Part shown: piece after piece, positions 1-64,000 of the stretch
How the letters are laid out: every line of letters starts with the position of its first letter
Numbering within the stretch: the stretch's first letter is position 1
From: Opitutia bacterium
Lineage (GTDB): Bacteria; Verrucomicrobiota; Verrucomicrobiia; Opitutales; T3Sed10-336
Reading direction: 5' to 3'
Assembly: GCA_003558065.1 (NCBI GenBank)
Contig: PWMU01000171.1
Span: 277 to 64,276, forward strand
Length of the DNA: 64,000 bases
The notes under the pieces: generated by a model
What the model was told of the DNA's origin: nothing
The model's input: the letters and a program-made list of their open reading frames with translations, nothing else
The model's database searches: none
Translations under genes and position numbers: made by a program

Positions 1-451
1 CGCAGTTTTCACAGACGCCGAAAAACTCCAGCATATGAGACACGTTCCGGTAGCCGCGGTTGTGAACGAGACGCTCCAGGCCGTCGACCACGCAGACATC
101 TATCGTCTCAACCTTCCGGCAGGAGGTGCAGATGATGTGGTGATGGTGATCGCCGCCGACGATGAATTCGAACAGACTGGAGCCGTCCGGAAAGAAACAG
201 CGCCGCACGATGCCGATTTTTTCAAAGGCCCCGATACAGCGGTAAACAGTGGCAAGGTCGCAATTGCGGTCGCTGACCCGGCGATGAATGTCTTCTATCT
301 TGATCGGCCCTTTTTCGCTGATGAGGGCTTTCAGGATGGCGATTCGGGGTTGGGTGACGCGATGGCCGGACTTCTTCAGCATAGCCACAGCCTCTTCAAG
401 GAGGCGGTCGTCATCCCGGTTGATTTCCTCTTTCGACATCAGCGGATTCAT
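1..451 (-). CDS. Fur-family metal-responsive transcriptional regulator (C-terminal end runs off the window)
   Basis: This gene is absent from the ORF track because it is cut by the window edge. My reverse-strand translation from the ATG at 451 reads MNPLMSKEEINRDDDRLLEEAVAMLKKSGHRVTQPRIAILKALISEKGPIKIEDIHRRV...VGGDHHHHIICTSCRKVETIDVCVV...FFGVCENC. It shows a winged-helix N-domain plus a His cluster and CxxC pairs, as in Fur/Zur/PerR. The listed + ORF 35..460 is its antisense shadow. Confidence 0.8.
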   Translation of the reverse strand, partial: MNPLMSKEEINRDDDRLLEEAVAMLKKSGHRVTQPRIAILKALISEKGPIKIEDIHRRVSDRNCDLATVYRCIGAFEKIGIVRRCFFPDGSSLFEFIVGGDHHHHIICTSCRKVETIDVCVVDGLERLVHNRGYRNVSHMLEFFGVCENC

Positions 452-588
452 CGTTCTTGATTTAGAGTCAGAAACCACCTTTATTCGGGGTGCCTTGAGA
501 TTGCAAACCAATTGTAGTAACCGTGGAGCGGCGGATGCGGGCCCGGCGGGCCTTTACTGCCAACTCGGATTGTGCTAGCTTTTCATCA

Positions 589-1038
589 ATGCAGTGCAGC
601 AATTTTTCAGAAGTCCTCGATCTGATTCGTCAGGAAGACGCCCGATTCGAGAGGAATGCCTACTATTTCGTCCGGCAGGCGCTGGACTACACGCTGAAGG
701 AGCATGCCGGCAACCCCGAGCGCACGTCGCGCCACGTTTCCGGTCAGGAACTCCTTGAGGGAATCCGGGTTTATGCGCTGGACCAGTACGGCCCCATGAC
801 CCTCACCGTGCTGCACAGCTGGAATATTCGCGAGTGCGGGGACTTTGGGGAAATAGTATTCCAGCTGGTGGAATACGGCGTCCTGGGAAAGACCGAACAG
901 GACAGCAAGGAGGATTTCGACTCCGTCTACGACTTCGAGGAAGCGTTTTCATATCCTTATCTTCCGGAAAAGAAACGGCGGGCCTTGCAATCGAAACGGG
1001 CCCGTGAGACCAAGAGGAAGAATATCGACGCAAACTGA
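589..1038 (+). CDS. Conserved hypothetical protein resembling the PVC-restricted Minf_1886 / TIGR04138-type family
   Basis: This lies in ORF 523..1038. I chose the internal ATG (M23: MQCSNFSEVLDLIRQEDARFERNAYYFVRQALDYTLKE...). The protein has a basic K/R-rich tail. The family assignment rests on my recall of the YYFVRqALdYT motif and was not searched. Confidence 0.55.
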   Translation: MQCSNFSEVLDLIRQEDARFERNAYYFVRQALDYTLKEHAGNPERTSRHVSGQELLEGIRVYALDQYGPMTLTVLHSWNIRECGDFGEIVFQLVEYGVLGKTEQDSKEDFDSVYDFEEAFSYPYLPEKKRRALQSKRARETKRKNIDAN

Positions 1039-1055
1039 GTTTCCGGGAAGTACCT

Positions 1056-3626
1056 ATGACGAGATCCTATATGGCCGGGGCCGATGCCGAGCGGCTCCTG
1101 CAACCCTTTTTCAGCGAAGAGATCGACCGTACAACGCTCGACAACGGCCTGGTGGCCATCGTCAAGCCCGACACCTCCGCAGCCCTCGTGTCAGTCCAGG
1201 CCTGGGTGAAAACCGGGAGCATCCATGAGGGGGACTTTCTCGGATCGGGGCTTTCCCATTACCTGGAACACATGCTGTTCAAGGGAACCCGCAAGCGTTT
1301 GGGGCCCGAGATTGCCGCCGAGGTGCAGAAACACGGCGGCAATATGAACGCGTACACGACGTTTGACCGGACCGTTTATTACATCGACATCCCCAGCGAG
1401 TATTTCGAGGTGGCGCTCGACGTTCTGGCCGACGCCGTCTTCGACGCGACCATTCCGCCGGACGAAGCGGTCGGGGAGCGCGACGTCATCCTGCGGGAAA
1501 TCGACATGGGCCTCGACGATCCCGACCGGACCCTGACCCAAACCCTGTTTTCGACCGCCTTTCGCGAGCATCCCTACCGCTATCCGGTAATCGGGTACCG
1601 TGACGTTTTCGAGTCGGTTACCCACGAGGACCTGCTGGGCTATTACCGGTCGCGCTACCTGCCGAACAACCTGGCGCTGATCGTTGCCGGGGATGTCGAG
1701 GCGGACGCCGCCCGGGAGCGGATTGAGCATCACTTCGGCGGCTTTAACCGCCGGAAGCTATCGCCGGTTCTGAATCCGTTCGAGCCCGAGCAGGTGGCGC
1801 GGCGCGACGCCGACCTTTACCGGGACGTCAACGTCTCCCGCTGCACGCTCGCCTTCAAGATTCCCGGACTGTTTCACCGGGATGCCCCGGGGCTCGATAT
1901 CCTTGCGGCGGTGCTCGGGAACGGGAAGAGTTCGGTGCTCTGGAAGCGGCTGCGGGACGGGAAGCAACTAGTGCACGAAATCGACGCCATGACCTGGAAG
2001 CCGGGCGGCGGCGGCTTGCTCGGGATCTCGTTCACGGCGGACCCGGACAAACGCGAGCGTGCCTCCGAAGCCGTCCTGGAAACGATCGAATCCACACTCC
2101 GCGACGGCCTGGACGACGGCGCGGTGAACAAGGCGGTCCGGCAGGCGCTGGTTTCGGAGATCAATGTCCGCAAGACGGTCAGCGGACAGGCCTCCCGCCT
2201 GGGGGTGGCCGAGGTGGTCGCGGGCGATATCGGATTTTCCCGCGCCTATTTTCGGCGTCTGGCCGACGTAAGCGCCGGCGAACTGGGCGAGCTGGGGCGC
2301 CACTACCTGCAGCCCGGGAAAATGACCGCGGTTTCGTTGAATCCGGAGTCCGCGCGTCCCGCCGCTCGGAAAGGGAAACACGGGCAGGCGGCGCCGGTTG
2401 CCTTTGAAGAGGAGACATTCGCGAACGGCGCGCGTCTCCTGTTTCACCACAACGCCAAATTGCCCAACGTGCATGTCCGCCTGATCTGTTTGGGCGGCGG
2501 GAGTTACGAGTCCCCGGAAAAGAGGGGAGTCACCGCGCTCCTGGCCGCCTTGATGACCCGGGATACCGAGAAGCGTTCGGCCGAGGAGGTGTCCGAGGAG
2601 ATCGAATCGGTGGGGGGCGCTTTTTCCGAATTCTGCGGGAACAACACCTTCGGCGTGTCCCTGGAATTTCTTCCAGACGACTTCGACATCGCCCTCGATT
2701 TGCTCGACCAGGCCGTGTGCCATCCGGTGTTTCAGGAGGACACCTTTCGGCGCGAGAAGGCCGCCCAGCTCAGTTCCCTCAAGGAGGAGCTGGACGAGAT
2801 CCTGTTCTACGGGATGAAGCGGCTGCGGGAACGGTTTTTCGGCGATCATCCCCTGTGTATCGAGGAATCCGGTACGACGGAAACCATTCCGGCGATCGAA
2901 CTCGGCGACCTGGTCGCCCAATACCGGCGGCTGGTGGTGCCGGCGAACCTGGTTCTGTCCGTGGCCGGGGACCTCGCGGATTCAAAGGTTGTCGATGAAC
3001 TCCGGGCCTTCCTGAAAAGCCTCCCGTCCGCCCCGTTCGAACGCGGCGCGTCCGAATTCGGCGGGCCGCCCGAGCCCGGCGGTTTTTCGGAATCGCTCCG
3101 CCGGCAGCAGGCCGTGGTATTGCAGGGGTTCCCGGATTGCGGCGTGGCGGACGAGACGTTTCCGGCGGGCGAGGTGCTCGACGAGCTCTTCAGCGGCATG
3201 TCGAGCCGTCTGTTCGAGCGCGTGCGCGAGGAACTGGGGCTGGCTTATTACGTCGGTTCGGGCCGGGTTTCCGGAATCCATGAAGGCATGTTCTTTCTCT
3301 ATGCAGGCACCCATCCGGAGAAAGCAGGGGAAGTGACCCGCGAGATGGACGCTGAGATTCGCCGGGTGCGGGAAGGCGGGGTGACCCCCGAGGAACTGGA
3401 GCGCTGCCGGGTCCGCATCAAGGCGCGCAAGCGCATGAGCCTGCAGACCAACAGTACGCGCGCCATGATCGCCGGACTCAACGCGACCTACGGGCTTCCG
3501 GTCAACCACTGGCTGCAGCAGGATGCCAAAATCGACGCCGTCACCCTGGAGAATCTCCAGGCGTTCGCCAAGCGTCACCTGCAACCCGAAAAGCGCGTCG
3601 CCCTCACCATCGGCCCGAACGGTTGA
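1056..3626 (+). CDS. M16 (pitrilysin/insulinase) family zinc peptidase with two fused M16 units
   Basis: 856 aa. The inverted zinc motif HxxEH appears in GLSHYLEHMLFKG, with a downstream Glu region ERDVILREI. A second M16-like half starts near aa 440. Confidence 0.9.
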   Translation: MTRSYMAGADAERLLQPFFSEEIDRTTLDNGLVAIVKPDTSAALVSVQAWVKTGSIHEGDFLGSGLSHYLEHMLFKGTRKRLGPEIAAEVQKHGGNMNAYTTFDRTVYYIDIPSEYFEVALDVLADAVFDATIPPDEAVGERDVILREIDMGLDDPDRTLTQTLFSTAFREHPYRYPVIGYRDVFESVTHEDLLGYYRSRYLPNNLALIVAGDVEADAARERIEHHFGGFNRRKLSPVLNPFEPEQVARRDADLYRDVNVSRCTLAFKIPGLFHRDAPGLDILAAVLGNGKSSVLWKRLRDGKQLVHEIDAMTWKPGGGGLLGISFTADPDKRERASEAVLETIESTLRDGLDDGAVNKAVRQALVSEINVRKTVSGQASRLGVAEVVAGDIGFSRAYFRRLADVSAGELGELGRHYLQPGKMTAVSLNPESARPAARKGKHGQAAPVAFEEETFANGARLLFHHNAKLPNVHVRLICLGGGSYESPEKRGVTALLAALMTRDTEKRSAEEVSEEIESVGGAFSEFCGNNTFGVSLEFLPDDFDIALDLLDQAVCHPVFQEDTFRREKAAQLSSLKEELDEILFYGMKRLRERFFGDHPLCIEESGTTETIPAIELGDLVAQYRRLVVPANLVLSVAGDLADSKVVDELRAFLKSLPSAPFERGASEFGGPPEPGGFSESLRRQQAVVLQGFPDCGVADETFPAGEVLDELFSGMSSRLFERVREELGLAYYVGSGRVSGIHEGMFFLYAGTHPEKAGEVTREMDAEIRRVREGGVTPEELERCRVRIKARKRMSLQTNSTRAMIAGLNATYGLPVNHWLQQDAKIDAVTLENLQAFAKRHLQPEKRVALTIGPNG

Positions 3627-4657
3627 GCCGTGAATGCCTTCCGGCCGTGAGCTTGAGTTTCCACAGGGGGTTTTTTGCGAACGGCATCTTTCGGTACGGT
3701 TTTCTTCTGGGGGTGATTCTTGCGCTGGTGCTCGCGGGATTATTCCCGGAGCCCGGGGCGCCGGGGGGCTGGCTCAGAACCGAATGGACGACCGGCCTGT
3801 GCGTCTTTCTGATATTTCTGATCCAGGGGTTGATTCTGCCGACGGATGTCCTGTGGCGGGGACTCCTGCAATGGCGTTTGCACGTTTATGTTCATGGATT
3901 CCTGTTTCTGCTGTTTCCGGTCATCGCCTTGGCGATTGATTTCGTCCTGGGCGAGAAGCTCGGCTGGCTGAATCCGAATGTCCGCCTCGGATTCCTCTTC
4001 CTGGCGATCCTTCCAACCACGATTTCCACGTGTGTGGCGTTTACGGCGGCGGCGCGGGGAAACGTTCCCGGGGCGCTTTTTAACGCTACCGTTTCCAATG
4101 TGGCGGCGATCGTGATCGTGCCGGTCTGGATTTTCTGGATTTCGGGGAAGGGAATGGAAGGGAACGCGGGGCTGTCGATGATCGGCGATATCGCGGTGCT
4201 CGTCCTGCTGCCCCTGGCCCTGGGACAGGTCCTCCGGCCGTGGCTGAAGGGGGCGGCGGAACGGCGGCAAGCCCGTTTGCGCCGCCTCACCAACGCCGCC
4301 ATTCTCTTTATCCTCTACGCGGCGTTCGCCCGGTCGGTCGCCTCCGGATTCTGGGCGCAGGACCAGACGGGCGCTGTCATCTCCGTTTTTCTGCTCGTTC
4401 TGGCCGGTTTTGTCCTGATGCACGTGCTGGCCTGGCAGGGGGCCGGGCTGCTTCGGTTCTCCAGGGAAGACCGCCTGGCCGCTTTTTTCTGCGCTCCCCA
4501 GAAATCGCTCGCCATGGGGATCCCCATGGGCCAGCTCCTGTTCGCCGATCGCCCGGACCTCAGTCTGATCCTGCTGCCGCTGATGGTCTATCACGCGGTT
4601 CAGTTGCTGGCCGGCGGCTATGTCGTGAGCCGGGTTGGAGGAGGAAGCTCAACCTGA
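3623..4657 (+). CDS. Bile acid:Na+ symporter superfamily permease (YfeH/SBF-like)
   Basis: 344 aa and polytopic (for example FLAILPTTISTCVAFTAAARGN, VIVPVWIFW). The TTG start at 3623 overlaps the M16 stop. GTG 3647 and TTG 3653 are alternative starts, and there is no early internal ATG. Confidence 0.7.
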   Translation: MSRECLPAVSLSFHRGFFANGIFRYGFLLGVILALVLAGLFPEPGAPGGWLRTEWTTGLCVFLIFLIQGLILPTDVLWRGLLQWRLHVYVHGFLFLLFPVIALAIDFVLGEKLGWLNPNVRLGFLFLAILPTTISTCVAFTAAARGNVPGALFNATVSNVAAIVIVPVWIFWISGKGMEGNAGLSMIGDIAVLVLLPLALGQVLRPWLKGAAERRQARLRRLTNAAILFILYAAFARSVASGFWAQDQTGAVISVFLLVLAGFVLMHVLAWQGAGLLRFSREDRLAAFFCAPQKSLAMGIPMGQLLFADRPDLSLILLPLMVYHAVQLLAGGYVVSRVGGGSST

Positions 4658-4729
4658 AAAAAGCGGCTGGAACGCCATTGTACGGATCAACATGGAGAAT
4701 CGGCCGGGGAGTCTTACTATACCTCCCTG

Positions 4730-4834
4730 CATCAAGTTTTCGGATTCTCCTGCCGCCCGTCTTCTAATTCATTCCCCTCTTGAGAGGGGGGCCAGCCGCA
4801 AGGCTGGTGGGGTGTGTTTTCCGAAAACCTGATG
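4730..4834. repeat. MITE-like intergenic element, copy 1 (about 105 bp, 15-bp imperfect terminal inverted repeats, two internal hairpins)
   Basis: The left end is CATCAAGTTTTCGGA. The reverse complement of the right end is CATCAGGTTTTCGGA (14 of 15 match). Internal hairpins are CCCCTC-ttga-GAGGGG (4774-4789) and CCAGCC-gcaa-GGCTGG (4792-4807). It is homologous to 60548..60649 in the opposite orientation. Confidence 0.8.
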
Positions 4835-4846
4835 ACGTGCAGTATA

Positions 4847-6880
4847 TCAATCCAGCTTTTCCGTCTGCCGTTCCCCGTCGGCGTTCGTGCCGTTCCACTC
4901 GTTGTAGCCCCCGCCCTTTCGGTCGCCGAACCGGATGACCACCTCGTCGCTGTAGCCGTTCTCCCATTTCAAGAGGACCTTTACGGAGTCCCGAGCCTGT
5001 TCGACGCTTTTTTCGACGAGCGGCAGTTCGACGCCCGGGAAGGGCGCCAGCAGAGTGGCGCGGAACCAGTTGCCCGCCGACTTCCCCGAGAAACTCAACC
5101 AGGGCGCGGGCTGTTTGACGCCGTAGCGGGGCGAGTACCAGCCGTCCATTACCTGTGGCGTGGCCGTGTCGCCCAGGGGAATGATCGCGAGATTGGCGTC
5201 GGGATAACGGGTCTGAAAACCGGGGTGATCGTCCACGCCGACAAGCTCTCCCGGCATGAAGTGCCAGTTCTGGGCAAACTCGAACTCCGTTGCCTCGGGC
5301 CCGCGGACCCGGTCCGCCACGATCCAATAGGCGTCGCGAATCATCACCACCTGGCGTTCATGGATAACGTCGCCGTTGTCGCCCGCAACCAGATGGCTGT
5401 AGCCGTCGTGCCAGGCGTGGACGACCTTCAGATTTCCCCCGAGCTTTTTCCGTGCGAGAGACTGCCGGGGATTCGCTGTCTGGTTTTCGCCGTTGAGAGA
5501 CACGGTATTCTGGAACGGCGTGCTGACGAACAACTCGCGGAATCCTCCCTCGTCGTGGTACCGGTAACGCCCCGGCATAACCATCAGCGGGCGTCCGTAC
5601 GCGGCGAGGTCGACACTGAGGCAGCGCAGGCCGCCGCGGCCCCGCGGTCCGAAGTCGAACATCAGCCAACGCGCGTCGCGTCCGTCTTCCCACGGGCTCC
5701 GCAGAAGAGCGAAACCGCCCTCGGTGAAAACGCGGTCCCGCCAGGCGGGCGCCTCCCCCTCCTCTCCATGCGTCGCGAGATACAGGAGATCCGGACGGTT
5801 CAGGTCGTTCGACCAGGTTGACAACCGCTCGCGCATCGGATCGTTGTCGGAATCGCCGAATTGGGGAATGGAGTGATCGGGACGGGTGTAGGCCGCCGCA
5901 AAATCGAGCATCCGGTCGCCGTGCGCGAGCAGTTCCTCGGGCATCGAATCGCCGCGGAGTTCCAGAATCCGGTTGAACGTGTGAAACTCTCTGAGGATCA
6001 CGTTGTGGTAGTGGGGGCTGCGCCCCCGGTACACGCCGTCCGGATAAGTGGCGGCGGCGAAGTGGCGGTTGAGAACGGTGCGCGCGTCGTCCCTCCATTG
6101 CCCCGCCTCCCTGAACTCGGGGAAGTAAGTGCCGGCCTGGAGGGTTCCCTGTGCCTCCATCGCGCCCCAATTGCCCCGCCGATAGCCGTCGATACCCCGC
6201 GAGTTCAGGGATTCGGCCATGTCGCGCAGGTTGACAAGAAAGATCGCCAGAACCTCGGGTGTGAACCGCTCGGACCGCACGGCGACAGGAAAGAGCCGCA
6301 CCCAATGCTGGAGGCGCAATCCCGTTTCGAGAGTGCGTGGATGATCGGCGTCGACCTGGCGGTCCCACTCCCGCATCTGGTAGACGAACTCCTCCATGTA
6401 ACGCTCGTCCCCGGAGCGGCGAAAGCCTTCCACCAGCGTCCGGAAATGGGTGTGACGGTGAAACATGTAGCCCCACTCGCGATCGTAGATTGTCTTTCTC
6501 CAATCGATACCGTCGTCGAATGTCACGGTTTCCCGTTCGAAGGTGAACCGGTGGGCCATCGCCGCTTCGAGGGTCGTGGTGTCGTGGGTCTCCTCTTCGA
6601 TCTCATCCAGGTTTCGCAAGGGTTCTTCGGGATTGAAATGATAGGCGATCTCCCGGCTCCGGTAATGGCTCAGGAGCGCGTCGAGCGCCTCGGCGGGGCG
6701 GTCCGCACTTTGCGCCACCGCATCGAGGCCCGGCTGTTCGAGATCGAGGAGTGAGAGGATCCGGTTCATGGCATCAGCGGGTTTCCCGGCTGCCGAAAGA
6801 TCGGCGATTCCGGCAAAGAGCAGGCATCCCGGGAGCAGCAGGGTCGAGGCGAGGCGGGGGAACAGGCGTTGGACGTTCAT
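4847..6880 (-). CDS. Secreted heparinase II/III-like / alginate-lyase-like polysaccharide lyase family protein
   Basis: 677 aa with a signal peptide (MNVQRLFPRLASTLLLPGCLLFAGIADLSAA). Segments such as RGNWGAMEAQG and SPHYHNVILREF recall the heparinase II/III family. The assignment is by recall only. Confidence 0.55.
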   Translation of the reverse strand: MNVQRLFPRLASTLLLPGCLLFAGIADLSAAGKPADAMNRILSLLDLEQPGLDAVAQSADRPAEALDALLSHYRSREIAYHFNPEEPLRNLDEIEEETHDTTTLEAAMAHRFTFERETVTFDDGIDWRKTIYDREWGYMFHRHTHFRTLVEGFRRSGDERYMEEFVYQMREWDRQVDADHPRTLETGLRLQHWVRLFPVAVRSERFTPEVLAIFLVNLRDMAESLNSRGIDGYRRGNWGAMEAQGTLQAGTYFPEFREAGQWRDDARTVLNRHFAAATYPDGVYRGRSPHYHNVILREFHTFNRILELRGDSMPEELLAHGDRMLDFAAAYTRPDHSIPQFGDSDNDPMRERLSTWSNDLNRPDLLYLATHGEEGEAPAWRDRVFTEGGFALLRSPWEDGRDARWLMFDFGPRGRGGLRCLSVDLAAYGRPLMVMPGRYRYHDEGGFRELFVSTPFQNTVSLNGENQTANPRQSLARKKLGGNLKVVHAWHDGYSHLVAGDNGDVIHERQVVMIRDAYWIVADRVRGPEATEFEFAQNWHFMPGELVGVDDHPGFQTRYPDANLAIIPLGDTATPQVMDGWYSPRYGVKQPAPWLSFSGKSAGNWFRATLLAPFPGVELPLVEKSVEQARDSVKVLLKWENGYSDEVVIRFGDRKGGGYNEWNGTNADGERQTEKLD

Positions 6881-6961
6881 GAATCAGGTGCCGGGACGGC
6901 GGGGGTTTAAAGGCTGTGGGGTTTCCGTTCCAGGGGATCCGATGCGGTCGCTCCAACCAGC

Positions 6962-8908
6962 TCACTTGTACAGGAGTTCGGAGTGATTGGGGGCCTTTTT
7001 CAGGGCTCGCCAGCGATTGAGGATTTTTTCGAAAATCCGGTCGGGCGAGAGACCGTTGGCTTCCCGCAATTCCTCGGCGCTCGAGCCGTGACTCACGAAG
7101 CGGTCCGGCCAGCCGATCCTCTCCACCGGGATCGTTGCGTGGGCCTCGCTGAGTTCTTCGAGTACGGCGCTTCCAAAGCCGCCGCTGAGCGCGTGGTCTT
7201 CCAGGGTGACGATTAACGAGGCCTCCCCGGCGTGTTGCTTGAGCAACGTCACGTCGATGGGTTTGGCAAATCTCGCGTTGACGACGCCGACTGTTATGCC
7301 CGCCTCCCCGCTGATCCGGTCGGCGGCGGTCAGGGCGTCGGCGGTCATGGGGCCCAGGGCCCAGATCACGATATCGCTTCCGTCGCGCAGGACTTCGGCC
7401 TTGCCGAGTTTCAGCCTGGCGGGCCGTTTCTTGACAGGCACTCCCCGGGCGGGGCCGCGGGGGTACCGGAGAAAGGTCGGAGTGGGGGTGTGGATCGAGG
7501 TATAAAGCATGTCGACCAGTTCGTCCTCGTCTTTGGGCTGCATCAGGGTCGCGTTCGGCACGCAGCGAAGGTAGGCGATGTCGAACAGGCCGTGGTGCGT
7601 CGCTCCGTCGTTGGGAGACACCCCGGCCCGGTCCAGGGCAAAGGTAACCGGGAGGTTCTGAAGGCAGATGTCGTGGATGATCGGGTCGTAGGCCCGCTGC
7701 AAAAAGGTGGAATAGATGGCACAAACCGGGTGCATTCCCCGCGCGGCCAGACCGCCCGCGAACAGGACGGCATGTTCCTCGGCGATGCCCACATCGAAAT
7801 ACTGGGACGGAAACTCGTCCCGCAGGGGGGCGAGACCGGTTCCGCCGGGCATGGCGGCCGTGATACCGGCCAGGGTCGGCATTTCGCGGGCGAATCGCAC
7901 CATGGCCCCGCCGAACACATCCTGGTAGGCGGGGGCGGGATTCGTTTTGGATGACTTTCCCCTGCCGGTGGACAGGTCGAACGCACTGGTGCCGTGAAAG
8001 CGCTCCGGGTGGTCGAGAGCCGCGTCATAGCCCTTGCCTTTCTTGGTCAGCACGTGCACCACGATCGGCTGGTCCGATTTTTTCGCGAAATGGAGGTTCT
8101 TGTGGAGCAATTCCAGATCATGACCGTCGAAGGGCCCGAGGTACCGGAGACCGTATTTTTCGAAAATGCAGGAGGGGACGAAGAAATTCTTCGCGCTCTG
8201 TTTGGTCCTCGAGCCCATTCGCCGCAGGGACTCCCCCCCGGGGAGGTGCTTGAGGAACGATTCGAGATCGTGGTGGACCCGGTTGTAAACGGGGTTGGTG
8301 ATCAACTCGTTCAGGTAACTCGCCATCGCCCCGACGTTCTTGTCGATGGACCACTCGTTGTCGTTGAGGACAACGATGAGACGATTGGTGTTGGCGGTGA
8401 TGTTGTTCAGCGCCTCCATCGTGATCCCGCACGTCAGGGCCGCATCGCCGATCACCGCGACGACGTGCTCCTTTGAGCCGAGATGGTCGCGGGCCGTCGC
8501 CAGGCCGAGAGCCGCCGACAGCGCGGTCCCGGCATGACCCGCCCCCCAGATGTCGTGAGGACTTTCCTCCCGGGTGAGGAAGCCGCTGTAGCCGCCGCTC
8601 TTGCGGATTCGGTCAAACCGCGGATCCTGCCGCCCGGTCAGCAGTTTATGGACGTAACCCTGATGGGAAACGTCGAAGACGAATTTGTCCTTCGGCGTGG
8701 TGAAGGTCCGGTGAAGGGCGAGCGTCAGCTCCACCACGCCGAGATTCGGCCCGACGTGCCCGCCGTTGACCGAAGTGACTCCCAGAATGCGGGCGCGAAT
8801 TTCCTCGGCGAGACGGGGAAGCTCTTCGAATGGGATCTTTTTCAGGTCATCGGGACCGGCGATGCCGGAGAGAAGGGACCCGTCGGATGGCTGAGGCGTC
8901 TTGGACAT
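6962..8908 (-). CDS. dxs: 1-deoxy-D-xylulose-5-phosphate synthase
   Basis: Typical Dxs sequence throughout (GHVGPNLGVVELTLALH, the TPP-binding GDGA-like IGDAALTCG, transketolase-like C-terminal domains). The ORF track starts at TTG 8914. The first ATG is at 8908 (MSKTPQPS...). Confidence 0.95.
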   Translation of the reverse strand: MSKTPQPSDGSLLSGIAGPDDLKKIPFEELPRLAEEIRARILGVTSVNGGHVGPNLGVVELTLALHRTFTTPKDKFVFDVSHQGYVHKLLTGRQDPRFDRIRKSGGYSGFLTREESPHDIWGAGHAGTALSAALGLATARDHLGSKEHVVAVIGDAALTCGITMEALNNITANTNRLIVVLNDNEWSIDKNVGAMASYLNELITNPVYNRVHHDLESFLKHLPGGESLRRMGSRTKQSAKNFFVPSCIFEKYGLRYLGPFDGHDLELLHKNLHFAKKSDQPIVVHVLTKKGKGYDAALDHPERFHGTSAFDLSTGRGKSSKTNPAPAYQDVFGGAMVRFAREMPTLAGITAAMPGGTGLAPLRDEFPSQYFDVGIAEEHAVLFAGGLAARGMHPVCAIYSTFLQRAYDPIIHDICLQNLPVTFALDRAGVSPNDGATHHGLFDIAYLRCVPNATLMQPKDEDELVDMLYTSIHTPTPTFLRYPRGPARGVPVKKRPARLKLGKAEVLRDGSDIVIWALGPMTADALTAADRISGEAGITVGVVNARFAKPIDVTLLKQHAGEASLIVTLEDHALSGGFGSAVLEELSEAHATIPVERIGWPDRFVSHGSSAEELREANGLSPDRIFEKILNRWRALKKAPNHSELLYK

Positions 8909-8947
8909 GGTCAATGGTGTGCGTTCGTCGGGTGCCCGGAGGGAGAA

Positions 8948-9205
8948 CTATTCCTCCCTGTCCGGGTCAAAATCGCTGTATTCCGCTTCGTCTCCCGGCT
9001 GCTTTTTCAGGAGTTCGATCTTCAGTTCAGCGTCCCGGAGGCGTTTCTCGCACAACTTGAGAAGCTTGTTGCCCTCTTCGTAACGGGTGATCAGTTCGGC
9101 GAGGGGAACATCTCCCTGTTCCATGGTTTCCACGATCGATTCGAGCTTCTCAAGGGCTTTTTCGAAACTTAAATCGCTGTTGTTTTTTCGCTCTGCTTTG
9201 GACAC
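8948..9205 (-). CDS. xseB: Exodeoxyribonuclease VII small subunit
   Basis: 85 aa with a GTG start. LSFEKALEKLESIVETMEQGDVPLAELITRYEEGNKLLKLCEKRL is the classic XseB helical hairpin. It lies directly upstream of dxs. Confidence 0.9.
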   Translation of the reverse strand: MSKAERKNNSDLSFEKALEKLESIVETMEQGDVPLAELITRYEEGNKLLKLCEKRLRDAELKIELLKKQPGDEAEYSDFDPDREE

Positions 9206-9335
9206 ACTTGCATTTTGGCAGGCACAGTTCCGTTTTCAAACTAATCCTGCAAAACATTTCAAAAATTACGCTCACCTGAACCCAGCCATGGCCTACCTGG
9301 ACGAACCCAACGTGATCAGCGGGAAACGCGGTCGA

Positions 9336-9887
9336 ATGAAGTACGTTTTTATCGGATTGGGAATTCTTTTGTTTTTGCTCCTGGTTTTCAGCGCGGTTCT
9401 CGAGCCGTGGTTTCGGGATTTTCAGCGTCACCGGACTCCGTCCGGCCCGCACGGGGGGGATCTTTACTCGATCACCGTGGAGAATCGCCGGATGGCCATG
9501 GAAATCGCGCGCCCGGAACCGGACAACCACCTGGTGATATTCCTGAGCCCCGCCGAGGAGGATCCCGATTGGAATCCCGCCGACTACCGCCTGTCCTTCG
9601 AGATTCGCGGAATGCCCGAACCCCGGTTTCTCGACTGGAACGAAGAGGGAATGATTCTCGCCTCGGGCGAGGAACTGCTCGAGTACGACCCGTTGGACCC
9701 GCGCCCGCCCCCGTTTCCGAGGATACGGGAGTTTTACGGCCCCTCCGAGGCCTCGTTCCATCCCTCCGGCGAGTTCCGGATGACGATCCGGATTCATCGC
9801 GGCGATGAAGTCGTGTGGGAGGGTGAGCGTTGGAGTTACGCCGACCCGCACGCCGGCCACGGCCACGGCCACGGGCACGCGCATTAG
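9336..9887 (+). CDS. Membrane-anchored hypothetical protein with a C-terminal His-Gly repeat tail
   Basis: This is an internal ATG of ORF 9087..9887. The N-terminal TM helix is MKYVFIGLGILLFLLLVFSAVL, and the C-terminus is DPHAGHGHGHGHAH. An alternative start lies at 9288. Confidence 0.5.
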   Translation: MKYVFIGLGILLFLLLVFSAVLEPWFRDFQRHRTPSGPHGGDLYSITVENRRMAMEIARPEPDNHLVIFLSPAEEDPDWNPADYRLSFEIRGMPEPRFLDWNEEGMILASGEELLEYDPLDPRPPPFPRIREFYGPSEASFHPSGEFRMTIRIHRGDEVVWEGERWSYADPHAGHGHGHGHAH

Positions 9888-9935
9888 TTTCGGTTTGCGG
9901 CCGGCGTCCGCCCCCTTCATGTTGCCGGGTTTATT

Positions 9936-11186
9936 ATGATAAACGAGGTTATCGCCGTCTTTCTGGTTCTGCTGGTGTTCAAGACCGGGGCCGAGCTGTG
10001 GCTCGACCGGCTCAACCGGGCCAACGTCCTCCGCTTCGCGGATTCGCCGCCGGAGGCGGTGAGGGAGGTGATGCCCGACGAGACCTATCGGCGTTCGGTT
10101 GAGTACACGCTCGCCAAGAACCGCTTCAGCCGGGTCGAAACGCTGTGGGGAGCCGCCATTCTGGCGGCGGTGATTCTGAGCGGGGTGCTGCCGTGGTACT
10201 ACGGATTTTTCGGAGAGGGCGGGGATCGCCCGGTCTGGGCGGAGGGACTCTTTTTCGTCAGCACGTTGATCCTCCTGAGCCTGCCGAGCCTGCCGTTCGA
10301 GTGGTGGAGCCAGTTTCGGCTGGAGGAACGGTTCGGTTTCAACAAGACCACCCTGAAACTCTGGATCAGCGACCGGATCAAGGGGCTGGTCATCGGGTTC
10401 GCGATCGGGTATCCGCTGATCTGCCTCCTCCTGGCGCTCGTCGGCTGGGTGGGGGCCTACTGGTGGATCTGGGGATTTGCGATTTTCTTCTGTTTCCAGC
10501 TTCTGATGATGGTGCTCTATCCCATGCTCATCATGCCGCTCTTCAACAAGTTCACCCCGCTTCCCGAAGGGGAACTGAGGAAACGGCTCATGGAGCTGGC
10601 CGACCGGACCGGCTTTCGTGCGAAAACGATTCAGGTGATGGACGGGAGTAAACGCTCCGCCCATTCGAATGCTTTTTTTACCGGATTCGGACGTTTCCGC
10701 CGCATCGTGCTTTTCGACACGCTGATGGAGCAGTTGGGAGAACGGGAACTGGAAGCCGTGCTCGCCCACGAGATCGGGCATTACAAAAAGGGACACATTC
10801 CCCGGATGCTGGGTCTTTCGGCGGTCATGGTTCTTCTTGCTTTCGGGGCGATCGCCTGGCTGGCGGAAAGCGCCTGGTTCTACCAGGCTTTCGGGTTCGA
10901 CCCGGAGACCGCCGGCCTGGCTCCGGCGTTTCTCCTGTTCGCCCTCTTGAGCGGATTGGTGACCTTCTGGCTCTCCCCGCTGTTCAATATCATGTCAAGG
11001 AAGCATGAATACGAAGCCGACGCTTTTGCACGCGATTCGGTGGGGGAGGCCGAACCCCTGCTTCGCGCGCTCAGAAAGCTATCCGAAAAGAATCTCAGCA
11101 ACCTGACGCCGCATCCGCTCTACAGCGCCATTTACTATTCCCATCCCACCCTCGTGGAAAGGGAGGCCGCCCTGCGAAACGCGTGA
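9936..11186 (+). CDS. M48 family zinc metallopeptidase, Ste24 (CAAX prenyl protease 1)-like
   Basis: 416 aa and multi-TM. The HExxH motif is in [12 protein letters not shown], with a downstream EYEADAF third-ligand region typical of Ste24/HtpX. Confidence 0.9.
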
Positions 11187-11254
11187 CGGAAACGTTTCCG
11201 CGGAACCGTTCATGCGGGCGCAGCTTCCCGCCGCGACCCGCCCGCCGACCGACA

Positions 11255-12190
11255 ATGCCTGAATGTTTGCAACGATTGATCGGAGCGATCTGCCTCCTGG
11301 CACTGGTCGCGGCGCCGGGTTTTGCCGGGGAGGCCGTCCGCGTGGCGACCTACAACGTCGAAAACTACCTGGTCATGGACCGATGGCTCGACGAGCGGGA
11401 CCGGTGGCTGCCGGAGTATCCGAAGCCGGAAACGGAGAAAGCGGCGCTGCGCGGGGTCATCCATTCGGCAGCCCCCGACGTGATCGCGTTGCAGGAGATG
11501 GGGTCGCCCCCGTTTCTGAGGGAATTGCAGCGGGATCTCAAACGGGAAGGGCTCGACTACCCGTATCGCCACGTGCTGGAGGCAGGGGACGAGGTCAGGC
11601 ACGTGGCCGTGCTTTCCAAACTGCCGTTCCGCGAAGTGACGGGGCATACCGATCCCGATTTTCCGTATTTTGACGGACGTGAGACGATCAAGCGGGGGCT
11701 TCTCGAGATCGGATTCGAGACCGCCGGCGAGGAATGGAGTTTGTTCACTCTCCATTTGAAAAGCAAATGGACCGAACGCGACGACGACCCCCGGGCCGAA
11801 CGGAAACGAACCGGAGAGGCCACGGCGGCCCGGAACCGCATCCTGGAACGCCATGACCCCGAGGCGGGTGATCTTTTCGTGATCGCGGGAGACTTCAACG
11901 ACACCCGGGATACCCCGCCCTTGCGGCGGTTTCTGCGGCGCGGCGACGTCCGCATCTCGATCCCGGTCGAGGCAGCGGATTCGCGCGGCCACAAGTGGAC
12001 TCAACACTGGGAGCGGCAGAATCTCTACAGCCGGATCGATTTCATTCTGGCATCACCCGCCATGAAGCGCCGGCTTGCTCCCGATTCGCATGGCGTGTAC
12101 GATGGGGCAGGTTATCGCCTTGCGAGCGACCACCGGCTGGTTTGGGCTGATTTCCAGTTCGGCGGTGAGGAGCGGCAGGGCCCGGAATGA
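11255..12190 (+). CDS. Secreted endonuclease/exonuclease/phosphatase (EEP) family protein
   Basis: Internal ATG with a signal peptide (MPECLQRLIGAICLLALVAAPGFAGEA). EEP hallmarks are VATYNVENY, IALQEM, GDFND and SDHRLVWADF. Confidence 0.8.
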   Translation: MPECLQRLIGAICLLALVAAPGFAGEAVRVATYNVENYLVMDRWLDERDRWLPEYPKPETEKAALRGVIHSAAPDVIALQEMGSPPFLRELQRDLKREGLDYPYRHVLEAGDEVRHVAVLSKLPFREVTGHTDPDFPYFDGRETIKRGLLEIGFETAGEEWSLFTLHLKSKWTERDDDPRAERKRTGEATAARNRILERHDPEAGDLFVIAGDFNDTRDTPPLRRFLRRGDVRISIPVEAADSRGHKWTQHWERQNLYSRIDFILASPAMKRRLAPDSHGVYDGAGYRLASDHRLVWADFQFGGEERQGPE

Positions 12191-13395
12191 TGAGGAGCGA
12201 ATCCGCAACCACGGTAACACCGGAAAAATCCCGCCGTGTGGCGCCGCTGGGACTCTACCTGCACGTCCCGTTTTGCGCCACAACCTGCGATTTTTGCGCG
12301 TTTTACCAGAAAACCCCCGAGAAGGGGGATTTCCGGCGCTATGTCGACGGCGTCCGCCGGGAACTGGAGTTGGCCACCTGGGACCGTCCGGTCACCACCG
12401 TTTTCTGGGGCGGCGGCACGCCGGGACTGCTGCCTCCGGAGTTCATTCAGGAACTGGGCGGCCTCCTCCGGGAGAAAACCGGCTGCACGCCGGAGGAATG
12501 GAGCGTGGAGCTGACCCCGGAAGCGGTCCGCGACGGGCGTCTCGAGGCGCTGAGGCGGATCGGCGTCAACCGGATCTCCCTCGGCGTCCAGTCCTTTCAG
12601 CCGCGTCTGCTCGAGGTCATCGGCCGGAAGTCATCGCGGAAAGCGATCCTGGCCGCCTATGCGAAACTCCGCGAGCACGGCTTCGACAACGTCAATCTGG
12701 ATCTGATGTTCGCCTTTCCCGGGCAGACTCCGGAAGAATGGGAGAGCGATCTCCGCGAGGCCGCGGCGCTCGCGCCGGAACACCTGTCGACTTATTGCCT
12801 GACATTCGAGGAGGATACCGCGCTCTGGGTGAAACTGTCCCGCGGAGAGGTGGCTCTCGACGAGGAAAAGGAGGCGGTTTATTTTGAAATCGCCGAATCG
12901 GTTCTCGAGGAAGCGGGACTGTATAAGTATGAAACATCCAATTACGCCCGGCCGGGAAGGGAATGTCGCCACAATCTGAATACCTGGAGGATGTTCGAGT
13001 GGGATGGGATCGGACCGGCGGCGGCCTCCCAGCGCGGGGGATGGCGCTACGCCAATCCGGCGGCTCTCGACGAGTGGCTGGAGGACCTTGAGAACGGCCG
13101 CCGGGGCACGGCGGATCGCGTGCGGATCACGCCGGATATGCTCGCCGCCGACAGTCTGGTCTTCGGCCTTCGGCTGCGGAACGGGGTCGATCTCGCCGGC
13201 CTTGAGGAGCGATTCCCGGGAACGCTTAATCCGGCGCTGCGGGCGTTCCTTGATCGCCTTCAGACCGAGGGGCTCGCCGCCATGACCGGCTCCTCCGTCC
13301 TCTCCCTCTCCCCCAGGGGCCGCCTGCTTGCCGACCGGATCGGGGCCGGAATCCTCGAGCTCCGCGAGAGCGGAACGACGCCTCCCGCGCCATAA
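12187..13395 (+). CDS. hemW: Radical SAM heme chaperone HemW (HemN-like, oxygen-independent coproporphyrinogen oxidase family)
   Basis: The CxxxCxxC cluster is in PFCATTCDFCAF, with a GGGTP motif and a HemN_C-like C-terminus. Its ATG overlaps the stop of the EEP gene (ATGA). Confidence 0.85.
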   Translation: MMRSESATTVTPEKSRRVAPLGLYLHVPFCATTCDFCAFYQKTPEKGDFRRYVDGVRRELELATWDRPVTTVFWGGGTPGLLPPEFIQELGGLLREKTGCTPEEWSVELTPEAVRDGRLEALRRIGVNRISLGVQSFQPRLLEVIGRKSSRKAILAAYAKLREHGFDNVNLDLMFAFPGQTPEEWESDLREAAALAPEHLSTYCLTFEEDTALWVKLSRGEVALDEEKEAVYFEIAESVLEEAGLYKYETSNYARPGRECRHNLNTWRMFEWDGIGPAAASQRGGWRYANPAALDEWLEDLENGRRGTADRVRITPDMLAADSLVFGLRLRNGVDLAGLEERFPGTLNPALRAFLDRLQTEGLAAMTGSSVLSLSPRGRLLADRIGAGILELRESGTTPPAP

Positions 13396-13881
13396 CCTCT
13401 GCGTGGGTTCCGTCCCGGGCCACCCGAATTTCCGCTCTTGCGTTTGAGGGATTCCGTGGCACAGTATGCCGTATTCGACTTTAACGACTCAGACGAGTCA
13501 CCAAACGTGATAACCATCAACAAAGGAGGCCTATGCACCAAACATCACTTTCAGACAAATCCGACAAACTTAACGCAGCTCTGGGCGCCGTTGGCAGCGC
13601 AAGACCTGCCTGAGTCGATCGAGATCCGCCGAGCCTCACCGAGAGGAAGGCGGTTGGATGCGGCCCGTGTTGGTGACTTTAATTGAACGGGGCCGGTCCA
13701 GGGAGTTTCCTGTCCGCCGCCCTTCCCGGTTGCGGGAAGGTGACCGGACGGAATCCGAAACTCCGTTTTGAGAGGCGAGGGCGAGGTTTGCCCGCCCAAC
13801 ACTTGCAGCTTCACAAGGCCGAACTGCCGCTATTTTCATGAAGCCGTTGAGGCCGTCGCCGACGGCCCTCAATTACGAAAA

Positions 13882-13912
13882 GCCCGGGACCCCGTGTCCC
13901 GGGCTTTTTTTT
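13882..13912 (+). terminator. Rho-independent terminator
   Basis: The 9-bp GC stem is GCCCGGGAC-cccgt-GTCCCGGGC, followed by T8 (13905-13912). A second hairpin precedes it at 13847-13872 (TTGAGGCCGTC-gcc-GACGGCCcTCAA). Confidence 0.75.
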
Positions 13913-14174
13913 GCGGCCGCAAGAACCCTGCCGTCGGGTTTCCTCGGGAGGTGCCTTCCGCACGATCGTGCGAGCAGTTTTCGCCGGTTGTGCCACCCCC
14001 CCGGAGACGGCCGGAGCTTCGGGGACCCATCCGGCCCGCCGATTCGAACGTCGAAGGATAATGCCACGTCTTTCCGGGTTGTTCCAACACCGCCTTCCGG
14101 ACGGTACCCCGGCACTTGACGGGTCCCGGGAAGTCGTTAGGAATGACGTTCGGTGCCGGGATCGGTACCGGGCC

Positions 14175-14972
14175 ATGCCTTTTCTTCGTTATTTGAACCT
14201 TTCGCCGTCCGCGGACGAGAGAACGGGGTATCCGTTTTCGGTTCCGGCGCTGCGGAACCTTGCGTGCCTGGAACTGGATTCTCCGGTGACGTTCTTTGTG
14301 GGCGAAAACGGTTCGGGAAAGTCGACGCTCCTCGAAGCGATTGCCCTGAAAGCGAAACTGCCTTCCGCAACGGGGACGCCCCTGGAGCTGGACGAAACCA
14401 TCGAAGCGGTGAAGCCGCTGGCCGGTGCCATGACCCTGGCTTGGCGCCTGCGAACCCGATTCGGGTTTTATCTGCGAGCCGAAGACTTTTTCAATTTCGC
14501 CCGGCAACTCAAGGAGCGCGCCAAGGGACTCGACCGGTTGGTCGAACAACATGCGGACGATCCCAGGGTTGCCGGCTATATGGCGGCCCAGCGCCACGCG
14601 CTCGATTCCCGGTACGGTGAAGACCTGCACCAGCTTTCCCACGGGGAGAGCTTTCTCAAGTTTTTCCAGTCGCGCATGAGCGATTCCGGGCTTTACCTGA
14701 TCGATGAACCGGAAGCGGCCCTGTCCCCCCAGCGGCAGCTTTCGTTTCTTTACCTCCTGAAGGGGGTCGTGGATTGCAACGCCCAGTTCATTATCGCAAC
14801 CCACTCGCCGATTCTTCTCGCCTTTCCCGGCGCCCGGATTCTTACCTTCGACGAAGACGGCGTCCGGCCGGTCGAATTCGAAGCCTTGGAGCACGTCACG
14901 ATTACCCGGAATTTTCTGGCCGACCCCGCCCGGTTCTTCCGGCACTTCGATGACGCTCGAAACGACGATTGA
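14175..14972 (+). CDS. AAA/ABC-like P-loop ATPase (AAA_21/RecF-like small ATPase)
   Basis: Internal ATG of ORF 13911..14972. Walker A is GENGSGKST, the signature-like segment is LSHGES, Walker B is LYLIDEPEAALS, and the H-loop is ATHSP. Confidence 0.8.
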   Translation: MPFLRYLNLSPSADERTGYPFSVPALRNLACLELDSPVTFFVGENGSGKSTLLEAIALKAKLPSATGTPLELDETIEAVKPLAGAMTLAWRLRTRFGFYLRAEDFFNFARQLKERAKGLDRLVEQHADDPRVAGYMAAQRHALDSRYGEDLHQLSHGESFLKFFQSRMSDSGLYLIDEPEAALSPQRQLSFLYLLKGVVDCNAQFIIATHSPILLAFPGARILTFDEDGVRPVEFEALEHVTITRNFLADPARFFRHFDDARNDD

Positions 14973-15140
14973 GCCTGGTGTCGCCCTGTTGACCCGAATG
15001 GGGCTCGGTTACTGACAGTGACAACCTCTTCCGGCTTTTATCCTTCCCGTCGCCAGGTTTTCGGAAAACCAAAAGGGGGTCCGCGCTTCGCAGCATCGGC
15101 GCTTCGCCGATGACAAGCCGCATGACCCCGTATCCGGTCC

Positions 15141-18100
15141 TTACCTTGGAGGAACGTAGCGGGGACTGATTTCGTGGGCGACGGGCCAGGAGGCGCGATA
15201 CTCATCCTTGTAAAGTCCGATCTCCTCAAACGGGATCGGACGAAAGCCGAGGCGACGGTAAACGGGCGAGTCGAATGGGAGTGAAAAATCCCGCGCCTCC
15301 GGATCCGTAAAGCCGGGATCGTCTTCGAAAATATGATTGTCCAGCAGGAAGTTGCGGCCGGGCTCGCGAAGCGTGAACCGGCCGCAGTCAACCGCAACGC
15401 TCCGCAAGACAAAGTTACGGTCCGCGTCCTCGGTTATTCGCTCAAGGTCCGGATAACGCTCGCTGAAGGGCGGTCGATCGACATCAATCCCCAGATCGGC
15501 AGCGGTTCGGCGAACGGACTCCCGGGTCACACGCTGCCGCCAAAGCTCCGGTCCCCAGGGCGAGAAGCTGACCGCGTACCGGCAGTCAACGAACATATTG
15601 TTGTCGATAATGTTGTCCTTGCCGCCGTGAATCTGGATGGCCCCGAAACGGGGGCCGGAGGCGCGATAAAAGACGTTGCCGTACATCAGAGTCCCGCTGA
15701 TGTAGTCGTCCAGCCGAATGCCCGCCTGTCCGGCGTGCGTTCGCCCGCTGCCGATGTGGTGCCAGAAATTGTAGCGGATGATGTTGCCGCGGTAGTAAGG
15801 ATGATTGCTCCACATATCGAGACCCGACTGATCGTCGGACTCGTAAACCACGCTGTGTACCTCGTTGAGCTCCACGATGTGCTCGAACCCGTGAACGCGT
15901 ATCCCGTGGTGCGGGGAGTCGTGAAACAGGTTGTGACGGACGTGGTTGCCCACCCCGTCAACGTGAACCGCCGGCGCATACGCCCGGTCGACGCGGGTGA
16001 AATCGCGGACGTGCGTATTGGCGACAAAGTGCTCGCCCGGGGTGAGCGTCGGAACGTCGCCGCCTGCGATCCGCACGCCGCCTGCCCCTAAAGTGTGGAG
16101 ATCGCAGCCGAGCACCCCGTGTCGAGAACCGTCCTCGATAACGATCGCGTTGGCCCCGAGGCGCCGGAGGGTGCAGCCCGCCAGCAACACATCGCCGCCT
16201 CCCTCGATTTCAATCCCGTTCGCCCGGCCGCACTCGAAAACCAGGCCCCGCAGCTTCACGTGGCGGACCTCCCGCATGCGGACAAACGGTTCCGATAAAA
16301 GCGACAACTCGACCGTCGCCCCTGCGAGATCCCCCGGCGGATACAGGTAGAGCACCCCGGTCGAGCGATCCAGAAACCACTCGCCGGGCCTCTCCAATTC
16401 CTCAAGAAGATTAAAAACGTAGAAGGGCATTCCCTGCCGGATGCCATAGCCTGGACCGTCCCTGGTCACGATGCGGCCCCGTTGAGCGTCAACATCGCCG
16501 ACGGCCAGTGTCAGGCCCGCCCACAGGTGTCCCCAGTAGCCGAACATCCAGGGATCGTCGGCCTGCGTCCATCGCCGGAGACGCTCGCCGGGAAACTCAA
16601 ACTCGCCGGGCTGCCCGGCCTCCTCGGTGCGGAAAGCGCCGCGATGGACGGCGCCGGTATTGACGAACCCCTCGTTCGGCCAGCGGGCCGGTTCCATAGG
16701 CTCGCCGTCCACGAAAAGCTCCACCCAGGGGTGCGCGTTGGCCATGTCGGTGCCCGGACCGCCCCGCAGACCGAGGCTGCCGAAGTTCTCGATTCCCAGC
16801 TCCGCCAGATCGAGTTCGAGGACGCGCCCGCGAGCCGCGCCTGGAAGTCGCGCCAGAACCCGTTCGTCCCGGACCGGACGGAACCCCCTCAGCTCGATCC
16901 CCCCGTGGAACCGGGGCGTCTCGCCGGGAAACGCACGATAGACCACGGGAGTGTCCTTCGTTCCGGAGTCCTCCCGCTCAAGCTCGAACGTCCGGTCCGC
17001 ACGATACACCCCGCCGCGCACGAAGACGGTCACGCCCCCTTCAGGCATTCCCTCTTCTGCACGGAGCTCCCGTATGGCGTCGCGTGCGCGTGTCAGGGTC
17101 GCAAACGGAGCGTCTCGCTCGCCGGAGGCGGCATCGTCGCCGTCAGGCGCCACATGAAAAACCTTGCCGGGTGCCGGGAAATCCCGGACCTCCGTGCGGG
17201 CAGCGACCGGATCGCGCGCCGGCAGGCCCGCGGCAAGCCGCTCCATCTCCAGGCTCCTTTCCCCGGCCTCACGCCGATGGTGCGGAAGAATGCCGTCCGC
17301 TCCCGCGACTCGTGTAAAAGCGGCCGACGCAGCAGGATAATCCTGTTTCACAAAGTAGGTGTGAGCGGCCGCCAACAAGGCGGTGCCCCGCACCTCACGA
17401 GGCGTCCCGGCAGCGGCAGCCAATCGCAAATATCCTTGCCGCGCACCGTCGAAATCGTCGCCGGCCAGACGGGCGTGAGCCTCTCGCAGTCCGCTCCGAT
17501 AATCGACCGGAATGCCGCGCTCGGCGATCCACGCGTCCAACCCGCGGGGTGCCACACGGATGCTCAGAGGCCCGTACAGACCGACTCCGCGGCCGTCGCC
17601 CTGCCGGATGAAGCTCACGGCGCCGCCATAGGTCCCGGGAATCGTTCGTGTCGCAACCGGCGTGCCCGCAAACACAATGCCGACGCTGTCGTCGGCACCG
17701 ACGATGACCTCCAAATCGTAAAGAGCTCCGTCTTGTGCCGGGGACGGAGAGAGGGTTTGGCTTGGGCCCGCTTGCGACCCGAAGCCAATGACATGATGGT
17801 CGTGATCGTGACCGGAAATGTCGAACACGCGAAACTGACCCGGGGAAAGGCCGAAACGAACGCCGATGTACGCGTTGCCCACGATTACCCCGCTGGTCCA
17901 ATTGCCGCCGTAGCCCGACGGAAGGCCGGCATCCAGCGCTCCAAGCTGAGTTCTGATAACTACCGCTTCGCCGGTGTCCGGCCAGGCTCCCGGATGGGTG
18001 AGACGCTCCTCGCTCCAGGTGCCGGCCGGCGATTGCCCCTCGGTCCAGGGCCGGAGGACCGCGCGGTTCCCACCGAGCGTGACCTCCGACGAAAGACCGT

Positions 18101-18341
18101 CACTCGATCCACCATCACGCGATGCGTGCAGAGCAAACGTCCAGCCGCCATAGTTCGCCGGCCGGACCGCGTGGGCGGAAGCGCCTTCCTCGTTGTGCGG
18201 ATAATCGGCAATCACCGCCGTCTCATCGACGGACCAGTTCTCGTCCAAGAGGCGGCTGTTGGCGTCCGTCGGTACCCACGGAACGCCGAAAATCGGAATC
18301 AACAGAGCAACAAACGCATGTGTTCGCAGAGAGCGTTTCAT
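15141..18341 (-). CDS. Large secreted protein with a jelly-roll-like N-domain, a TPR-like linker and a right-handed parallel beta-helix domain (putative glycan-active enzyme)
   Basis: Start chosen at the signal peptide MKRSLRTHAFVALLIPIFGVPW. Beta-helix coils include NGIEIEGGGDVLLAGCTLRRLGANAIVIEDGSRHGVLGCDLHTLGAGGVRIAGG. The 23 codons upstream (to 18410) lie inside a repeated non-coding leader. Confidence 0.8.
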   Translation of the reverse strand: MKRSLRTHAFVALLIPIFGVPWVPTDANSRLLDENWSVDETAVIADYPHNEEGASAHAVRPANYGGWTFALHASRDGGSSDGLSSEVTLGGNRAVLRPWTEGQSPAGTWSEERLTHPGAWPDTGEAVVIRTQLGALDAGLPSGYGGNWTSGVIVGNAYIGVRFGLSPGQFRVFDISGHDHDHHVIGFGSQAGPSQTLSPSPAQDGALYDLEVIVGADDSVGIVFAGTPVATRTIPGTYGGAVSFIRQGDGRGVGLYGPLSIRVAPRGLDAWIAERGIPVDYRSGLREAHARLAGDDFDGARQGYLRLAAAAGTPREVRGTALLAAAHTYFVKQDYPAASAAFTRVAGADGILPHHRREAGERSLEMERLAAGLPARDPVAARTEVRDFPAPGKVFHVAPDGDDAASGERDAPFATLTRARDAIRELRAEEGMPEGGVTVFVRGGVYRADRTFELEREDSGTKDTPVVYRAFPGETPRFHGGIELRGFRPVRDERVLARLPGAARGRVLELDLAELGIENFGSLGLRGGPGTDMANAHPWVELFVDGEPMEPARWPNEGFVNTGAVHRGAFRTEEAGQPGEFEFPGERLRRWTQADDPWMFGYWGHLWAGLTLAVGDVDAQRGRIVTRDGPGYGIRQGMPFYVFNLLEELERPGEWFLDRSTGVLYLYPPGDLAGATVELSLLSEPFVRMREVRHVKLRGLVFECGRANGIEIEGGGDVLLAGCTLRRLGANAIVIEDGSRHGVLGCDLHTLGAGGVRIAGGDVPTLTPGEHFVANTHVRDFTRVDRAYAPAVHVDGVGNHVRHNLFHDSPHHGIRVHGFEHIVELNEVHSVVYESDDQSGLDMWSNHPYYRGNIIRYNFWHHIGSGRTHAGQAGIRLDDYISGTLMYGNVFYRASGPRFGAIQIHGGKDNIIDNNMFVDCRYAVSFSPWGPELWRQRVTRESVRRTAADLGIDVDRPPFSERYPDLERITEDADRNFVLRSVAVDCGRFTLREPGRNFLLDNHIFEDDPGFTDPEARDFSLPFDSPVYRRLGFRPIPFEEIGLYKDEYRASWPVAHEISPRYVPPR

Positions 18342-18391
18342 CGACAGCCTTTCCGTCCCGTGAACCATGCTTTCAGAGGAGGGGGCAAACG

Positions 18392-18436
18392 GGCCCTGGA
18401 ATTTTAACATACCTGTATTTTACACACGTTACTCCT
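18392..18436 (+). repeat. Copy A of a roughly 45-bp leader sequence preceding the transposase remnants
   Basis: GGCCCTGGAaTTTTAACAT...CACaCGTT-ACTCCT compares with GGCCCTGGAgTTTTAACAT...CACgCGTTggACTCCT at 19815..19860. The first 19 bases match at 18 of 19 positions. Confidence 0.7.
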
Positions 18437-18448
18437 CACTCGTGTCGG

Positions 18449-19477
18449 ATGTCCCATGTCAAGGCTTTGGGCGATCCAGGGGTTCGATGCGCGGCTTCCT
18501 CTCCATTCCCTTACACACGTAGAAAGCGAAGCGGAATCGGTCAATATTATAATCCTGGGGCCGCCCCGTCTGTCACGGCTTTTTCATTTGGCCTCTGAAG
18601 GCCGCATGAAAAAGCATTTCAGATCGTGAATTTGAAATTTGAGATTTTTGGTTAAAAAAAGCGGATTAAAGCTTGCAAATGAAAAGACCGTGCCCCGTCT
18701 GTCCCTCCGGAGTATCCGGGTTCGGCGTACGCGAGTCCGGCGAAAGACGGGGTTTCCAACCTTTTGAAATACGCATTCGCTCCTTCCCCGGAAAACACGG
18801 TTTCCGAGCCCGACCGTGTGGAGCGGACCGGCGAGGGGAATGTGTATTCATTCCCCAAGTACAGAAGAAAATGGCGAAACAGTCAGGGTCCTTGAGCTAA
18901 TACTTTACTTCTTCGTCTCAGCCCGTTGATTTTGCTCTTCATGGCGCGGCCATTGCGAGTGGAGTAGCCGGAGTCCATCTACCATGTTACCGGGCGGATG
19001 GTGGGGAGTTGGCGAAATGAACGGCTGCGGTTGTCCCGGGATGCCGGGGCTTATCAAGGGTTCCTGGACCGTCTGGCGGCCGGAGTGGAGGAGCATTACG
19101 TGCGACTTTATCTGTTCTGCCTGAGGGTCAATCGGAAATGTCGTGAAGACATCTCCTTTCGAGGGACGGTGGAGGCCTTGGAACCGGAGCTGATTCCGAA
19201 GGTGGTGAGCCGGGAGTTGGGCGTGGAGGTTGAAAGTTTCAGAGAAAGGCGACGCAGTTCACCGTTACCGGCGCTCGCCGCGAAGTTCCTTCTGCGTTAT
19301 GGCGGTCAAGCCCAGAGGGAGGTGGCGCATTTCCTTGGAATGAGCACTGGTTCGGCCGTCTGCGTGCAGGCGCGGAAATTCGAATCATGGATCGCGGAGG
19401 ATCGACGGCTCGCCCGGGTGGTGCGGAAAATAGAGCGCCGGCTCGACAAGGAGAAGGAAGGTGCGCCGAACCGTTAA
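18449..19477 (+). pseudogene. Decayed IS200/RAYT-like (COG1943-type) transposase with a DnaA-C-like HTH tail
   Basis: The span (343 codons) matches a full-length gene, but only the C-terminal 159 codons are open (18998..19477). That part reads ...RRSSPLPALAAKFLLRYGGQAQREVAHFLGMSTGSAVCVQARKFESWIAEDRRLARVVRKIERRL, a DnaA-C/HTH-like tail. The N-terminal part (MSHVKALGDPGVRC...) aligns positionally with MARKPRIQYPGTVC of copy B and stops after 49 codons. Confidence 0.45.
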
Positions 19478-19480
19478 GCG

Positions 19481-19711
19481 TTAATCCAAGGCTTCCCTGA
19501 TGCGCCCGCTCCGGTCCGCTTTCCCACCCGGTTGCCGTTCCAGATACGCTTCCGCTTCCAGCCGCTGCATCTGCCGCAACAAGCCATTACGGTCGGCCCA
19601 GCCCTCAAAACTCTCGTACGCGTGCCGGTACGACGGATAAAACAGGGCGTCCGCAATCGAAAACATTTTCCACAGAAACAGTTCCGTCGATGCTCTCATA
19701 ACGCGAGCCAT
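19481..19711 (-). pseudogene. Possible truncated N-terminal fragment of a PaaX-like winged-helix regulator, or an orphan small ORF
   Basis: 76 aa: ...ALFYPSYRHAYESFEGWADRNGLLRQMQRLEAEAYLERQPGGKADRSGRI. The sequence ends where full-length homologues, as I recall them, continue. It is wedged between the transposase remnants. Confidence 0.25.
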
Positions 19712-19735
19712 CCTTTCGTTCGCATGATTCTATCG

Positions 19736-19771
19736 CGACAAAAATTTTCCCAGCTGGGAAAATTTTTGTCG
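19736..19771. repeat. Perfect 36-bp palindrome
   Basis: CGACAAAAATTTTCCCAG|CTGGGAAAATTTTTGTCG, followed by TTTTT. It lies 25 bp upstream of the ATG of ORF 19481..19711 (minus strand). Confidence 0.9.
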
Positions 19772-19814
19772 TTTTTCGAGGTTTGTGAGTTGGCGTGAGG
19801 ATCCGGAAGGGTTC

Positions 19815-19860
19815 GGCCCTGGAGTTTTAACATTTACAGGTTCGCACGCGTTGGACTCCT
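19815..19860 (+). repeat. Copy B of the roughly 45-bp leader sequence
   Basis: See 18392..18436. It ends 8 nt before the ATG at 19869. Confidence 0.7.
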
Positions 19861-19868
19861 ATTGGTGA

Positions 19869-20140
19869 ATGGCGCGGAAACCGCGGATTCAATACCCTGG
19901 GACGGTGTGTCATGGAATCAGCCGCGGGAACTTTGGTGGATTACATTCCTTTGAACCCGGTACGTGCGAGTCTTTGCCGGGTGAGAATCTCAGGGGGTAT
20001 GTGCTTTCGAGTTTTCCAAAATACTTTCGAGGGAAGCCGCCGGCGGTCCTGGATCGAGAGACATTTTTATCACTGGCCGGGTTGTCGGATACGGTTGGAG
20101 GAATGAGGAGGTATTGGGAGAGTTTGCGGATAAGGGAAGG
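19869..20140 (+). pseudogene. Truncated, internally deleted IS200/RAYT-like transposase remnant
   Basis: The N-terminus MARKPRIQYPGTVCHGISRGN matches the family start (M.R.PRI.yPGa.YHv..RGN). A second frame (19912..) carries YIPLNPVRA, a motif that normally lies about 120 aa downstream. The rest of ORF 19869..20690 is the antisense shadow of the transporter gene. Confidence 0.5.
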
Positions 20141-20141
20141 T

Positions 20142-21158
20142 TCAGCGCTGATCGACCTTGCCGACGGCGGCTTCGGGGTAGCGGGTGTGGTAATCTTCTC
20201 CGAACAGGCGCTTGTGGACCAGGTTGTTCCGGTGGATCTCCCAATCGCCCTTGCCGATACGGCGGTAAAAGAGAGTGACGAAGGAGGAGGTGATAACAAT
20301 GAAGCTCGAATAAAGGATCGCCAGCCACAGCATTTGGCTCTGCAGGGGTTCGCGAAAACTGAGCAGGATGATGGCGAAAGCGATCGGCCCGTTCTGGATA
20401 CCCGTTTCCAGGGAAACCGAGCGTTTGTAGCGCGGAGGAAGGCGCGTGAGCGAGGACATCCCGTAGCCGAACAGGAATCCGATCAAGCCGACACAGAGGC
20501 TTCCCAAATAGATTTGCCAAGGGGTAATGAGAAACAGATTGCTGTGCCGGATCAGCACGGAACCCAGCAGGAACAGGATGACAACGATCGCCATGAATCC
20601 CGCGGTGTCTTCAGCCGTTTTGGCCCAGTCGGGAGAGACGCGAAGCAGGATCATGCCGCCGGCCACGGGAACCAGAACCAGAAGGAGTGACAGGATGATG
20701 TTCGTGTAAGGCATCACGAAGCCGACGTCGTCCCCGGCTGCCCGCAGATCGGCATCGATCCGGTCCGCGAACCCCGAAGCATAAAGGTCCAGCAGGATCG
20801 GCATCATCACCAGGGCCAGGAGGGTGGAGGCGGCGGTCATGGAAATGCTTAACGCGACCGATCCCCGGGCGAAATAGGCGAACATGTTCGAGGTGGTGCC
20901 GCCCGGGAGGCAGCCGATCAAAATGAGCGCGATAGCAAGCGCCGGCGGCAACTGCAGGAGGACGGCCAGCGAGAACGCGATCAGCGGCATCAGGCCGAAT
21001 TGGGACAAAAAACCGATCAGCATTCCCCGGGGGCGTTCCAGGGCGCTGCGAAAGTCCTTCGGAGTCAGGGTGGCTCCCATGCCGAACATGATGATCAGGA
21101 TCATGATGGCCAAAAGCCCTTGTTCGACGGGATTGAGGAGTTGCTGATTGATTTCCAT
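20142..21158 (-). CDS. Bile acid:sodium symporter (BASS/SBF, PF01758-type) family transporter
   Basis: 338 aa. MFGMGATLTPKDFRSALERPRGMLIGFLSQFGLMPLIAF...IGCLPGGTTSNMFAY is the canonical SBF core. Confidence 0.9.
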   Translation of the reverse strand: MEINQQLLNPVEQGLLAIMILIIMFGMGATLTPKDFRSALERPRGMLIGFLSQFGLMPLIAFSLAVLLQLPPALAIALILIGCLPGGTTSNMFAYFARGSVALSISMTAASTLLALVMMPILLDLYASGFADRIDADLRAAGDDVGFVMPYTNIILSLLLVLVPVAGGMILLRVSPDWAKTAEDTAGFMAIVVILFLLGSVLIRHSNLFLITPWQIYLGSLCVGLIGFLFGYGMSSLTRLPPRYKRSVSLETGIQNGPIAFAIILLSFREPLQSQMLWLAILYSSFIVITSSFVTLFYRRIGKGDWEIHRNNLVHKRLFGEDYHTRYPEAAVGKVDQR

Positions 21159-21238
21159 GGGAGTCGCGGGTTCCGCCGTTCAGCGTTCGAAGCCGGTTTC
21201 ACAGGGGGCCGTTGCCCGCTGGCCTGCGCGGCCGCCCC

Positions 21239-23218
21239 TCATCGCTCAGCCTCCGCGCGGTGGTACATGGCATCGATTTCGGCGCGGTATTTTTCCGTTA
21301 CGACGTGGCGCTTGAGCTTGAAGAGGGTGGTCAATTCCTCGTCGGTGGTGAAGGGTTCCGGGAGGAGCCCGAATGCGTGGAGGCGTTCGTGGACCTTAAA
21401 TCCTTCTTTGTGTGAAATCCGTTGCCGGATCTCCGCGGCAATTCTTTGCCTGACCTCCTTCCGGCCGTTCAGCTCCGACCGGTGGTTCATCGAAATCCCG
21501 AGTTCCGAAAAGCCCTCGAGAGAGGGGACAATCAGTACGCCCGGATACTTCCGGTCCTGGCCGACGACCATGCATTGATCGATCAGGGCGGATTGGTTAA
21601 GGCGCATTTCGATCGGCGCGGGTTCCAAATTTTCTCCGCTGGAGAGTACAATGGTCTCCTTGCAGCGTCCGACAATTTTCAGGCAGTCGTTGAAGGTAAT
21701 GATGCCGATATCGCCGGTACGCAGCCACCCCTCGGCGAGGGCGGCTTTGGTCGCTTCGGAATTGCGGTAGTAGCCCTTCATGATCTGCGGCCCCCGAACG
21801 AGGATCTCGCCTTTCAGGCCTCTGCCGAGATCGTCGCGCGAGCGATCCGGGTAGAGGATCTTTTCCGTATCGAGTGAAACAATACGAATCTCCGTGTCGG
21901 GGATGACCGGCCCGACGGTGCCGATCACCAGTTTTGACGGGGTGCGCACCGCGATGACCGGCGACGTTTCGGTGAGTCCGTAGCCTTCGAGAACGGGGAT
22001 TCCCAGGTAGTTGAAGAACTGGTCGACTTCGCGCGGCAGAGCGCCGCCGCCCGAGACCGATCCTTTGAACGCGCCCCCGACGACCAGGCGAAGCTTTTCC
22101 AGTACCGCGGCATTGAAGAATCCGTACCACGGCAGCAGGAGGGCCCATCTCACCGCGTGAATGATCCCGAGGACGGCGGTGCGGATGCGTCCGCGTCCCT
22201 TGAGATCCAGGCTGCGCCCGGTCAGAAAGAAGACGGACTCCTTGTAATAGTGACTGAGGAAGTAGGCGGTATGAAAGAGCCCCCGGCGCACCGGATGGGC
22301 CTCTTTGACGCGTTTGAGGATCTTCTGGTGAATGCTCTCCCACAGCCGGGGAGCCGAGCCCATGAACGTGGGCTCGATGTTGCGCATGTCGTCGCTCAGT
22401 GTTCTGACGCTTGAGTAGAAGGTGCAACAGCCGCGGCTGACGGCGAGCATTTCGAACACGCGTTCGAAGATGTGCCAGACCGGAAGAATCGATACAACCC
22501 GGTCCGTGCAGGTGACCTCCAGCGGAATGCGTTCCAGTTGGGAAATCATGTTGGCATGCGTCAGCATGACCCCCTTCGGTTCGCCGGTGGTGCCCGAGGT
22601 GTAGATCAGCGTGAACAGGTCATCGGGACTGATCTGAGCCACCCGTTCTTCGACCCGGCGGTCGCCGGCATCGCGGAGCCGGCGTCCGGTTTCGATGAGC
22701 CCGGAAAGCCGGCGGACTCCTTCCGCGGGTTTGGCCCGGGGGTCCAGTAGAATCACTTCCCGGAGTTCCGGCAGCTTTCCGCGCAGACGCAGCAGGCGAT
22801 CCTGAAGGGTTTCCGTTTCAACAAACGCCGTCCGGATGCCGGCGTGGCGGAAAATAAAGGCGATTTCGCCGTCGGTCACATCCCGCCCGCGCGGTACGTC
22901 CGCCGCTCCGCATAACTGTACGCCGTAATCGGCGAGAATCCATTCCAGGCGATTGTCGCCAAGGAGCCCCACGTGGTCACGGGGTTCAACCCCGAGATCG
23001 ATCAGGGCGGTGGCCAGGAAGCATCCCCGGTTGTAAAGCTCCCGAAAGCCTGTGGGCTCCCATTCCAGCGCCTGCCGGCGGGTGGCGAACGCCGGCATAT
23101 CCCCCCATACCCGGGCCGCATTCGCATACAGCTCGGCCAGGTGGGCGCCGGTCACGCGGAAGCCGGCCGGCCGGTTCGATTGAGGTTGCTGCGTAAAGTG
23201 TCCAAAAGCGGAAGTCAT
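21239..23218 (-). CDS. Long-chain fatty acid--CoA ligase (AMP-dependent synthetase, FACS/ACSL-type)
   Basis: The AMP-binding signature is YTSGTTGEPKGVMLTH, with later GYGLTETS and TGDIG...KIVGRCKE motifs. Start chosen at the internal ATG (MTSAFGHF...). Confidence 0.9.
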   Translation of the reverse strand: MTSAFGHFTQQPQSNRPAGFRVTGAHLAELYANAARVWGDMPAFATRRQALEWEPTGFRELYNRGCFLATALIDLGVEPRDHVGLLGDNRLEWILADYGVQLCGAADVPRGRDVTDGEIAFIFRHAGIRTAFVETETLQDRLLRLRGKLPELREVILLDPRAKPAEGVRRLSGLIETGRRLRDAGDRRVEERVAQISPDDLFTLIYTSGTTGEPKGVMLTHANMISQLERIPLEVTCTDRVVSILPVWHIFERVFEMLAVSRGCCTFYSSVRTLSDDMRNIEPTFMGSAPRLWESIHQKILKRVKEAHPVRRGLFHTAYFLSHYYKESVFFLTGRSLDLKGRGRIRTAVLGIIHAVRWALLLPWYGFFNAAVLEKLRLVVGGAFKGSVSGGGALPREVDQFFNYLGIPVLEGYGLTETSPVIAVRTPSKLVIGTVGPVIPDTEIRIVSLDTEKILYPDRSRDDLGRGLKGEILVRGPQIMKGYYRNSEATKAALAEGWLRTGDIGIITFNDCLKIVGRCKETIVLSSGENLEPAPIEMRLNQSALIDQCMVVGQDRKYPGVLIVPSLEGFSELGISMNHRSELNGRKEVRQRIAAEIRQRISHKEGFKVHERLHAFGLLPEPFTTDEELTTLFKLKRHVVTEKYRAEIDAMYHRAEAER

Positions 23219-23385
23219 TTTCGGGAACGAGTGACGACGAACACGAGGCACTAGTTTTTCGGTTTGGGCGCGACAAACGCAACCTTCGTTTTCGGCCGGA
23301 GGGATCATTTGTTGATGAACTATTTCCGAATTTCTTGACCTGGATCAAAGGTTCGAACTAGTTTTCGGCCTATTATTGACGAACC

Positions 23386-23871
23386 ATGAAAACTATCCTG
23401 GCAGCCTGTGGATCATGGTTTGGCGCGAAGCGGGTCGCCGGCTTCGCGAGAAGGGACCGGCGGCCGATGCTGCAGAAGGCGTCGGCCTGCGCCTTGCTGG
23501 CTCTGATTGCATTCGGCCTCAATTTCCACGTGCTGTTTCTGCAGATGTACGGTTGGTCGAACATGACGGTGGATCACCACCGCGAGACCGGATCCTGGGT
23601 GCAGGCCGCGGAACGCACGTTCAGTGGTGAAGCACCGTGCGACTTCTGCAGGCATGTGGCTGAGACGATGCTGACAGGAGGCGATTCCGGGTCGATCGGT
23701 CTCTTCGGTGATACTATCCATCTGACGTGGCTGTTTGTCCTGCCGGTGAAAGTTTCACCCGTAATGCCGTCACCTCCCGGGTATTCGGCGACGATTGATT
23801 CATTCACGACGGAGCCCGACACCCTGACTTTCTCCCCTCAAGCCCCCCCGCCTCGAGGCGCGGCTGCCTGA
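23386..23871 (+). CDS. Hypothetical membrane protein with a CxxC motif
   Basis: 161 aa. It has TM segments plus LQMYGWSNM...TFSGEAPCDFCRHV, a pattern I recall from PVC hypothetical proteins. No function is assignable. Confidence 0.4.
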   Translation: MKTILAACGSWFGAKRVAGFARRDRRPMLQKASACALLALIAFGLNFHVLFLQMYGWSNMTVDHHRETGSWVQAAERTFSGEAPCDFCRHVAETMLTGGDSGSIGLFGDTIHLTWLFVLPVKVSPVMPSPPGYSATIDSFTTEPDTLTFSPQAPPPRGAAA

Positions 23872-24383
23872 ACGAACGTTTCCGCTGTATGCCGGCCAGG
23901 CGGCCGGCAGCGGGAACGGGGTTTCATTCGACCGCGACCCTTCAAACGCGCGTTGTCCACAGGGCGGTGCGCGGGTTTATCGGGAGGCGGATGTGAATCG
24001 CTGCGAAAGTATCCGCACGGCCGCATCGCCGAAAATTCACGGCGCGAAGCCGCTCCCGCATAAACTCCGGGCCGGATTGACAGCCGGCGCGCTTCCGGAG
24101 GTCGCGGCTATTCCGTGCGACGGCGGTACCGTCGCCGGCAAACACCCGCACAGTCAACCAACAACCGGCCTCAGGCCAAAATTCAAAATGCAATCCAATC
24201 TTCAATTACAGGACTCGGAAGAACTCATTTCCCGGATCGATCAACAGGCCGGGATCAGGCCCTCGCCACAACGCGGCACGGGTGCCAAGGTCCCGCGGCG
24301 CGCCTGCCGCGGGTTATATTATCCCAACACCGGAAACCGTTCGGAAGCGCTTCCCGGCGCCTCCGCCGGCCACGCAAAAACCC

Positions 24384-25054
24384 ATGGAGGACTTCTCCGG
24401 GGGTTTACCTTGATGGAATTATTGACGGTGATCGCGGTCATTTCGGTTCTTGCCGGGCTGCTGATTCCGGTCGTTTCGTCGGTTCGCGACAAGGCAAGGT
24501 CCGTCAAGTGTTTGAGCAATGTACGCCAGATCGGCCTGGCGGCCTACCTGTATGCACAGGATCATGACGTGTACGTCGGGTGGGATTCAGTGACCGACCG
24601 GAAGGAACTCCTCTATCCCTATCTGAACACCGGCCGGTCAAACCGTGATACCGAGGGGGACCAGATCTGGCACTGTCCGGATAATACTCAACGCGACCGG
24701 GAAGCCAGCTACGGGTTCAACACGAACCTCAACTGGCAGCCGATCGCCGCCATCCGCCAGCCTTCACGGACCGTGGCCCTTGCGGACGCGGGAATGACCG
24801 ATGCGGGCTAACCCACCCTGGCGACTCACCTGATGCCCCCGTCCCGGACCACGACCTCCAACATCGGGCGTCCCAATCCCAGGCACGATCTCGGAGGCGA
24901 ACCCGCGGTCAGTGTGGCGTTTGCGGACGGACACGCACGAACCATGAAAGTGGCGCCGCCGTTTTATCCGGGAGTTCCGGGTGAGTGGACCGGAAACGGC
25001 GTGACCGATCCGACCGCCCCGGGCTACCAGGACGATCTCTGGGATCTCAACTGA
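24384..25054 (+). pseudogene. Prepilin-type N-terminal cleavage/methylation domain protein of the H-X9-DG (DUF1559-like) class, disrupted
   Basis: GFTLMELLTVIAVISVLAGLLIP is the class III signal. The only nearby ATG (24384, MEDFSGG..) is out of frame by one base at a G5 run (24399-24403). An in-frame TAA at 24809-24811 separates the body from the C-terminal RH...AFADGH motif (ORF 24833..25054, same frame). Confidence 0.7.
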
Positions 25055-25071
25055 ACTCAAGGGGGAAAGTG

Positions 25072-26334
25072 ATGAAAGCATTATACAATCCTGTAACAGC
25101 TGTTGCTTCGCGGTCGCGCCTGGCGACTCTGGGTTTCCTGGTCCTGCCGCTCCTTTTGGCGGGGAGCGGTTGCGGGCGGGTTTCGGGTGATTCGAGGGAC
25201 GGCCAGCCGGACCCGGCTTCCGCGTTCTGTTTCGATGTCGTTGCGGTTGACGGAACGCTGCATCTGCTGTTCGCGCTTCCGCCGGAGACCGATGACGCGC
25301 CGATGAGCCTCTTCCACACGTATTCGAAAGACGCCGCGGCGAGCTGGTCGGATCCGGCGGCGATTCCGGCGGATCACGCTCCGCCGGGGCGCCATGGCCG
25401 GGGCAACGATCCTCAACTGGCGGTTTCGGGCAACCGGTTGATGGCGGTCTGGACCGCGGAAGGCGAAGGGCCCTGGGGGAGCGGGCCGTTGGGAACGGCC
25501 GTCTCGGAAAACGGCGGCCGGACGTGGAGTCCCGGCCCGGCCCCGTCCGATCAGGCGCCTGCAAGTGAAACCGGGTTTCGCTTTCCGGCGGTGGCCGCGG
25601 ATGACGAGGGGTTTCACGCCATCTGGATCCATGCCGTGGATACGGAGCGCAGCCTCAGGCACGCGCGGCTGGAATTCGGCGGCGACGGGTGGTCGGAACC
25701 CGGCGTGATCGATCCGGGAATCTGCGCGTGTTGCTGGAATCGGCTTGAGATTGCCGGGGATGGAACCCTGGTCGCGCTTTACCGGGATCACGACCCCAGC
25801 GATATGGGCCTGGCGACCTCGGGGGACGGTGGCCGGAACTGGGAGCCGCGGGGGCGGGTCGGGGAGTTCGACTGGTATTTCGAAGGGTGTCCCCACGTGG
25901 GCGGCGGCCTCGCTTTGGGAATCGGGGATGACGGGCATCCCCGCATTCTCGCGAGTGTGTGGACCGGAGAAGACGGAGAGAACGGGGCGTACGCCTTTCG
26001 ATCCGGCGATCTCGGAAACTCCTGGAAGCGGGAGGCCATTCCCGAAAGCGCGACCCGGGCCGGGCGAAGCACCGATGTGGCGATCCTGGAAGACGGCACG
26101 GAGGTACTGGTCTGGGATCAGCCGGCGGAGGACGATTCCAAGGAGATTTATTCCGCACTGAAGAAGAACGGCGGCACCTCGTGGGGGAAGCCGCGTCGCC
26201 TGTCCGGGGCGGGGTTGTTCGCGACCCACCCGCGAACTGCCGGCGTCGGGAACACGGCTGTTGTTTTCTGGACCGAGGAAGACCCGCGGGGAGACAGCCG
26301 GTTGTCCTGGCTGCCGCTGAAAGACCCCGATTAG
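25072..26334 (+). CDS. BNR/Asp-box repeat (sialidase-superfamily beta-propeller) lipoprotein
   Basis: The internal ATG has an upstream GGGGGAAAG RBS. The signal ends ...LLLAGSGC. Five Asp-box-like repeats are present: SKDAAASW, SENGGRTW, SGDGGRNW, SGDLGNSW, KKNGGTSW. Confidence 0.8.
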   Translation: MKALYNPVTAVASRSRLATLGFLVLPLLLAGSGCGRVSGDSRDGQPDPASAFCFDVVAVDGTLHLLFALPPETDDAPMSLFHTYSKDAAASWSDPAAIPADHAPPGRHGRGNDPQLAVSGNRLMAVWTAEGEGPWGSGPLGTAVSENGGRTWSPGPAPSDQAPASETGFRFPAVAADDEGFHAIWIHAVDTERSLRHARLEFGGDGWSEPGVIDPGICACCWNRLEIAGDGTLVALYRDHDPSDMGLATSGDGGRNWEPRGRVGEFDWYFEGCPHVGGGLALGIGDDGHPRILASVWTGEDGENGAYAFRSGDLGNSWKREAIPESATRAGRSTDVAILEDGTEVLVWDQPAEDDSKEIYSALKKNGGTSWGKPRRLSGAGLFATHPRTAGVGNTAVVFWTEEDPRGDSRLSWLPLKDPD

Positions 26335-26471
26335 GCTCGAGGGCGTTCGGTCATCGCCGATTCCGGTGCGTTCCGGGTAACGGAACGCGTTCGCGGCGAC
26401 GCCAGCGCGGGCCTTCAGGGGGATTTCCGGGGGTTGCGTTTCGCGGGTTTTGTTTCACACTGTGACGCAGA

Positions 26472-27947
26472 ATGGGAAAAGATTGGTTAAAAGGTGTTGC
26501 CGACTATTATGATGCCGTGGTCATAGGGAGCGGTCTCGGGGGAATGACGGGGGCCAATTGCCTCGCGAAGGCGGGCCACTCCGTCCTGCTGCTGGAGCAC
26601 CATTACCAGCTGGGCGGCCTGGCAACCTGGTTCCGGCGCAAGGGAGGGCATATATTCGACATTTCCCTGCACGGGTTTCCGATCGGCATGATCAAATCCT
26701 GCCGAAAATACTGGAGCCGCGAGATTGCCGATTCGATCGTCCAACTGAAGAACGTCCGCTTCATCAATCCCGAGTTCAACGTCTGGACTACCTTTGACCG
26801 GAAGGACTTCACCCGGATCCTGACCGAGGATTTCGGCGTCACTCCCGAAACGGTCGAGCGATTTTTCCGGACGCTCCGGGAGATGAACTTCTACGACGAC
26901 GATCAGCGCACCACCGGCGAGTTGTTCGAGGAGTTCTTTCCCGGTCGCGACGACGTCAAGCGGCTGCTGATGGAGCCGATCGCGTACGCCAATGGGTCTA
27001 CCCTGGACGATCCCGCGATCACTTACGGCATCGTTTTTTCCAATTTCATGAGCAAGGGCGTCTATACCTTCCAGGGCGGAACCGACGACCTGATCAAGAA
27101 GATGGTTGGCGTGTTGCGAGGCAACGGAGTCGACCTGAGGCGCAACGCGCTCGTCGAGAAGTTGCTGGTCGAGGACCGGGGAAACGGCCGCGAGGTGACG
27201 GGGGTGGTCGCAAACGGAAGAGAGATTCGCTGCGGGGCGGTGCTTTCGAACGCGAACCTCAAGAACACGGTCCTCAAGCTGGGCGGCGAGGAGAACTTCG
27301 ATGACGATTATGTCCGCGAAGTGAAAGAGGTGCGGCTCAACAGCAGTTCCTCGCAGGTTTACATGGGGATCAGGAAAGGGGAAAGCATTCCCAATATCGG
27401 CGACCTCGTCTTCACCTCGGGTTCGCCGACCTTTTCCAGCGAAGAACTGGTGCGGCGGGACACCCGGAGCCGCACCTTCTCGGTCTATTACCCGGAGGTT
27501 CGCCCGGGAAGCGACCGTTACACGATTGTGGCGTCGCTCAACGCGCGTTACGAGGACTGGAGGGATCTTTCCGAGGAAGAGTACCAGGCTGAAAAGCAAC
27601 GGATGATCGAGGAATCGCTCGATGCCCTGGAGACTTACATTCCGGACATTCGCCGGAAAGTGGATCACCTGGAAGCCGCCACGCCGCGGACCATCGAGCA
27701 TTACACCCGGCACATGGCGGGAACCTCGTTCGGGACGAAGTTCGAAGGCTTGAAGTGCTCGATGGATCTTCCGGAAAAGCTTCCCGGGCTCTACCATGCC
27801 GGGTCCGTCGGCATCATCATGTCGGGATGGCTCGGCACGATCAATTACGGGGTTATCGTTTCCAACAAGGTCGACAAATACCTTCATGCCCGAAAACAGG
27901 GAGCCGGAGCGGAGCAGGGTTCGCCGACGGCGTTTGCCACGTCTTGA
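26472..27947 (+). CDS. CrtI/RetSat-like NAD(P)/FAD-dependent oxidoreductase (phytoene desaturase family), copy 1
   Basis: The Rossmann motif is [37 protein letters not shown], and the C-terminal segment is [18 protein letters not shown]. It is paralogous to 51952..53436. Confidence 0.85.
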
Positions 27948-28095
27948 GACGGCTTTCCGGCCGGGTTCGGATTGCGGCATGCCGGGCGGCTCCCGGCGAG
28001 CGCCCCCCGAACCGCGTCGCCCCGCCGTTGATCCTTGAAACGGGGCCGTAAACAAGGTACCGGTTTTTCTTTTCTCATCTAAAACACCGTCCAGC

Positions 28096-28533
28096 ATGAA
28101 CGAAGTTTACCGCAAGATTCCACACCGTCCTCCTTTTCTCTTCGTCGATGAGATCATCGAACGGAACGAAGATTCGATCACCACCCGGCGGGTTCTGCGC
28201 GAAGACGAAGCGCATTTCGAGGGACATTACCCCGGAAATCCCATCATGCCGGGCGTTCTCCTGTGCGAAGCGGTGTTCCAGGCCGGCGCCATTCTCCTGG
28301 CCAATCACGCCGGGGGCGAGCCGGGTGACCGGACTCCCGTGCTGACGCGCATCAGGGACGCCCGTTTCAAGAACATCGCCCGTCCGGGCGACGAGCTGAC
28401 TATTCGAGCAACCCTGATGGAAACCCTCGGTCAGTTCCGGTTTCTGCGCGGCAGCATCACCGCCGGGGACAGGAAAATCATGACCGTGGAATTCGGCCTT
28501 GCCTTGATTGAAGAGAATCGGTCCTCCTCATGA
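28096..28533 (+). CDS. FabZ-like 3-hydroxyacyl-ACP dehydratase (hotdog fold)
   Basis: [13 protein letters not shown]...[23 protein letters not shown] contains the catalytic His and the FabA/FabZ signature. Confidence 0.85.
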
Positions 28534-29333
28534 GTTTCCTCAACCTCGAAAACAAGAACATCCTCGTGTTCGGCGTCGCGAATCGCAAGAGCGTCGCTTA
28601 TCAGACCGGGAAAATCCTGGAAGAGCAGGGCGCCCGGGTCATTTACAGCGTGCGTTCGCCGGAGCGGCGCGAGCAGGTGCGCAAGTTGCTCGGTGAGGCG
28701 CCCGTGTATGTTTGCGACGTCGAGCGGGAGGAGGAGATCCGTCACTTGGCCGCGGCGGTGGCGAACGATCACGGCTCCCTTCACGGAATCGTCCATTCCA
28801 TCGCCTTCGCCAATTACAGCGAGGGATTCAAGCCGTTCCACGAGACTCAACGTGAAGACTTCCTGCAGGCAACGGCCATTTCCTGTTTCTCTCTGGTGGA
28901 GATCGCCCGCGCGTTCAAACCCTGCCTCGACCCGAAAGCGTCGGTTGTCGCGGTGAGCATCTCCTCCCACCTGGTCACCGCGGCGAATTACGGTTATATG
29001 TCACCGATCAAATCCGCCCTGGACGGAACGGTCCGCAACCTCGCCAAGTCGTTCAGCGCGGATACGGAAGTGCGGTTCAATACCGTCAACGCCGGACTGC
29101 TCAAAACGAGCGCCTCGGCCGGCATTCCCGGTTACATCGAAAGCTATCTTTACGGCGAAAAAATGACCTTCCGGAAGCGGGCGCTGGCCACCCGGGAAGT
29201 CGCCGATGCCATCCTGTTTCTGCTGAGCGAGCGATCCAGCGGGATGAACGGGACCGGCATGGTTATTGACGCGGGACTGGGGTGCAACTACTTCGACCAG
29301 GAACTGATCGACCTGGCGATGAAGCGGGCGTGA
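28530..29333 (+). CDS. FabI-like enoyl-ACP reductase (SDR)
   Basis: It aligns with FabI by eye: [15 protein letters not shown] (compare VTGVASKLSIAY) and the Y-x6-K motif in [12 protein letters not shown]. Its ATG overlaps the FabZ-like stop (ATGA). Confidence 0.8.
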
Positions 29334-29348
29334 TCGGGGGATTATTGG

Positions 29349-30395
29349 ATGAAGTTTGCCCACACGGTGCTTGAAACGCTGGCCTACGATCTTCCATCCA
29401 CCAGGTGGACTTCGGACGAGATCGAGGAGCGGCTGAAGCCTCTCTACGAGCGGCTGAAACTCCCGGCGGGGAGGCTGGAACTGATGACGGGGATCCGGGA
29501 GAGGCGTATTTGGGATTCGGGCACGCTGCCATCCGAGGCAAGCATCCTGGCCGGCAGGAAGGCGCTCGCCGCTTCAAAGATTCCCAGGGAGAAGATCGAT
29601 GTCGTGATCCACGCCGCGGTGTGCCGGGACCGCCTCGAGCCGGCGACGGCGGCCTACGTGCACGGGGCCCTGGAACTGTCGCCTCACACGCAGTTTTTCG
29701 ATGTCTCGAACGCGTGCCTGGGATTCCTCAACGCCGTAACGCTTGCCGGGGCCCTGATCGACTCCGGGCAAATCCGCAGCGCGTTGATCGTGGCCGGTGA
29801 AAACGGCCGGCCCCTTCTTGAGAACACCCTCAAACGCCTGCTCGACCCGGGACTGACGCGGAACGACATCAAACCCTATTTCGCCAATCTCACGATCGGC
29901 TGCGGAGCCGTGGCCGGGGTGGTGTGTCACGCCGGTCTGACCTCTTCGGGTTCCCGGTTCATAGGCGGGGCGTCGGTGACGGATACCGGGCAGAATCGTT
30001 TGTGCGAAGGCGACTCCGCCGCCGGCGGCGATGAACTCGAGATGCAGACCAACAGCGAAGAGCTGCTGGTTGCCGGTGTCGCCCTGGCGCGGAAAACCTG
30101 GATCGAGTTCAAACGGGAAACCGGGTGGGACGAGACGACCCCCGGGCGGATTGTCTGCCACCAGGTCGGCTCCGCCCATCGCCGCAAACTCTACGAATGC
30201 CTCGGGCTTTCCCTGGAAAAGGATTTCTCGACGTTCGCCACTCTCGGCAACATCGGTTCGGTGTCACTGCCGATCACGCTGGCACGGGCCGTCGAGGCGG
30301 GGGCGGTGCGCGGCGGCGACCGTGTTGCGCTGCTCGGTATCGGGAGCGGCATCAGCTCGATGATGCTGGCCATGGAATGGGGCGAAAATCAATGA
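29349..30395 (+). CDS. oleA: OleA-type thiolase (KAS III-fold head-to-head Claisen condensing enzyme)
   Basis: 348 aa. It is collinear with my recollection of Xanthomonas OleA: LAYDLPSTRWTSDEIEERLKPLYERLKLP, RERRIW, CRDRLEPATAAYV (Glu), FDVSNACLGF (Cys), LTIGCGA, CHQVGSAH (His), GNIGSVSLP (Asn), and the LLGIGSG...MEW end. Confidence 0.7.
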   Translation: MKFAHTVLETLAYDLPSTRWTSDEIEERLKPLYERLKLPAGRLELMTGIRERRIWDSGTLPSEASILAGRKALAASKIPREKIDVVIHAAVCRDRLEPATAAYVHGALELSPHTQFFDVSNACLGFLNAVTLAGALIDSGQIRSALIVAGENGRPLLENTLKRLLDPGLTRNDIKPYFANLTIGCGAVAGVVCHAGLTSSGSRFIGGASVTDTGQNRLCEGDSAAGGDELEMQTNSEELLVAGVALARKTWIEFKRETGWDETTPGRIVCHQVGSAHRRKLYECLGLSLEKDFSTFATLGNIGSVSLPITLARAVEAGAVRGGDRVALLGIGSGISSMMLAMEWGENQ

Positions 30396-31327
30396 TCACG
30401 GAATCCGAAAACGACGGCAACCGGGCCGAGTCGGCAGGTGACGGGGATGATCCCTTCTCGTGGGGGTCGTGGCGCGCCCTGTATCCCTTTAGAAGCCATT
30501 ACCTCACCGTCGGACAGGGGGCGCGGATGCACTACGTCGACGAAGGCGAGGGGGATCCGGTCTTGATGGTCCACGGAAATCCAACCTGGTCGTTTTATTA
30601 CCGCAGGCTGATCCTCGGGCTGCGCCGGAGGCACCGGTGCGTGGCGCCCGATCACATCGGCTGCGGCCTGTCCGACAAGCCCGGTGATTATACCTACCGC
30701 CTGCACCGGCACGTGGAGAATCTGGAGAAACTGGTGACCGGACTGGACCTGAAGAACCTCACCTTGGTGCTTCACGACTGGGGGGGCGCCGTCGGGATGG
30801 CCATGGCTCAGCGGCATCCGGAGCGGATCCGGCGTATCGTCCTCTTGAATACCGCTGCCTTTCCCTCCCCGCGCATTCCGTTTCGGATCGCCGTTTGCCG
30901 GACGCCTGTATTGGGCGCGGTGGCCGTCCGGTTCTTTAACGCCTTTGTCCGGGCCGCGCTCCGCATGGCGGTGGTCCATCGGGATCGAATGACTCCCAAT
31001 ACCGTGAGCGGCTACCTGCACCCCTACGACAGCTGGAGAAACCGGATTGCCGTCCTGCGATTCGTGCAGGACATTCCCATGAAGCCGGAGCACCCGAGTT
31101 ACGCGCTTCTGGCAAGGACCGGTGAAAACCTCGGGATCTTCCGGGACCGCCCCATGCTGATCTACTGGGGTGCCCGGGATTTCTGTTTCGATGACAGTTT
31201 CCTCCGCAAATGGCGCGAGCTGTTTCCTGAAGCCGAAATCCGCCGTATTGCGGACGCCGGCCATTACGTGCTCGAAGACGCGCACGAGGAAATCATTCCG
31301 GCGGTGCAGCGTTTTCTGGAAACTTGA
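30392..31327 (+). CDS. oleB: OleB-type alpha/beta hydrolase (haloalkane-dehalogenase-like; beta-lactone decarboxylase family)
   Basis: The ATG overlaps the OleA stop (ATGA). Motifs are HYVDEGEGDPVLMVHGNPTWSFYYR, PDHIGCGLSDKP, the nucleophile elbow LVLHDWGG, and the C-terminal DAGHYVLED. Confidence 0.7.
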   Translation: MITESENDGNRAESAGDGDDPFSWGSWRALYPFRSHYLTVGQGARMHYVDEGEGDPVLMVHGNPTWSFYYRRLILGLRRRHRCVAPDHIGCGLSDKPGDYTYRLHRHVENLEKLVTGLDLKNLTLVLHDWGGAVGMAMAQRHPERIRRIVLLNTAAFPSPRIPFRIAVCRTPVLGAVAVRFFNAFVRAALRMAVVHRDRMTPNTVSGYLHPYDSWRNRIAVLRFVQDIPMKPEHPSYALLARTGENLGIFRDRPMLIYWGARDFCFDDSFLRKWRELFPEAEIRRIADAGHYVLEDAHEEIIPAVQRFLET

Positions 31328-31344
31328 GTGAACAGGAAAACCTT

Positions 31345-32205
31345 ATGAGATCCCCAAAAGAAAAGCGCATGATCGCCCTCCTTTCCGGGCCCGACCGCCG
31401 CGGCATCGTGGCCCACCTCTCAGGGTGGATCTATGAGCGCGGAGGAAACATCATTCACGCCGATCAGCACCGGGACCATGAGGAAGGGGTCTTTTTTCAG
31501 CGAATTGAATGGGACAGTGCTTCGGATGACCTGCCCGCTGAAGCGTCGGAGTTCCGGGATTACGCGGACGGATTGGGGATGGAGACATTCGTGGCCCTGC
31601 CCGGCCACGTGCCCACCCTGGCGATTCTGGTGTCCCGGTTTCCGCATTGTTTTCACGATCTGGTCCTGAGGTGGAAGAGCGGGGAGTTCGCCTGCCGCAT
31701 TGCCTGCGTGATTTCCAATCATGAGGTGGTTCGGCGCGATTGCGAGAACTATGGTTTGCCGTTCCATCACATTCCGGTTTCGCGGGAAACGAAGGCTGAG
31801 GCGGAGTCGCGCCAGGTCGATTTGCTGCGCGAGCAGGGCGTGGACTTTGTGGTCCTCGCCCGCTACATGCAGGTCCTTTCCGCGGACTTTCTGGAGCGGC
31901 TGGGTTGTCAGGTCATCAATATTCACCATTCGTTTCTCCCCGCGTTCGTGGGAGGCCGGCCGTATCACCAGGCGCACGCCCGGGGCGTCAAGCTGGTCGG
32001 GGCCACCGCGCACTATGCGACGGCCGTTCTCGACGACGGACCGATCATCCATCAGGATGTGGTGCGGGTCTCCCATAGGCATAATGTGGCTTCGCTTATC
32101 CGGAAAGGGCGGGACCTGGAGAAAATTGTGCTCTCCCAGGCCGTCGCCTGGCAGCTCGAGCACCGAATTCTTGTCTACGGCCGGAAAACCGTGGTTTTTG
32201 ATTAG
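31345..32205 (+). CDS. purU: Formyltetrahydrofolate deformylase
   Basis: The N-terminal ACT domain (IALLSGPDRRGIVAHLSGWIYERGGNI) is followed by a formyl-transferase core (NIHHSFLPAFVGGRPYHQA). The ORF track starts at TTG 31324, and the first ATG is at 31345. Confidence 0.9.
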   Translation: MRSPKEKRMIALLSGPDRRGIVAHLSGWIYERGGNIIHADQHRDHEEGVFFQRIEWDSASDDLPAEASEFRDYADGLGMETFVALPGHVPTLAILVSRFPHCFHDLVLRWKSGEFACRIACVISNHEVVRRDCENYGLPFHHIPVSRETKAEAESRQVDLLREQGVDFVVLARYMQVLSADFLERLGCQVINIHHSFLPAFVGGRPYHQAHARGVKLVGATAHYATAVLDDGPIIHQDVVRVSHRHNVASLIRKGRDLEKIVLSQAVAWQLEHRILVYGRKTVVFD

Positions 32206-32253
32206 GCACAAGAATCTTCGAAGGAGAAGGCGAACAACCGGGCGGCAGTAGCG

Positions 32254-32291
32254 GCCTGTCGGACTTAGGCGGCAGCGCAAGTCCGACAGGC
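32254..32291 (+). terminator. Strong hairpin downstream of purU (putative terminator, no U-tract)
   Basis: A 13-bp perfect stem: GCCTGTCGGACTT-aggcggcagcgc-AAGTCCGACAGGC. Confidence 0.4.
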
Positions 32292-32369
32292 TGCCAGTAA
32301 TAGGTTGACTCCATTCGGAAAGATCCCGTTTATTGGCGGCTTACCCGGATCAAAGCCGCCGTATTTTCC

Positions 32370-33044
32370 ATGAAGAAGAAGAAAACAGCTGAACCTGACA
32401 AGCAGATCGAAGCCGACGAGCGTAATATCGTCGCGGTGGACGAAGCTTACAAAGAGGCCGGTTTCGAGGACCGGATGTACCTTTTCTGGGAGAAGTACAG
32501 CACCGTCATCATCGCCCTGATCGCCGCGACCTTTGTCGGGATCATTCTCTACTTTACCATGCTGTTTCTGGCGGAGCGCAGAGAGGCCGCGATCCAGGCC
32601 GAGTATGCCGCGGCCGAAACCACGGAACAGAAAGAGACGTTTGCCCGTGATCATTCCGGTCACCGTCTCGCGGGTGCGGCCGCCCTTGACATTGCGGACC
32701 TGCGTTACAATGAGGAAGACTACGAGCAGGCGGCCGAGTGGTACGGCCTGGCGCTGGAGAGCCTGGACGGGCACCCGCTTTACGGGAGGGCCGGGCTCGG
32801 TAAATCGGTTTCCTATATCCTGCTCGGCCGGACGGAGGATGCCGGGCGCGTGTTGAGCGATCTCGCCGACAATGAGGAGGTTCTCCTCGCCGTCAGAATG
32901 GAGGCGAAGTACACGCTCGCATCACTCGCCTTTGAGGCGGGCGACTACGATCGTGTCCGCAGTCTGGCCGAAAGCATCGAGGGCGAGGATATGATGGGGA
33001 TCTGGAGCGGCCGCGCCCGGAGATTGGTCGACGACATTCCCTGA
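32370..33044 (+). CDS. Membrane-anchored TPR-like protein (YfgM-like)
   Basis: 224 aa with a lysine-rich N-terminus, a single TM helix (VIIALIAATFVGIILYFTMLFL) and TPR-like helices (YEQAAEWYGLALES...). Confidence 0.6.
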   Translation: MKKKKTAEPDKQIEADERNIVAVDEAYKEAGFEDRMYLFWEKYSTVIIALIAATFVGIILYFTMLFLAERREAAIQAEYAAAETTEQKETFARDHSGHRLAGAAALDIADLRYNEEDYEQAAEWYGLALESLDGHPLYGRAGLGKSVSYILLGRTEDAGRVLSDLADNEEVLLAVRMEAKYTLASLAFEAGDYDRVRSLAESIEGEDMMGIWSGRARRLVDDIP

Positions 33045-33111
33045 TGCTTCGGGGCGTCCCGGCCCCGCGGACAGGGACAAGGGGCTGGGTCGACGCCGTT
33101 CGGCACGCGAG

Positions 33112-34245
33112 TCAGAACGGCAGCTTCAGGCGTTTCGCCGAAATTCCGTGTTCGGCGAGTTTTTCGTCGAGGCGGCCCGTGTCAAGAATTCCCGCTAATC
33201 GCCCGCCCTGGAATACCGGGAAGATCTTCCGCTTGTTACGTGCGAGCATTTCGTAGAAAAGGTCCAGCGGCCATTCCGCCTGGAGGATGGATATATTCCG
33301 TTCGCAATGCCGGCCGACGGGATCGGTGTGCAGGAATTGTTCCTCGGTGAGGATGTCGGCCTGCTGGCGTGTCAACATGCCGAAAAGGGAACCTTTCTCG
33401 ACGAGCAAGAGCACGCGCGAACCTTCCTCATTCAGCAACCGCAGGCCTTCCCCGACGGGGATGTCCGGCCGGACGGTTGAAAAGTCGGAGTCAAGGAGGT
33501 GTCCCACATGAAGGTCCTTGAGGGTTTCCTTTCGTTCGACCATCCGGTACTCGAGATTGCCCGCGATGAAGATAAAGGCGAACAGGAGGGCCGGAAGAAT
33601 CGCGATCTGGTATCCCAGCAGAGGCAAGCCGACCAGCGCCAGGGCTATGCCGGCCGAGGCCAGGATTTTCGAGACAATGGCGGCGGTTCCCGTCGCCTTC
33701 AGGTAGGAGAGGCGGTAGGTCAGGAACGCCCGGAACATGCGGCCCCCGTCCATGGGGAAGATGGGCAGGAGGTTGAACATGCCCATCACCAGATTGACAA
33801 TCAGGAGGGCCTGGAAAAAGGTCTGCGTGTTGACCAGGGGGAAATATCCGCCCAGGGAAAGGGCGAGAAACTCCCTCGGAATCCCGCCCAGGGCGAAGAG
33901 CGGCACCGCGAGGGCGAAGTTGACCAGGGGGCCGGCCAGGGCGATGATCACTTCCTTTCTCGCCTCGCGCGGAACGCTTTGGAACTGTGCCATTCCGCCG
34001 ATCGGCAGCAGGAGAATACGAATGACTTCAATGCCGTACCGCTGGGCGACCAGACTGTGGCCGAGCTCGTGGAGAACGACGCACCCGAACACAGCCAGGA
34101 TGAACAGGACGGACCAGAACATGGCGCCCACTCCGTCCAGCGCCCAGCCCGTCCAGGCAAAAAGCCCCACCAGAATCAAAAAAGTAGCGTGCACCTCCAA
34201 CCGGATCCCGAACACAGAGAACAAGTTAATTGACCAGTACCGCAT
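33112..34245 (-). CDS. M50 site-2 protease family metalloprotease with a C-terminal CBS pair
   Basis: The HExxH motif is in VLHELGHSLVAQRYG, and the second motif is FNLLPIFPMDGGR. The C-terminal part is CBS-like. Confidence 0.85.
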   Translation of the reverse strand: MRYWSINLFSVFGIRLEVHATFLILVGLFAWTGWALDGVGAMFWSVLFILAVFGCVVLHELGHSLVAQRYGIEVIRILLLPIGGMAQFQSVPREARKEVIIALAGPLVNFALAVPLFALGGIPREFLALSLGGYFPLVNTQTFFQALLIVNLVMGMFNLLPIFPMDGGRMFRAFLTYRLSYLKATGTAAIVSKILASAGIALALVGLPLLGYQIAILPALLFAFIFIAGNLEYRMVERKETLKDLHVGHLLDSDFSTVRPDIPVGEGLRLLNEEGSRVLLLVEKGSLFGMLTRQQADILTEEQFLHTDPVGRHCERNISILQAEWPLDLFYEMLARNKRKIFPVFQGGRLAGILDTGRLDEKLAEHGISAKRLKLPF

Positions 34246-34299
34246 GGACGCTTAGGAAGGGTGATTCATCCTTGTGTGGCTTTTGAGGTCGGACCCGGT

Positions 34300-34327
34300 T
34301 TGACCCATGAGCCGATGATTTGATAAT
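34300..34327 (+). promoter_or_regulatory. Candidate sigma70-type promoter for the NtrC-like gene
   Basis: TTGACC (34300-34305), a 16-nt spacer, then GATAAT (34322-34327). The -10 element ends 7 nt before the ATG at 34335, which would imply a leaderless or near-leaderless mRNA. Confidence 0.3.
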
Positions 34328-34334
34328 CCAGTAA

Positions 34335-35888
34335 ATGACAACCTCGAGCAAAAGTCCAACCATTCTGGTCGTCGACGACGACCAGGAGATCCGCTATTCG
34401 ATGGAGCGGGTTTTTTCGTCCCGGAACTACCGCCTGTTGACGGCGGCCAGCGGCGAGGAAGGTATCGAGATCGTGCGCCGTGAATCGCCGGATGTGGTTT
34501 TTCTGGATATCCGCATGGGGGGAATCAGCGGTTTGGAAACGCTGCAGCACCTGAGGTCCATCGATCCGAATCCGATGATTATTCTGATGACGGCCTATGG
34601 AACCACCCAGACGGCGATCGAGGCGATGAAATTCGGAGCCTTCGATTACCTGATGAAACCCTTCGATATGAAGAAGGTGATCCGGTTGACGGAGGGGGCG
34701 CTCAAGTCCCGTGAGGATCTCCGCAGGATCGGGGATTACCGGCCTGTCATCAACAGCGAGGACTATCGGGAAGGCATTGTGGGCCGGTCGGAGGCGATGC
34801 AGGAGGTTTTCAAGATGATCGGCCAGGTGGCTGCCAGCGACGCGACGATTCTGATAACCGGCGAAAGCGGCACAGGGAAGGAACTGGTATCGCGGTGTAT
34901 TTACCAGCACAGTCAGCGGCACAAGAAACCGTTTTTTGCGGTGAATTGCGCGGCGCTGCCGGATAACCTGATCGAGAGCGAGCTTTTCGGTCATGAAAAA
35001 GGGGCGTTCACCGGCGCCACCGGCCAGCGGGCCGGAAAATTCGAACTCTGTGACGGGGGAACAATTTTTCTCGATGAAATCGGGGACATGAGTCTGCCGA
35101 CCCAGACGAAGATTCTCAGGGTGATTCAGGACGGCGAGATCCAGCGGGTCGGGGGGTCGGAGACGATCAGGACCGATGTGAGGATGATCGCGGCGACCAA
35201 CCGGAATCTCGAAGCGATGGTGCGGGAGAAGACTTTCCGCGAGGACCTTTATTATCGCTTGAATGTGGTGAGAATCCGCCTCCCTTCGCTTCGCGAGCGC
35301 CGGGAGGATATTCCGGAACTGATCGATTACTGTCTTCAGAAACTGCAGAAGAAGCACAAGTCGCGTGTTCGAACCGTTTCTCCGGAAACACGCGCCGCCT
35401 TGATGCGGTACGAGTGGCCGGGGAACGTTCGGGAACTGGAGAACGTGATCTATCGGAGCGCCGTGCTTGCCCAGGGGGACGCGATTCTAGTGAAGGATCT
35501 GCCCGAGGAAATCCGGGCGGCCGGGGAGGGAGGAGCGATCCCGGAAGAGGCGGGAGCGTCCGGGGAGGGTCCCGCAAAGGCTCCGGTTTCGGTCGAAGAT
35601 CCCGGAAAGGCCGCGGCGGGGGCGGCCGGGTCTGTGCCGGAGAGTCATTCAGGGGAGTCCTTGTCGCCGGCCGAACCCGAGAACATGGACGTGACGTTCA
35701 CTGCTCTCTACGAGCGAATGCGGGAGGAGTCTCATGAATCGATTCTCGAAACGCTGGAGCGCGAGATGATTTTGCGGGCACTCCGTGAGACCCGCGGCAA
35801 CCAGGTCAAGGCCTCGGCCATTCTTGGGATCACCCGCGCCACCCTCCGCAAGCGGATCGAGCGGTTTTCATTGAAGGATCAATTGTGA
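34335..35888 (+). CDS. Sigma54-dependent response regulator (NtrC/AtoC family enhancer-binding protein)
   Basis: It has a receiver domain (ILVVDDD...DVVFLDIRM), an AAA+ sigma54-interaction domain ([29 protein letters not shown]) and a Fis-type HTH ([21 protein letters not shown]). Confidence 0.9.
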
Positions 35889-36022
35889 TCGCGTCGGGAG
35901 CGTGCCGTTCCTGTGACTCCGGAGCGGTGCCCGCATTGAGCGGCTCCCGCGGGCATTCGGGGCGGCGATCCGCCAAAATCGTGCTTTCCCTTGGACCCTG
36001 GATTGTGCTAGTCCTGTACGGC

Positions 36023-37561
36023 ATGAGCCGTTTTTCCCTTGTTGCCGTCCGTCTCACTGTAGGGATTTCCTTTTTCTATACGGCCTGGCTTCCCTTGTCC
36101 CACGCGACGCTGCCCTCGGGAGCCGAGATTATTGAGGGGTCGGCCGGTCTGTTCGAAATGAGAGCCAGCTACCTGGTCGAGCAGGAGAGCGACCGGGTGG
36201 TGATCGAGTGGGAGGATTTTTCGATCGGCGAGGGCAGGCGGGTGACATTCGATCAGCCCGGGGCGGCCGCGGCGGCACTGAACCGTGTGGTCGGGGGAGA
36301 TCCGACGGAGATCCACGGGGAACTGAACGCGAACGGCAAGGTGTACCTCATCAATCCGAACGGCGTTCTCGTCGGATCGAGTGGGGTGATCCATGCCGGC
36401 TCGTTCATCGCCTCGACGCTCGACGTCGACAATGACGGTTTTATGGGCGGGGGCGACCTGGAGTTTGCCGTTGCGGACGACGACCTGCGAAGTGCGGTTC
36501 GGAACTTCGGGGAGATTCAGGCGCTCGGCGGGGATGTTTTTCTCTTTGCGCAACGGGTGGAGAACCGGGGGCGCCTGGAGGCTCGTTCGGGAACCGCCGG
36601 ATTGGCGGCGGCGGGCCGCCTGCTCCTGAAGAGTTCCGGTGACCGGCGTATCGCGGTGCTGGCGCCGCCCGGGGCCGAGGCAGGCGAAGACGAGGAAGCC
36701 TCCGTCTGGAATACCGGCCAGATTCGCGCCGCCTCCGTCGAGCTTAAGGCGGCGCGGGGCAATCACTACGCGCTGGCGATCAATAACGAAGGAGTGGTGC
36801 GCGCCGACACGGTTGAAGAGGACGGCGGCCGGATTTTCCTCAGGGCGGGTTCGGGCGACGTCTCCCACACCGGCCAACTCGATGCTTCGGGCAACCGTGG
36901 CGGCCGGGTGGAAGTCGAGGGCGACAACGTGGAGGTTGCGGATGGCGGCGGTATTGACACTTCCGGCGGCGGAACCGAGGCGAGCGGTTGGATCGACGTG
37001 CGCGGCGGGAACCTGCTGTTGAACGGAACGATCACCGGGCAGGGGAGGATGCGGTATTTTGCCGGGCAGGACATTGAGATCGGGCCCGCGGGAGTGATCG
37101 ACAATTCGGGAAGTGTGGAGGCGACCCTCTTTGTCGTCGATCATGCCAATCCGGATCGTCCCGGCGTGGGTTCGGGGGTGTTCGTCAACCTGGGCGTCCT
37201 GACTCCGGGTAACGCACTGGGCATTTTTACGGCCGGCCCGCGGGATATTCGGCCGCGCAACGTCGAGGGAATCGTCGATGAAGTCGTGTTCGACACCTGG
37301 TTCGGGGAACCCGGCGAGATCGTGGGGAATCGTCTCTTTTTCAAGTCCGGGCCGCCCCTGCCCGACCCCTCCTGGAGCCCCGCGTTCGATCTGTACGATC
37401 GTTTGGCCGCTCTTTACGACTGGCCCGTGATCCCGGTGTCCGCCGCCGTGTTTTATTATGAAGAGGATCCCGAACGCCGGGAATTTGCTCCGGAACTCAC
37501 GGAGCCCGGGCGCCTGAGTGAAACCGGTCTCAGCAGCAGCGGGGCATTCAGGAGGAACTGA
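36023..37561 (+). CDS. Short TpsA-like exoprotein with a hemagglutination-activity (TPS) domain
   Basis: TPS hallmarks are IEWEDFSIGEG..VTFDQP, ALNRVVGGDPTEIHGELNANGKVYLINPNGVLVG, followed by beta-helical G-rich coils. Start chosen at the signal peptide MSRFSLVAVRLTVGISFFYTAWLPLSHA. An alternative GTG at 35885 overlaps the regulator stop. Confidence 0.8.
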   Translation: MSRFSLVAVRLTVGISFFYTAWLPLSHATLPSGAEIIEGSAGLFEMRASYLVEQESDRVVIEWEDFSIGEGRRVTFDQPGAAAAALNRVVGGDPTEIHGELNANGKVYLINPNGVLVGSSGVIHAGSFIASTLDVDNDGFMGGGDLEFAVADDDLRSAVRNFGEIQALGGDVFLFAQRVENRGRLEARSGTAGLAAAGRLLLKSSGDRRIAVLAPPGAEAGEDEEASVWNTGQIRAASVELKAARGNHYALAINNEGVVRADTVEEDGGRIFLRAGSGDVSHTGQLDASGNRGGRVEVEGDNVEVADGGGIDTSGGGTEASGWIDVRGGNLLLNGTITGQGRMRYFAGQDIEIGPAGVIDNSGSVEATLFVVDHANPDRPGVGSGVFVNLGVLTPGNALGIFTAGPRDIRPRNVEGIVDEVVFDTWFGEPGEIVGNRLFFKSGPPLPDPSWSPAFDLYDRLAALYDWPVIPVSAAVFYYEEDPERREFAPELTEPGRLSETGLSSSGAFRRN

Positions 37562-37598
37562 TCCTGTAATTCTTCTTATGTCACCAGGGCAATAAACT

Positions 37599-39371
37599 AT
37601 GAGGTTGAGCAACGTATCCGGCATATTGGCAGCGCTCCTTTGGGTGGTGGTTCTGGGCGCGACGGCATTGAGCGCGCAGGACGAGGATGAAACGACTCCG
37701 CACGAGCCCGAGGGAGAGGAGGAGAGGCCGGAGGTTCCATTTGAACTGCCCGATTTCGACCGGGATGAGGACGAGGCGACGGTTCTTATTGAGGAGTTGA
37801 AAGCACTGGTGATCCGTCCTGCCCTGGCGGAAGAAAGACGCGACCTCCCCTCGCAGGCGACCGGTATCGTTTATGTCACGGGGCTTCCCTTGCTGAACAC
37901 CCCGGAATTCAGGCGCAACGCCCGGAAGTACCTGGGGAAACCGCTGACAACCGAGACGTTGGACGAACTTCTCCGCGAAATCATCATCACTTACCGCGAT
38001 AATCGCCGGCCTGTAGTCGACGTGATCGTTCCGGAACAGGACGTGACCCACGGGCACCTGGTTCTCGAGGTGTTGGAGGGGCAGGTGGGCCGCGTGCAGG
38101 TGACCGGCCAGCGCTGGTTCCGCCGGCCGATTTTCACGAGCAAGATTCGCTTTGAACGCGGCGATGAAATCGATTCGCTGATGCTCCAGGAGGACCTCGA
38201 CTGGATGAACAGGAATCCCTTCCGGCGGGTCGACGTGGTTTATGCGCCGGGCTCCGAACCCGGCGAGACCGACCTGTTATTCGAGGTCGAGGACCGGTTT
38301 CCGTTCCGTGTTTACGGCGGTTTTGAAAATACCGGTAACCGGCTCACCGGCGAAGAACGCTTTCTGGCGGGCTTCAACTGGGGGCACGCGTTTGCCATGG
38401 ATCACGAGCTCAACTACCAGTTCACCACCGGCCGGTACATGGACCGGGTTAAGGCTCATTCGGGGAGCTACGTGATACCCTTGCCGCTGCGTCACGAAGT
38501 CCGTTTCTTCGGCAATTACGTCGAATCCGATGTGGACGTCGATTCCAACCTGGCCCTGGAAGGGGAATCCCTCCGGCTCAGCGGACGATATGCGATTTTT
38601 CTGACGGGGTGGGAGCTTCCCTCACGCGGTTTGAGCCTGTCCCAGGAGTTTACCCTGGGGGCCGATTTCAAGCGGGCGGACAATTCCCTCGAGTGGGGGG
38701 AGATCAATGTCTATGACACCGCGACCGAAATCATACAGGCAATGACCCGCTACAGTGGAACGCTGAGGGATCCTTTCGGGAAGAGCGAGTTCCACGCCGG
38801 AGTGTATTACAGTCCCGGCGATTTCATCAGCAGACGGAACCGGGACCGCTTTTTTGACGAGGCTCGCGCCGGTGCCGAATCCAGGTACTACACGGCGCGG
38901 CTGGGTTTTGACAGATTGTCCCATATTTCCCAGGGCTTCACTTTAAAAAAGAGCGGGTTGTATCAGTACACGGACAGCCGTTTGCTCGCCAGCGAACAGC
39001 TCGGGGTCGGCGGGCATGCCAGCGTTCGGGGGTACGAGGAGCGGGCCGCCGCCGGGGACAACGGCTATTTGCTGAGCGCGGAACTCAGGTCGCCGGAATT
39101 CAACTGGAACGAACTCACGGGGTTCGGGCGCCCGGCACCCGACCGATGGCAAGTGCTCGGCTTCCTCGACTACGGCGTTGCCGAAATCAAGGATCCGCAG
39201 GCCGGCGAGGAGCGGCGCAGGCATTTGCTCGGCGCGGGCCCGGGCCTCCGAGTCAGAGTCGACGACAACTTTTTTCTGCGTTTCGACTACGGCTGGCAGA
39301 TACGGGATGACGCCGTGGCGAACGACACAAGGGATCACCGGGCACACGCGGCGGTGATTCTGAGCTATTGA
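37599..39371 (+). CDS. ShlB/FhaC/HecB-family TpsB outer-membrane transporter
   Basis: It has a signal peptide, a POTRA-type region (LVLEVLEGQVGRVQVTGQRWF) and a C-terminal beta-barrel ending in an aromatic residue (...AAVILSY). Confidence 0.85.
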   Translation: MRLSNVSGILAALLWVVVLGATALSAQDEDETTPHEPEGEEERPEVPFELPDFDRDEDEATVLIEELKALVIRPALAEERRDLPSQATGIVYVTGLPLLNTPEFRRNARKYLGKPLTTETLDELLREIIITYRDNRRPVVDVIVPEQDVTHGHLVLEVLEGQVGRVQVTGQRWFRRPIFTSKIRFERGDEIDSLMLQEDLDWMNRNPFRRVDVVYAPGSEPGETDLLFEVEDRFPFRVYGGFENTGNRLTGEERFLAGFNWGHAFAMDHELNYQFTTGRYMDRVKAHSGSYVIPLPLRHEVRFFGNYVESDVDVDSNLALEGESLRLSGRYAIFLTGWELPSRGLSLSQEFTLGADFKRADNSLEWGEINVYDTATEIIQAMTRYSGTLRDPFGKSEFHAGVYYSPGDFISRRNRDRFFDEARAGAESRYYTARLGFDRLSHISQGFTLKKSGLYQYTDSRLLASEQLGVGGHASVRGYEERAAAGDNGYLLSAELRSPEFNWNELTGFGRPAPDRWQVLGFLDYGVAEIKDPQAGEERRRHLLGAGPGLRVRVDDNFFLRFDYGWQIRDDAVANDTRDHRAHAAVILSY

Positions 39372-39380
39372 CAGCTCCCT

Positions 39381-39421
39381 CCCGGACCGGCGGAGCCGGA
39401 ACCCCGTTCCGCCGGTCCGGG
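39381..39421. terminator. Hairpin between convergent genes (putative bidirectional terminator)
   Basis: A 14-bp perfect stem: CCCGGACCGGCGGA-(13 nt)-TCCGCCGGTCCGGG. Confidence 0.5.
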
Positions 39422-39445
39422 CTCTCTCGAGCTATCGGATCGTCC

Positions 39446-39664
39446 TTACCCCTCCTTGCGCTTTTCCGCGTTGCGCTGTTTTTCGTCGGCGACGATCACC
39501 TTGAACATCTGCAGGGCGAGCCAGGCAACCGCGGTCATGCAGACAGCCCCGAGGAAAGCCCAGACGGCGATCCAGGTTGGGTCAAACGCGGTGACGCTGG
39601 GTCTGAGCGCGAAAAAACTGATCAGGAAGAAGGGAATGAGAAACAGGAGGTCGCGAAGCGTCAT
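39446..39664 (-). CDS. Small two-TM membrane protein (hypothetical)
   Basis: Internal ATG: MTLRDLLFLIPFFLISFFAL...WIAVWAFLGAVCMTAVAWLALQMF, with a basic tail. It lies directly downstream of the type III PKS. Confidence 0.4.
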   Translation of the reverse strand: MTLRDLLFLIPFFLISFFALRPSVTAFDPTWIAVWAFLGAVCMTAVAWLALQMFKVIVADEKQRNAEKRKEG

Positions 39665-39767
39665 AATCGTGCTGCTGATGGTAAAATGAATCGGTTCACT
39701 TGAAAAGGAAACAGTCGATCTAAAGCAAACCGGACCTGCCTGCCAATCCAAAAAGAGCGATCCTTCA

Positions 39768-40805
39768 TCATCCTGCCGGGCTGAGGCGGCAACTGTGACA
39801 CGAAAACCCGGCGCCGAAGGAAGCCAGCCAGAAATCTCCCTCCCCGGTATCGTTTTCCAGAGCGCGATCCAGAGCGAAGAGAACGCTGGGGCTGCTCATG
39901 TTGCCGCAGTGCCGGAGGGTTTCATAACTCTCCGAAAGCGGATGCCCGGGAAGCTGGCCCTCGATCGCGGCGAGCACATCCCGCCCCCCGGGGTGGGCGA
40001 GAACCGTGCCGACCGGAATTCCGTTGTCAGCCGAAAACAGGGATTTGACCGCGAGGGCCGCCTTTTCCGGGACCGTTTTATGCAGCTTGTTGCGCAGCTT
40101 GCCGGCCTGGGTCTCGAAGCGGAGCAATTCCCGGTCGGCGGGAATGTGAACCGTGCGGAATCCATGGGCGTATCTTGCGGGGCGTCCGGCGCGCGGCTTC
40201 CCCGTGCAGACCGCGGCCGCCGCGCCGTCGGAAAAGAGACAGGCGCTGATCAGAACCCCCGGGTCGTTGTCCAGATAAAAGGCCGCCGAACAGATCTCCA
40301 CCGCGACCACGGCAACGCGGGAATCCGGCTGAGCGGCAAGAAAATGGCCGGCCGCGCGCATGGTCGGAATCGCGGCGCCACACCCGAGACCAACCAGATC
40401 CTGCAGAAACCCGTCGGAGCGAATGCCGAGCTGTTCCGAAACATAGCTGCTCAATCCGGGACAAAGGTAGCCGGTACAGGTGCAGATCAACAGGGCGTCG
40501 AGATCGGCGGGACGCAGGGAAGCGCGGTCGAGCGCGTCGCGTAAGGCCCGCCCCGCGAGCAGCGGGGCTTCGCGGCGAAAGGTTTCGTTCAGTTCGTCGA
40601 CGTCCTGATCGAATACCCGCTCGATTTCCGGCGTGACAAAGTGCCGCGAGGCGATTCCGTTGTCGGTGGTCAGAACCTTGCGCAGAATCGACAGCGACCT
40701 GGAGGTGAGACCCTTGACCAGATCGGATCCGTTCAGGATTTCCCAGCACTCGTTCTGCGTAAAACGATTGGGAGGAACGGCCGTGGCTAAGGATTGAACG
40801 TACAT
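39768..40805 (-). CDS. Type III polyketide synthase (chalcone/stilbene synthase superfamily)
   Basis: The Cys-His-Asn triad contexts are VGLGCGAAIPT, LAHPGGRDV and CGNMSSPSV. Start chosen at MYVQSLATAVPPNRFTQ. Confidence 0.85.
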   Translation of the reverse strand: MYVQSLATAVPPNRFTQNECWEILNGSDLVKGLTSRSLSILRKVLTTDNGIASRHFVTPEIERVFDQDVDELNETFRREAPLLAGRALRDALDRASLRPADLDALLICTCTGYLCPGLSSYVSEQLGIRSDGFLQDLVGLGCGAAIPTMRAAGHFLAAQPDSRVAVVAVEICSAAFYLDNDPGVLISACLFSDGAAAAVCTGKPRAGRPARYAHGFRTVHIPADRELLRFETQAGKLRNKLHKTVPEKAALAVKSLFSADNGIPVGTVLAHPGGRDVLAAIEGQLPGHPLSESYETLRHCGNMSSPSVLFALDRALENDTGEGDFWLASFGAGFSCHSCRLSPAG

Positions 40806-40937
40806 GCGCTGGGATCCGAGGGTTGACAACTCACTGGCCAGATCGTCGCACAACAGGACAAACCCTGGCTGTGTCCACTATGTCTGGAACCGCCGGCGGA
40901 TCAAACCACGGCGGCCGGAAATCCGGCCCCGGCACGT

Positions 40938-41378
40938 TTACCCTCCACCCCCCTGAAACCAGTGATAGAGGAAGAAGTAGACCAACACCCCGGTTACCGA
41001 GACGTAATACCAGAGCGGAAAGGTCCAGCGGGCCCATTTGCGGTGTTGTTTGAAATTCGCTTTCAGGGCGTGCCAGAATGTTATGATGACCAGCGGCACG
41101 ATGGCCATTGCCAGGATGATGTGAGAGATGAGCATCGGGTAGTAGACCCACGCCCAGAAACCCTCTCCGCCGAACTCGGTATGGACGCCTCTAACCAGGA
41201 TCTTGTGCAGGACGTAGAAGAAAAGGAAGACCAGCGAAACCCCGAACGCGCTTATCATCGCCGCCCGGTGGCGCTTGACCTGCTTCCTCAGAATAAAGAT
41301 GAACCCGGCGGTGAGCAAAAGGGTCGCCACGCCGTTGAGCAGGGCGTTCAATGTGGGAAGAAATTCGGTGAAGGTCAT
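40938..41378 (-). CDS. DUF420 family membrane protein
   Basis: 146 aa with four TM segments: LNALLNGVATLLLTAGFIFIL...HRAAMISAF...YYPMLISHIILA...HRKWARWTFPLWYYVSVTGVLVY. This family is typically linked to the heme A / cytochrome oxidase assembly genes. Confidence 0.8.
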   Translation of the reverse strand: MTFTEFLPTLNALLNGVATLLLTAGFIFILRKQVKRHRAAMISAFGVSLVFLFFYVLHKILVRGVHTEFGGEGFWAWVYYPMLISHIILAMAIVPLVIITFWHALKANFKQHRKWARWTFPLWYYVSVTGVLVYFFLYHWFQGGGG

Positions 41379-41384
41379 CGTTGT

Positions 41385-42314
41385 TCAGGCGAAAAACCAG
41401 ATATCGGCCACCAGGCAGGCGAGCAGCAGCGGCAGGTAGAGGATCGATACGAAAAAGATCTTCCGGGCCGCTTCCTCGCGGTTGACGGCATTTTTGAATT
41501 TCATGATCCGCCATTGGAAGTGACCGCCAAGGAGCAGGGCAACGGCGATGTAGAGGAAGCTGGTCTGACCCAGAATACCCGGGAGCAGGGTGGTGATCCA
41601 GAGAAGGGCCCCGTAGACCGTCATGTGGCGGGCAACCCGGAAACCGCCTGGATCGATGGTCGTGAGCATCGGGAACCGGACCGCGCCGTAATCCTCACGG
41701 TACAGCCAGGCGATGGCGTGAAAGTGCGGCATCTGCCAGAAAAACAGGATCCCGAACAGAACCCAGCCGCCGGTTCCAACTGTTCCCTCCGCCGCGGCCC
41801 AGCCGACAATAGGCGGGATCGCCCCGGAAATCGCGCCGACTTCGGTGCACCAGTGCGTCTGTTTCTTGAGGGGCGTGTACGCCAGAATGTACACGGCCAC
41901 CGTCAGGAGTACCAGAAACCCCGCGGGTGGGTTGACTCCAAAGTTGAGCTGGATTCCGCCCAGGCCGCAAAGCACGAGTCCCAGCACCAGGGCGGCGGAA
42001 GGCGGCACGTGCCCGGTGGGAATCGGGCGATCCTTGGTCCGCTGCATTCCGGTGTCGGTGGCGCGTTCCAGCCACTGATTGAGGACCGCCGCGCCGCCGG
42101 CGGCGAAAGAGGTTCCGATCATCAGGTGAATCAGCGTCCACCCGTCCACTGCCGGCCTCGCGGCGAAATAGCCGACCAGGACGGTCACCACCGAGAGGAG
42201 GCTCAGGCGCGGCTTGGTGAGCTCGAGGTACTTGCCCCAGTCGAGAAGACCGCCTTTGATTCCCGCCCGCGGGCCAATTCCGGATGAGTCGGAAGCTCGG
42301 GTGTGCGGAGTCAT
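41385..42314 (-). CDS. ctaB: Protoheme IX farnesyltransferase (heme O synthase)
   Basis: UbiA-family polytopic protein (DRPIPTG, YTPLKKQT motifs). Its ATG overlaps the ctaA stop. Confidence 0.9.
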   Translation of the reverse strand: MTPHTRASDSSGIGPRAGIKGGLLDWGKYLELTKPRLSLLSVVTVLVGYFAARPAVDGWTLIHLMIGTSFAAGGAAVLNQWLERATDTGMQRTKDRPIPTGHVPPSAALVLGLVLCGLGGIQLNFGVNPPAGFLVLLTVAVYILAYTPLKKQTHWCTEVGAISGAIPPIVGWAAAEGTVGTGGWVLFGILFFWQMPHFHAIAWLYREDYGAVRFPMLTTIDPGGFRVARHMTVYGALLWITTLLPGILGQTSFLYIAVALLLGGHFQWRIMKFKNAVNREEAARKIFFVSILYLPLLLACLVADIWFFA

Positions 42315-43369
42315 TGGCTGGTGGCGTCGGTCAGCGGTGCGTCGAGCCCGCGATTGGCTTTTTCCCTGTCCGTGACCCTGGCTGGAAAACTCCGTTTTGC
42401 ACCTGTAGCCCGGAAAAAACTGAAGGTGATCCCCCAGGCGAGTGCCAGGATCAGGGCTCCGACGATAACGTGCAGGGTGGTTGGATAAGGATTGCGGTGG
42501 AACCAGATAATCGAGGCGCCCAGGTAGATTTGTGCCCCCAGCAGAAAAACCAGGCCCGCACCCATGCCTTTCAGGGCGACCGCTACCCGGTCGGAGTACC
42601 AGAGCTTCCAGGCAAAGATGAGCAGCACAATACTGACCGCCGCCGCTCCGACCCGGTGCGCGAAGTGAATGCCGACCTGGAAATTCCAGGCCGGAGGCAG
42701 CAGGGAATCGGCGGAAGACAAGGGGAAATACGGGATCGCCAATCCGGCGTCGTGATGCCGCATCACCGCACCGAGGATAAGTTGCAAGAAGACCGCCGCG
42801 CAGGCGACGATTCCCCAGGTGCGCAGCGCGTTGTCAACAGGGCGAAGGATTCCCGCTCCGCGCTCGATCCAGAAGCGTGACAGCGCCAGGGCCATCCCCA
42901 CGATCACGCAGAGAAACGCCTGGGCCGTGCAGGCGTGGATGATGGCGAGGGTCTGGGCCAGGTAATTGTGTTCGGTCTGGATGTTCAACTGATCGAAGAC
43001 CACCCGTCCGCCGCCGAGCAGGCCCTGTATAGCCACCAGCACGAAGGCCGCCGTCCCGAGCCGGCGCAGCCAGCGGCGTTCCTCACGCAGGAAAAGCCAG
43101 ATCGCGAGGGCTATCACAAGCAGGCCGACCTGGGCTCCGAGCAGGCGGTGACTGTGCTCGGCGAACATGTCCTGATCGTGCAGCCAGCCCGACGGGTTGA
43201 GCGATCCGTCCGACAGGGGCCAGTCCAGAAAGACCATGCCGGCGCCGATGCTGGTGGTGAAGCCGCCCATCAACAAAAGCAGCAGGGTCCACCCCACGGT
43301 GAACCACGCCAGCCAGGCCAGGGCGGGTTTGTAGCGGTCATTTCGTTTCTGCGAGAGAGAACAGGACAT
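42311..43369 (-). CDS. ctaA: COX15/CtaA family heme A synthase
   Basis: 352 aa with eight TM segments and conserved His pairs (EHSHRLLG, IHACTAQ, FAHRVGA). It lies upstream of ctaB. Confidence 0.85.
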   Translation of the reverse strand: MSCSLSQKRNDRYKPALAWLAWFTVGWTLLLLLMGGFTTSIGAGMVFLDWPLSDGSLNPSGWLHDQDMFAEHSHRLLGAQVGLLVIALAIWLFLREERRWLRRLGTAAFVLVAIQGLLGGGRVVFDQLNIQTEHNYLAQTLAIIHACTAQAFLCVIVGMALALSRFWIERGAGILRPVDNALRTWGIVACAAVFLQLILGAVMRHHDAGLAIPYFPLSSADSLLPPAWNFQVGIHFAHRVGAAAVSIVLLIFAWKLWYSDRVAVALKGMGAGLVFLLGAQIYLGASIIWFHRNPYPTTLHVIVGALILALAWGITFSFFRATGAKRSFPARVTDREKANRGLDAPLTDATSQ

Positions 43370-43469
43370 CTAATTGTACGAATTAATAAGAGAAGAAATT
43401 CAGGTTCGGTAATTGATAATCAAACGAAACAGCCAATAATGATGCTCGTTGGCTGGCAAGAGGAACTTT

Positions 43470-44426
43470 ATGTTAGGAAACCGGTTTTTATCAAAGATTA
43501 TGACTGTTTATATTTCCGGAGGCGGCAAGAGGCGGAGGTGCGTGTGCCGCGCTTTTCCCGTTTCGATTCTGTTTGCGGCCGCCCTCTTACTCGGCGGGTG
43601 TTCCGGCGAGCCGGGCGGCGCGGAACCCCGTGCGTTTACCGGGGTGATCCTGGAAGTGGACGGGGCCAAGGGAGAACTGAAAGTCGAGGTCGAGTCCGGG
43701 GCGGACTTTCTGGACGAGCCGCGGGTTTGGGCGTCGGCGCGCCCCGGGGATGTTGCCAATGCGAAGCCGGGCGCGAAAATCCGCGCGTTCCTGGCCGACG
43801 CGGAGAGCGGAGAGGCGGCCTACCGCCTGGAACAGGTCTGGCCCGCCGAAGAGGATTCCGAGCGGGTTGTGGAGCACCTGAACCGCCGCCTCCGGGAGGA
43901 CACCGTGCTGCGCGGGGAGGGAGCTTACCGGATGGAGGGGGAGGCGTTGCCGCGTTTTGCCCTTTACGATCAATACGGCGACCTGGTCCGCCCCGAGCGG
44001 TTCAAGGGCAACCGGGTTGTGGTCAATTTTATTTTCACCCGTTGCATGGACCCGCAAATGTGCCCTGCGGCCACTGAACGGATGCGCCAGCTTCAGAAGT
44101 CCGCGGACGAGACCGGCATCGAGGATTTCGAGTTGATGTCGGTGACCCTTGATCCGGATTACGATACCCCGGGCGTACTCCGGGATTACGCTGAGAACCG
44201 GGGCATCGATCTGGAAAACTATTCATTCCTGACCGGCCCCGACAGGGCCGTCCGCGATCTGATGACCCAACTGGGGGTGCTCGCCCATGAAGACGACGAA
44301 ATGTACTGGGTGCACACCATGACGACGCTGCTTGTCGATAGCGACGGCACGATCCTGCACCGGGTCGACGGCAGCCAATGGATGGTCAGTGACTTTTTGA
44401 ACCGGTTGAAGGAGGAGGAAACGTGA
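43470..44426 (+). CDS. SCO1/SenC-family copper chaperone lipoprotein with an extra N-terminal domain
   Basis: The lipobox is LLLGGC. The thioredoxin-fold core is FKGNRVVVNFIFTRCMDPQMCP, with a conserved His in YWVHTMTTLLVD. Alternative starts are TTG 43449 and ATG 43500. Confidence 0.8.
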   Translation: MLGNRFLSKIMTVYISGGGKRRRCVCRAFPVSILFAAALLLGGCSGEPGGAEPRAFTGVILEVDGAKGELKVEVESGADFLDEPRVWASARPGDVANAKPGAKIRAFLADAESGEAAYRLEQVWPAEEDSERVVEHLNRRLREDTVLRGEGAYRMEGEALPRFALYDQYGDLVRPERFKGNRVVVNFIFTRCMDPQMCPAATERMRQLQKSADETGIEDFELMSVTLDPDYDTPGVLRDYAENRGIDLENYSFLTGPDRAVRDLMTQLGVLAHEDDEMYWVHTMTTLLVDSDGTILHRVDGSQWMVSDFLNRLKEEET

Positions 44427-45364
44427 TGAAGATTTCCGGATCCCGGACACCGCTTACCCTTGCCCAGAAAAAGCAGATCCTGTGGCTGACGGTGATAGCC
44501 GTCGGCCTGTTCGTGGTCCTTCGCTGGGTTCCCGGCGCGGTGGCGCCGGAACGGCCCGGACAGTTCCTGGCGGCCGCCGGAGCGACCGACGAACGGGTCG
44601 AATTGTGCGACGTCAGCAATATTGGGTTCAGTCTGGTGAACGACCGGGTCTCCCCGGTTCGGCTGAATGCGGAGGCTTTGAGCCCCCCGGAGCCGGGGCG
44701 GGAGGTGGAGGTGCTCCTGTCCGTCGAGACCCGCGGCGGCAAACCGGTCACTTTCGAGGATATTCTGGAAACCCACGAAGAGAAGATTCATCTTTTGATT
44801 GTCGATCCGAGTCTGGAAGACTATCACCATGTGCACCCGCAACCGGCCGACGTCGACGGGGAGTACCGGTTTTCCTTCACTCCCGGGGCCGGCGGAGACT
44901 ATCGGATATTTGCCGACTTCGTTTCCGCGCGCACCGGCCGTCCGGTTTACTCGGTGACTTCCCTGGAGGTTCCCGGCGAGCTCCGGGAACCCGTGAACGA
45001 GGAGCGGAAACGGGTCGAAGCTGGAGATTATCGGTTTGAACTCTTGGCGACGGGAGAGGGCTACCGACCCGGACGTCCCCAGGAATTGAGGTTGCGGGTA
45101 CGCCACCGGGAAGAGGGGCGCGAAGTTCTCCTTGAACCCATCATGGGCGAATACGCGCACCTGGTCGGCTTCGATCCGGCCCGAAGCGGTTTTACACACA
45201 TGCACCCGTTGCGCGCGGGAACCGACTACGCACTCGATCGCGAGGCTCCGGAGATCGGATTCATGCTCCAGGTCCGCGAAGCCGGCTTCTACAAAGTCTG
45301 GGCCCAGTTCAAGGTCGACGGAGAAGAGGTGTTTGTGCCTTTCGGTGTCCGGGTCGGCGCCTGA
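44426..45364 (+). CDS. Membrane-anchored hypothetical protein with a duplicated His-rich motif (putative metal-binding partner of SCO1)
   Basis: A strong RBS (GGAGGAGG) lies 8 nt upstream. There is one TM helix and two copies of the H-L-x3-DP-x5-H-x-HP motif (HLLIVDPSLEDYHHVHP and HLVGFDPARSGFTHMHP). Confidence 0.6.
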   Translation: MKISGSRTPLTLAQKKQILWLTVIAVGLFVVLRWVPGAVAPERPGQFLAAAGATDERVELCDVSNIGFSLVNDRVSPVRLNAEALSPPEPGREVEVLLSVETRGGKPVTFEDILETHEEKIHLLIVDPSLEDYHHVHPQPADVDGEYRFSFTPGAGGDYRIFADFVSARTGRPVYSVTSLEVPGELREPVNEERKRVEAGDYRFELLATGEGYRPGRPQELRLRVRHREEGREVLLEPIMGEYAHLVGFDPARSGFTHMHPLRAGTDYALDREAPEIGFMLQVREAGFYKVWAQFKVDGEEVFVPFGVRVGA

Positions 45365-45423
45365 TTGGAATTGTGATCCCGGGATCCGGATGGATAATTG
45401 CATTCCGGACCGGATCCCGAACC

Positions 45424-46422
45424 ATGAAACCCGATACCGCCACTCCCGATGAGTACAGCTCCATTCAGCGCTTTCTTGAAGAGGCCTACGGGGTTACCCG
45501 TGATTTTTTTCCTGCCCGTTACCCGTCGTGGTGGGGACCGGACACCACGGATTTCAGCCGGATTTGCGTAATCCGCGGACAGCACGGCGAGATCCTCAGC
45601 CTGGTGCGGGTTTTTCCGCTGGATCTGCAGCTCGGCCCGGCCCGGTTGACTGCCGGCGGTATCGGGGCCGTAGCCACAGCTCCGTCGGCCCGGGGACGGG
45701 GTTTAATGAGCCGGGTGATGGAATTCGCGATCGCTCGAATGAAGGAAGAGGGGTTTCCCCTGTCGATCCTCTGGGGCGACCGGCATAGGTATTCGCAATT
45801 TGGATACGAAAACGGGGGCCGGGCTCTGCGGCTCTCGATCGGTCTGAAGGGGTTGCAACGGTCAGGGATCCGAACTCTCGAGCCGGTGCGTTGCCGCGGC
45901 GAAGAGGCGGAGCTGGAGAACATGGCGGCCGCCTACGCGCGCCACCCGTTTCGCCGCCGGCGGGGAGCGCAAGAGTCTCGGCTGATTTATTCGCGGCGGG
46001 ATCTGCTGCTTCATTGTGCCGGAGAAGGGGCGACGTTTGGTTATCTGATTCTGCTTGGAAACCGAGCACGGGGCGGCGTCGCCGAATTCGGAGGAGATCC
46101 CGAGACGGTGCTCGGGCTCGCGGCAGGCTGCTGCCAGCGCTACGGTTTGAGCGAGCTGAGCTTTCCGTTTCCGGATTGGGAAAACGTCGCCGAACCCTAT
46201 CGCCGGGCCGCGAACGGCGCTACCGGGCGGAGCGCCGCCATGCTCAAGGTACTCGACACCGGGGCGGTTCTCGCGGCCCTGAACCCCCAGTGTCCCGACC
46301 GCAAACCGCCCGGAGCCCGGCAGCTCGATGCTTGGCCCGAAACCCGTCGGGTCGAAGCCCTGTTCGGCACCTTCAGCGAGGCTCCCTTCAACGTTTTCTG
46401 CTGGCCGCTCGATCAGATTTGA
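45424..46422 (+). CDS. GNAT family N-acetyltransferase (Eis-like, with a C-terminal SCP2-like region)
   Basis: The acetyl-CoA motif A is GIGAVATAPSARGRGLMSRVM, followed by ...SILWGDRHRYSQFGY. Start at the internal ATG MKPDTATPDEY. Confidence 0.75.
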   Translation: MKPDTATPDEYSSIQRFLEEAYGVTRDFFPARYPSWWGPDTTDFSRICVIRGQHGEILSLVRVFPLDLQLGPARLTAGGIGAVATAPSARGRGLMSRVMEFAIARMKEEGFPLSILWGDRHRYSQFGYENGGRALRLSIGLKGLQRSGIRTLEPVRCRGEEAELENMAAAYARHPFRRRRGAQESRLIYSRRDLLLHCAGEGATFGYLILLGNRARGGVAEFGGDPETVLGLAAGCCQRYGLSELSFPFPDWENVAEPYRRAANGATGRSAAMLKVLDTGAVLAALNPQCPDRKPPGARQLDAWPETRRVEALFGTFSEAPFNVFCWPLDQI

Positions 46423-46521
46423 TGAGGGCCCCGCCGTCCTCCGCTCGCCGGAAAGCGTTTCGGCCAATTCCTCCTTGACCGTGTTTCGGGGCCGGGGGAT
46501 AAACGGAGTTCGTTTCCACTC

Positions 46522-47784
46522 ATGACCGCCGTCCTTCTCTTCCTCATATTCCTGTTTTTTGCCGCGGTCATGCTGCAGGGGAAGATGCCGGCGTTACTGG
46601 CCATTCCCGTCATGGCGATTCTGATGGCGATTATTTCGGGAGTGGGGCACGAACAGATCCTTTCCGAAATCGTGGTCGACGGCAGCACGCGCTTGAGCAC
46701 GGCCTACATGGCGGTGTTTTTCGGGGCGATGCTCGGTCAAGTGACCATACTGACCGGCATCGCCGAACGGATCGTCAAGCTGGCCGCCGAATTCTGCGGC
46801 GATAAGCCGGTCATCATCACGTTTACCCTGGCTTTTGTGACGGGCGTGTTGTTCGTCGCTCTGACGGGCCTCGGAGCGGTGATCATGGTCGGCACGCTCA
46901 TGCTGCCGATCCTCGTTTCAGTGGGTATTCCCCGAAAAATGGCGGCGTCGGTTTTTATCATGGCTTTCGGCACCGGGTACATCATGAACCTGAGCCTCTG
47001 GGAGTTTTATAGAACCGCCCTCAATGTCGAAATTTCCGAGGTCGCCCCGTTCGCGCTGCAGGTGCTGGGGATTAATTTCGTGGTGACGGTGCTGTTTATA
47101 CTTTTTTACGCGAAAAAGAATTTGCTCTTTGCCGCCTGCTCGGCCCGCCTGGGGCCGGAGAAGGCCAGGGCGGAGGAGTCCACTGTTCCGGGGATCGCGC
47201 TCCTGACCCCCCTGACCCCTCTCATTTTTCACCTGGGACTCGGCTGGCCGGTGATTCCGTCGTTCATCGGAGGTGCCCTGTTCGGGGTGCTCACGACCCA
47301 GCCTCGCCAGACGAGCCGGATCCTGACCCGCGCGGCGTTGAAAGGTCTCGAATCCGGCGCCCCGGCGATCATTCTCATGGTGGGCATCGGCATGCTGCTG
47401 AATATGTCCACGATGTCCGAGGTTCAGGCCGTCCTGGAGCCCGCCCTGGGGAGGTTGGGCGACTTGCCCTGGTGGGGGTTTGTGCTCGGGTTTGCCTTGT
47501 TGTCGCCGCTCGTGCTGTTTCGGGGACCACTCAATCCGTTCGGGCTCGGGATCGGCATCTACGCGATGCTGAACTCGATGGAGGTGTTTCCCGCGCTCGC
47601 AATCATGGCCCTGCTCATGTCCCTGACCCAGGTCCAGACGGTTTGTGACCCCACCAACACCCACAACGTCTGGGTGGCCGGTTACACGGAAACCCCCGTC
47701 ATGGCGATCACCCGGATGACACTCCTGTTTCAGATGACGGTTGCTTTTTGCGCCCTTTCCCTGGCGGCCTTTTGGTACCTGTGA
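46522..47784 (+). CDS. Ion-transporter-superfamily permease (GntP/CitMHS-like)
   Basis: 420 aa with about 12 hydrophobic segments. Substrate unknown. Confidence 0.65.
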   Translation: MTAVLLFLIFLFFAAVMLQGKMPALLAIPVMAILMAIISGVGHEQILSEIVVDGSTRLSTAYMAVFFGAMLGQVTILTGIAERIVKLAAEFCGDKPVIITFTLAFVTGVLFVALTGLGAVIMVGTLMLPILVSVGIPRKMAASVFIMAFGTGYIMNLSLWEFYRTALNVEISEVAPFALQVLGINFVVTVLFILFYAKKNLLFAACSARLGPEKARAEESTVPGIALLTPLTPLIFHLGLGWPVIPSFIGGALFGVLTTQPRQTSRILTRAALKGLESGAPAIILMVGIGMLLNMSTMSEVQAVLEPALGRLGDLPWWGFVLGFALLSPLVLFRGPLNPFGLGIGIYAMLNSMEVFPALAIMALLMSLTQVQTVCDPTNTHNVWVAGYTETPVMAITRMTLLFQMTVAFCALSLAAFWYL

Positions 47785-47830
47785 ACGCGATGGAATCCCG
47801 CATCCTGAGAATTAAAACGATGATCTGATC

Positions 47831-50005
47831 ATGAGCGTTTCGCGCAGCATTCGTATCGGGATCGACGTGGGCGGGACGTTTACCGACGTCGTGGCCATCG
47901 ATGCCGGGACCCGCCAGGTGGTGGGGTACACCAAGGTGCCCACGACCCACGAGGCGGAGGAAGGGGTAGCCCGGGGGATACTGGACGCCCTGAGCGGTAT
48001 CCTTGAACGCCACGCAATCCGGCCCGGGGAAATCACGTTTCTGGCACACAGCACGACCCAGGCGACCAACGCCCTGCTGGAGGGCGACGTTTCCCGCATT
48101 GGGGTCATCGGGGCGGGAAAGGGCTTTACGGGTTGGCAGACTTCCATGGGGATCCGGTTCGGCGCCCTGAAGCTGGCGGAAGGGCGGTTTCTGGATTCCG
48201 TGCCGGCCTACATTGAAACAGCCGGCGAGGAATCGTTTGAGAAGGGCCTGGCGACGGCGCTCAAACGAATGAAGGACGAACGGGTCGGGGCGATTGTCGC
48301 GGTGGAAGCGTTCTCGGTGGACGATCCGGAAACCGAGTCCCGCATCGCCGGGGCGGCCCGGGAGGCCGGGTTTCCGGCGACCGCCACGCACGAAGTGTCC
48401 TCGCTCTACGGGCTGCGGCTCAGGATTCGCACGGCAGTGATCAACGCGGCCATCCTGCCGAAGATGATGGAGACCAGTGAAAGGACCGCGACCGGGGTGG
48501 CCGACTCCGGGGTGGATGCCACCCTCATGATTATGCGCAGCGACGGCGGGGTGATGAGCCTCGACGAGATGCGGCGGCGTCCCATCCTGTCGTTTCTGTC
48601 CGGCCCGGCCGCCGGGATTGCCGGGGCGCTGATGTACGAAAAGGTTTCCGACGGTATCTTTCTCGAGGTTGGCGGGACCAGCACCGACATCTCGGTCATC
48701 CGTGACGGTCTTCCCCAGACCCGGCCGGCCACCATCGGCGGGAACCGGGTCTTTCTCAACACACTGGACGTCCGAACCATCGGGTTGGCCGGAGGCAGCA
48801 TGCTCCGGGTCCGGGAGAGGCGACTCGCGGGCGTCGGACCCAGGAGCGCCCACATCGCGGGGTGCCGGTACCTGGCTTTTTCCAGGGCCCAAGAAATCGA
48901 ATCCGCGGCGCTCGAGGAGGCCGCCACCGCCGGAGATGCGACCAACCGGTATCTCGTGTTCGTCACGCCGGACGGAGCCCGCATCGCACCCACCCTGACC
49001 TGTGCGGCGAATTTTCTGGGGTACGTCGAAGCCGACCAGTACGCACGGGGTGATGCCGAGGTGACCCGGGCCGGATTCGTCCGCTTGGGAGAATACCTTG
49101 GAATGCCGCCTGAGGAGGTGGCCGGAGAGATGTTTGAACAGGCGCTCCCCCTGGTGGAAGCGCCCCTGCACCGTCTGATCCACGAGTATCACCTGGATGC
49201 CGGCATGGTCGAGCTGGTCGGAGGAGGGGGTGGGGCCGCCGCCATCCTCCCGGCCTTGCGCGAGCGACTGGGATGGAACACCCGCATCTCGCGTCACGCG
49301 CCCATTATTTCGGCTGTCGGGGTGGCCCTGGCCCTGGTCAAGGAGGTGGTGGAGCGCAATGTGGTGAATCCGAGTGATGAGGATGTTTTAAGGGTGCGTC
49401 ATGAGGCCCGGACCGCGGCTATCCGGGCGGGAGCCACCCCGGAGACGGTCGAAGTGAGGGTGGAGGTCGACCGCCAGCGGAATATTCTTCAAGCCACCGC
49501 CACCGGAGCGTCGGAGATCCGGGAGGCCAGGGAGGACAAGGGAAGTGAAATGACCGAAGAAGCCCTGCGGGAGGTCGCTGTCCTGTCGCTCGGCATGGCT
49601 GCCGAGCGGGTTCAGCTCGCCGGGCGGGCCGACGGGTTCCGGGTGTTTCGGGGTGTCGAACCCGTGCGCAGGCTCGGTGGCCTGTGGCGGGGAAAGCGGG
49701 AGGGAATCCGGGTGGTGGACACGGAAGGGGTGATTCGGTTGCGGCGGACCCGGGGCCGGGTGCTTGAGTCGACCGCCGGGGTGATCGGGGGCGAGTTGAG
49801 CGGGGCCGTCGCCGATGAGACCGCGTACGGCGACGCCGGGCAGGTGGTGCCCGACGTGTTCCTGCTCCACGGAGGGCGTATCGCCAATTTCACCGGGATT
49901 ACCCAGGTGGAGCACGTCTCCAAGCTCGCCATGGACGAGCTTCAGGGGGCTTCGGACGAGGATTCAGTGGTGGTTCTTATTTGCCGGAAGGAATACGACG
50001 CATGA
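47831..50005 (+). CDS. Hydantoinase/oxoprolinase (HyuA-like, ASKHA-fold) family protein
   Basis: The N-terminal IRIGIDVGGTFTDVVAID is the Hydant_A_N signature, and a later GGPAAG-like segment reads LSGPAAGIAGA. No HyuB partner is adjacent. Confidence 0.8.
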   Translation: MSVSRSIRIGIDVGGTFTDVVAIDAGTRQVVGYTKVPTTHEAEEGVARGILDALSGILERHAIRPGEITFLAHSTTQATNALLEGDVSRIGVIGAGKGFTGWQTSMGIRFGALKLAEGRFLDSVPAYIETAGEESFEKGLATALKRMKDERVGAIVAVEAFSVDDPETESRIAGAAREAGFPATATHEVSSLYGLRLRIRTAVINAAILPKMMETSERTATGVADSGVDATLMIMRSDGGVMSLDEMRRRPILSFLSGPAAGIAGALMYEKVSDGIFLEVGGTSTDISVIRDGLPQTRPATIGGNRVFLNTLDVRTIGLAGGSMLRVRERRLAGVGPRSAHIAGCRYLAFSRAQEIESAALEEAATAGDATNRYLVFVTPDGARIAPTLTCAANFLGYVEADQYARGDAEVTRAGFVRLGEYLGMPPEEVAGEMFEQALPLVEAPLHRLIHEYHLDAGMVELVGGGGGAAAILPALRERLGWNTRISRHAPIISAVGVALALVKEVVERNVVNPSDEDVLRVRHEARTAAIRAGATPETVEVRVEVDRQRNILQATATGASEIREAREDKGSEMTEEALREVAVLSLGMAAERVQLAGRADGFRVFRGVEPVRRLGGLWRGKREGIRVVDTEGVIRLRRTRGRVLESTAGVIGGELSGAVADETAYGDAGQVVPDVFLLHGGRIANFTGITQVEHVSKLAMDELQGASDEDSVVVLICRKEYDA

Positions 50006-50349
50006 GCCCGGAAAGGGAAGAAGCCACCCGCCTGGGGCTGCTGATCGAGAGCGATTACTCCCCCTTGCAGGTCCCCCGTCCCGGGTGCCGGGGGCTCCTC
50101 GCGGCGGTCTACCCGCATGCGGCTCGAATCGTCCTGTTTGAGCGCAATATTCAGGCGTTTTGCAGGTCGAACGGGGTGTCCGTCGAAACGAAGCGGGAGG
50201 CGTTGATCCGGCATGAGCTTCACCATTACCGGGAATGGCGGAGGTGCCGGCGGGCGGGGCGCCGCTGGCACCCGCGGGACCCCGGAGAGGAACAGGCCGC
50301 GAGACGGGCGGAAAATCCCGCTGATAAATCATCCGCTGACTTGACCTGA
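50002..50349 (+). CDS. Small hypothetical protein with an HExxH motif
   Basis: Its ATG overlaps the hydantoinase-like stop (ATGA). The sequence reads MSPEREEATRLGLLIESDY...REALIRHELHHYREW and has an Arg-rich tail. Confidence 0.45.
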   Translation: MSPEREEATRLGLLIESDYSPLQVPRPGCRGLLAAVYPHAARIVLFERNIQAFCRSNGVSVETKREALIRHELHHYREWRRCRRAGRRWHPRDPGEEQAARRAENPADKSSADLT

Positions 50350-50390
50350 CGCCCTTCCCGGGGTTTCGATGGGGGGCCTTTTTTCATTTC

Positions 50391-51626
50391 ATGACCAATA
50401 GCAGAATCGTCATCACAGGCGTCGGCCTGACCGCTCCCAATGGCGACACCCTGGGGGAGTTTCGAAAAAACCTTCTCAGCGGGGTGGCGGGAGTCGAAAA
50501 TATCGAGACCCGTTACATGGGGACGGTGCACGCAGGGGTGTGCCATTTCGATCCCCTGAAGTACCAGAAGAAAAAGGCCCTGCGGATCGGGACGCGGGCC
50601 GGGAGCGTCGCGATTTACTGTTCCAGGGAGGCCGTCGCGGACAGCGGGCTGGACTGGGACGGGGTGGACAAGGACCGTGTCGGGGTGTACCTCGGGGTGA
50701 CCGAGCACGGTAACGTTGAAACCGAGAACGAGATCTACAACATCTCGCAATTCAACTACGATACGCGCTACTGGACCCACCACCACAACCCGCGCACGGT
50801 GGCGAACAATCCGGCGGGGGAGGTGACCATCAATATGAAGATCACCGGACCCCACTACACCATCGGCGCTGCCTGCGCCGCGGGGAATGCGGGGTTGATC
50901 CAGGCTTTGCAGATGCTGCGTCTGGGCGAGGTGGACGTGGCCCTGGCCGGAGGGGTCAGCGAAAGCATCCACACCTTCGGGATTTTTGCGGCTTTCAAGA
51001 GCCAGGGAGCGCTCGCCCACCATGTAGACCCCGGCAAGGCCAGCCGGCCCTTCGACCGCGACCGCAATGGCATCGTGGTCAGCGAGGGGGGGTGCGTGTT
51101 CACGGTCGAAAGGCTCGAGGACGCGCAGGCGCGGGGTGCGAAAATCTACGCCGAGATCGTGGGGTACGCCATGAATTCGGACGCCAAGGATTACGTGTTG
51201 CCGTATTCGGTGCAGCAGGGGGCCTGCATCCGGCAGGCGCTCAAACGGGCCGGGTTGGAGCCCGCCCGGATCGATGTCGTCAACACACACGCCACCGCGA
51301 CCCCCCTGGGGGACGAACAGGAATGCATCGCCCTCCGGGAGGTGTTTTCGGACTGTCCCGACACCTATGTCAACAACACCAAGGGGTTCATCGGCCACGC
51401 CATGGGGGCGGCCGGCGCCCTGGAGCTGGCCGGCAACCTGCCGTCGTTCCACGATGGCAAGATTCACCCCTGCCTCAACGTCGACCAGGTCGACCCGAAA
51501 TGCGAGGTCAACAACCTGGTGGTCGGGAAACCCCTCGAGGGCAGGCGGGTCAACGTGATCCTCAATAATTCTTTCGGGATGTTGGGAATTAATTCAGTTT
51601 TGATTGCCAAGGCGTACGTGGAGTAG
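50391..51626 (+). CDS. Beta-ketoacyl-ACP synthase I/II family (FabF/FabB-like elongating KAS)
   Basis: The Cys-His-His triad contexts are IGAACAAGNAGL, NTHATATPLGD and KGFIGHAMGAAG. Confidence 0.9.
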   Translation: MTNSRIVITGVGLTAPNGDTLGEFRKNLLSGVAGVENIETRYMGTVHAGVCHFDPLKYQKKKALRIGTRAGSVAIYCSREAVADSGLDWDGVDKDRVGVYLGVTEHGNVETENEIYNISQFNYDTRYWTHHHNPRTVANNPAGEVTINMKITGPHYTIGAACAAGNAGLIQALQMLRLGEVDVALAGGVSESIHTFGIFAAFKSQGALAHHVDPGKASRPFDRDRNGIVVSEGGCVFTVERLEDAQARGAKIYAEIVGYAMNSDAKDYVLPYSVQQGACIRQALKRAGLEPARIDVVNTHATATPLGDEQECIALREVFSDCPDTYVNNTKGFIGHAMGAAGALELAGNLPSFHDGKIHPCLNVDQVDPKCEVNNLVVGKPLEGRRVNVILNNSFGMLGINSVLIAKAYVE

Positions 51627-51648
51627 TAGAGTCAACCCTTTTGATTAT

Positions 51649-51909
51649 ATGACCGAAGAAGAGTGCAAACAGATCGTTGTTAAAATTATCGCGGATATCG
51701 CCCCTGACGAGGACCTAAATGACCTCAAGGATGATGTGCGCCTGCGGGACCAGCTGGACCTCGATTCCATGGATTTTCTGGATATCGTTATGGAACTCCG
51801 CAAACAGCATGGTATCGAAGTACCGGAAGAGGATTATCCGAAACTGGCCTCCCTCGACAGTTGTGCGGAGTACCTGACGCCCAAGTTTTTGGAAAAGCAG
51901 TCGGTTTAG
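51649..51909 (+). CDS. Acyl carrier protein
   Basis: 86 aa. The phosphopantetheine site is in LDLDSMDFLDIVMEL. Start at the internal ATG MTEEECKQ. Confidence 0.8.
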   Translation: MTEEECKQIVVKIIADIAPDEDLNDLKDDVRLRDQLDLDSMDFLDIVMELRKQHGIEVPEEDYPKLASLDSCAEYLTPKFLEKQSV

Positions 51910-51951
51910 AGGGGCGCCCCGGGCGGTTCTTGGGACCAGGGGCTCGAAAGG

Positions 51952-53436
51952 ATGCCGGAAACCGTGTTACAGGCACCCGGAGAGTCGCATTATGACGTGC
52001 TGATTATCGGGGCCGGAATGGCGGGAATGGCCGCGGCCATCCGGCTGGCGCATTTCGGGAAAAAGGTGTGCCTCCTCGAGCGTCACACGGTTATCGGTGG
52101 CCTGAACAGCTTCTACAAGCTGGGCGGCCGCAAGTACGACGTCGGTCTTCACGCGGTCACCAACTACGTTCCCCGGGGTGTCCGCGGCACCCCGCTGGTG
52201 AAGCTGCTCCGGCAGCTCCGTATTCACCGTGAGGAGCTGGACCTGTGCGAGCAGCTCGGTTCGAAGGTGAGTTTTCCGGGGGAGGAGCTCACCTTCACCA
52301 ATGACTTTTCCGTGCTCGAAAGCGAGGTGGCGCGGGCGTTTCCGGGGCAGGTGGACGGGTTCCGGGCCCTGGCCGGGGAGGTGGCCGCCTTCGGTGACCT
52401 TTCGGGAGGAGGGGGGGGCGATCCTTCGGCCCGGTCGGTGATTCGCAGCCACATCACCGACCGGGGGCTCGAGGATATGCTGCTCTGCCCCCTGATGTAT
52501 TACGGGAGTGCCAGGGAGGGTGATATGGATTATTCCCAGTTCGCGATCATGTTCCAGGCCGTTTACCTGGAAGGATTTGCGCGGCCGTTTGAGGGGGTCC
52601 GGCGGTTGACCCGAACCCTGCTCCGCAAGCTGCGCGAGGCAGGTGCTGAGCGGTGTATGGGGTGCGGGGTTCGGGAACTGCGGATCGACCGGGGAAGGGT
52701 GGCGGGGGTGATCCTTGACTCCGGCCGGGAGGTGACCGCCGGTGCCGTGTTGTCGTCGGCGGGGGTGACGGAGACGCTCCGGCTCTGCCGGGAGGCGCGG
52801 GAGCCGGAACCACCCCGCAACGACGACAATGTGGGGCGGCTCAGCTTCGTCGAATCGATCACCGTGTTCCGGGGTCAGCCCCGCGATCTGGGGTGCGACA
52901 ACACCATAATCTTTTACAACGACGCCGGCCGCTTTGATTACTCGGTTCCGGGGGATCTGGTCGACCCGCGCAGCGGGGTGATCTGTTTTCCGAACAATTT
53001 CGACTACGGTGACCGTCAGCTCCCGGAGGGGTTTTTCCGCATCACCTGTCTCGCCAACTGCGACGGCTGGTGCTCCCTCCCGGAGAAAGAGTACCGGGCA
53101 CAGAAGGAGCGGTGGTTCGAGACGATGGTCGCCCGCGCCCTCAAGTTTCTGCGCCCGGTCAACCGGGAAACCCTCAACGAGCGCACCCTGGCCCGCGACA
53201 TGTTCACCCCCCGAACCATCACCCGGTACACGGGGCACATCAACGGAGCGGTGTACGGGGCTCCGAAAAAGGTCAAGGACGGCTGCACGCCCTACGAAAA
53301 CCTCTTTCTCTGCGGGACCGACCAAGGGTTCCTGGGAATCACCGGTGCCATGCTCAGCGGCATCTCCATGGCGAACCGGCACGTCCTGTCGCGGAAGAGT
53401 GATAAATCCCTGGAAAAAATGACTCAAGCCCCGTAG
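51952..53436 (+). CDS. CrtI/RetSat-like NAD(P)/FAD-dependent oxidoreductase (phytoene desaturase family), copy 2
   Basis: YDVLIIGAGMAGMAAAIRLAHFGKKVCLLERHTVIGGL, and the C-terminal TPRTITRYTGHINGAVYG. It shares both blocks with 26472..27947. Confidence 0.85.
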   Translation: MPETVLQAPGESHYDVLIIGAGMAGMAAAIRLAHFGKKVCLLERHTVIGGLNSFYKLGGRKYDVGLHAVTNYVPRGVRGTPLVKLLRQLRIHREELDLCEQLGSKVSFPGEELTFTNDFSVLESEVARAFPGQVDGFRALAGEVAAFGDLSGGGGGDPSARSVIRSHITDRGLEDMLLCPLMYYGSAREGDMDYSQFAIMFQAVYLEGFARPFEGVRRLTRTLLRKLREAGAERCMGCGVRELRIDRGRVAGVILDSGREVTAGAVLSSAGVTETLRLCREAREPEPPRNDDNVGRLSFVESITVFRGQPRDLGCDNTIIFYNDAGRFDYSVPGDLVDPRSGVICFPNNFDYGDRQLPEGFFRITCLANCDGWCSLPEKEYRAQKERWFETMVARALKFLRPVNRETLNERTLARDMFTPRTITRYTGHINGAVYGAPKKVKDGCTPYENLFLCGTDQGFLGITGAMLSGISMANRHVLSRKSDKSLEKMTQAP

Positions 53437-53586
53437 CGAGGGCGCTTGGGACCTCCCGCCGGCGTGCAGGGACCCGGCTTATCGCCTCGGGCGTTTCGGG
53501 CAGGCGGTGCGGGCCAGGGGCGCTTCGGTCCGGCTTTGAATCCCCGGGCTCGCCAACCCGGAACGAATCTGCTTTTATTCCCGGAA

Positions 53587-54417
53587 ATGGAGTATTGGGC
53601 TTACACCATCGAAGTGGGGGACATCACGATCACCCCTCGATCCCTCCTGGTCGGAACCTTGCTGCTGGTGGCGTGGTTCCTGGCGGTGTCCTGGGTTCGC
53701 CGCTTCCTCCAGCGCCGGGTGTTCCGGAGCGTGGGACTCGACGAGGGGGTCGCCGCGGCCGTGGCGTCTCTGGTCGGCTACTCGTTGATGGTGCTCGGCG
53801 CGCTCGTTCTGCTGCCGGTGATGGCCCCGGGATTCAATATCAATACCCTGGTGGTCGTGCTCGGCGCCTTGTCCTTCGGGGTGGGTTTCGGATTGCGGAA
53901 CGTCGCCGACAATTTCTTCAGCGGATTGATCCTCCTGATCGAACGTCCCATCAAGGTGACCGACCGGATCGAGATCGAGGGGGTGTTTGGTACGGTGATC
54001 GATATACGGGCGCGGAGCACCACCGTGCGCACCAACGACAATATTGATATCATTGTGCCCAATTCCCGGTTCATTTCCGAGGAGGTCACCAACCTGAGCC
54101 ACCACGATCGAAAGGTCCGCTTCAAGATCCCCGTCGGGGTCCATTACGGCAGCGATGTCGAGATCGTGAAGCAGGCCCTCCTGGAAGCCGGCGAGGCCTG
54201 CGAGGATGTCCTGAGAAATCCCGCCCCGGCGGTTCGGTTGATCGAGTTCGGGGATTCGTCGGTGAACTTCGAATTGAGGGTTTGGACCGATACACTTTAC
54301 CACCGTCCCAAGCTTCTCTTCAGCAATGTCAATTTCCTGATCTGGAAAAAGTTCAAAGAGCACGGTGTCAGTATACCCTATCCGCAGCGCGACGTGCATA
54401 TTAAAGAGTCCCCGTAA
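53587..54417 (+). CDS. MscS-family mechanosensitive ion channel
   Basis: Internal ATG MEYWAYTIE. It has three TM segments and then the conserved beta-domain LLIERPIKVTDRIEIEGVFGTVIDIRARSTTVRTNDN. Confidence 0.85.
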   Translation: MEYWAYTIEVGDITITPRSLLVGTLLLVAWFLAVSWVRRFLQRRVFRSVGLDEGVAAAVASLVGYSLMVLGALVLLPVMAPGFNINTLVVVLGALSFGVGFGLRNVADNFFSGLILLIERPIKVTDRIEIEGVFGTVIDIRARSTTVRTNDNIDIIVPNSRFISEEVTNLSHHDRKVRFKIPVGVHYGSDVEIVKQALLEAGEACEDVLRNPAPAVRLIEFGDSSVNFELRVWTDTLYHRPKLLFSNVNFLIWKKFKEHGVSIPYPQRDVHIKESP

Positions 54418-54537
54418 ATCGCCGCCGCTTCGCGGTCGCTGCGGGACGGCCCGGAAGCGGCGCCGCGGCTCCGGCGATCACCACATCCCGGGAAAAGGCG
54501 GTGCGTTCCCTCTTCCCCGGCCGTGTTCAGGGGCGAT

Positions 54538-56739
54538 TTACTGGCTCCCCCCGGTTCGGATGATGGCAATGCGGCCTTCATGCATGCGCTGAGTCCCCAG
54601 CCGAAGCACGTCTCCTGACTCCAGGGCCTCTTCCATGTCCTCGACGGTGGAGACGGGATTGCCGTTGGCGTGAGTGATCAGTTCGTAAGGCTTCAGCCCG
54701 GCGATCGCCGCCGGGGTGCCCGGATCGACACGGGAGATGATCAGCCCGGAACGCTCGTCGCCGGTCCGCCGGTAAAAACGCCTGGTTTCAAAGGTCAACT
54801 CCCGCAACCTCATCCCGATCGAATCGTCGCGCAGTTCGGGGGCCGCGTCGAAATGCGGTGGACTGAGCACCACTTCGAAGGATTTTCGAAGCTGTTCCCC
54901 GTCCCGTACGGTGACCAGATCGAAATTCGTCCCGTACCCGAACCGGGTGATCATGCGATTGAAGGAATTGACGGTGGACGTCCACGGGACGGGAAGGTAT
55001 TCGTAATACTCCTCCGGTATCTCGTCGAGCTGATCCCAGGGAAAACTGTCGTAGTAATGGCGGGATTCTTCAATCCGGACCGGATAGGGGCGTTCACGGT
55101 CTTGAGGGTAGGCGCGCAACAGAATGTCGCCCGGTTGAATCCCCGCCTCTTCCGCGGGAGATTCTCCGAAGACGTGGGTGACGAGGGCGCCGTGATTTCC
55201 GTTATCCGTTTGGCCGGAAACGCCGTGTTCCCGTGCAAGGCCGGAGTCGAGCGCCTGCAACTCCACACCGATCCATGCCAGCCGGTTCTCATCATCCTCC
55301 GAACGGGGCGTATTCGCAGGATCGATATAGCCGTCGAGATCGGAAAGGATCGTCGCCAGCTCGGCGGCGGGAAACAGAACCAGGTCCGGTGAGCGCCAGC
55401 GCCGGTCGTCGGGGTCCTTGTCACGAAGCGCCACCGAAGCCGCCACCCAGCCTCCGTCGGGATCGAAGAGGTAGGTATTCTCGGAGCCGCCGGATAACTC
55501 CGGAAAAAGGCGTCCCCTGTGCTGGATTCTCAGATCGGCGATCCTGACCGGTTCGTGGCGGACGTTCGCCTGCCCGCCGCTCACTTCGAAGTCCGCACCC
55601 AGCAACAGGCGCCCGCGCAGCTCATCCACCGGATCGGACGCAACCCTCAGGGGTTTCTCCAGCGGCTCACTCAGGCGGGCGACAAGGACCCCGTAATCCG
55701 AAAGGGAAGCCTCAAACTGCGCCGTCACGGGCTCTCCGTTCACCGGATAAACCCGGATTCGTTCGAGACGCGCGGTGACAGCCATCGGCAGGTCCGCCAG
55801 AATCATCACCCGGTCCGGTTCGACCAGCAGTGCGGCGGCGGAACGTTCGGTATCGGAGTCTTCGTCATTGTGCCTGCGGGAATACCCCATCGCCGAGCGC
55901 ATTCTCTCTTCATCCGTTTGGCGGGGACTGCGGAAGTCCATGGAAGCCCGCAGGATTCCTTCGTCGACGCGCTGTTTATGCCCGGCCAGCCGTTCCTCCA
56001 TTTCCGCCGCGGAAAGCTGCGGCCACGCGAGCGGTTGTCCCGTCAACGAATCGTCGAGCGGCAACCGCTCGTCCATGATCACCGCAACCACATCGCCCGC
56101 AGCCGTGGCCACGACGACGTTGGCGGGGACGGATCGAAAGCCTTCGCCACTGGACGTGTAGGACACGCTCCCGCCAAACGGTTGCACCGTGGCGGTCCAC
56201 TCGCCCTGGGACCTCTGCCATGAAACGGCGTGCAGTCCCTTGAGGTCCGGGGATACCGTTGCGTCGCCGAATGTTAGCGGAACGCTTTCCGGAAGGGCGG
56301 CCGCGAGTTCGAGGAAGATCGCTTTTTGTTCACTGGCATAGGCGGCTACGCTTGCCTCCCGCACTTCCGTCCCCTGCTTCACCCGGATGGTCTCGATAAA
56401 CCTCGGATGAATCATCATGTGCGGGGTCACCACTTCGTTCTCCGAAACGAGCAATCCGAATGCCTCCAGAGGCCGATTCTGGGAAACGAACGGTTCGAGG
56501 CGGCTCGAGCCGTGAAAACGTCCGCAATTCGGACACCGTTCCTCCCATCCCCTGCCGGTCGGCGCGTCGCCGTCGTCGTACCGCAGGGTGTACTGCACCT
56601 GGACCACCGAGGGATCGAGTGCTTTGACCAGGGAGGCGGCCGTGTCCGGATCGCTCGCCGTAGTGTCTCCGGACACGATAAGTGCCGAAGCGAGGAACAG
56701 GACCGGTGCAAGGGTTCGCCGAAGAAGTGAAGGGATCAT
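54538..56739 (-). CDS. Secreted multi-domain PDZ protein (no recognisable serine-protease triad)
   Basis: The signal peptide is MIPSLLRRTLAPVLFLASALIVSG. Two C-terminal PDZ-like segments are present (GALVTHVFGESPAEEAGIQPGDILL and GLIISRVDPGTPAAIAGLKPYELI). I see no GNSGGP motif. Confidence 0.7.
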   Translation of the reverse strand: MIPSLLRRTLAPVLFLASALIVSGDTTASDPDTAASLVKALDPSVVQVQYTLRYDDGDAPTGRGWEERCPNCGRFHGSSRLEPFVSQNRPLEAFGLLVSENEVVTPHMMIHPRFIETIRVKQGTEVREASVAAYASEQKAIFLELAAALPESVPLTFGDATVSPDLKGLHAVSWQRSQGEWTATVQPFGGSVSYTSSGEGFRSVPANVVVATAAGDVVAVIMDERLPLDDSLTGQPLAWPQLSAAEMEERLAGHKQRVDEGILRASMDFRSPRQTDEERMRSAMGYSRRHNDEDSDTERSAAALLVEPDRVMILADLPMAVTARLERIRVYPVNGEPVTAQFEASLSDYGVLVARLSEPLEKPLRVASDPVDELRGRLLLGADFEVSGGQANVRHEPVRIADLRIQHRGRLFPELSGGSENTYLFDPDGGWVAASVALRDKDPDDRRWRSPDLVLFPAAELATILSDLDGYIDPANTPRSEDDENRLAWIGVELQALDSGLAREHGVSGQTDNGNHGALVTHVFGESPAEEAGIQPGDILLRAYPQDRERPYPVRIEESRHYYDSFPWDQLDEIPEEYYEYLPVPWTSTVNSFNRMITRFGYGTNFDLVTVRDGEQLRKSFEVVLSPPHFDAAPELRDDSIGMRLRELTFETRRFYRRTGDERSGLIISRVDPGTPAAIAGLKPYELITHANGNPVSTVEDMEEALESGDVLRLGTQRMHEGRIAIIRTGGSQ

Positions 56740-56779
56740 AGGGTGTGTGGGTGTTTGGAGTTGGTGTCGGAAATCCCGA

Positions 56780-58153
56780 CTATCTCTCGTAGTCGCGTGA
56801 AAAATCAAGAACGATGTGCCGCGGCCGTCCCTGGCGCATGATGCGCAACGGGACGCGCGGGCGCGAGTCGATGTTTTTCATGGCCTCATCATGCGCCTCC
56901 TGCAAATCAGCCAGATTGGTAATGGGCCGCCCGTCGACTTCGAGGATGATATCCCTGCGGGTCAGGCCGCTTACGAGGGCATTTCCCGGACGTCGCACGC
57001 CGTAGATGAAAACCCCGTAGGACTGGTAGAAATACAGGTCGGGCGTGTCGAAGCGGTTGATGGCCTTGACGGTCATATCCCAGCGCGGAAGGGCGAGGCG
57101 GCTGCCCTGCAGTTCCCCTTTCGCCTGCGGTTGGACTTCCACGGACAGCCGTTCGCCGTTTCGCACGACCTCCATCTTGACGGGGTCTTCCGGCGGGAGC
57201 AGGCCGATTGCCCGGCGGATCGCGGGCAGATCCTCGTAGGTCCGGGCCGTTTTCGGGGTGCCGTTGATTGAGACGATGCGGTCGCCTCGATGCAGGCCCG
57301 CGGCGCGCGCCGGACTGTCCGGGTTGGTTTCCGCGATCATCACACCCTCGTCCGCATCAAAGTACATGTCCCGTTCGAAATCCCGAAGCGGCTGAAGTTG
57401 CAGCCCCGTCCACGCCCAATTGACAGCGCCGTGTTCCACCAGGTGCGGCACCAGAATACGGATGATGTCGGAGGGAATCGAAAAACCGATCGTGCCGCCC
57501 CACATGATTCCCAGTGTATTGATACCGATGATTTCTCCCTCCGTGTTGACGAGCGGTCCGCCGGAATTCCCCGGACTGATGGAAGCGTCCGTCTGCAGCC
57601 ACAGTCCGTATTCGCTGTTGCCGGGGAGGTAGCGATCGGTGCTTGCGATGATTCCGAGGGAAACCGAACGGTTGAGCCCCCATGGTGCTCCCATGGCCAT
57701 GACAAAATCTCCCTCCGAAAGCGCGGAGGAGTCCCCCAGGATCCCGTGGGGCAGCGGGAGCTCGTCCCCGGCCGGATGCAATTGAAGCACCGCGAGATCG
57801 GTCAGTTTGTCCATGCCCAGAACCGTGGCCTCCATCGCACGTCCGTCGGAAAGGAGGCAACGTACCTCGAGCGCATGCTCCACCACATGCCAGTTGGTGA
57901 GGGCCTTCCCGTCCGCGCCGATAATCACGCCGCTTCCCGCGACCTCCTTGGTCTGTCGCCGGCCATCCTCCATTCTCTCGCGGATACATTTAACGTATAT
58001 AACGGCGGGAAAGACCTGGTCCTTGGCGTGCCGGATGATCTTCCGAAAATCCATCGGAGCTCCCTCCTCCACGATCGAGGCCGGGGAGCTCCAGGCAGGA
58101 GAACCCGCAAACAATACCACCAGCAGGGCGAGGGTACTCAAACTAATGCGCAT
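56780..58153 (-). CDS. HtrA/DegP-family (S1C) periplasmic serine protease with two PDZ domains
   Basis: The His is in LTNWHVV, the Asp in DLAVLQL, and the Ser in GNSGGPLVN. PDZ segments follow. The signal peptide is MRISLSTLALLVVLFAGSPAWS. Confidence 0.9.
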   Translation of the reverse strand: MRISLSTLALLVVLFAGSPAWSSPASIVEEGAPMDFRKIIRHAKDQVFPAVIYVKCIRERMEDGRRQTKEVAGSGVIIGADGKALTNWHVVEHALEVRCLLSDGRAMEATVLGMDKLTDLAVLQLHPAGDELPLPHGILGDSSALSEGDFVMAMGAPWGLNRSVSLGIIASTDRYLPGNSEYGLWLQTDASISPGNSGGPLVNTEGEIIGINTLGIMWGGTIGFSIPSDIIRILVPHLVEHGAVNWAWTGLQLQPLRDFERDMYFDADEGVMIAETNPDSPARAAGLHRGDRIVSINGTPKTARTYEDLPAIRRAIGLLPPEDPVKMEVVRNGERLSVEVQPQAKGELQGSRLALPRWDMTVKAINRFDTPDLYFYQSYGVFIYGVRRPGNALVSGLTRRDIILEVDGRPITNLADLQEAHDEAMKNIDSRPRVPLRIMRQGRPRHIVLDFSRDYER

Positions 58154-58327
58154 TCTCCACCGGTTAAATGGAAAGGGGTTCGCAGGCAATCCTGAACCAC
58201 AGCGAGCCAAAGAAAAGGGATGTCCGGTCATTCCATGTGCTCGAACGTTTCGATGGCGGGGCCGGACCGGATTGCCGAATGGTGGAAGAAAGGAACGGCC
58301 CTCCGGCCGCCGGCTCCGGGCGTTGGC

Positions 58328-59467
58328 CTACTTGCTTCCGCGACCGATTTCCTCCAGGAACGCCAATGCCCGCTCCTCTGACCAGTAGACGCCGTCAGTC
58401 GGGCGGCTGACAAACCCCAGATGACCGCCATGGCTGGGTGTTTCCAGGGTGACGCGCGGGTTGGCATCAACCGCGTCCTTCGGATAGCAACGCTCGCTGA
58501 GGAAAGGGTCGTCCCGGGCGTTTATTATCAATGCCGGGAGGTTGATGGGCTCGATACAGCCCGCACTGGAGCAACGCCGCCAGTAATCCCGGGCATTCTG
58601 AAACCCGTGAAGAGGGGCCGTGTAGCGATCGTCGAATTCCTGGAAGTTTCGTATTTCATCCAGCCCGTCGAGGTTGAACACCTCCGGAAAACGCGCGTGC
58701 TTGCGGCGCATCTTGTTCCCCAGTTCTCGGAGGAAGCGGCGCATGTAGAGGCGGTTTGCCGGCCTGGCGAGGCGTTCGGCACTTCCGGCGAGATCGCAGG
58801 GCACCGAAAACACAACCGCCCCGGCGAGTTCTTTTGGAAGGTGCTTTGCGTGCTGTCCGAGATAAACAAGCGTCAGGTTGCCCCCTATGCTGAATCCTCC
58901 CAGCACAACCCGCGCGTAACCCTGTTCGAGACCGTGTCGGACGACGAGGTCGAGATCCTCCCAGGCTCCGCTGTGGTAGAACCGGGGTTGTCGATTGAGC
59001 TCGCCGCTGCAGGAGCGGAAGTTCCACGCAAGAACATCCCAGCCCGCCGCCCGCGCCGCCCGCGCCAGTCCCAGGATATAGGGCCGTCGACTGCTGCCTT
59101 CGAGTCCGTGACTGAGCACCAGCAGCCGGCTGTTGCCTCCGCGGTACCAATCGAGATCCAGAAAGTCGTCATCCGGCGTCAAGATCCGTTCTTCCTCCGG
59201 TGCGGCGATGTTGACCCGCCGGAACACGGTGGGCCAGACGGTCTGCAAATGGGCGTTTCGCAGCCAGAACGGCGGCATAAACGCGGGAATTACTCCTTCC
59301 TGATCCGTCACTGTCAGTGAAACTTCGTACGGCGACTCGTTGACGATCTCCGGGCCGGATACCCTGGAGGATAGGGAGAAAAGTGCCGTTGAAATCGAAT
59401 GCCGGACGGAAGCCGTTGACTCTTGCGAACCCGCCGTTGTCCGGTGGTGATCAAACCGGAGTCGCAC
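58328..59467 (-). CDS. Alpha/beta hydrolase, YheT/ABHD1-3-like
   Basis: WLRNAHLQTVWPTVFRR, VLSHGLEGSS and the nucleophile elbow GFSIGGN. The start (GTG 59467) is uncertain and may be further downstream. Confidence 0.75.
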   Translation of the reverse strand: MRLRFDHHRTTAGSQESTASVRHSISTALFSLSSRVSGPEIVNESPYEVSLTVTDQEGVIPAFMPPFWLRNAHLQTVWPTVFRRVNIAAPEEERILTPDDDFLDLDWYRGGNSRLLVLSHGLEGSSRRPYILGLARAARAAGWDVLAWNFRSCSGELNRQPRFYHSGAWEDLDLVVRHGLEQGYARVVLGGFSIGGNLTLVYLGQHAKHLPKELAGAVVFSVPCDLAGSAERLARPANRLYMRRFLRELGNKMRRKHARFPEVFNLDGLDEIRNFQEFDDRYTAPLHGFQNARDYWRRCSSAGCIEPINLPALIINARDDPFLSERCYPKDAVDANPRVTLETPSHGGHLGFVSRPTDGVYWSEERALAFLEEIGRGSK

Positions 59468-59541
59468 CTCAGCTCGATGCGGTCCGACGGCAAGCGGGAG
59501 TTGCTTCCGATGACGGCCCCGCGGGGGTTAGCGGCATCGAC

Positions 59542-60399
59542 TCAACTCGTTTCGAGAGTGTCGACCTGCTGGCGCAAACGTTCGACGGAACGCTCGGGGA
59601 ATTCCTCTTCGATCGTGTCGAGCGTTTCGCGGGCGCGGGTCCATGCTGCGCGGGCGCGTTCGGAATCCTCAGCCCGCAGGCCTTCCTGCCGGGCGTTGTA
59701 ATGCTCGGAGAGAAGGTTGATATACCGGTGCCGGTCGACCTCGGCTTCGGCGGTACGCGCTTCGACTTCCTCCCGCAGGGCCATCACCCTCTCTTCAAAC
59801 GCGGCACTTTCCTGCCGCATTTGTTGACGGATCTCGTCGCGCTCGGCCTCGGCGCGTTCCGCTTGCTCAATCGCCGCCGCGTGCGCGTCCCGTGCCTCCT
59901 GCAACTCGGCGTCCCGTTCCTCCAGAGTCGCTTCGAGCGCCTCCGCGTCGGCGAGGGCTTCCTCGCGGCTTTGCTCCAGTGCTTCCACGGTGGTGCCCAA
60001 CTCGGCGAGTTCCCTTTCGAGCCGTTGGACGGTTTCTTCCCGTTCGCCGGCCAGTTCCCGTGCTTCCTCCAACTCCCCCGCGAGCCGTTCGTTTTCGTCT
60101 TCGAGGGCGGCGAGGCGAGAACGCTCTTCCTCGAGCGTGGCCTCCAGGGAATCGACCGTTTCCTGCAACCCGGCGTCCCGGTCGTCGAGTTGTTCGAGCT
60201 GGGCTTCGAGCTCGGCGATGGTTTCAAGTGCTTCCTCGTGTTCGCCGCCGCGGGGACCAATAACTGCCAAATACAGGACAATGGCCGCGAGGAGGATTCC
60301 AGCGATAAACGCCGTGGCGACCCGGCTCATGGTCGATGCTTTCCGGGTATCAGCCGCGTTTTGGGTGTCATCCGGGTTTTCAGATTGATTCGCACTCAT
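59542..60399 (-). CDS. Membrane-anchored acidic coiled-coil protein (hypothetical)
   Basis: One TM helix (VATAFIAGILLAAIVLYLAVI) followed by about 230 aa of E/A/L/R heptad-like sequence. Confidence 0.6.
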   Translation of the reverse strand: MSANQSENPDDTQNAADTRKASTMSRVATAFIAGILLAAIVLYLAVIGPRGGEHEEALETIAELEAQLEQLDDRDAGLQETVDSLEATLEEERSRLAALEDENERLAGELEEARELAGEREETVQRLERELAELGTTVEALEQSREEALADAEALEATLEERDAELQEARDAHAAAIEQAERAEAERDEIRQQMRQESAAFEERVMALREEVEARTAEAEVDRHRYINLLSEHYNARQEGLRAEDSERARAAWTRARETLDTIEEEFPERSVERLRQQVDTLETS

Positions 60400-60547
60400 G
60401 TTATCGGATTTTTTTTGCTGTCTTGCTTGCAGGCACACTTTGTGTGCACCTCGAAACTGACGTTTTGAATCATGTCACAATAGAGTTCTCATGCCAAGAC
60501 AAAAGGAGCGCATCGCGCCGATTGAAAGGAAGAAGTATACTTTCCTT

Positions 60548-60649
60548 CATTAAGTTTTCGGAAAACACACCCCACCCTGCTGGCGCATGGCCCCCTCAAG
60601 AGGGGAATGATCTCGCATTTGAACGGGAAAAGAATCCGAAAACTTGATG
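60548..60649. repeat. MITE-like intergenic element, copy 2 (inverted relative to copy 1)
   Basis: The ends are CATTAAGTTTTCGGA and TCCGAAAACTTGATG. The reverse complement shares 19 identical nt at one end and 23 identical nt (GGTGGGGTGTGTTTTCCGAAAAC) near the other end with 4730..4834, plus the ATTCCCCTCTTGAG core. Confidence 0.8.
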
Positions 60650-60713
60650 AGGCGGGTTAACAGGCCGGGCGGTGTCTCGGTTCCCGCCGGATCGCGGGAT
60701 CAACCCGCTCCTC

Positions 60714-61265
60714 CTACGCCCATTCGGGCGGGTTTTGAAGTTCCGGCTTGAGAGTGCCGATGCTGGGGAGGTTACGGTATCGACCGGCGAAATCGAGGCC
60801 GTAGCCGACCACGAATTTATCGGGAATGGCAAAACCGACAAAGTCGGCTTCGAACGGGATCTCTCTGCGGTCCTTCTTGTCTAGAAGGACGCAGGTGTGG
60901 AGCGACTTGGGGTTCATGCGATGGAATACCTGGCTGATCATGAACAGTGTGCGGCCCGTATCGAGAATGTCATCGATGATGAGCAGACGCCGGTTCTCGA
61001 CTTCCAGGTCAACGTTATAGATCACTTCGGGTTCGCCTTCGGGCCGGGTGTCGTTGCCATAGCTCGCGACGCGGATGCAGTCCATCCGGAGAGGAATTCG
61101 AATCCGCCGGATCAGGTCCGCGGTAAACAGGAGGGCGCCGTTGATGATCGAAATGACCGTGATTTCGCCGGCGCCGTAAAACGTGGTGATCTCTTCACCG
61201 AGCTCGCGGGTGCGTCGCGCGATGCGGCGCTGGCTGATGAGAACGCTTTCAAGGTCTTCCAGCAT
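60714..61265 (-). CDS. hpt: Hypoxanthine phosphoribosyltransferase
   Basis: 183 aa with the PRPP-binding loop LLIIDDILDTGRTL and overall Hpt collinearity. Confidence 0.9.
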   Translation of the reverse strand: MLEDLESVLISQRRIARRTRELGEEITTFYGAGEITVISIINGALLFTADLIRRIRIPLRMDCIRVASYGNDTRPEGEPEVIYNVDLEVENRRLLIIDDILDTGRTLFMISQVFHRMNPKSLHTCVLLDKKDRREIPFEADFVGFAIPDKFVVGYGLDFAGRYRNLPSIGTLKPELQNPPEWA

Positions 61266-61283
61266 GGGTGCGATGTCGGGGGA

Positions 61284-61934
61284 TCAGAGGTTGCGGACGC
61301 GGTTGCGGGCGAGGCGAAGCATGCTTTCGATTTCATCGGCAAGCCGGGTGGTTCCCTCGACAGCCCCCGCCTTTTCCAGCAGTGAGACCGCGCGTTTGTT
61401 CTCGTTTTCCTTGAGGGCGAAGGCTCCCGCGTGAAAAAAGACCGCCCGTTTGAAGGCGGGCTCAAACGAATCCGCATCCTGATCGAGAGATTCAAGGAGC
61501 AACTCGAAATCTTCGGCCGCCAGGTCGTAGCGGCCGGCCATGCGGGGGAGATTGTAGGCGTTGATGGCGCGAACCAGGCGAACCTCGGAATTCGCGGGCG
61601 CGCCTTGGACAGCCGTGTCCAGTGTTTCAATACCTTTTTCCACCCACCCGCGTTTTCTCCAGAGGGCGGCGTCGCGGGCTTTGAGGGTGTAGGCGCTCCC
61701 AAGGTAAGCGCGGGCCAGTTCGTTTTCAGGGTCTTTGTCCAACAACGCATCGAGCGCCTCAATCGCCTTGTCGACGGCCGCCTCGGATCCTTCGACGCCC
61801 CTGTCGTGGAGTTCGATTGCGTTCTCCAGAGCCTGCGGGTCGTCATACCGGTCACCGTTGCCGGCTCCCGCGATGGAGGCGCTCATAAAGAGAAGGAAAA
61901 CCAGTGTGCATCGTTGTTGAGGGATCCTCGACAT
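61284..61934 (-). CDS. Secreted TPR-like helical repeat protein (hypothetical)
   Basis: A signal peptide (LVFLLFMSASIAGAG) is followed by helical repeat sequence. Confidence 0.5.
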   Translation of the reverse strand: MSRIPQQRCTLVFLLFMSASIAGAGNGDRYDDPQALENAIELHDRGVEGSEAAVDKAIEALDALLDKDPENELARAYLGSAYTLKARDAALWRKRGWVEKGIETLDTAVQGAPANSEVRLVRAINAYNLPRMAGRYDLAAEDFELLLESLDQDADSFEPAFKRAVFFHAGAFALKENENKRAVSLLEKAGAVEGTTRLADEIESMLRLARNRVRNL

Positions 61935-62089
61935 AGGCTAAGGCATTTAAATCGGAAAACGGACCCGGGAGCCACAAAAAACTCCGGAATCGAAGGTTCG
62001 CATCCCGGAGAACGGAGATCCGATAAAAGGATGCGCGCTTGCAACCCGGCAGATCCGGTTTCATTTTTGCGGAAATCAAAATCCAGCAC

Positions 62090-63442
62090 ATGAAATCGAA
62101 AACTTTATCCAAAAGAATGTTTCGCACCTCAACAGCCGTTGCGGCTGTGGCGCTTCTCGGTTTTCCAGGAGCGGCCGCGGCGGCGGAGGCCGACGACGAC
62201 ACGGTACAGTTGAGCCTGGGGGAGACGCTGAGCCTGGTGGAGTCGGAGAACCTGCAGGTCCTGTTGAACCGGGAGGTGATGGAACAGGCGATTCAGGCGG
62301 CGGAACGCGAGCGTTCGTTTCTCCTGCCGCAGGTTGACGTGCAGGCCACGCAGACCCGGTCGAAATTCTCGACTGCCGGGCAGGCGTTTGAAGCGCCGCA
62401 GAGCACCCGGAATCGTTTTGACGCGAGGATTCGGGGGGATCTGACGCTGGTCGATCCGGCTCTTATTGCGTCCTACCAAGCCGCCCGGAAAGGAGTGAGG
62501 ATTTCGCAGGAGGAGCATGAAGCGGTCCTTCAGGACGTGCTTCAGGCAAGCGCCCGGATCTACCTGACCCATCTCCGCAACATCAGGCGTTTCGAAGTCA
62601 TTGAGTCCAATATCGAGCGGGCGCAGTCGTTGCTGGAGCTCGCGCAAGCGCAGCTCGACGCGGGAGTGGCTACGGAGATTGACCTGACGCGGGCGCGGGT
62701 GCAATTGGCCGGTGAGCGTCAATCCCGTTTGCAGCAGGAGACGGTGGTCTATGAGAGCGCATTGAATCTCAAACGGCTGCTCGACCTGGACCTGAGGAAG
62801 GAAATCGAGTTGGACGATTTTGTCGCTCACCGGGAGGCGGCCTCGGAGGAACCTGAAGTGGAGGAGCGGGACGTGTTGCGTGATCGTGCGGAATACCGGA
62901 CGGCCGAACGGCGCCTGGAACAGAACAAGCTTGAGCAGCGCGCGGCGTCCTGGGAGCGTTTTCCGACCCTGTCGGTTTTCGGCGACTACGGTTATGCTTC
63001 CGGGAATGCGTTCGACGGGGACGATCAGGAGGTTTGGAGCGCTGGAGTGGCCGTGCGGGTTCCGGTTTTCGAAGGATTCCGGATCCGCTCGAACCGGATG
63101 CTGGCGAATTCGCGCCGCCGGGCCACGGAAATTGAGATCCGGGACCTGGAGCAGGAGATTTCGTCCGAGTTGCTGTTTGCCTGGCAGGATCTGCGTTCGC
63201 GTTTGGCCCAGATTGAAGTGGCCGAGGAAAATCTGGAGCTTGCCGAGGACGAACTGCGGCTCGCCCAGGTGCGTTTTGAGCAGGGAGTGGCCGACAACCG
63301 GGAAGTGATTGACGCGCAGAACCGGGTTTCCCAGGCAAGCGACAACCTGGTGGAGGCATTCTTCGGCTACAACGTCAGCCGTCTGGAATACGCCCGGGTG
63401 CGCGGGGATGTCCGGCTCTTGTTGGGAGACCAGGTGCTGTAA
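62090..63442 (+). CDS. TolC-family outer membrane efflux protein
   Basis: It has a signal peptide, two OEP repeats with long coiled helices, and typical ...GVATEIDLTRA... and ...GVADNREVIDAQN... segments. Confidence 0.85.
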   Translation: MKSKTLSKRMFRTSTAVAAVALLGFPGAAAAAEADDDTVQLSLGETLSLVESENLQVLLNREVMEQAIQAAERERSFLLPQVDVQATQTRSKFSTAGQAFEAPQSTRNRFDARIRGDLTLVDPALIASYQAARKGVRISQEEHEAVLQDVLQASARIYLTHLRNIRRFEVIESNIERAQSLLELAQAQLDAGVATEIDLTRARVQLAGERQSRLQQETVVYESALNLKRLLDLDLRKEIELDDFVAHREAASEEPEVEERDVLRDRAEYRTAERRLEQNKLEQRAASWERFPTLSVFGDYGYASGNAFDGDDQEVWSAGVAVRVPVFEGFRIRSNRMLANSRRRATEIEIRDLEQEISSELLFAWQDLRSRLAQIEVAEENLELAEDELRLAQVRFEQGVADNREVIDAQNRVSQASDNLVEAFFGYNVSRLEYARVRGDVRLLLGDQVL

Positions 63443-63517
63443 TTCCTGCGGCCGATTTTGAAAGGCTTGCCTGCGGGCGGCGTGTCGGGGATGATTGGGG
63501 CTTCACCGGATCCGACC

Positions 63518-64000
63518 ATGACGCCTGAATTGATACTGGCTTCCGCCTCTCCGCGCCGCCGGGAAATTCTCGAACGGCTGGGGTTGGATTTTACCGTGCA
63601 TTCGGCCGATGTCGAGGAGCTCGACGATCCGAACGGGAACCCCGAGGATATGGTACTTCGGAACGCGCGGTTGAAAACCGAAGCCGTTGCGGCTATATTT
63701 CCGGCGAATCTTGTACTTGGGGCGGATACGTCCGTCTTTCTTGAGGGACGTGCCCTCAACAAGCCCGGGAGCCTGGAGGAAGCTTCGTTTATGATGGGAC
63801 AATTGTCCGGGAGAAACCATACCGTGATCACAGGGCTTTGTCTGCTTTGGAGGGACCGGGACCGGGAATGGTCCGGGGCGGTGCGGAGTGAAGTCGTTTT
63901 CAAGTCGCTGACCTGGGATACGGTCCGGGCTTATTTCGGGAAGGTGGATCCGCTGGACAAGGCCGGCGCCTACGGGATTCAGGAGCACGGGGACATGCTG
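63518..64000 (+). CDS. maf: Maf-like nucleoside triphosphate pyrophosphatase (3' end runs off the window)
   Basis: My own translation reads MTPELILASASPRRREILERLGLDFTVHSADVEE...VLGADTSVFLEGRALNKPGSLEEA...LDKAGAYGIQEHGDML. It is absent from the ORF track because it has no stop inside the window. An in-frame ATG also exists at 63491. Confidence 0.85.
   Translation, partial: MTPELILASASPRRREILERLGLDFTVHSADVEELDDPNGNPEDMVLRNARLKTEAVAAIFPANLVLGADTSVFLEGRALNKPGSLEEASFMMGQLSGRNHTVITGLCLLWRDRDREWSGAVRSEVVFKSLTWDTVRAYFGKVDPLDKAGAYGIQEHGDML

Follow-up and report, generated by a model that had tools for sequence, protein, structure and literature searches.

The window, by which we mean the whole 64-kb stretch of DNA analysed here, contains five co-directional genes between positions 26472 and 31327. 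The last two encode orthologues of the olefin biosynthesis proteins OleA and OleB:

26472..27947, + strand: flavoprotein 1 gene (491 aa)
28096..28533, + strand: FabZ-like hotdog dehydratase gene (145 aa)
28530..29333, + strand: FabI-like SDR gene (267 aa)
29349..30395, + strand: oleA, encoding a thiolase (348 aa)
30392..31327, + strand: oleB, encoding an alpha/beta hydrolase (311 aa counting from the ATG at 30392)

The open reading frames and junction sequences agree with the initial annotation, which had described five genes in one direction and placed ATGA overlaps at positions 28530 and 30392. The first of these joins the stop of the hotdog gene to the start of the SDR gene, and the second, of 4 nt, joins the stop of oleA to the start of oleB. 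Gaps of 148 nt and 15 nt separate the flavoprotein 1 gene from the hotdog gene and the SDR gene from oleA, respectively. In distant relatives as in the window, the SDR, oleA and oleB genes are tightly or translationally coupled; translational coupling here links oleA and oleB with one another and with the three genes that precede them. The protein families named in that annotation were recovered with Pfam and NCBIfam models: Amino_oxidase with weak CrtD/CrtISO/CrtI matches for the flavoprotein, FabA/FabZ for the hotdog protein, adh_short_C2/FabI-like for the SDR, ACP_syn_III/PRK09258 for the thiolase, and Abhydrolase_1/haloalkane-dehalogenase-like for the hydrolase. The motifs it listed (HGNPTWSFYYR, HDWGG and AGHYVLED in the hydrolase, Y-x6-K in the SDR) are all present, and purU is the next gene after oleB (TIGR00655, 351 bits against a cut-off of 286).

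Assignment of OleA and OleB

OleA is a thiolase with Glu117 as its specific base; from two fatty-acyl thioesters it makes a 2-alkyl-3-keto acid by head-to-head joining. The thiolase at 29349-30395 exceeded the cut-off of the NCBIfam OleA model NF006720 (424.5 bits, cut-off 285; the crystallised Xanthomonas campestris OleA scores 477.6), and matched the FabH models at 92-104 bits, under their cut-offs. A PDB search returned the OleA structure 3ROW at 235.6 bits and the best FabH at 70.6 bits. Full-length identity to Xanthomonas OleA is 39%, and the Glu, Cys, His and Asn contexts noticed initially correspond to catalytic residues: E97, C123, H271 and N301 align with X. campestris E117, C143, H285 and N315 and are invariant in 12 sequences. 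The stretch EPATA-x16-DVSNACL also fits EPxx[AS]x(14,18)DxxNACL, a pattern published for OleA (PMC7158056). By homology, then, this protein is an OleA orthologue, predicted to act as a head-to-head Claisen-condensing thiolase, as had been proposed against FabH.

The hydrolase at 30392-31327 is likewise assigned by homology as an OleB orthologue and putative beta-lactone decarboxylase. OleB belongs to the dehalogenase-like hydrolases and decarboxylates the beta-lactone to a cis-olefin. Across its full length, the window protein shares 44-45% identity (235 bits) with OleB from canonical Xanthomonadales ole clusters (loci L085 and L091), against 162 bits for the top dehalogenase-like chain in the PDB, which upholds the original OleB call. 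Dehalogenase models scored genuine OleB proteins at 153-157 bits, under their cut-offs, and the window OleB at 180 bits. In 58 of 58 sequences, Xanthomonas OleB included, there is no variation at the Asn of HGNPTW, at the nucleophile Asp and following Trp of HDWGG, or at the base His of GHY.

Accessory proteins and their conservation in Opitutales

Three further genes overlooked by the initial annotation bring the accessory set to six; within the window, its two halves lie 19 kb apart:

50391..51626, + strand: FabF-like beta-ketoacyl synthase, KS (Pfam ketoacyl-synt N and C domains)
51649..51909, + strand: acyl carrier protein, ACP (Pfam PP-binding)
51952..53436, + strand: flavoprotein 2 (Pfam Amino_oxidase and FAD-binding families)

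All six proteins score below the cut-offs of housekeeping families and retain invariant catalytic motifs. Flavoprotein 1 matches Pfam Amino_oxidase at 50 bits and has a GxGxxG FAD motif at its N-terminal end. Its NCBIfam matches are CrtD (100 bits, cut-off 550), carotenoid isomerase (94 bits) and crtI_fam TIGR02734 (81 bits, cut-off 238), and a profile of 17 orthologues placed the CrtD structure 4REP (48 bits) and the CrtI structure 4DGK (38 bits) closest among solved structures. We classify it as a divergent FAD enzyme of the CrtI/CrtD/CrtISO type, a membership at the superfamily level only, since subfamily cut-offs are not reached; its orthologues across Opitutales share 62-76% identity. The FabZ-like protein matches Pfam FabA at 65 bits and falls under both FabZ cut-offs (NF000582, 99 versus 113 bits; TIGR01750, 94 versus 155 bits), and 44 of 44 orthologues share its catalytic residues, His in GHYPG and Glu in CEAVFQ. 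The FabI-like SDR (adh_short_C2, 193 bits) is under the cut-off in 13 of 13 FabI models, the best being 164 versus 370 bits, and matches Staphylococcus aureus FabI at 136 bits in a PDB search. Its Y-x6-K and GVANxKS-A motifs occur unchanged in 48 of 48 orthologues, and a glycine motif of the FabI type is present too. The protein would work like FabI, yet is not filed as housekeeping FabI.

The KS is also under the FabF cut-offs (TIGR03150, 305 versus 494 bits; PRK07314, 298 versus 387 bits) and keeps its Cys-His-His motifs. It shares 69% identity with the KS that immediately precedes the oleAB module in a related locus, L084, and in 17 other loci. The ATG of the ACP gene at 51649 sits 22 nt past the KS stop; the protein carries the DSM serine motif, scores 35-40 bits on AcpP models with cut-offs of about 70, matches the ACP reading frame of L084 by tblastn (65% identity) and, as the mature protein, is 75-84% identical (median 82%) to orthologues in 21 loci. 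These comparisons identify the KS and ACP as likely dedicated members of an extended oleAB cluster, distinct from the housekeeping AcpP/FabF pair. Flavoprotein 2 has weak CrtISO and CrtD matches and shares 59% identity with the product of the gene that L084 carries between ACP and flavoprotein 1; the two flavoproteins are distant paralogues (~23% identity).

Dozens of species-level Opitutales genomes, including those of Verrucomicrobiae bacterium DG1235 and Nibricoccus sp. IMCC34717, show the five-gene order again, between flanking genes that are unrelated. The accessory genes are therefore not chance neighbours, and the conservation check suggested at the outset comes out positive. Of 50 loci that were informative, their flanks being long enough, the eight-gene order KS-ACP-flavoprotein2-flavoprotein1-FabZ-like-FabI-like-oleA-oleB is present in 18, the five-gene order in 13, hotdog-SDR-oleA-oleB in 9 and oleA-oleB alone in 6. 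Since bare oleAB without accessory genes occurs in several marine lineages (Coraliomargarita, Lentimonas and some Puniceicoccaceae), the association is not obligatory at the level of the locus. In 80 Xanthomonadales loci, the surroundings of oleA contained none of the accessory genes.

OleC and OleD in Opitutales

A tblastn search that used the genuine OleC and OleD proteins of Xanthomonas as queries found neither in the 64-kb window, and none was found in 10-kb extensions on either side (84 kb read overall), in keeping with the absence first reported. The sole match within the 64 kb was a 39-residue AMP-motif stretch in a FadD-like gene (21239-23308, - strand). We rejected this gene as OleC: PRK09274 and both OleC models were absent among its best 25 NCBIfam matches, the lowest of which scored 116 bits. 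OleC and OleD adjoin neither oleA nor oleB here, in the manner of oleABCD or of oleA-oleBC-oleD. In 80 Opitutales oleA loci, too, no homologue of either protein turned up, nor did an oleCD pair within 10 kb of oleA.

Such a pair is nevertheless widespread in the order, away from oleAB. The Opitutia OleC profile matched 6860 proteins at E<=1e-50, many of them named Opitutaceae, Opitutus or Cephaloticoccus, and some labelled 'olefin beta-lactone synthetase' by JGI. A 3beta-HSD-family gene lies directly 3' of OleC on every contig shown, for 8 of the 8 proteins looked up. The oleC and oleD genes overlap and occupy a conserved locus of their own, adjoined by an RNase D-like gene. For the OleC/OleD homologues, NF006754 gave 659 bits against a cut-off of 478, and the OleD homologue scored 401 bits on the OleD model and 144 on the next family. 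The oleCD contigs and the oleAB loci have no assembly in common, and it is at the level of the order that Opitutales are shown, by homology and gene pairing, to bear genuine OleC and OleD homologues away from oleAB. Previous reports are consistent with this: oleABCD functions were assigned by KEGG in Opitutae MAGs (PMC5673642), and the passage of PMC7158056 that cites Sukovich 2010 reports olefin production for Verrucomicrobia.

Identity to the Xanthomonas counterparts is uniform across the four proteins (OleA 39%, OleB 45%, OleC 43-45%, OleD 46-51%), as expected of one co-inherited four-gene pathway. The initial annotation had offered either a split pathway or an undescribed variant. Given the separate oleC-oleD locus and this equal divergence, the split arrangement, with oleAB here and oleCD elsewhere, is the favoured option on order-level evidence, and replacement of OleC and OleD by a private dehydratase, reductase and flavoenzyme is unlikely.

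Possible roles of the accessory genes

Compared with the canonical oleABCD clusters of Xanthomonas campestris, Shewanella oneidensis and Micrococcus luteus, the Opitutales have full-length OleA and OleB orthologues with all catalytic residues kept, and OleC and OleD homologues at 43-51% identity. They differ in that the single cluster is divided into separate oleAB and oleCD loci, and in that oleAB sits among six conserved non-ole genes absent from the Xanthomonadales loci. The idea of private genes tailoring the substrate, also raised at the outset, survives in a revised form: conserved synteny supports a lineage-specific tailoring or supply set linked to oleAB, rather than one standing in for OleC and OleD. 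We infer that these proteins may build or tailor acyl chains for OleA.

The reading that we consider the most probable, with moderate confidence, combines normal four-enzyme Ole chemistry, split between oleAB and oleCD, with an accessory ACP-dependent branch for acyl supply. In the present genome, OleA would condense, OleD reduce, OleC form the lactone and OleB decarboxylate it. With less assurance than for these four steps, the accessory genes would encode the discrete enzymes of a dedicated ACP-dependent branch: flavoprotein 1, the FabZ-like dehydratase and the FabI-like reductase, together with the FabF-like KS, the private ACP and flavoprotein 2. No ketoreductase or acyltransferase was found within the accessory-oleAB cluster, and FabG and FabD would be on loan from primary metabolism. 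The branch would elongate acyl chains, the two CrtI-family flavoenzymes would desaturate or isomerise them, and OleA would condense the products. Characterised OleA enzymes use acyl-CoA and not acyl-ACP, which counts against an ACP-dependent supply to OleA.

Precedents for parts of this scheme exist. OleA can receive its substrates from polyunsaturated fatty acid synthases of the pfa type, whose genes often lie in clusters with ole (PMC3098273, PMC6463001); such pfa-like precursor-supplying clusters are often linked to ole genes, and the pfa list of the same paper includes no Verrucomicrobia (PMC3098273). The Opitutales cluster shares with them dedicated KS/ACP/DH/ER machinery physically beside ole genes, which fits a precursor-supply role, and the branch may represent a type II counterpart to their physical and metabolic link. 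It differs in having discrete (type II) enzymes where those systems have multidomain Pfa proteins, and two CrtI-family flavoproteins, while the FabA-type DH and PfaD-type ER are absent. The oleACD beta-lactone clusters for lipstatin and nocardiolactone (PMC7064751) also combine a partial ole set with tailoring enzymes, but lack OleB and make lactones, whereas the Opitutales locus keeps OleB and locally lacks OleC and OleD. For the flavoenzymes, a precedent is UfaD, a CrtI-family enzyme of furan fatty acid synthesis, as a phytoene-desaturase-like protein that desaturates an acyl chain beside an existing double bond. The 'ladderane' fatty-acid clusters of anammox bacteria, within the PVC superphylum, also hold phytoene-desaturase-like genes. 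They contain amxACP, a variant FabZ and a FabF-like KS (PMC10139942), and thus resemble the Opitutales cluster, where divergent enzymes of the FabZ and FabF types likewise go with a private ACP. The Opitutales cluster differs in its lack of radical-SAM genes and its linkage to ole genes. The FabZ-like protein is no closer to 7QV0, which we take to be a candidate anammox-type dehydratase chain (65 bits), than to ordinary FabZ (69 bits).

It is also conceivable, though rather unlikely, that the accessory genes constitute an independent lipid pathway, for example for unsaturated or special membrane fatty acids, with no substrate-product link to olefins. The set of KS, ACP, dehydratase and enoyl reductase matches the requirements of a type II fatty acid synthase, and Opitutales have unusual monoenes such as C16:1w5 (PMC13274419, Table 1). 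Accessory proteins are better conserved (ACP 82%, flavoprotein 1 71%, KS 70%, SDR 67%) than OleA (61%) and OleB (50%), which an independent core function would fit too. The distance between the accessory halves in the window, the lineages whose oleAB flanks lack accessory genes, and a housekeeping fabD at a distance of ~4 kb in about 10 Opitutaceae loci point the same way. Set against this are the tight or translational coupling of SDR, oleA and oleB, the contiguous eight-gene order kept despite differing flanks, and the ACP, KS, FabZ-like and FabI-like scores under housekeeping cut-offs.

Less probable still is a role downstream of condensation for the flavoenzymes, and perhaps also for the dehydratase and reductase: they would desaturate, isomerise or saturate the olefin around its central double bond, or alter the beta-keto or beta-hydroxy acid intermediate. 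There is a parallel in CrtI-family enzymes, which work in this manner on the middle part of phytoene, a long hydrocarbon, and the nearest relatives of flavoprotein 1 (CrtD, CrtISO, CrtI) work on long hydrocarbon chains beside existing double bonds; its gene lies directly upstream of oleA-oleB in the same direction. This leaves the private KS and ACP unexplained, which instead indicate thioester-bound chemistry before condensation, and the nine hotdog-SDR-oleA-oleB loci have no adjoining flavoprotein. Finally, a variant in which the SDR, dehydratase and flavoprotein perform keto-reduction and lactone formation, so that these three with OleA and OleB would suffice for the end product, would suit the absence of OleC and OleD from the 84 kb and of oleCD pairs near oleA, but is very improbable in view of the widespread OleC-OleD pairs with matching divergence, an SDR of the enoyl-reductase (Y-x6-K) rather than the extended-SDR OleD type, and the existence of lineages with bare oleAB.

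Head-to-head olefins occur widely as membrane hydrocarbons and are biofuel targets, and their chain structure is set by the acyl supply to OleA. We found no description in the literature of oleAB coupled to these accessory genes; the olefin half-pathway is already known, and its association across Opitutales with fatty-acid-type and flavin enzymes is new. Neighbourhood-based ole surveys that require oleB, oleC or oleD near oleA will under-call split pathways of this kind. The eight-, four- and two-gene arrangements occur in cultured Opitutales, which makes the proposal of an acyl-supply branch directly testable. If it is true, oleAB with a private KS/ACP/DH/ER set and two CrtI-family flavoenzymes would stand beside the pfa synthases as a precursor supply of a second kind, and phytoene-desaturase-like enzymes would have a new role in fatty-acyl or hydrocarbon chemistry. 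Tentatively, pfa-independent chains made by discrete enzymes (polyunsaturated or conjugated, for example) and delivered to OleA, or desaturation of the finished olefin by the flavoenzymes, might give these bacteria a class of membrane hydrocarbons new among described Ole systems.

The oleA and oleB genes

Five co-directional genes occupy exactly the coordinates proposed for them in the initial annotation, all on the plus strand, and Pfam and NCBIfam return the same protein families that it had named.

26472-27947, +, flavoprotein 1, 491 aa
28096-28533, +, FabZ-like hotdog protein, 145 aa
28530-29333, +, FabI-like SDR, 267 aa
29349-30395, +, thiolase (oleA), 348 aa
30392-31327, +, hydrolase (oleB), 311 aa counted from the ATG at 30392

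Reading across the junctions confirms the ATGA start/stop overlaps at 28530 and 30392; 148 nt separate the flavoprotein 1 gene from the hotdog gene, and 15 nt separate the SDR gene from the thiolase gene; purU is indeed the next gene after oleB. With a GC content of 0.605-0.619 the region does not stand out in base composition, which gives no sign of recent horizontal transfer. A promoter and terminator scan gave nothing exceeding shuffled expectation, and plasmid searches with Xanthomonas campestris OleA and flavoprotein 1 as queries returned no match.

The thiolase had been proposed to be OleA rather than FabH. It scores 424.5 bits on the NCBIfam model NF006720 (cut-off 285), whereas the FabH models give 92-104 bits, all under their cut-offs. 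NF006720 bears a generic name, and its relevance rests on the crystallised X. campestris OleA, for which it is the best model (477.6 bits). Among PDB chains, OleA structures are matched at 226-236 bits and the top FabH at 70.6. The suggested Glu, Cys, His and Asn contexts are borne out by the alignment, in which E97, C123, H271 and N301 line up with E117, C143, H285 and N315 of X. campestris OleA, and the protein matches the published OleA pattern EPxx[AS]x(14,18)DxxNACL (PMC7158056). These comparisons assign the thiolase as an OleA orthologue, not a FabH.

As genuine ole seeds we used canonical Xanthomonadales ole clusters retrieved from metagenome contigs, whose OleC and OleD score 1049 bits on NF045786 and 631 bits on NF042422, respectively. 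The hydrolase, previously read as OleB-like, shares 44-45% full-length identity (235 bits) with the OleB of these clusters; its top dehalogenase-like chain in PDB reaches 162 bits, and genuine OleB likewise falls under the cut-offs of dehalogenase models. Across the 58 OleB sequences compared, the Asn of HGNPTW, the Asp-Trp of HDWGG and the His of GHY are invariant. By alignment, the hydrolase is classified as an OleB orthologue. In one comparison contig (L085), whose OleA is 100% identical to that of X. campestris, a Fic-type adenylyltransferase gene (9160-10278) lies between oleA and oleB, and the gene after oleC encodes a CadC-like regulator instead of OleD; that the ole region of Xanthomonas holds additional genes has been noted before (PMC7064751).

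An accessory gene set conserved across Opitutales

An OleA alignment was used to scan a set in which each species is represented by a single genome; this gave 569 relatives, of which the best 80 were all Opitutales. The order flavoprotein-hotdog-SDR-oleA-oleB recurs in relatives with unrelated flanks, including Verrucomicrobiae bacterium DG1235 (DS990592.1) and Nibricoccus sp. IMCC34717 (CP119759). ORF clustering also revealed three more genes directly upstream in many Opitutaceae loci, encoding a FabF-like KS, a small ACP and flavoprotein 2, the last with ~23% identity to flavoprotein 1. Across the 50 loci with sufficient flanking sequence, the full order KS-ACP-flavoprotein 2-flavoprotein 1-hotdog-SDR-oleA-oleB is found in 18; 13 begin at flavoprotein 1, nine at the hotdog gene and one at the SDR gene, each running through to oleB, while six have oleA-oleB only and three oleA alone. 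Opitutaceae isolates, Nibricoccus for example, are among the carriers of the full order. In 80 Xanthomonadales loci the surroundings of oleA hold none of the six accessory genes. Gene order reveals an order-wide synteny of the accessory set, and SDR, oleA and oleB are tightly coupled.

Counterparts of the upstream trio are also present in the window, as compared with L084, a locus that carries these genes directly upstream of its oleAB module.

50391-51626, KS, 69% identical to the L084 gene
51649-51909, ACP, 65% identical to the L084 gene
51952-53436, flavoprotein 2, 59% identical to the L084 gene

The eight-gene set is therefore found here in two parts, 19 kb apart. Between them lies a type III polyketide synthase-like ORF (39768-40853, minus strand; Pfam FAE1_CUT1_RppA, Chal_sti_synt), which adjoins genes for the assembly of haem A and cytochrome oxidase (DUF420, 40938-41378; UbiA-family, 41385-42314; CtaA, 42311-43369; SCO1, 43449-44426). 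A two-partner secretion pair on the plus strand, in which a protein that starts with a TPS domain is coupled to a transporter of ShlB/FhaC type (35885-37561 and 37599-39371), is unconnected to the ole finding.

Scores against curated models characterise each accessory protein as a divergent paralogue rather than a housekeeping enzyme.

Bit scores of accessory proteins and curated cut-offs
FabI-like SDR: 164; cut-off 370
FabZ-like hotdog: 94-99; cut-off 113-155
KS, FabF models: 298-305; cut-off 387-494
ACP, AcpP models: 35-40; cut-off about 70
Flavoprotein 1, crtI_fam: 81; cut-off 238

The catalytic His and Glu of the hotdog protein are retained in 44 of 44 proteins and the Y-x6-K of the SDR in 48 of 48; the KS keeps Cys-His-His, the ACP its DSM serine, and both flavoproteins GxGxxG. 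The nearest solved structures to the flavoprotein 1 profile, CrtD (4REP) and CrtI (4DGK), are weakly matched, and a single-sequence AlphaFold model of this protein was unusable (pLDDT 36). With median identities of 82% for ACP, 71% for flavoprotein 1, 70% for KS and 67% for SDR, the accessory proteins are conserved at least as well as OleA (61%) and OleB (50%).

Other arrangements were seen around oleA in the order. Coraliomargarita and Lentimonas include isolates in which oleAB stands by itself. At ~10001-11030 in L040, L043 (Ca. Spyradenecus) and L080 (gut Opitutales), oleA stands without adjacent oleB or accessory genes, and in gut-associated Opitutales it is followed by a gene read from sequence alone as an ABC-type ATPase; the gut genus Ca. 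Spyradosoma has an OleC-family protein. In about ten Opitutaceae genomes (loci L013, L015, L018, L028, L039, L049, L060, L063, L065 and L073), a putative housekeeping fabD (malonyl-CoA:ACP transacylase) is encoded on the other strand ~4 kb 3′ of oleB and follows putative lepB and lepA families; the three families were assigned from sequence alone.

A separate oleC-oleD pair in the order

The reported absence of OleC and OleD near oleAB stands, since the genuine Xanthomonas seeds match nothing in the 64 kb. They also match nothing in the 10 kb past each window end, obtained by exact-protein look-ups and holding just ordinary housekeeping genes, nor anywhere up to 10 kb from oleA in 80 Opitutales genomes. 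Two candidates were rejected. A FadD-like long-chain acyl-CoA ligase (21239-23308, minus strand, 689 aa), followed by an SBF-family transporter (20142-21158, minus strand), matches FadD-type models and aligns with OleC over no more than a 39-residue motif; conservation beside oleAB is lacking in the 80 related loci. This ligase could supply acyl-CoA. In Opitutaceae loci, the weak OleD-seed matches found upstream fall in a divergently transcribed gene read from sequence as GalE-like, with 26-34% identity compared with 46-51% for true OleD homologues.

Searching X. campestris OleC against a library of 50%-identity representatives yielded one clade with an Opitutia member. The profile of this clade matches 6860 proteins at E<=1e-50, many of them named Opitutaceae, Opitutus or Cephaloticoccus, and some carrying the JGI name 'olefin beta-lactone synthetase'. 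In all eight proteins whose contigs were looked up, a 3beta-HSD/epimerase-family gene directly follows the OleC gene, with a 4-nt overlap in most pairs, and the pair has a conserved context 3′ of an RNase D-like gene. In L171, oleC spans 8001-9674 and oleD 9671-10660. For one pair examined, the NF006754 score is 659 bits (cut-off 478) and the OleD-model score 401 bits, the next family reaching 144. Homology and gene context establish an oleCD pair, separate from oleAB, in Opitutales; in none of the eight look-ups did the oleCD contig share its assembly with an oleAB locus. Contigs L169-L181 have the order histone-deacetylase-like gene, RNase D-like gene, oleC, oleD, and in L169-L174, L176 and L180 a SpoU-type methylase gene lies 3′ of the pair, directly or past one small gene.

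Identity to the Xanthomonas proteins is uniform (OleA 39%, OleB 45%, OleC 43-45%, OleD 46-51%), the pattern expected if one four-gene pathway were co-inherited and split into oleAB and oleCD. KEGG oleABCD functions in Opitutae MAGs (PMC5673642), oleC in Opitutaceae MAGs (PMC10176705), and olefin production by a verrucomicrobial strain (PMC7158056, citing Sukovich 2010) have been published. These reports agree with a co-inherited split pathway. Opitutaceae TAV2 is said to make a polyunsaturated C31 olefin, and Sukovich et al. 2010 reportedly lists its ole genes and product; confirmation of this olefin was sought in the literature, and none was found.

Proposed pathway, alternatives and implications

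We infer that ordinary Ole chemistry operates from split loci: OleA would condense acyl chains, OleD would then act as the reducer, OleC would make the beta-lactone, and OleB would decarboxylate it to the cis-olefin. With less confidence, the accessory genes may constitute a dedicated ACP-dependent branch in which the acyl chains joined by OleA are elongated and also desaturated or isomerised. The physical and metabolic link of pfa-type synthases to ole genes (PMC3098273, PMC6463001) is a precedent for such a supply branch; as Verrucomicrobia are absent from the pfa-bearing genomes listed in the PMC3098273 survey, this phylum could plausibly use a discrete-enzyme supply route. A rival explanation is that the accessory genes produce membrane fatty acids independently of the ole pathway. 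Another is that the accessory flavoenzymes, distant relatives of CrtD and CrtI, tailor the finished olefin. Least likely, next to the oleCD pair of the order, is that the accessory genes stand in for OleC and OleD.

The OleA/OleB part of the cluster is ordinary, because Verrucomicrobia have been known to carry ole genes since 2010. The searchable literature holds no description of OleA/OleB linked to phytoene-desaturase-like, FabZ or FabI genes, nor of the conserved association of six accessory genes with ole genes. Neighbourhood-based oleA surveys needed oleBCD homologues within 5 kb (PMC7158056) or two or more flanking ole genes no further than six genes away (PMC7064751), and would therefore tend to drop split oleAB loci.

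Exact-protein matches to the window occur in the MAGs GCA_007129275.1 and GCA_007130315.1, which, going by their accessions, look like Kulunda soda-lake MAGs, and in the ENA assemblies ERZ27301263 and ERZ27301261 (contigs L165-L168). The gene context of oleC-oleD could mark the pair in fragmented MAGs, and a soda-lake Opitutales family has a cultured member, Verruconatronum alginivorum (PMC13274419), which would permit experiments.

Follow-up and report, generated by a model that had tools for sequence, protein, structure and literature searches.

Within the 64,000-nucleotide stretch of Opitutales DNA analyzed here (the window), three genes lie head to tail on the + strand, with 22 and 42 bp between successive genes. 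The first (KAS, 50391-51626, 411 aa) encodes an elongating ketosynthase of the KAS I/II type, in which both ketoacyl-synt domains (Pfam PF00109 and PF02801) are matched over their full length and the Cys-His-His triad can be read from the translation as GAACAAG, NTHATAT, and KGFIGHAMGAAG. The second (ACP, 51649-51909, 86 aa; PF00550, 34.6 bits) encodes a dedicated acyl carrier protein with the DSM phosphopantetheine site in an LDLDSMDF motif; its start is an internal ATG within a TTG open reading frame (ORF) that begins at 51604. The third (FlvB, 51952-53436, 494 aa; Pfam Amino_oxidase and NAD_binding_8) encodes an FAD flavoprotein that has the CrtI fold and belongs to a family of its own. ORF and Pfam analysis bears out everything that an earlier note had read from the DNA at this point, namely, the positions, the common direction, the two gaps, the KAS triad, and the 86-aa DSM ACP. 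The note had also raised the possibility that the KAS/ACP pair is simply the housekeeping fabF/acpP of the genome. FabF is indeed the top-scoring named family for KAS, but the score against TIGR03150 (305 bits) stays far below the equivalog cut-off of 493.75, and the best match among the FabF entries of the PDB reaches only 227 bits. Likewise, ACP scores 34.4 bits against TIGR00517 AcpP (cut-off, 70.45), falls under every NCBIfam ACP cut-off, and is 23% identical across 52 aa to Escherichia coli AcpP. KAS is 61-67% identical to the equivalent KAS of Nitrospinota, Thermodesulfobacteriota, Bacteriovoracaceae, and Rubripirellula, and ACP is 56-67% identical to its equivalents in other phyla. On these comparisons, the two form an accessory orthologous group that is distinct from housekeeping FabF/AcpP.

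A second CrtI-fold flavoprotein, FlvA, is encoded on the + strand at 26472-27947. It aligns with FlvB over the full length at 27% identity (E 3e-20), so that the two proteins, previously described as paralogues, are homologous, although only distantly: the duplication is ancient, and each copy has its own multiphylum orthologous group. FlvA scores 524 bits against its Nitrospinota counterpart but only 60-120 bits against any FlvB, and the FlvB family comprises 276 representatives at 50% identity (E<=1e-30). Judged by sequence, FlvA and FlvB are two old and separate orthologous groups, each spanning several phyla. The AF2 model of FlvB (pLDDT 87.4) shows a CrtI-type FAD-binding fold, and its top Foldseek matches are 4REP (E 6e-23), 4DGK, and 5MOG, at 16-18% identity; 4REP and 4DGK, both 16% identical to FlvB, are carotenoid desaturases. 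Against TIGR02734 (crtI_fam), however, FlvB and FlvA score 54 and 81 bits, with a cut-off of 238, and their best scores against carotenoid equivalogs (CrtD, CrtISO, and CrtO) are 67 and 100 bits, with cut-offs of 550-587. Both therefore lie outside every curated carotenoid family, which answers the question, left by the earlier note, of whether they are bona fide carotenoid enzymes. To our knowledge, neither family has a characterized member.

FlvA leads a second locus at 26-31 kb, whose content is as previously described and whose genes all lie on the + strand. The next gene (DH, 28096-28533; PF07977) encodes a FabZ-type 3-hydroxyacyl-ACP dehydratase with a 20-letter motif visible in the sequence; it scores 94-99 bits against FabZ models, under their cut-offs, and has ApeI/ApeP-like Pfam matches. 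A FabI-type enoyl-ACP reductase follows (ER, 28530-29333; adh_short_C2, 193 bits) with the Y-x6-K motif YGYMSPIK, for which the best NCBIfam matches are all FabI (164 bits, under the cut-off) and FabG reaches 57 bits. The fourth protein of the locus, an OleA-family thiolase (29349-30395), scores 424 bits against NF006720, above the cut-off of 285, and 236 bits against Xanthomonas campestris OleA structures versus about 70 bits against FabH; alignment to 3ROW shows that Cys143, Glu117, His285, and Asn315 (numbering of the X. campestris construct) are all kept. The last is an OleB-like alpha/beta hydrolase of the haloalkane-dehalogenase clade (30392-31327; PF00561) with an Asp nucleophile in HDWGG. 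It scores 156-180 bits against haloalkane dehalogenase models, under their cut-offs, matched no OleB-specific model or structure, and is 31-33% identical to the hydrolases in the oleB position of two operons from other bacteria (L090 and L091; see below). The 26-31 kb locus holds no ketoreductase gene (KR), as previously noted; this absence is lineage specific, however, since the clusters of Nitrospinota, Thermodesulfobacteriota, and one 1.75-Mb contig (L093) carry a FabG-like KR. OleC and OleD are encoded neither in the 64-kb window nor within 10 kb of the cluster in 80 Opitutales loci. Published annotation reports ole genes in Opitutae (PMC5673642, PMC10176705) and is our only basis for supposing that OleC and OleD lie elsewhere in Opitutales genomes. 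A conserved SDR gene upstream encodes GalE, not OleD.

The gene order in related genomes connects the two loci. KAS-ACP-FlvB is kept in 62 of the 69 related loci with enough upstream sequence, a recurrence that places it far from a chance arrangement. FlvA directly follows FlvB in relatives: FlvA and the genes after it lie downstream of FlvB in 36 of 59 informative Opitutales loci, with the run reaching OleB in 27, and in Opitutus sp. GAS368 all eight genes are contiguous in the order KAS-ACP-FlvB-FlvA-DH-ER-OleA-OleB. This contiguity indicates that the window carries one cluster split by rearrangement, in which the KAS-ACP-FlvB triad is the detached half of a conserved Ole-linked cluster and FlvA-DH-ER-OleA-OleB is the other half. 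This gives strong support to the earlier suggestion of a single dispersed pathway made up of the two loci, which do co-occur across genomes.

Outside the Opitutales, the triad is repeatedly found next to ole genes. A Bacteriovoracaceae operon (L090) reads KAS-ACP-FlvB-OleB-OleC-OleD; here, the protein in the OleC position scores 339 bits against the olefin beta-lactone synthetase model (cut-off, 900) and better, 454 bits, against NF006754, while OleD has OleD models as its best match at 340 bits, below the cut-off of 580. An unassigned contig (L091) reads KAS-ACP-FlvB-OleA-OleB-OleC. In Pirellulaceae, the order is OleD-KAS-ACP(-FlvB), with OleD-KAS-ACP present both in L083 and in Rubripirellula obstinata (L094), the latter without FlvB. 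OleA is present in L085 and also in L093, which reads OleA-KAS-ACP-FlvB-FlvA-KR-DH-ER-PPTase with no oleBCD nearby and whose own PPTase and KR fit a self-contained secondary fatty acid synthase (FAS). Conversely, the clusters of Nitrospinota, Thermodesulfobacteriota, and Thermoguttaceae show no ole gene in the sequence examined; a Thermodesulfobacteriota MAG carries KAS-ACP-FlvB-FlvA-KR-DH at 48-67% identity to the window proteins. FlvB nearly always directly follows an ACP gene, even where KAS is missing (ACP-FlvB-FlvA-DH in L088), and in Lentisphaeria it adjoins a phosphatidylserine decarboxylase gene. The lack of FlvB in R. obstinata and the FlvB-FlvA pairs without nearby ole genes in other lineages show that the Flv and ole links are separable. 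Still, the repeated physical link to ole genes is the strongest functional clue, and it points to hydrocarbon (olefin) synthesis.

The sequences show which gene families are present, that their order is conserved, that the genes are contiguous in relatives, and that they repeatedly adjoin oleA, oleB, oleC, and oleD in several phyla. From this we infer a type II module of dedicated enzymes in which a desaturated acyl chain is assembled on the module ACP and passed to OleA, leading to polyunsaturated hydrocarbons of the C31:9 type; we regard this reading as narrowly probable. KAS would elongate the chain on the module ACP and so keep it separate from the AcpP pool used for phospholipid synthesis; ketoreduction would be provided by housekeeping FabG in this genome and by the cluster-encoded FabG-like KR in other lineages; and DH and ER would catalyze the usual dehydration and reduction steps. 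FlvA and FlvB may remove hydrogens, and possibly isomerize, without O2 to place double bonds in the growing acyl-ACP, with the conservation of two distinct flavoproteins suggesting two distinct regiochemistries. OleA would then join two chains head to head, and OleD, OleC, and OleB would turn the condensation product into a polyunsaturated long-chain olefin of the C31:8/C31:9 type. One may speculate further, and more doubtfully, that FlvA and FlvB represent the first acyl-ACP desaturases/isomerases with a CrtI fold and constitute, together with the discrete enzymes KAS, ACP, DH, and ER, an O2-independent and Pfa-independent polyunsaturated acyl synthase feeding OleA. Such a synthase could possibly account for the C31:9-type hydrocarbons of PVC bacteria, Desulfobacterota, Nitrospinota, and Bdellovibrionota.

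Our reading matches a proposal made in 2009 by Rattray, itself still a hypothesis, in which phytoene-dehydrogenase-like flavoproteins in FASII clusters form an anaerobic PUFA/PUHC route; the same work found C31:8 and C31:9 in Desulfotalea psychrophila, which lacks pfa, and ole genes go unmentioned in that paper (PMC2649909). In addition, n-C31:9 is common in planctomycetes (PMC7534041, PMC6995999), C31:9 in Shewanella is connected through OleA to an ACP-based PUFA synthase (PMC6463001), and no pfa-like cluster is listed for Verrucomicrobia (PMC3098273). The literature searched yielded no lipid data for this organism or for Opitutales. Opitutaceae TAV2 reportedly makes C31:9. The double bonds that CrtI introduces are trans, conjugated, and adjacent to ones already present, whereas those of C31:9 are methylene-interrupted and cis, so that the chemistry is no simple transfer. 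Furthermore, characterized OleA takes acyl-CoA in vitro, not acyl-ACP, which counts against the module feeding OleA, and the ER in the cluster argues for chains that are at least partly saturated.

One of the closest known systems is Pfa-OleABCD of Shewanella and Photobacterium, which makes C31:9 with a dedicated ACP system that stands apart from FAS II and is genetically linked to ole (PMC6463001). The polyunsaturated acyl chain used by OleA there comes from Pfa, and in role the module would be the discrete-enzyme counterpart of Pfa. However, Pfa, a multidomain type I PKS/FAS, introduces double bonds through FabA-like DH/isomerase domains, whereas the module consists of discrete type II proteins and flavoproteins, and apart from the shared KS and ACP folds the two are unrelated in sequence. 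A flavoenzyme that puts a double bond into acyl-ACP without O2, with a dedicated KAS, is known in Helicobacter pylori FabX, although FabX, which serves housekeeping UFA synthesis, is an FMN/[4Fe-4S] protein and has the nitronate-monooxygenase fold in place of the CrtI fold and FAD of the Flv proteins. The OleABCD systems of Xanthomonas and Shewanella share with the module the four OleA catalytic residues and have a possible OleB counterpart in its hydrolase of the dehalogenase clade, and oleC/oleD follow the triad in Bdellovibrionota-like operons; the canonical operon, however, lacks KAS, ACP, Flv, DH, and ER, and the window and the Opitutales clusters have only the oleA and oleB homologues of the four. 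The D. psychrophila loci (DP2405/DP2406 and DP1860; PMC2649909) resemble the module in placing a discrete FabF-like KAS, an ACP, and a dehydratase beside PF01593 flavoproteins. Compared by description, two of the flavoprotein genes, with the consecutive locus tags DP2405/DP2406, would correspond to the neighboring FlvB and FlvA genes. Anammox Cluster I (kuste3603-3608: amxACP, amxFabZ, amxFabF2, amxFabFmut, a PD-like flavoprotein, and a B12 radical SAM protein) likewise combines a dedicated ACP, a dehydratase, a FabF homologue, and a CrtI-like flavoprotein in a PVC bacterium, and the anammox flavoproteins do not make lycopene (PMC4790861). Unlike Cluster I, the module has one KAS instead of a KS/CLF-like heterodimer, two different flavoproteins, ER, OleA, and OleB. 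[quoted passage not shown]

Polyunsaturated C31 hydrocarbons serve as chemotaxonomic markers for planctomycetes. They are present as well in strict anaerobes, D. psychrophila among them, for which O2-dependent desaturases are no option and in which the Pfa synthase, the one bacterial route to polyunsaturated chains known so far, is missing. The FASII-plus-flavoprotein proposal of 2009 became entangled with the unsolved ladderane problem, and a review from 2026 still describes the pathway as lacking experimental support (PMC13459092). What our analysis adds is a defined and widely distributed gene set, consisting of two flavoprotein families and an accessory KAS-ACP pair, whose physical linkage to oleA, oleB, oleC, and oleD in several phyla points to hydrocarbons and not to ladderanes. 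This module is the best candidate for the route to polyunsaturated hydrocarbons in the many bacteria that produce them without the known PUFA synthase. Culturable carriers exist (Opitutus, Oleiharenicola, Cerasicoccus, and Rubripirellula), and the compact cluster of 8-9 genes suits heterologous expression. If the reading is true, it would reveal new enzymology by which fatty acyl chains undergo C-C desaturation anaerobically, and it would offer a new starting point for producing polyunsaturated hydrocarbons.

Alternatively, the cluster could encode a secondary FAS whose product is not an olefin, with the OleA-like protein as a priming KAS III and the OleB-like protein as a thioesterase, yielding an unusual (unsaturated) free or membrane fatty acid or a long-chain ketone. 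This would account for the missing OleC and OleD in Opitutales, the seemingly complete FAS II set (KR, DH, ER, and PPTase) behind the OleA-like gene of L093, the clusters that show no ole gene in the sequence examined, and the phosphatidylserine decarboxylase neighbor in Lentisphaeria, and ketones can arise from OleA alone (PMC6463001). We nevertheless consider it unlikely, given the much stronger resemblance to OleA than to FabH, the retention of the OleA-specific Glu117, a hydrolase nucleophile that is the Asp of the dehalogenase/OleB clade and not a thioesterase serine, and the ole runs directly after the triad in L090 and L091. It is more improbable still that the flavoproteins act after condensation, on the long hydrocarbon or on a beta-lactone or acid precursor, as CrtI acts on phytoene in the membrane, with KAS and ACP supplying or tailoring the acyl chains. 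Although the closest folds are those of hydrocarbon (carotenoid) desaturases and R. obstinata shows KAS-ACP and FlvB to be separable, the near-constant position of FlvB behind ACP, with or without KAS, and its association with KR, DH, and ER where no ole gene is near count against this reading.

A pigment pathway, be it carotenoid desaturation or a type II polyene synthase of the aryl-polyene/flexirubin kind, we regard as highly improbable. Several Opitutales relatives are pigmented, and the fold of FlvB, the ApeI/ApeP-like matches of DH, and the 233 bits of the Nitrospinota KR against the flexirubin FlxB model would fit; however, both flavoproteins score far below the crtI_fam cut-off, their neighbors are always KAS and ACP and never crtB or crtE, the single KAS is accompanied by no KS-CLF pair, adenylating enzyme, LolA-like gene, or MMPL gene in the loci examined, and an enoyl reductase is present. 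That KAS and ACP are the housekeeping fabF/acpP, with the flavoprotein as an unrelated neighbor, is hardly credible: the intact triad and the FabF resemblance of KAS are outweighed by the low equivalog scores, the absence of a fabD, fabG, and fabH context, and the finding that the KAS-ACP pair is conserved between phyla solely where Flv or Ole genes accompany it. Finally, the comparison with ladderane synthesis in anammox bacteria drawn in the earlier note was accurate as literature (PMC2649909, PMC4790861) but does not extend to the proteins. In BLASTP, kuste3336 and kuste3607 (first ~400 aa, from Table S6 of PMC4790861) score 37-96 bits against FlvA and FlvB and 78-86 bits against Pantoea ananatis CrtI, whereas orthologues within the FlvA or FlvB family score 200-740 bits; orthology of FlvA or FlvB to either is thereby ruled out. 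Despite the similar cast of ACP, FabZ, FabF, and phytoene-dehydrogenase-like flavoprotein (PMC4790861; bioRxiv 10.64898/2026.05.19.726425), a ladderane-type pathway is effectively refuted by this lack of orthology, by the absence beside either locus of a B12/radical SAM enzyme or a second, inactive (mutated) FabF, and by the placement of the host in Opitutales instead of Brocadiales. A single radical SAM ORF, HemN-like and located at 12187-13395, was found in the 64-kb window.

We located the KAS, ACP and FlvB genes by ORF reading and Pfam and recovered the positions, shared direction and spacing that the earlier note had given. The KAS gene (50391-51626, + strand) encodes both ketoacyl-synthase domains, with the Cys-His-His motifs readable in translation. 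It is followed after 22 bp by the ACP gene (51649-51909, +), which has a PP-binding domain and a readable DSM serine site, and after a further 42 bp by the gene for the 494-aa flavoprotein FlvB (51952-53436, +), which matches Amino_oxidase and NAD_binding_8. The described content of the 26-31 kb locus also held under ORF reading and family models: a second flavoprotein, FlvA (26472-27947), a FabZ-type dehydratase (DH), a FabI-type reductase (ER; Y-x6-K), an OleA-family thiolase and a dehalogenase-like hydrolase (OleB-like), with no ketoreductase (KR) in this locus. The OleA keeps Cys143, Glu117, His285 and Asn315, and the hydrolase contains the Asp-nucleophile motif HDWGG. In a scan for promoters and terminators, hits were no more numerous than expected from shuffling, with the exception of one terminator-like hairpin with a T-run directly upstream of KAS (50360-50380, +), ending ten bases 5′ of the start codon. 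The triad is probably transcribed apart from the upstream hydantoinase-like genes (47831-50349).

The proposal that the two loci belong to one pathway gains strong support from gene order in relatives. In Opitutus sp. GAS368 (LT629735), the genes form a single run, KAS-ACP-FlvB-FlvA-DH-ER-OleA-OleB; Oleiharenicola sp. Vm1 (CP180537) is another carrier of the cluster. Among 80 species-representative loci retrieved with FlvB via an alignment of eight close sequences, KAS and ACP lie ahead of FlvB in 62 of the 69 with enough upstream sequence. FlvA and the subsequent genes come after FlvB in 36 of the 59 with enough downstream sequence, and the run extends to OleB in 27 of those 36; the remaining 23 of the 59, Cerasicoccus and Thalassobacterium among them, have the triad alone, as in the window. 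The organism belongs to Opitutales (Verrucomicrobiota): the exact window proteins are present in MAG assemblies, and relatives of FlvB that share 58-78% identity with it carry the labels Opitutaceae or Opitutales. An M50 protease gene (-) and a sigma-54 response regulator gene (+) lie downstream of OleB in the window (33112-35888), and upstream of GalE-KAS in the GAS368 cluster (L001, 4891-7134). These shared neighbors on opposite sides of the cluster fit a single rearrangement that would have split an ancestral contiguous cluster into halves now 19 kb apart (22.5 kb from the end of FlvA to the start of KAS).

Two apparent Ole candidates near the cluster were rejected. The conserved SDR gene divergent from and upstream of KAS in most Opitutaceae (L001, 7248-8240, -) looks OleD-like at first sight and is the UDP-glucose 4-epimerase GalE (TIGR01179, 420 bits). 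Located 3 kb upstream of FlvA, a gene with an AMP-binding domain (21239-23308, -) is not OleC; it encodes a 689-aa ligase of the long-chain acyl-CoA type, is conserved beside the cluster in none of the 80 related loci, and could activate fatty acids for OleA. When a Pirellulaceae OleD was used as query, every organism-labeled sequence among the best 120 matches, most of which have no label, was planctomycete.

Across more distant loci the same families recur, in conserved order and repeatedly next to ole genes. Clustered at 50% identity, the FlvB family amounts to about 276 representatives (E ≤ 1e-30), with member labels such as Lentisphaeria, Victivallales, Nitrospinota, Thermoguttaceae and Bacteriovoracaceae. 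A Bacteriovoracaceae locus (L090) reads KAS-ACP-FlvB-OleB-OleC-OleD, and another locus (L091) reads KAS-ACP-FlvB-OleA-OleB-OleC. In the former, the best NCBIfam match at the OleD position is to OleD models (340 bits, under the strict cut-off of 580), and for the gene at the OleC position the OleC model gives 339 bits (cut-off 900), against 454 bits for the generic fatty-acid CoA ligase model NF006754. Pirellulaceae have OleD-KAS-ACP-FlvB (L083), and Rubripirellula obstinata has OleD-KAS-ACP without a flavoprotein (L094, 10001-12747; KAS 67% identical to that of the window), which indicates that the accessory KAS-ACP pair is linked to Ole, as judged from gene order, independently of FlvB. Other arrangements are KAS-ACP-FlvB-FlvA-DH-ER plus OleA in Planctomycetia (L085), KAS-ACP-FlvB-FlvA-KR in Nitrospinota (L087), KAS-ACP-FlvB-FlvA-KR-DH in Thermodesulfobacteriota (L092) and ACP-FlvB-FlvA-DH in Thermoguttaceae (L088). 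Identity to the window proteins across these phyla is 56-67% for KAS and ACP and falls to 30-50% for FlvB. The fullest form seen, on a 1.75-Mb contig (L093, 5859-13991), is one run starting with an OleA-like gene, OleA-KAS-ACP-FlvB-FlvA-KR-DH-ER-PPTase, with a FabG-like KR and a 4′-phosphopantetheinyl transferase (PPTase); this form would serve well as a template for heterologous expression. In Lentisphaeria (L089, 9033-11392), FlvB stands alone, with a phosphatidylserine decarboxylase gene immediately before it and KAS and ACP both absent, which hints that some family members may work in a phospholipid context.

We infer that the module assembles an acyl chain on its own ACP, that the flavoproteins would put in double bonds without O2, and that OleA would condense the product toward a polyunsaturated olefin. 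The module would then be a discrete-enzyme analogue, in role, of the Pfa synthase. In Shewanella, the ACP-based Pfa synthase is linked to C31:9 by OleA (PMC6463001); n-C31:9 is characteristic of Gemmataceae and frequent among planctomycetes (PMC7534041, PMC6995999). For Opitutae, ole genes have been reported (PMC5673642, PMC10176705), and the pfa-like cluster list of Shulse and Allen has none for Verrucomicrobia (PMC3098273). For organisms that carry the full cluster, no lipid data turned up in the literature searched. Olefin types by organism, Opitutaceae TAV2 included, were reportedly described by Sukovich et al. in 2010.

The chief alternative would be a secondary fatty-acid synthase in which the OleA-like protein would act as primer ketosynthase and the product would not be an olefin. 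The olefin model is weakened on several counts: no OleC or OleD lies near the Opitutales cluster in the 80 related loci, characterized OleA works on acyl-CoA rather than on the acyl-ACP that would feed it here, and methylene-interrupted cis bonds are not an obvious outcome of CrtI chemistry. In its favor stands the recurring adjacency of the module to ole genes. To our knowledge, neither flavoprotein family has a characterized member.

A published relative of the polyunsaturated-olefin model comes from Rattray et al. [quoted passage not shown] They detected C31:8 and C31:9 hydrocarbons in D. psychrophila, saw no polyketide-type PUFA genes, and put forward an anaerobic desaturase extension of FASII (PMC2649909). 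The present system is a variant of this proposed kind. According to a 2026 review, the FASII-flavoprotein desaturation step is still without experimental support (PMC13459092). Our searches found no paper linking the FlvA or FlvB family to ole clusters; this link, together with the division of the flavoproteins into two families, extends what has been published and opens the 2009 hypothesis to direct testing.

The ladderane parallel drawn in the earlier note matches the literature on anammox FASII flavoproteins, but a ladderane reading of the window cluster fails on the tested features, orthology among them. FlvA and FlvB align end to end (27% identity, E 3e-20), which bears out their homology as paralogues; by score they are separate orthologous groups, with 457-724 bits between the window FlvA and that of other lineages, 223-567 bits between the window FlvB and other FlvB, and 56-122 bits in cross-comparisons. 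Against FlvA and FlvB, the first ~400 aa of anammox kuste3336 and kuste3607 (sequences taken from PMC4790861, Table S6) score 37-96 bits, no better than they do against P. ananatis CrtI, so neither is an orthologue of FlvA or FlvB. The anammox flavoproteins also make no lycopene (Javidpour et al. 2016, PMC4790861). The original interpretation is supported, subject to corrections.

A carotenoid role also fails on the tested features, as both flavoproteins fall under all carotenoid-family cut-offs: on crtI_fam, FlvB scores 54 and FlvA 81 bits (cut-off 238), and on the CrtD, CrtISO and CrtO equivalogs both stay at ≤100 bits (cut-offs 550-1000). The nearest structures to the AlphaFold model of FlvB (pLDDT 87) are the carotenoid desaturases 4REP, 4DGK and 5MOG at 16-18% identity, and FlvB therefore has the CrtI fold by its model, yet is a member of another family. 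That KAS and ACP are housekeeping proteins is contradicted by scores far under the equivalog cut-offs (KAS 305 vs 494 bits on FabF; ACP 34-40 vs 66-71 bits on ACP models); the best solved-structure FabF match of KAS reaches 227 bits, and the window ACP and E. coli AcpP share 23% identity. An aryl-polyene assignment fails on the tested features.

Between the two lipid loci lie a two-partner secretion pair (35885-39371, +; TPS-domain exoprotein and ShlB/FhaC-type transporter), which appears unrelated to them, and a type III polyketide-synthase-like ORF (39768-40853, -; PF08392, 72 bits; DpgA model 116 bits, under its cut-off). Divergent from KAS in L090 is a gene for a small histone-fold protein (7790-8239, -; archaeal histone model 36.5 bits, under cut-off), and the equivalent place in L091 is taken by a gene of comparable length (146 aa) with no family match recorded.
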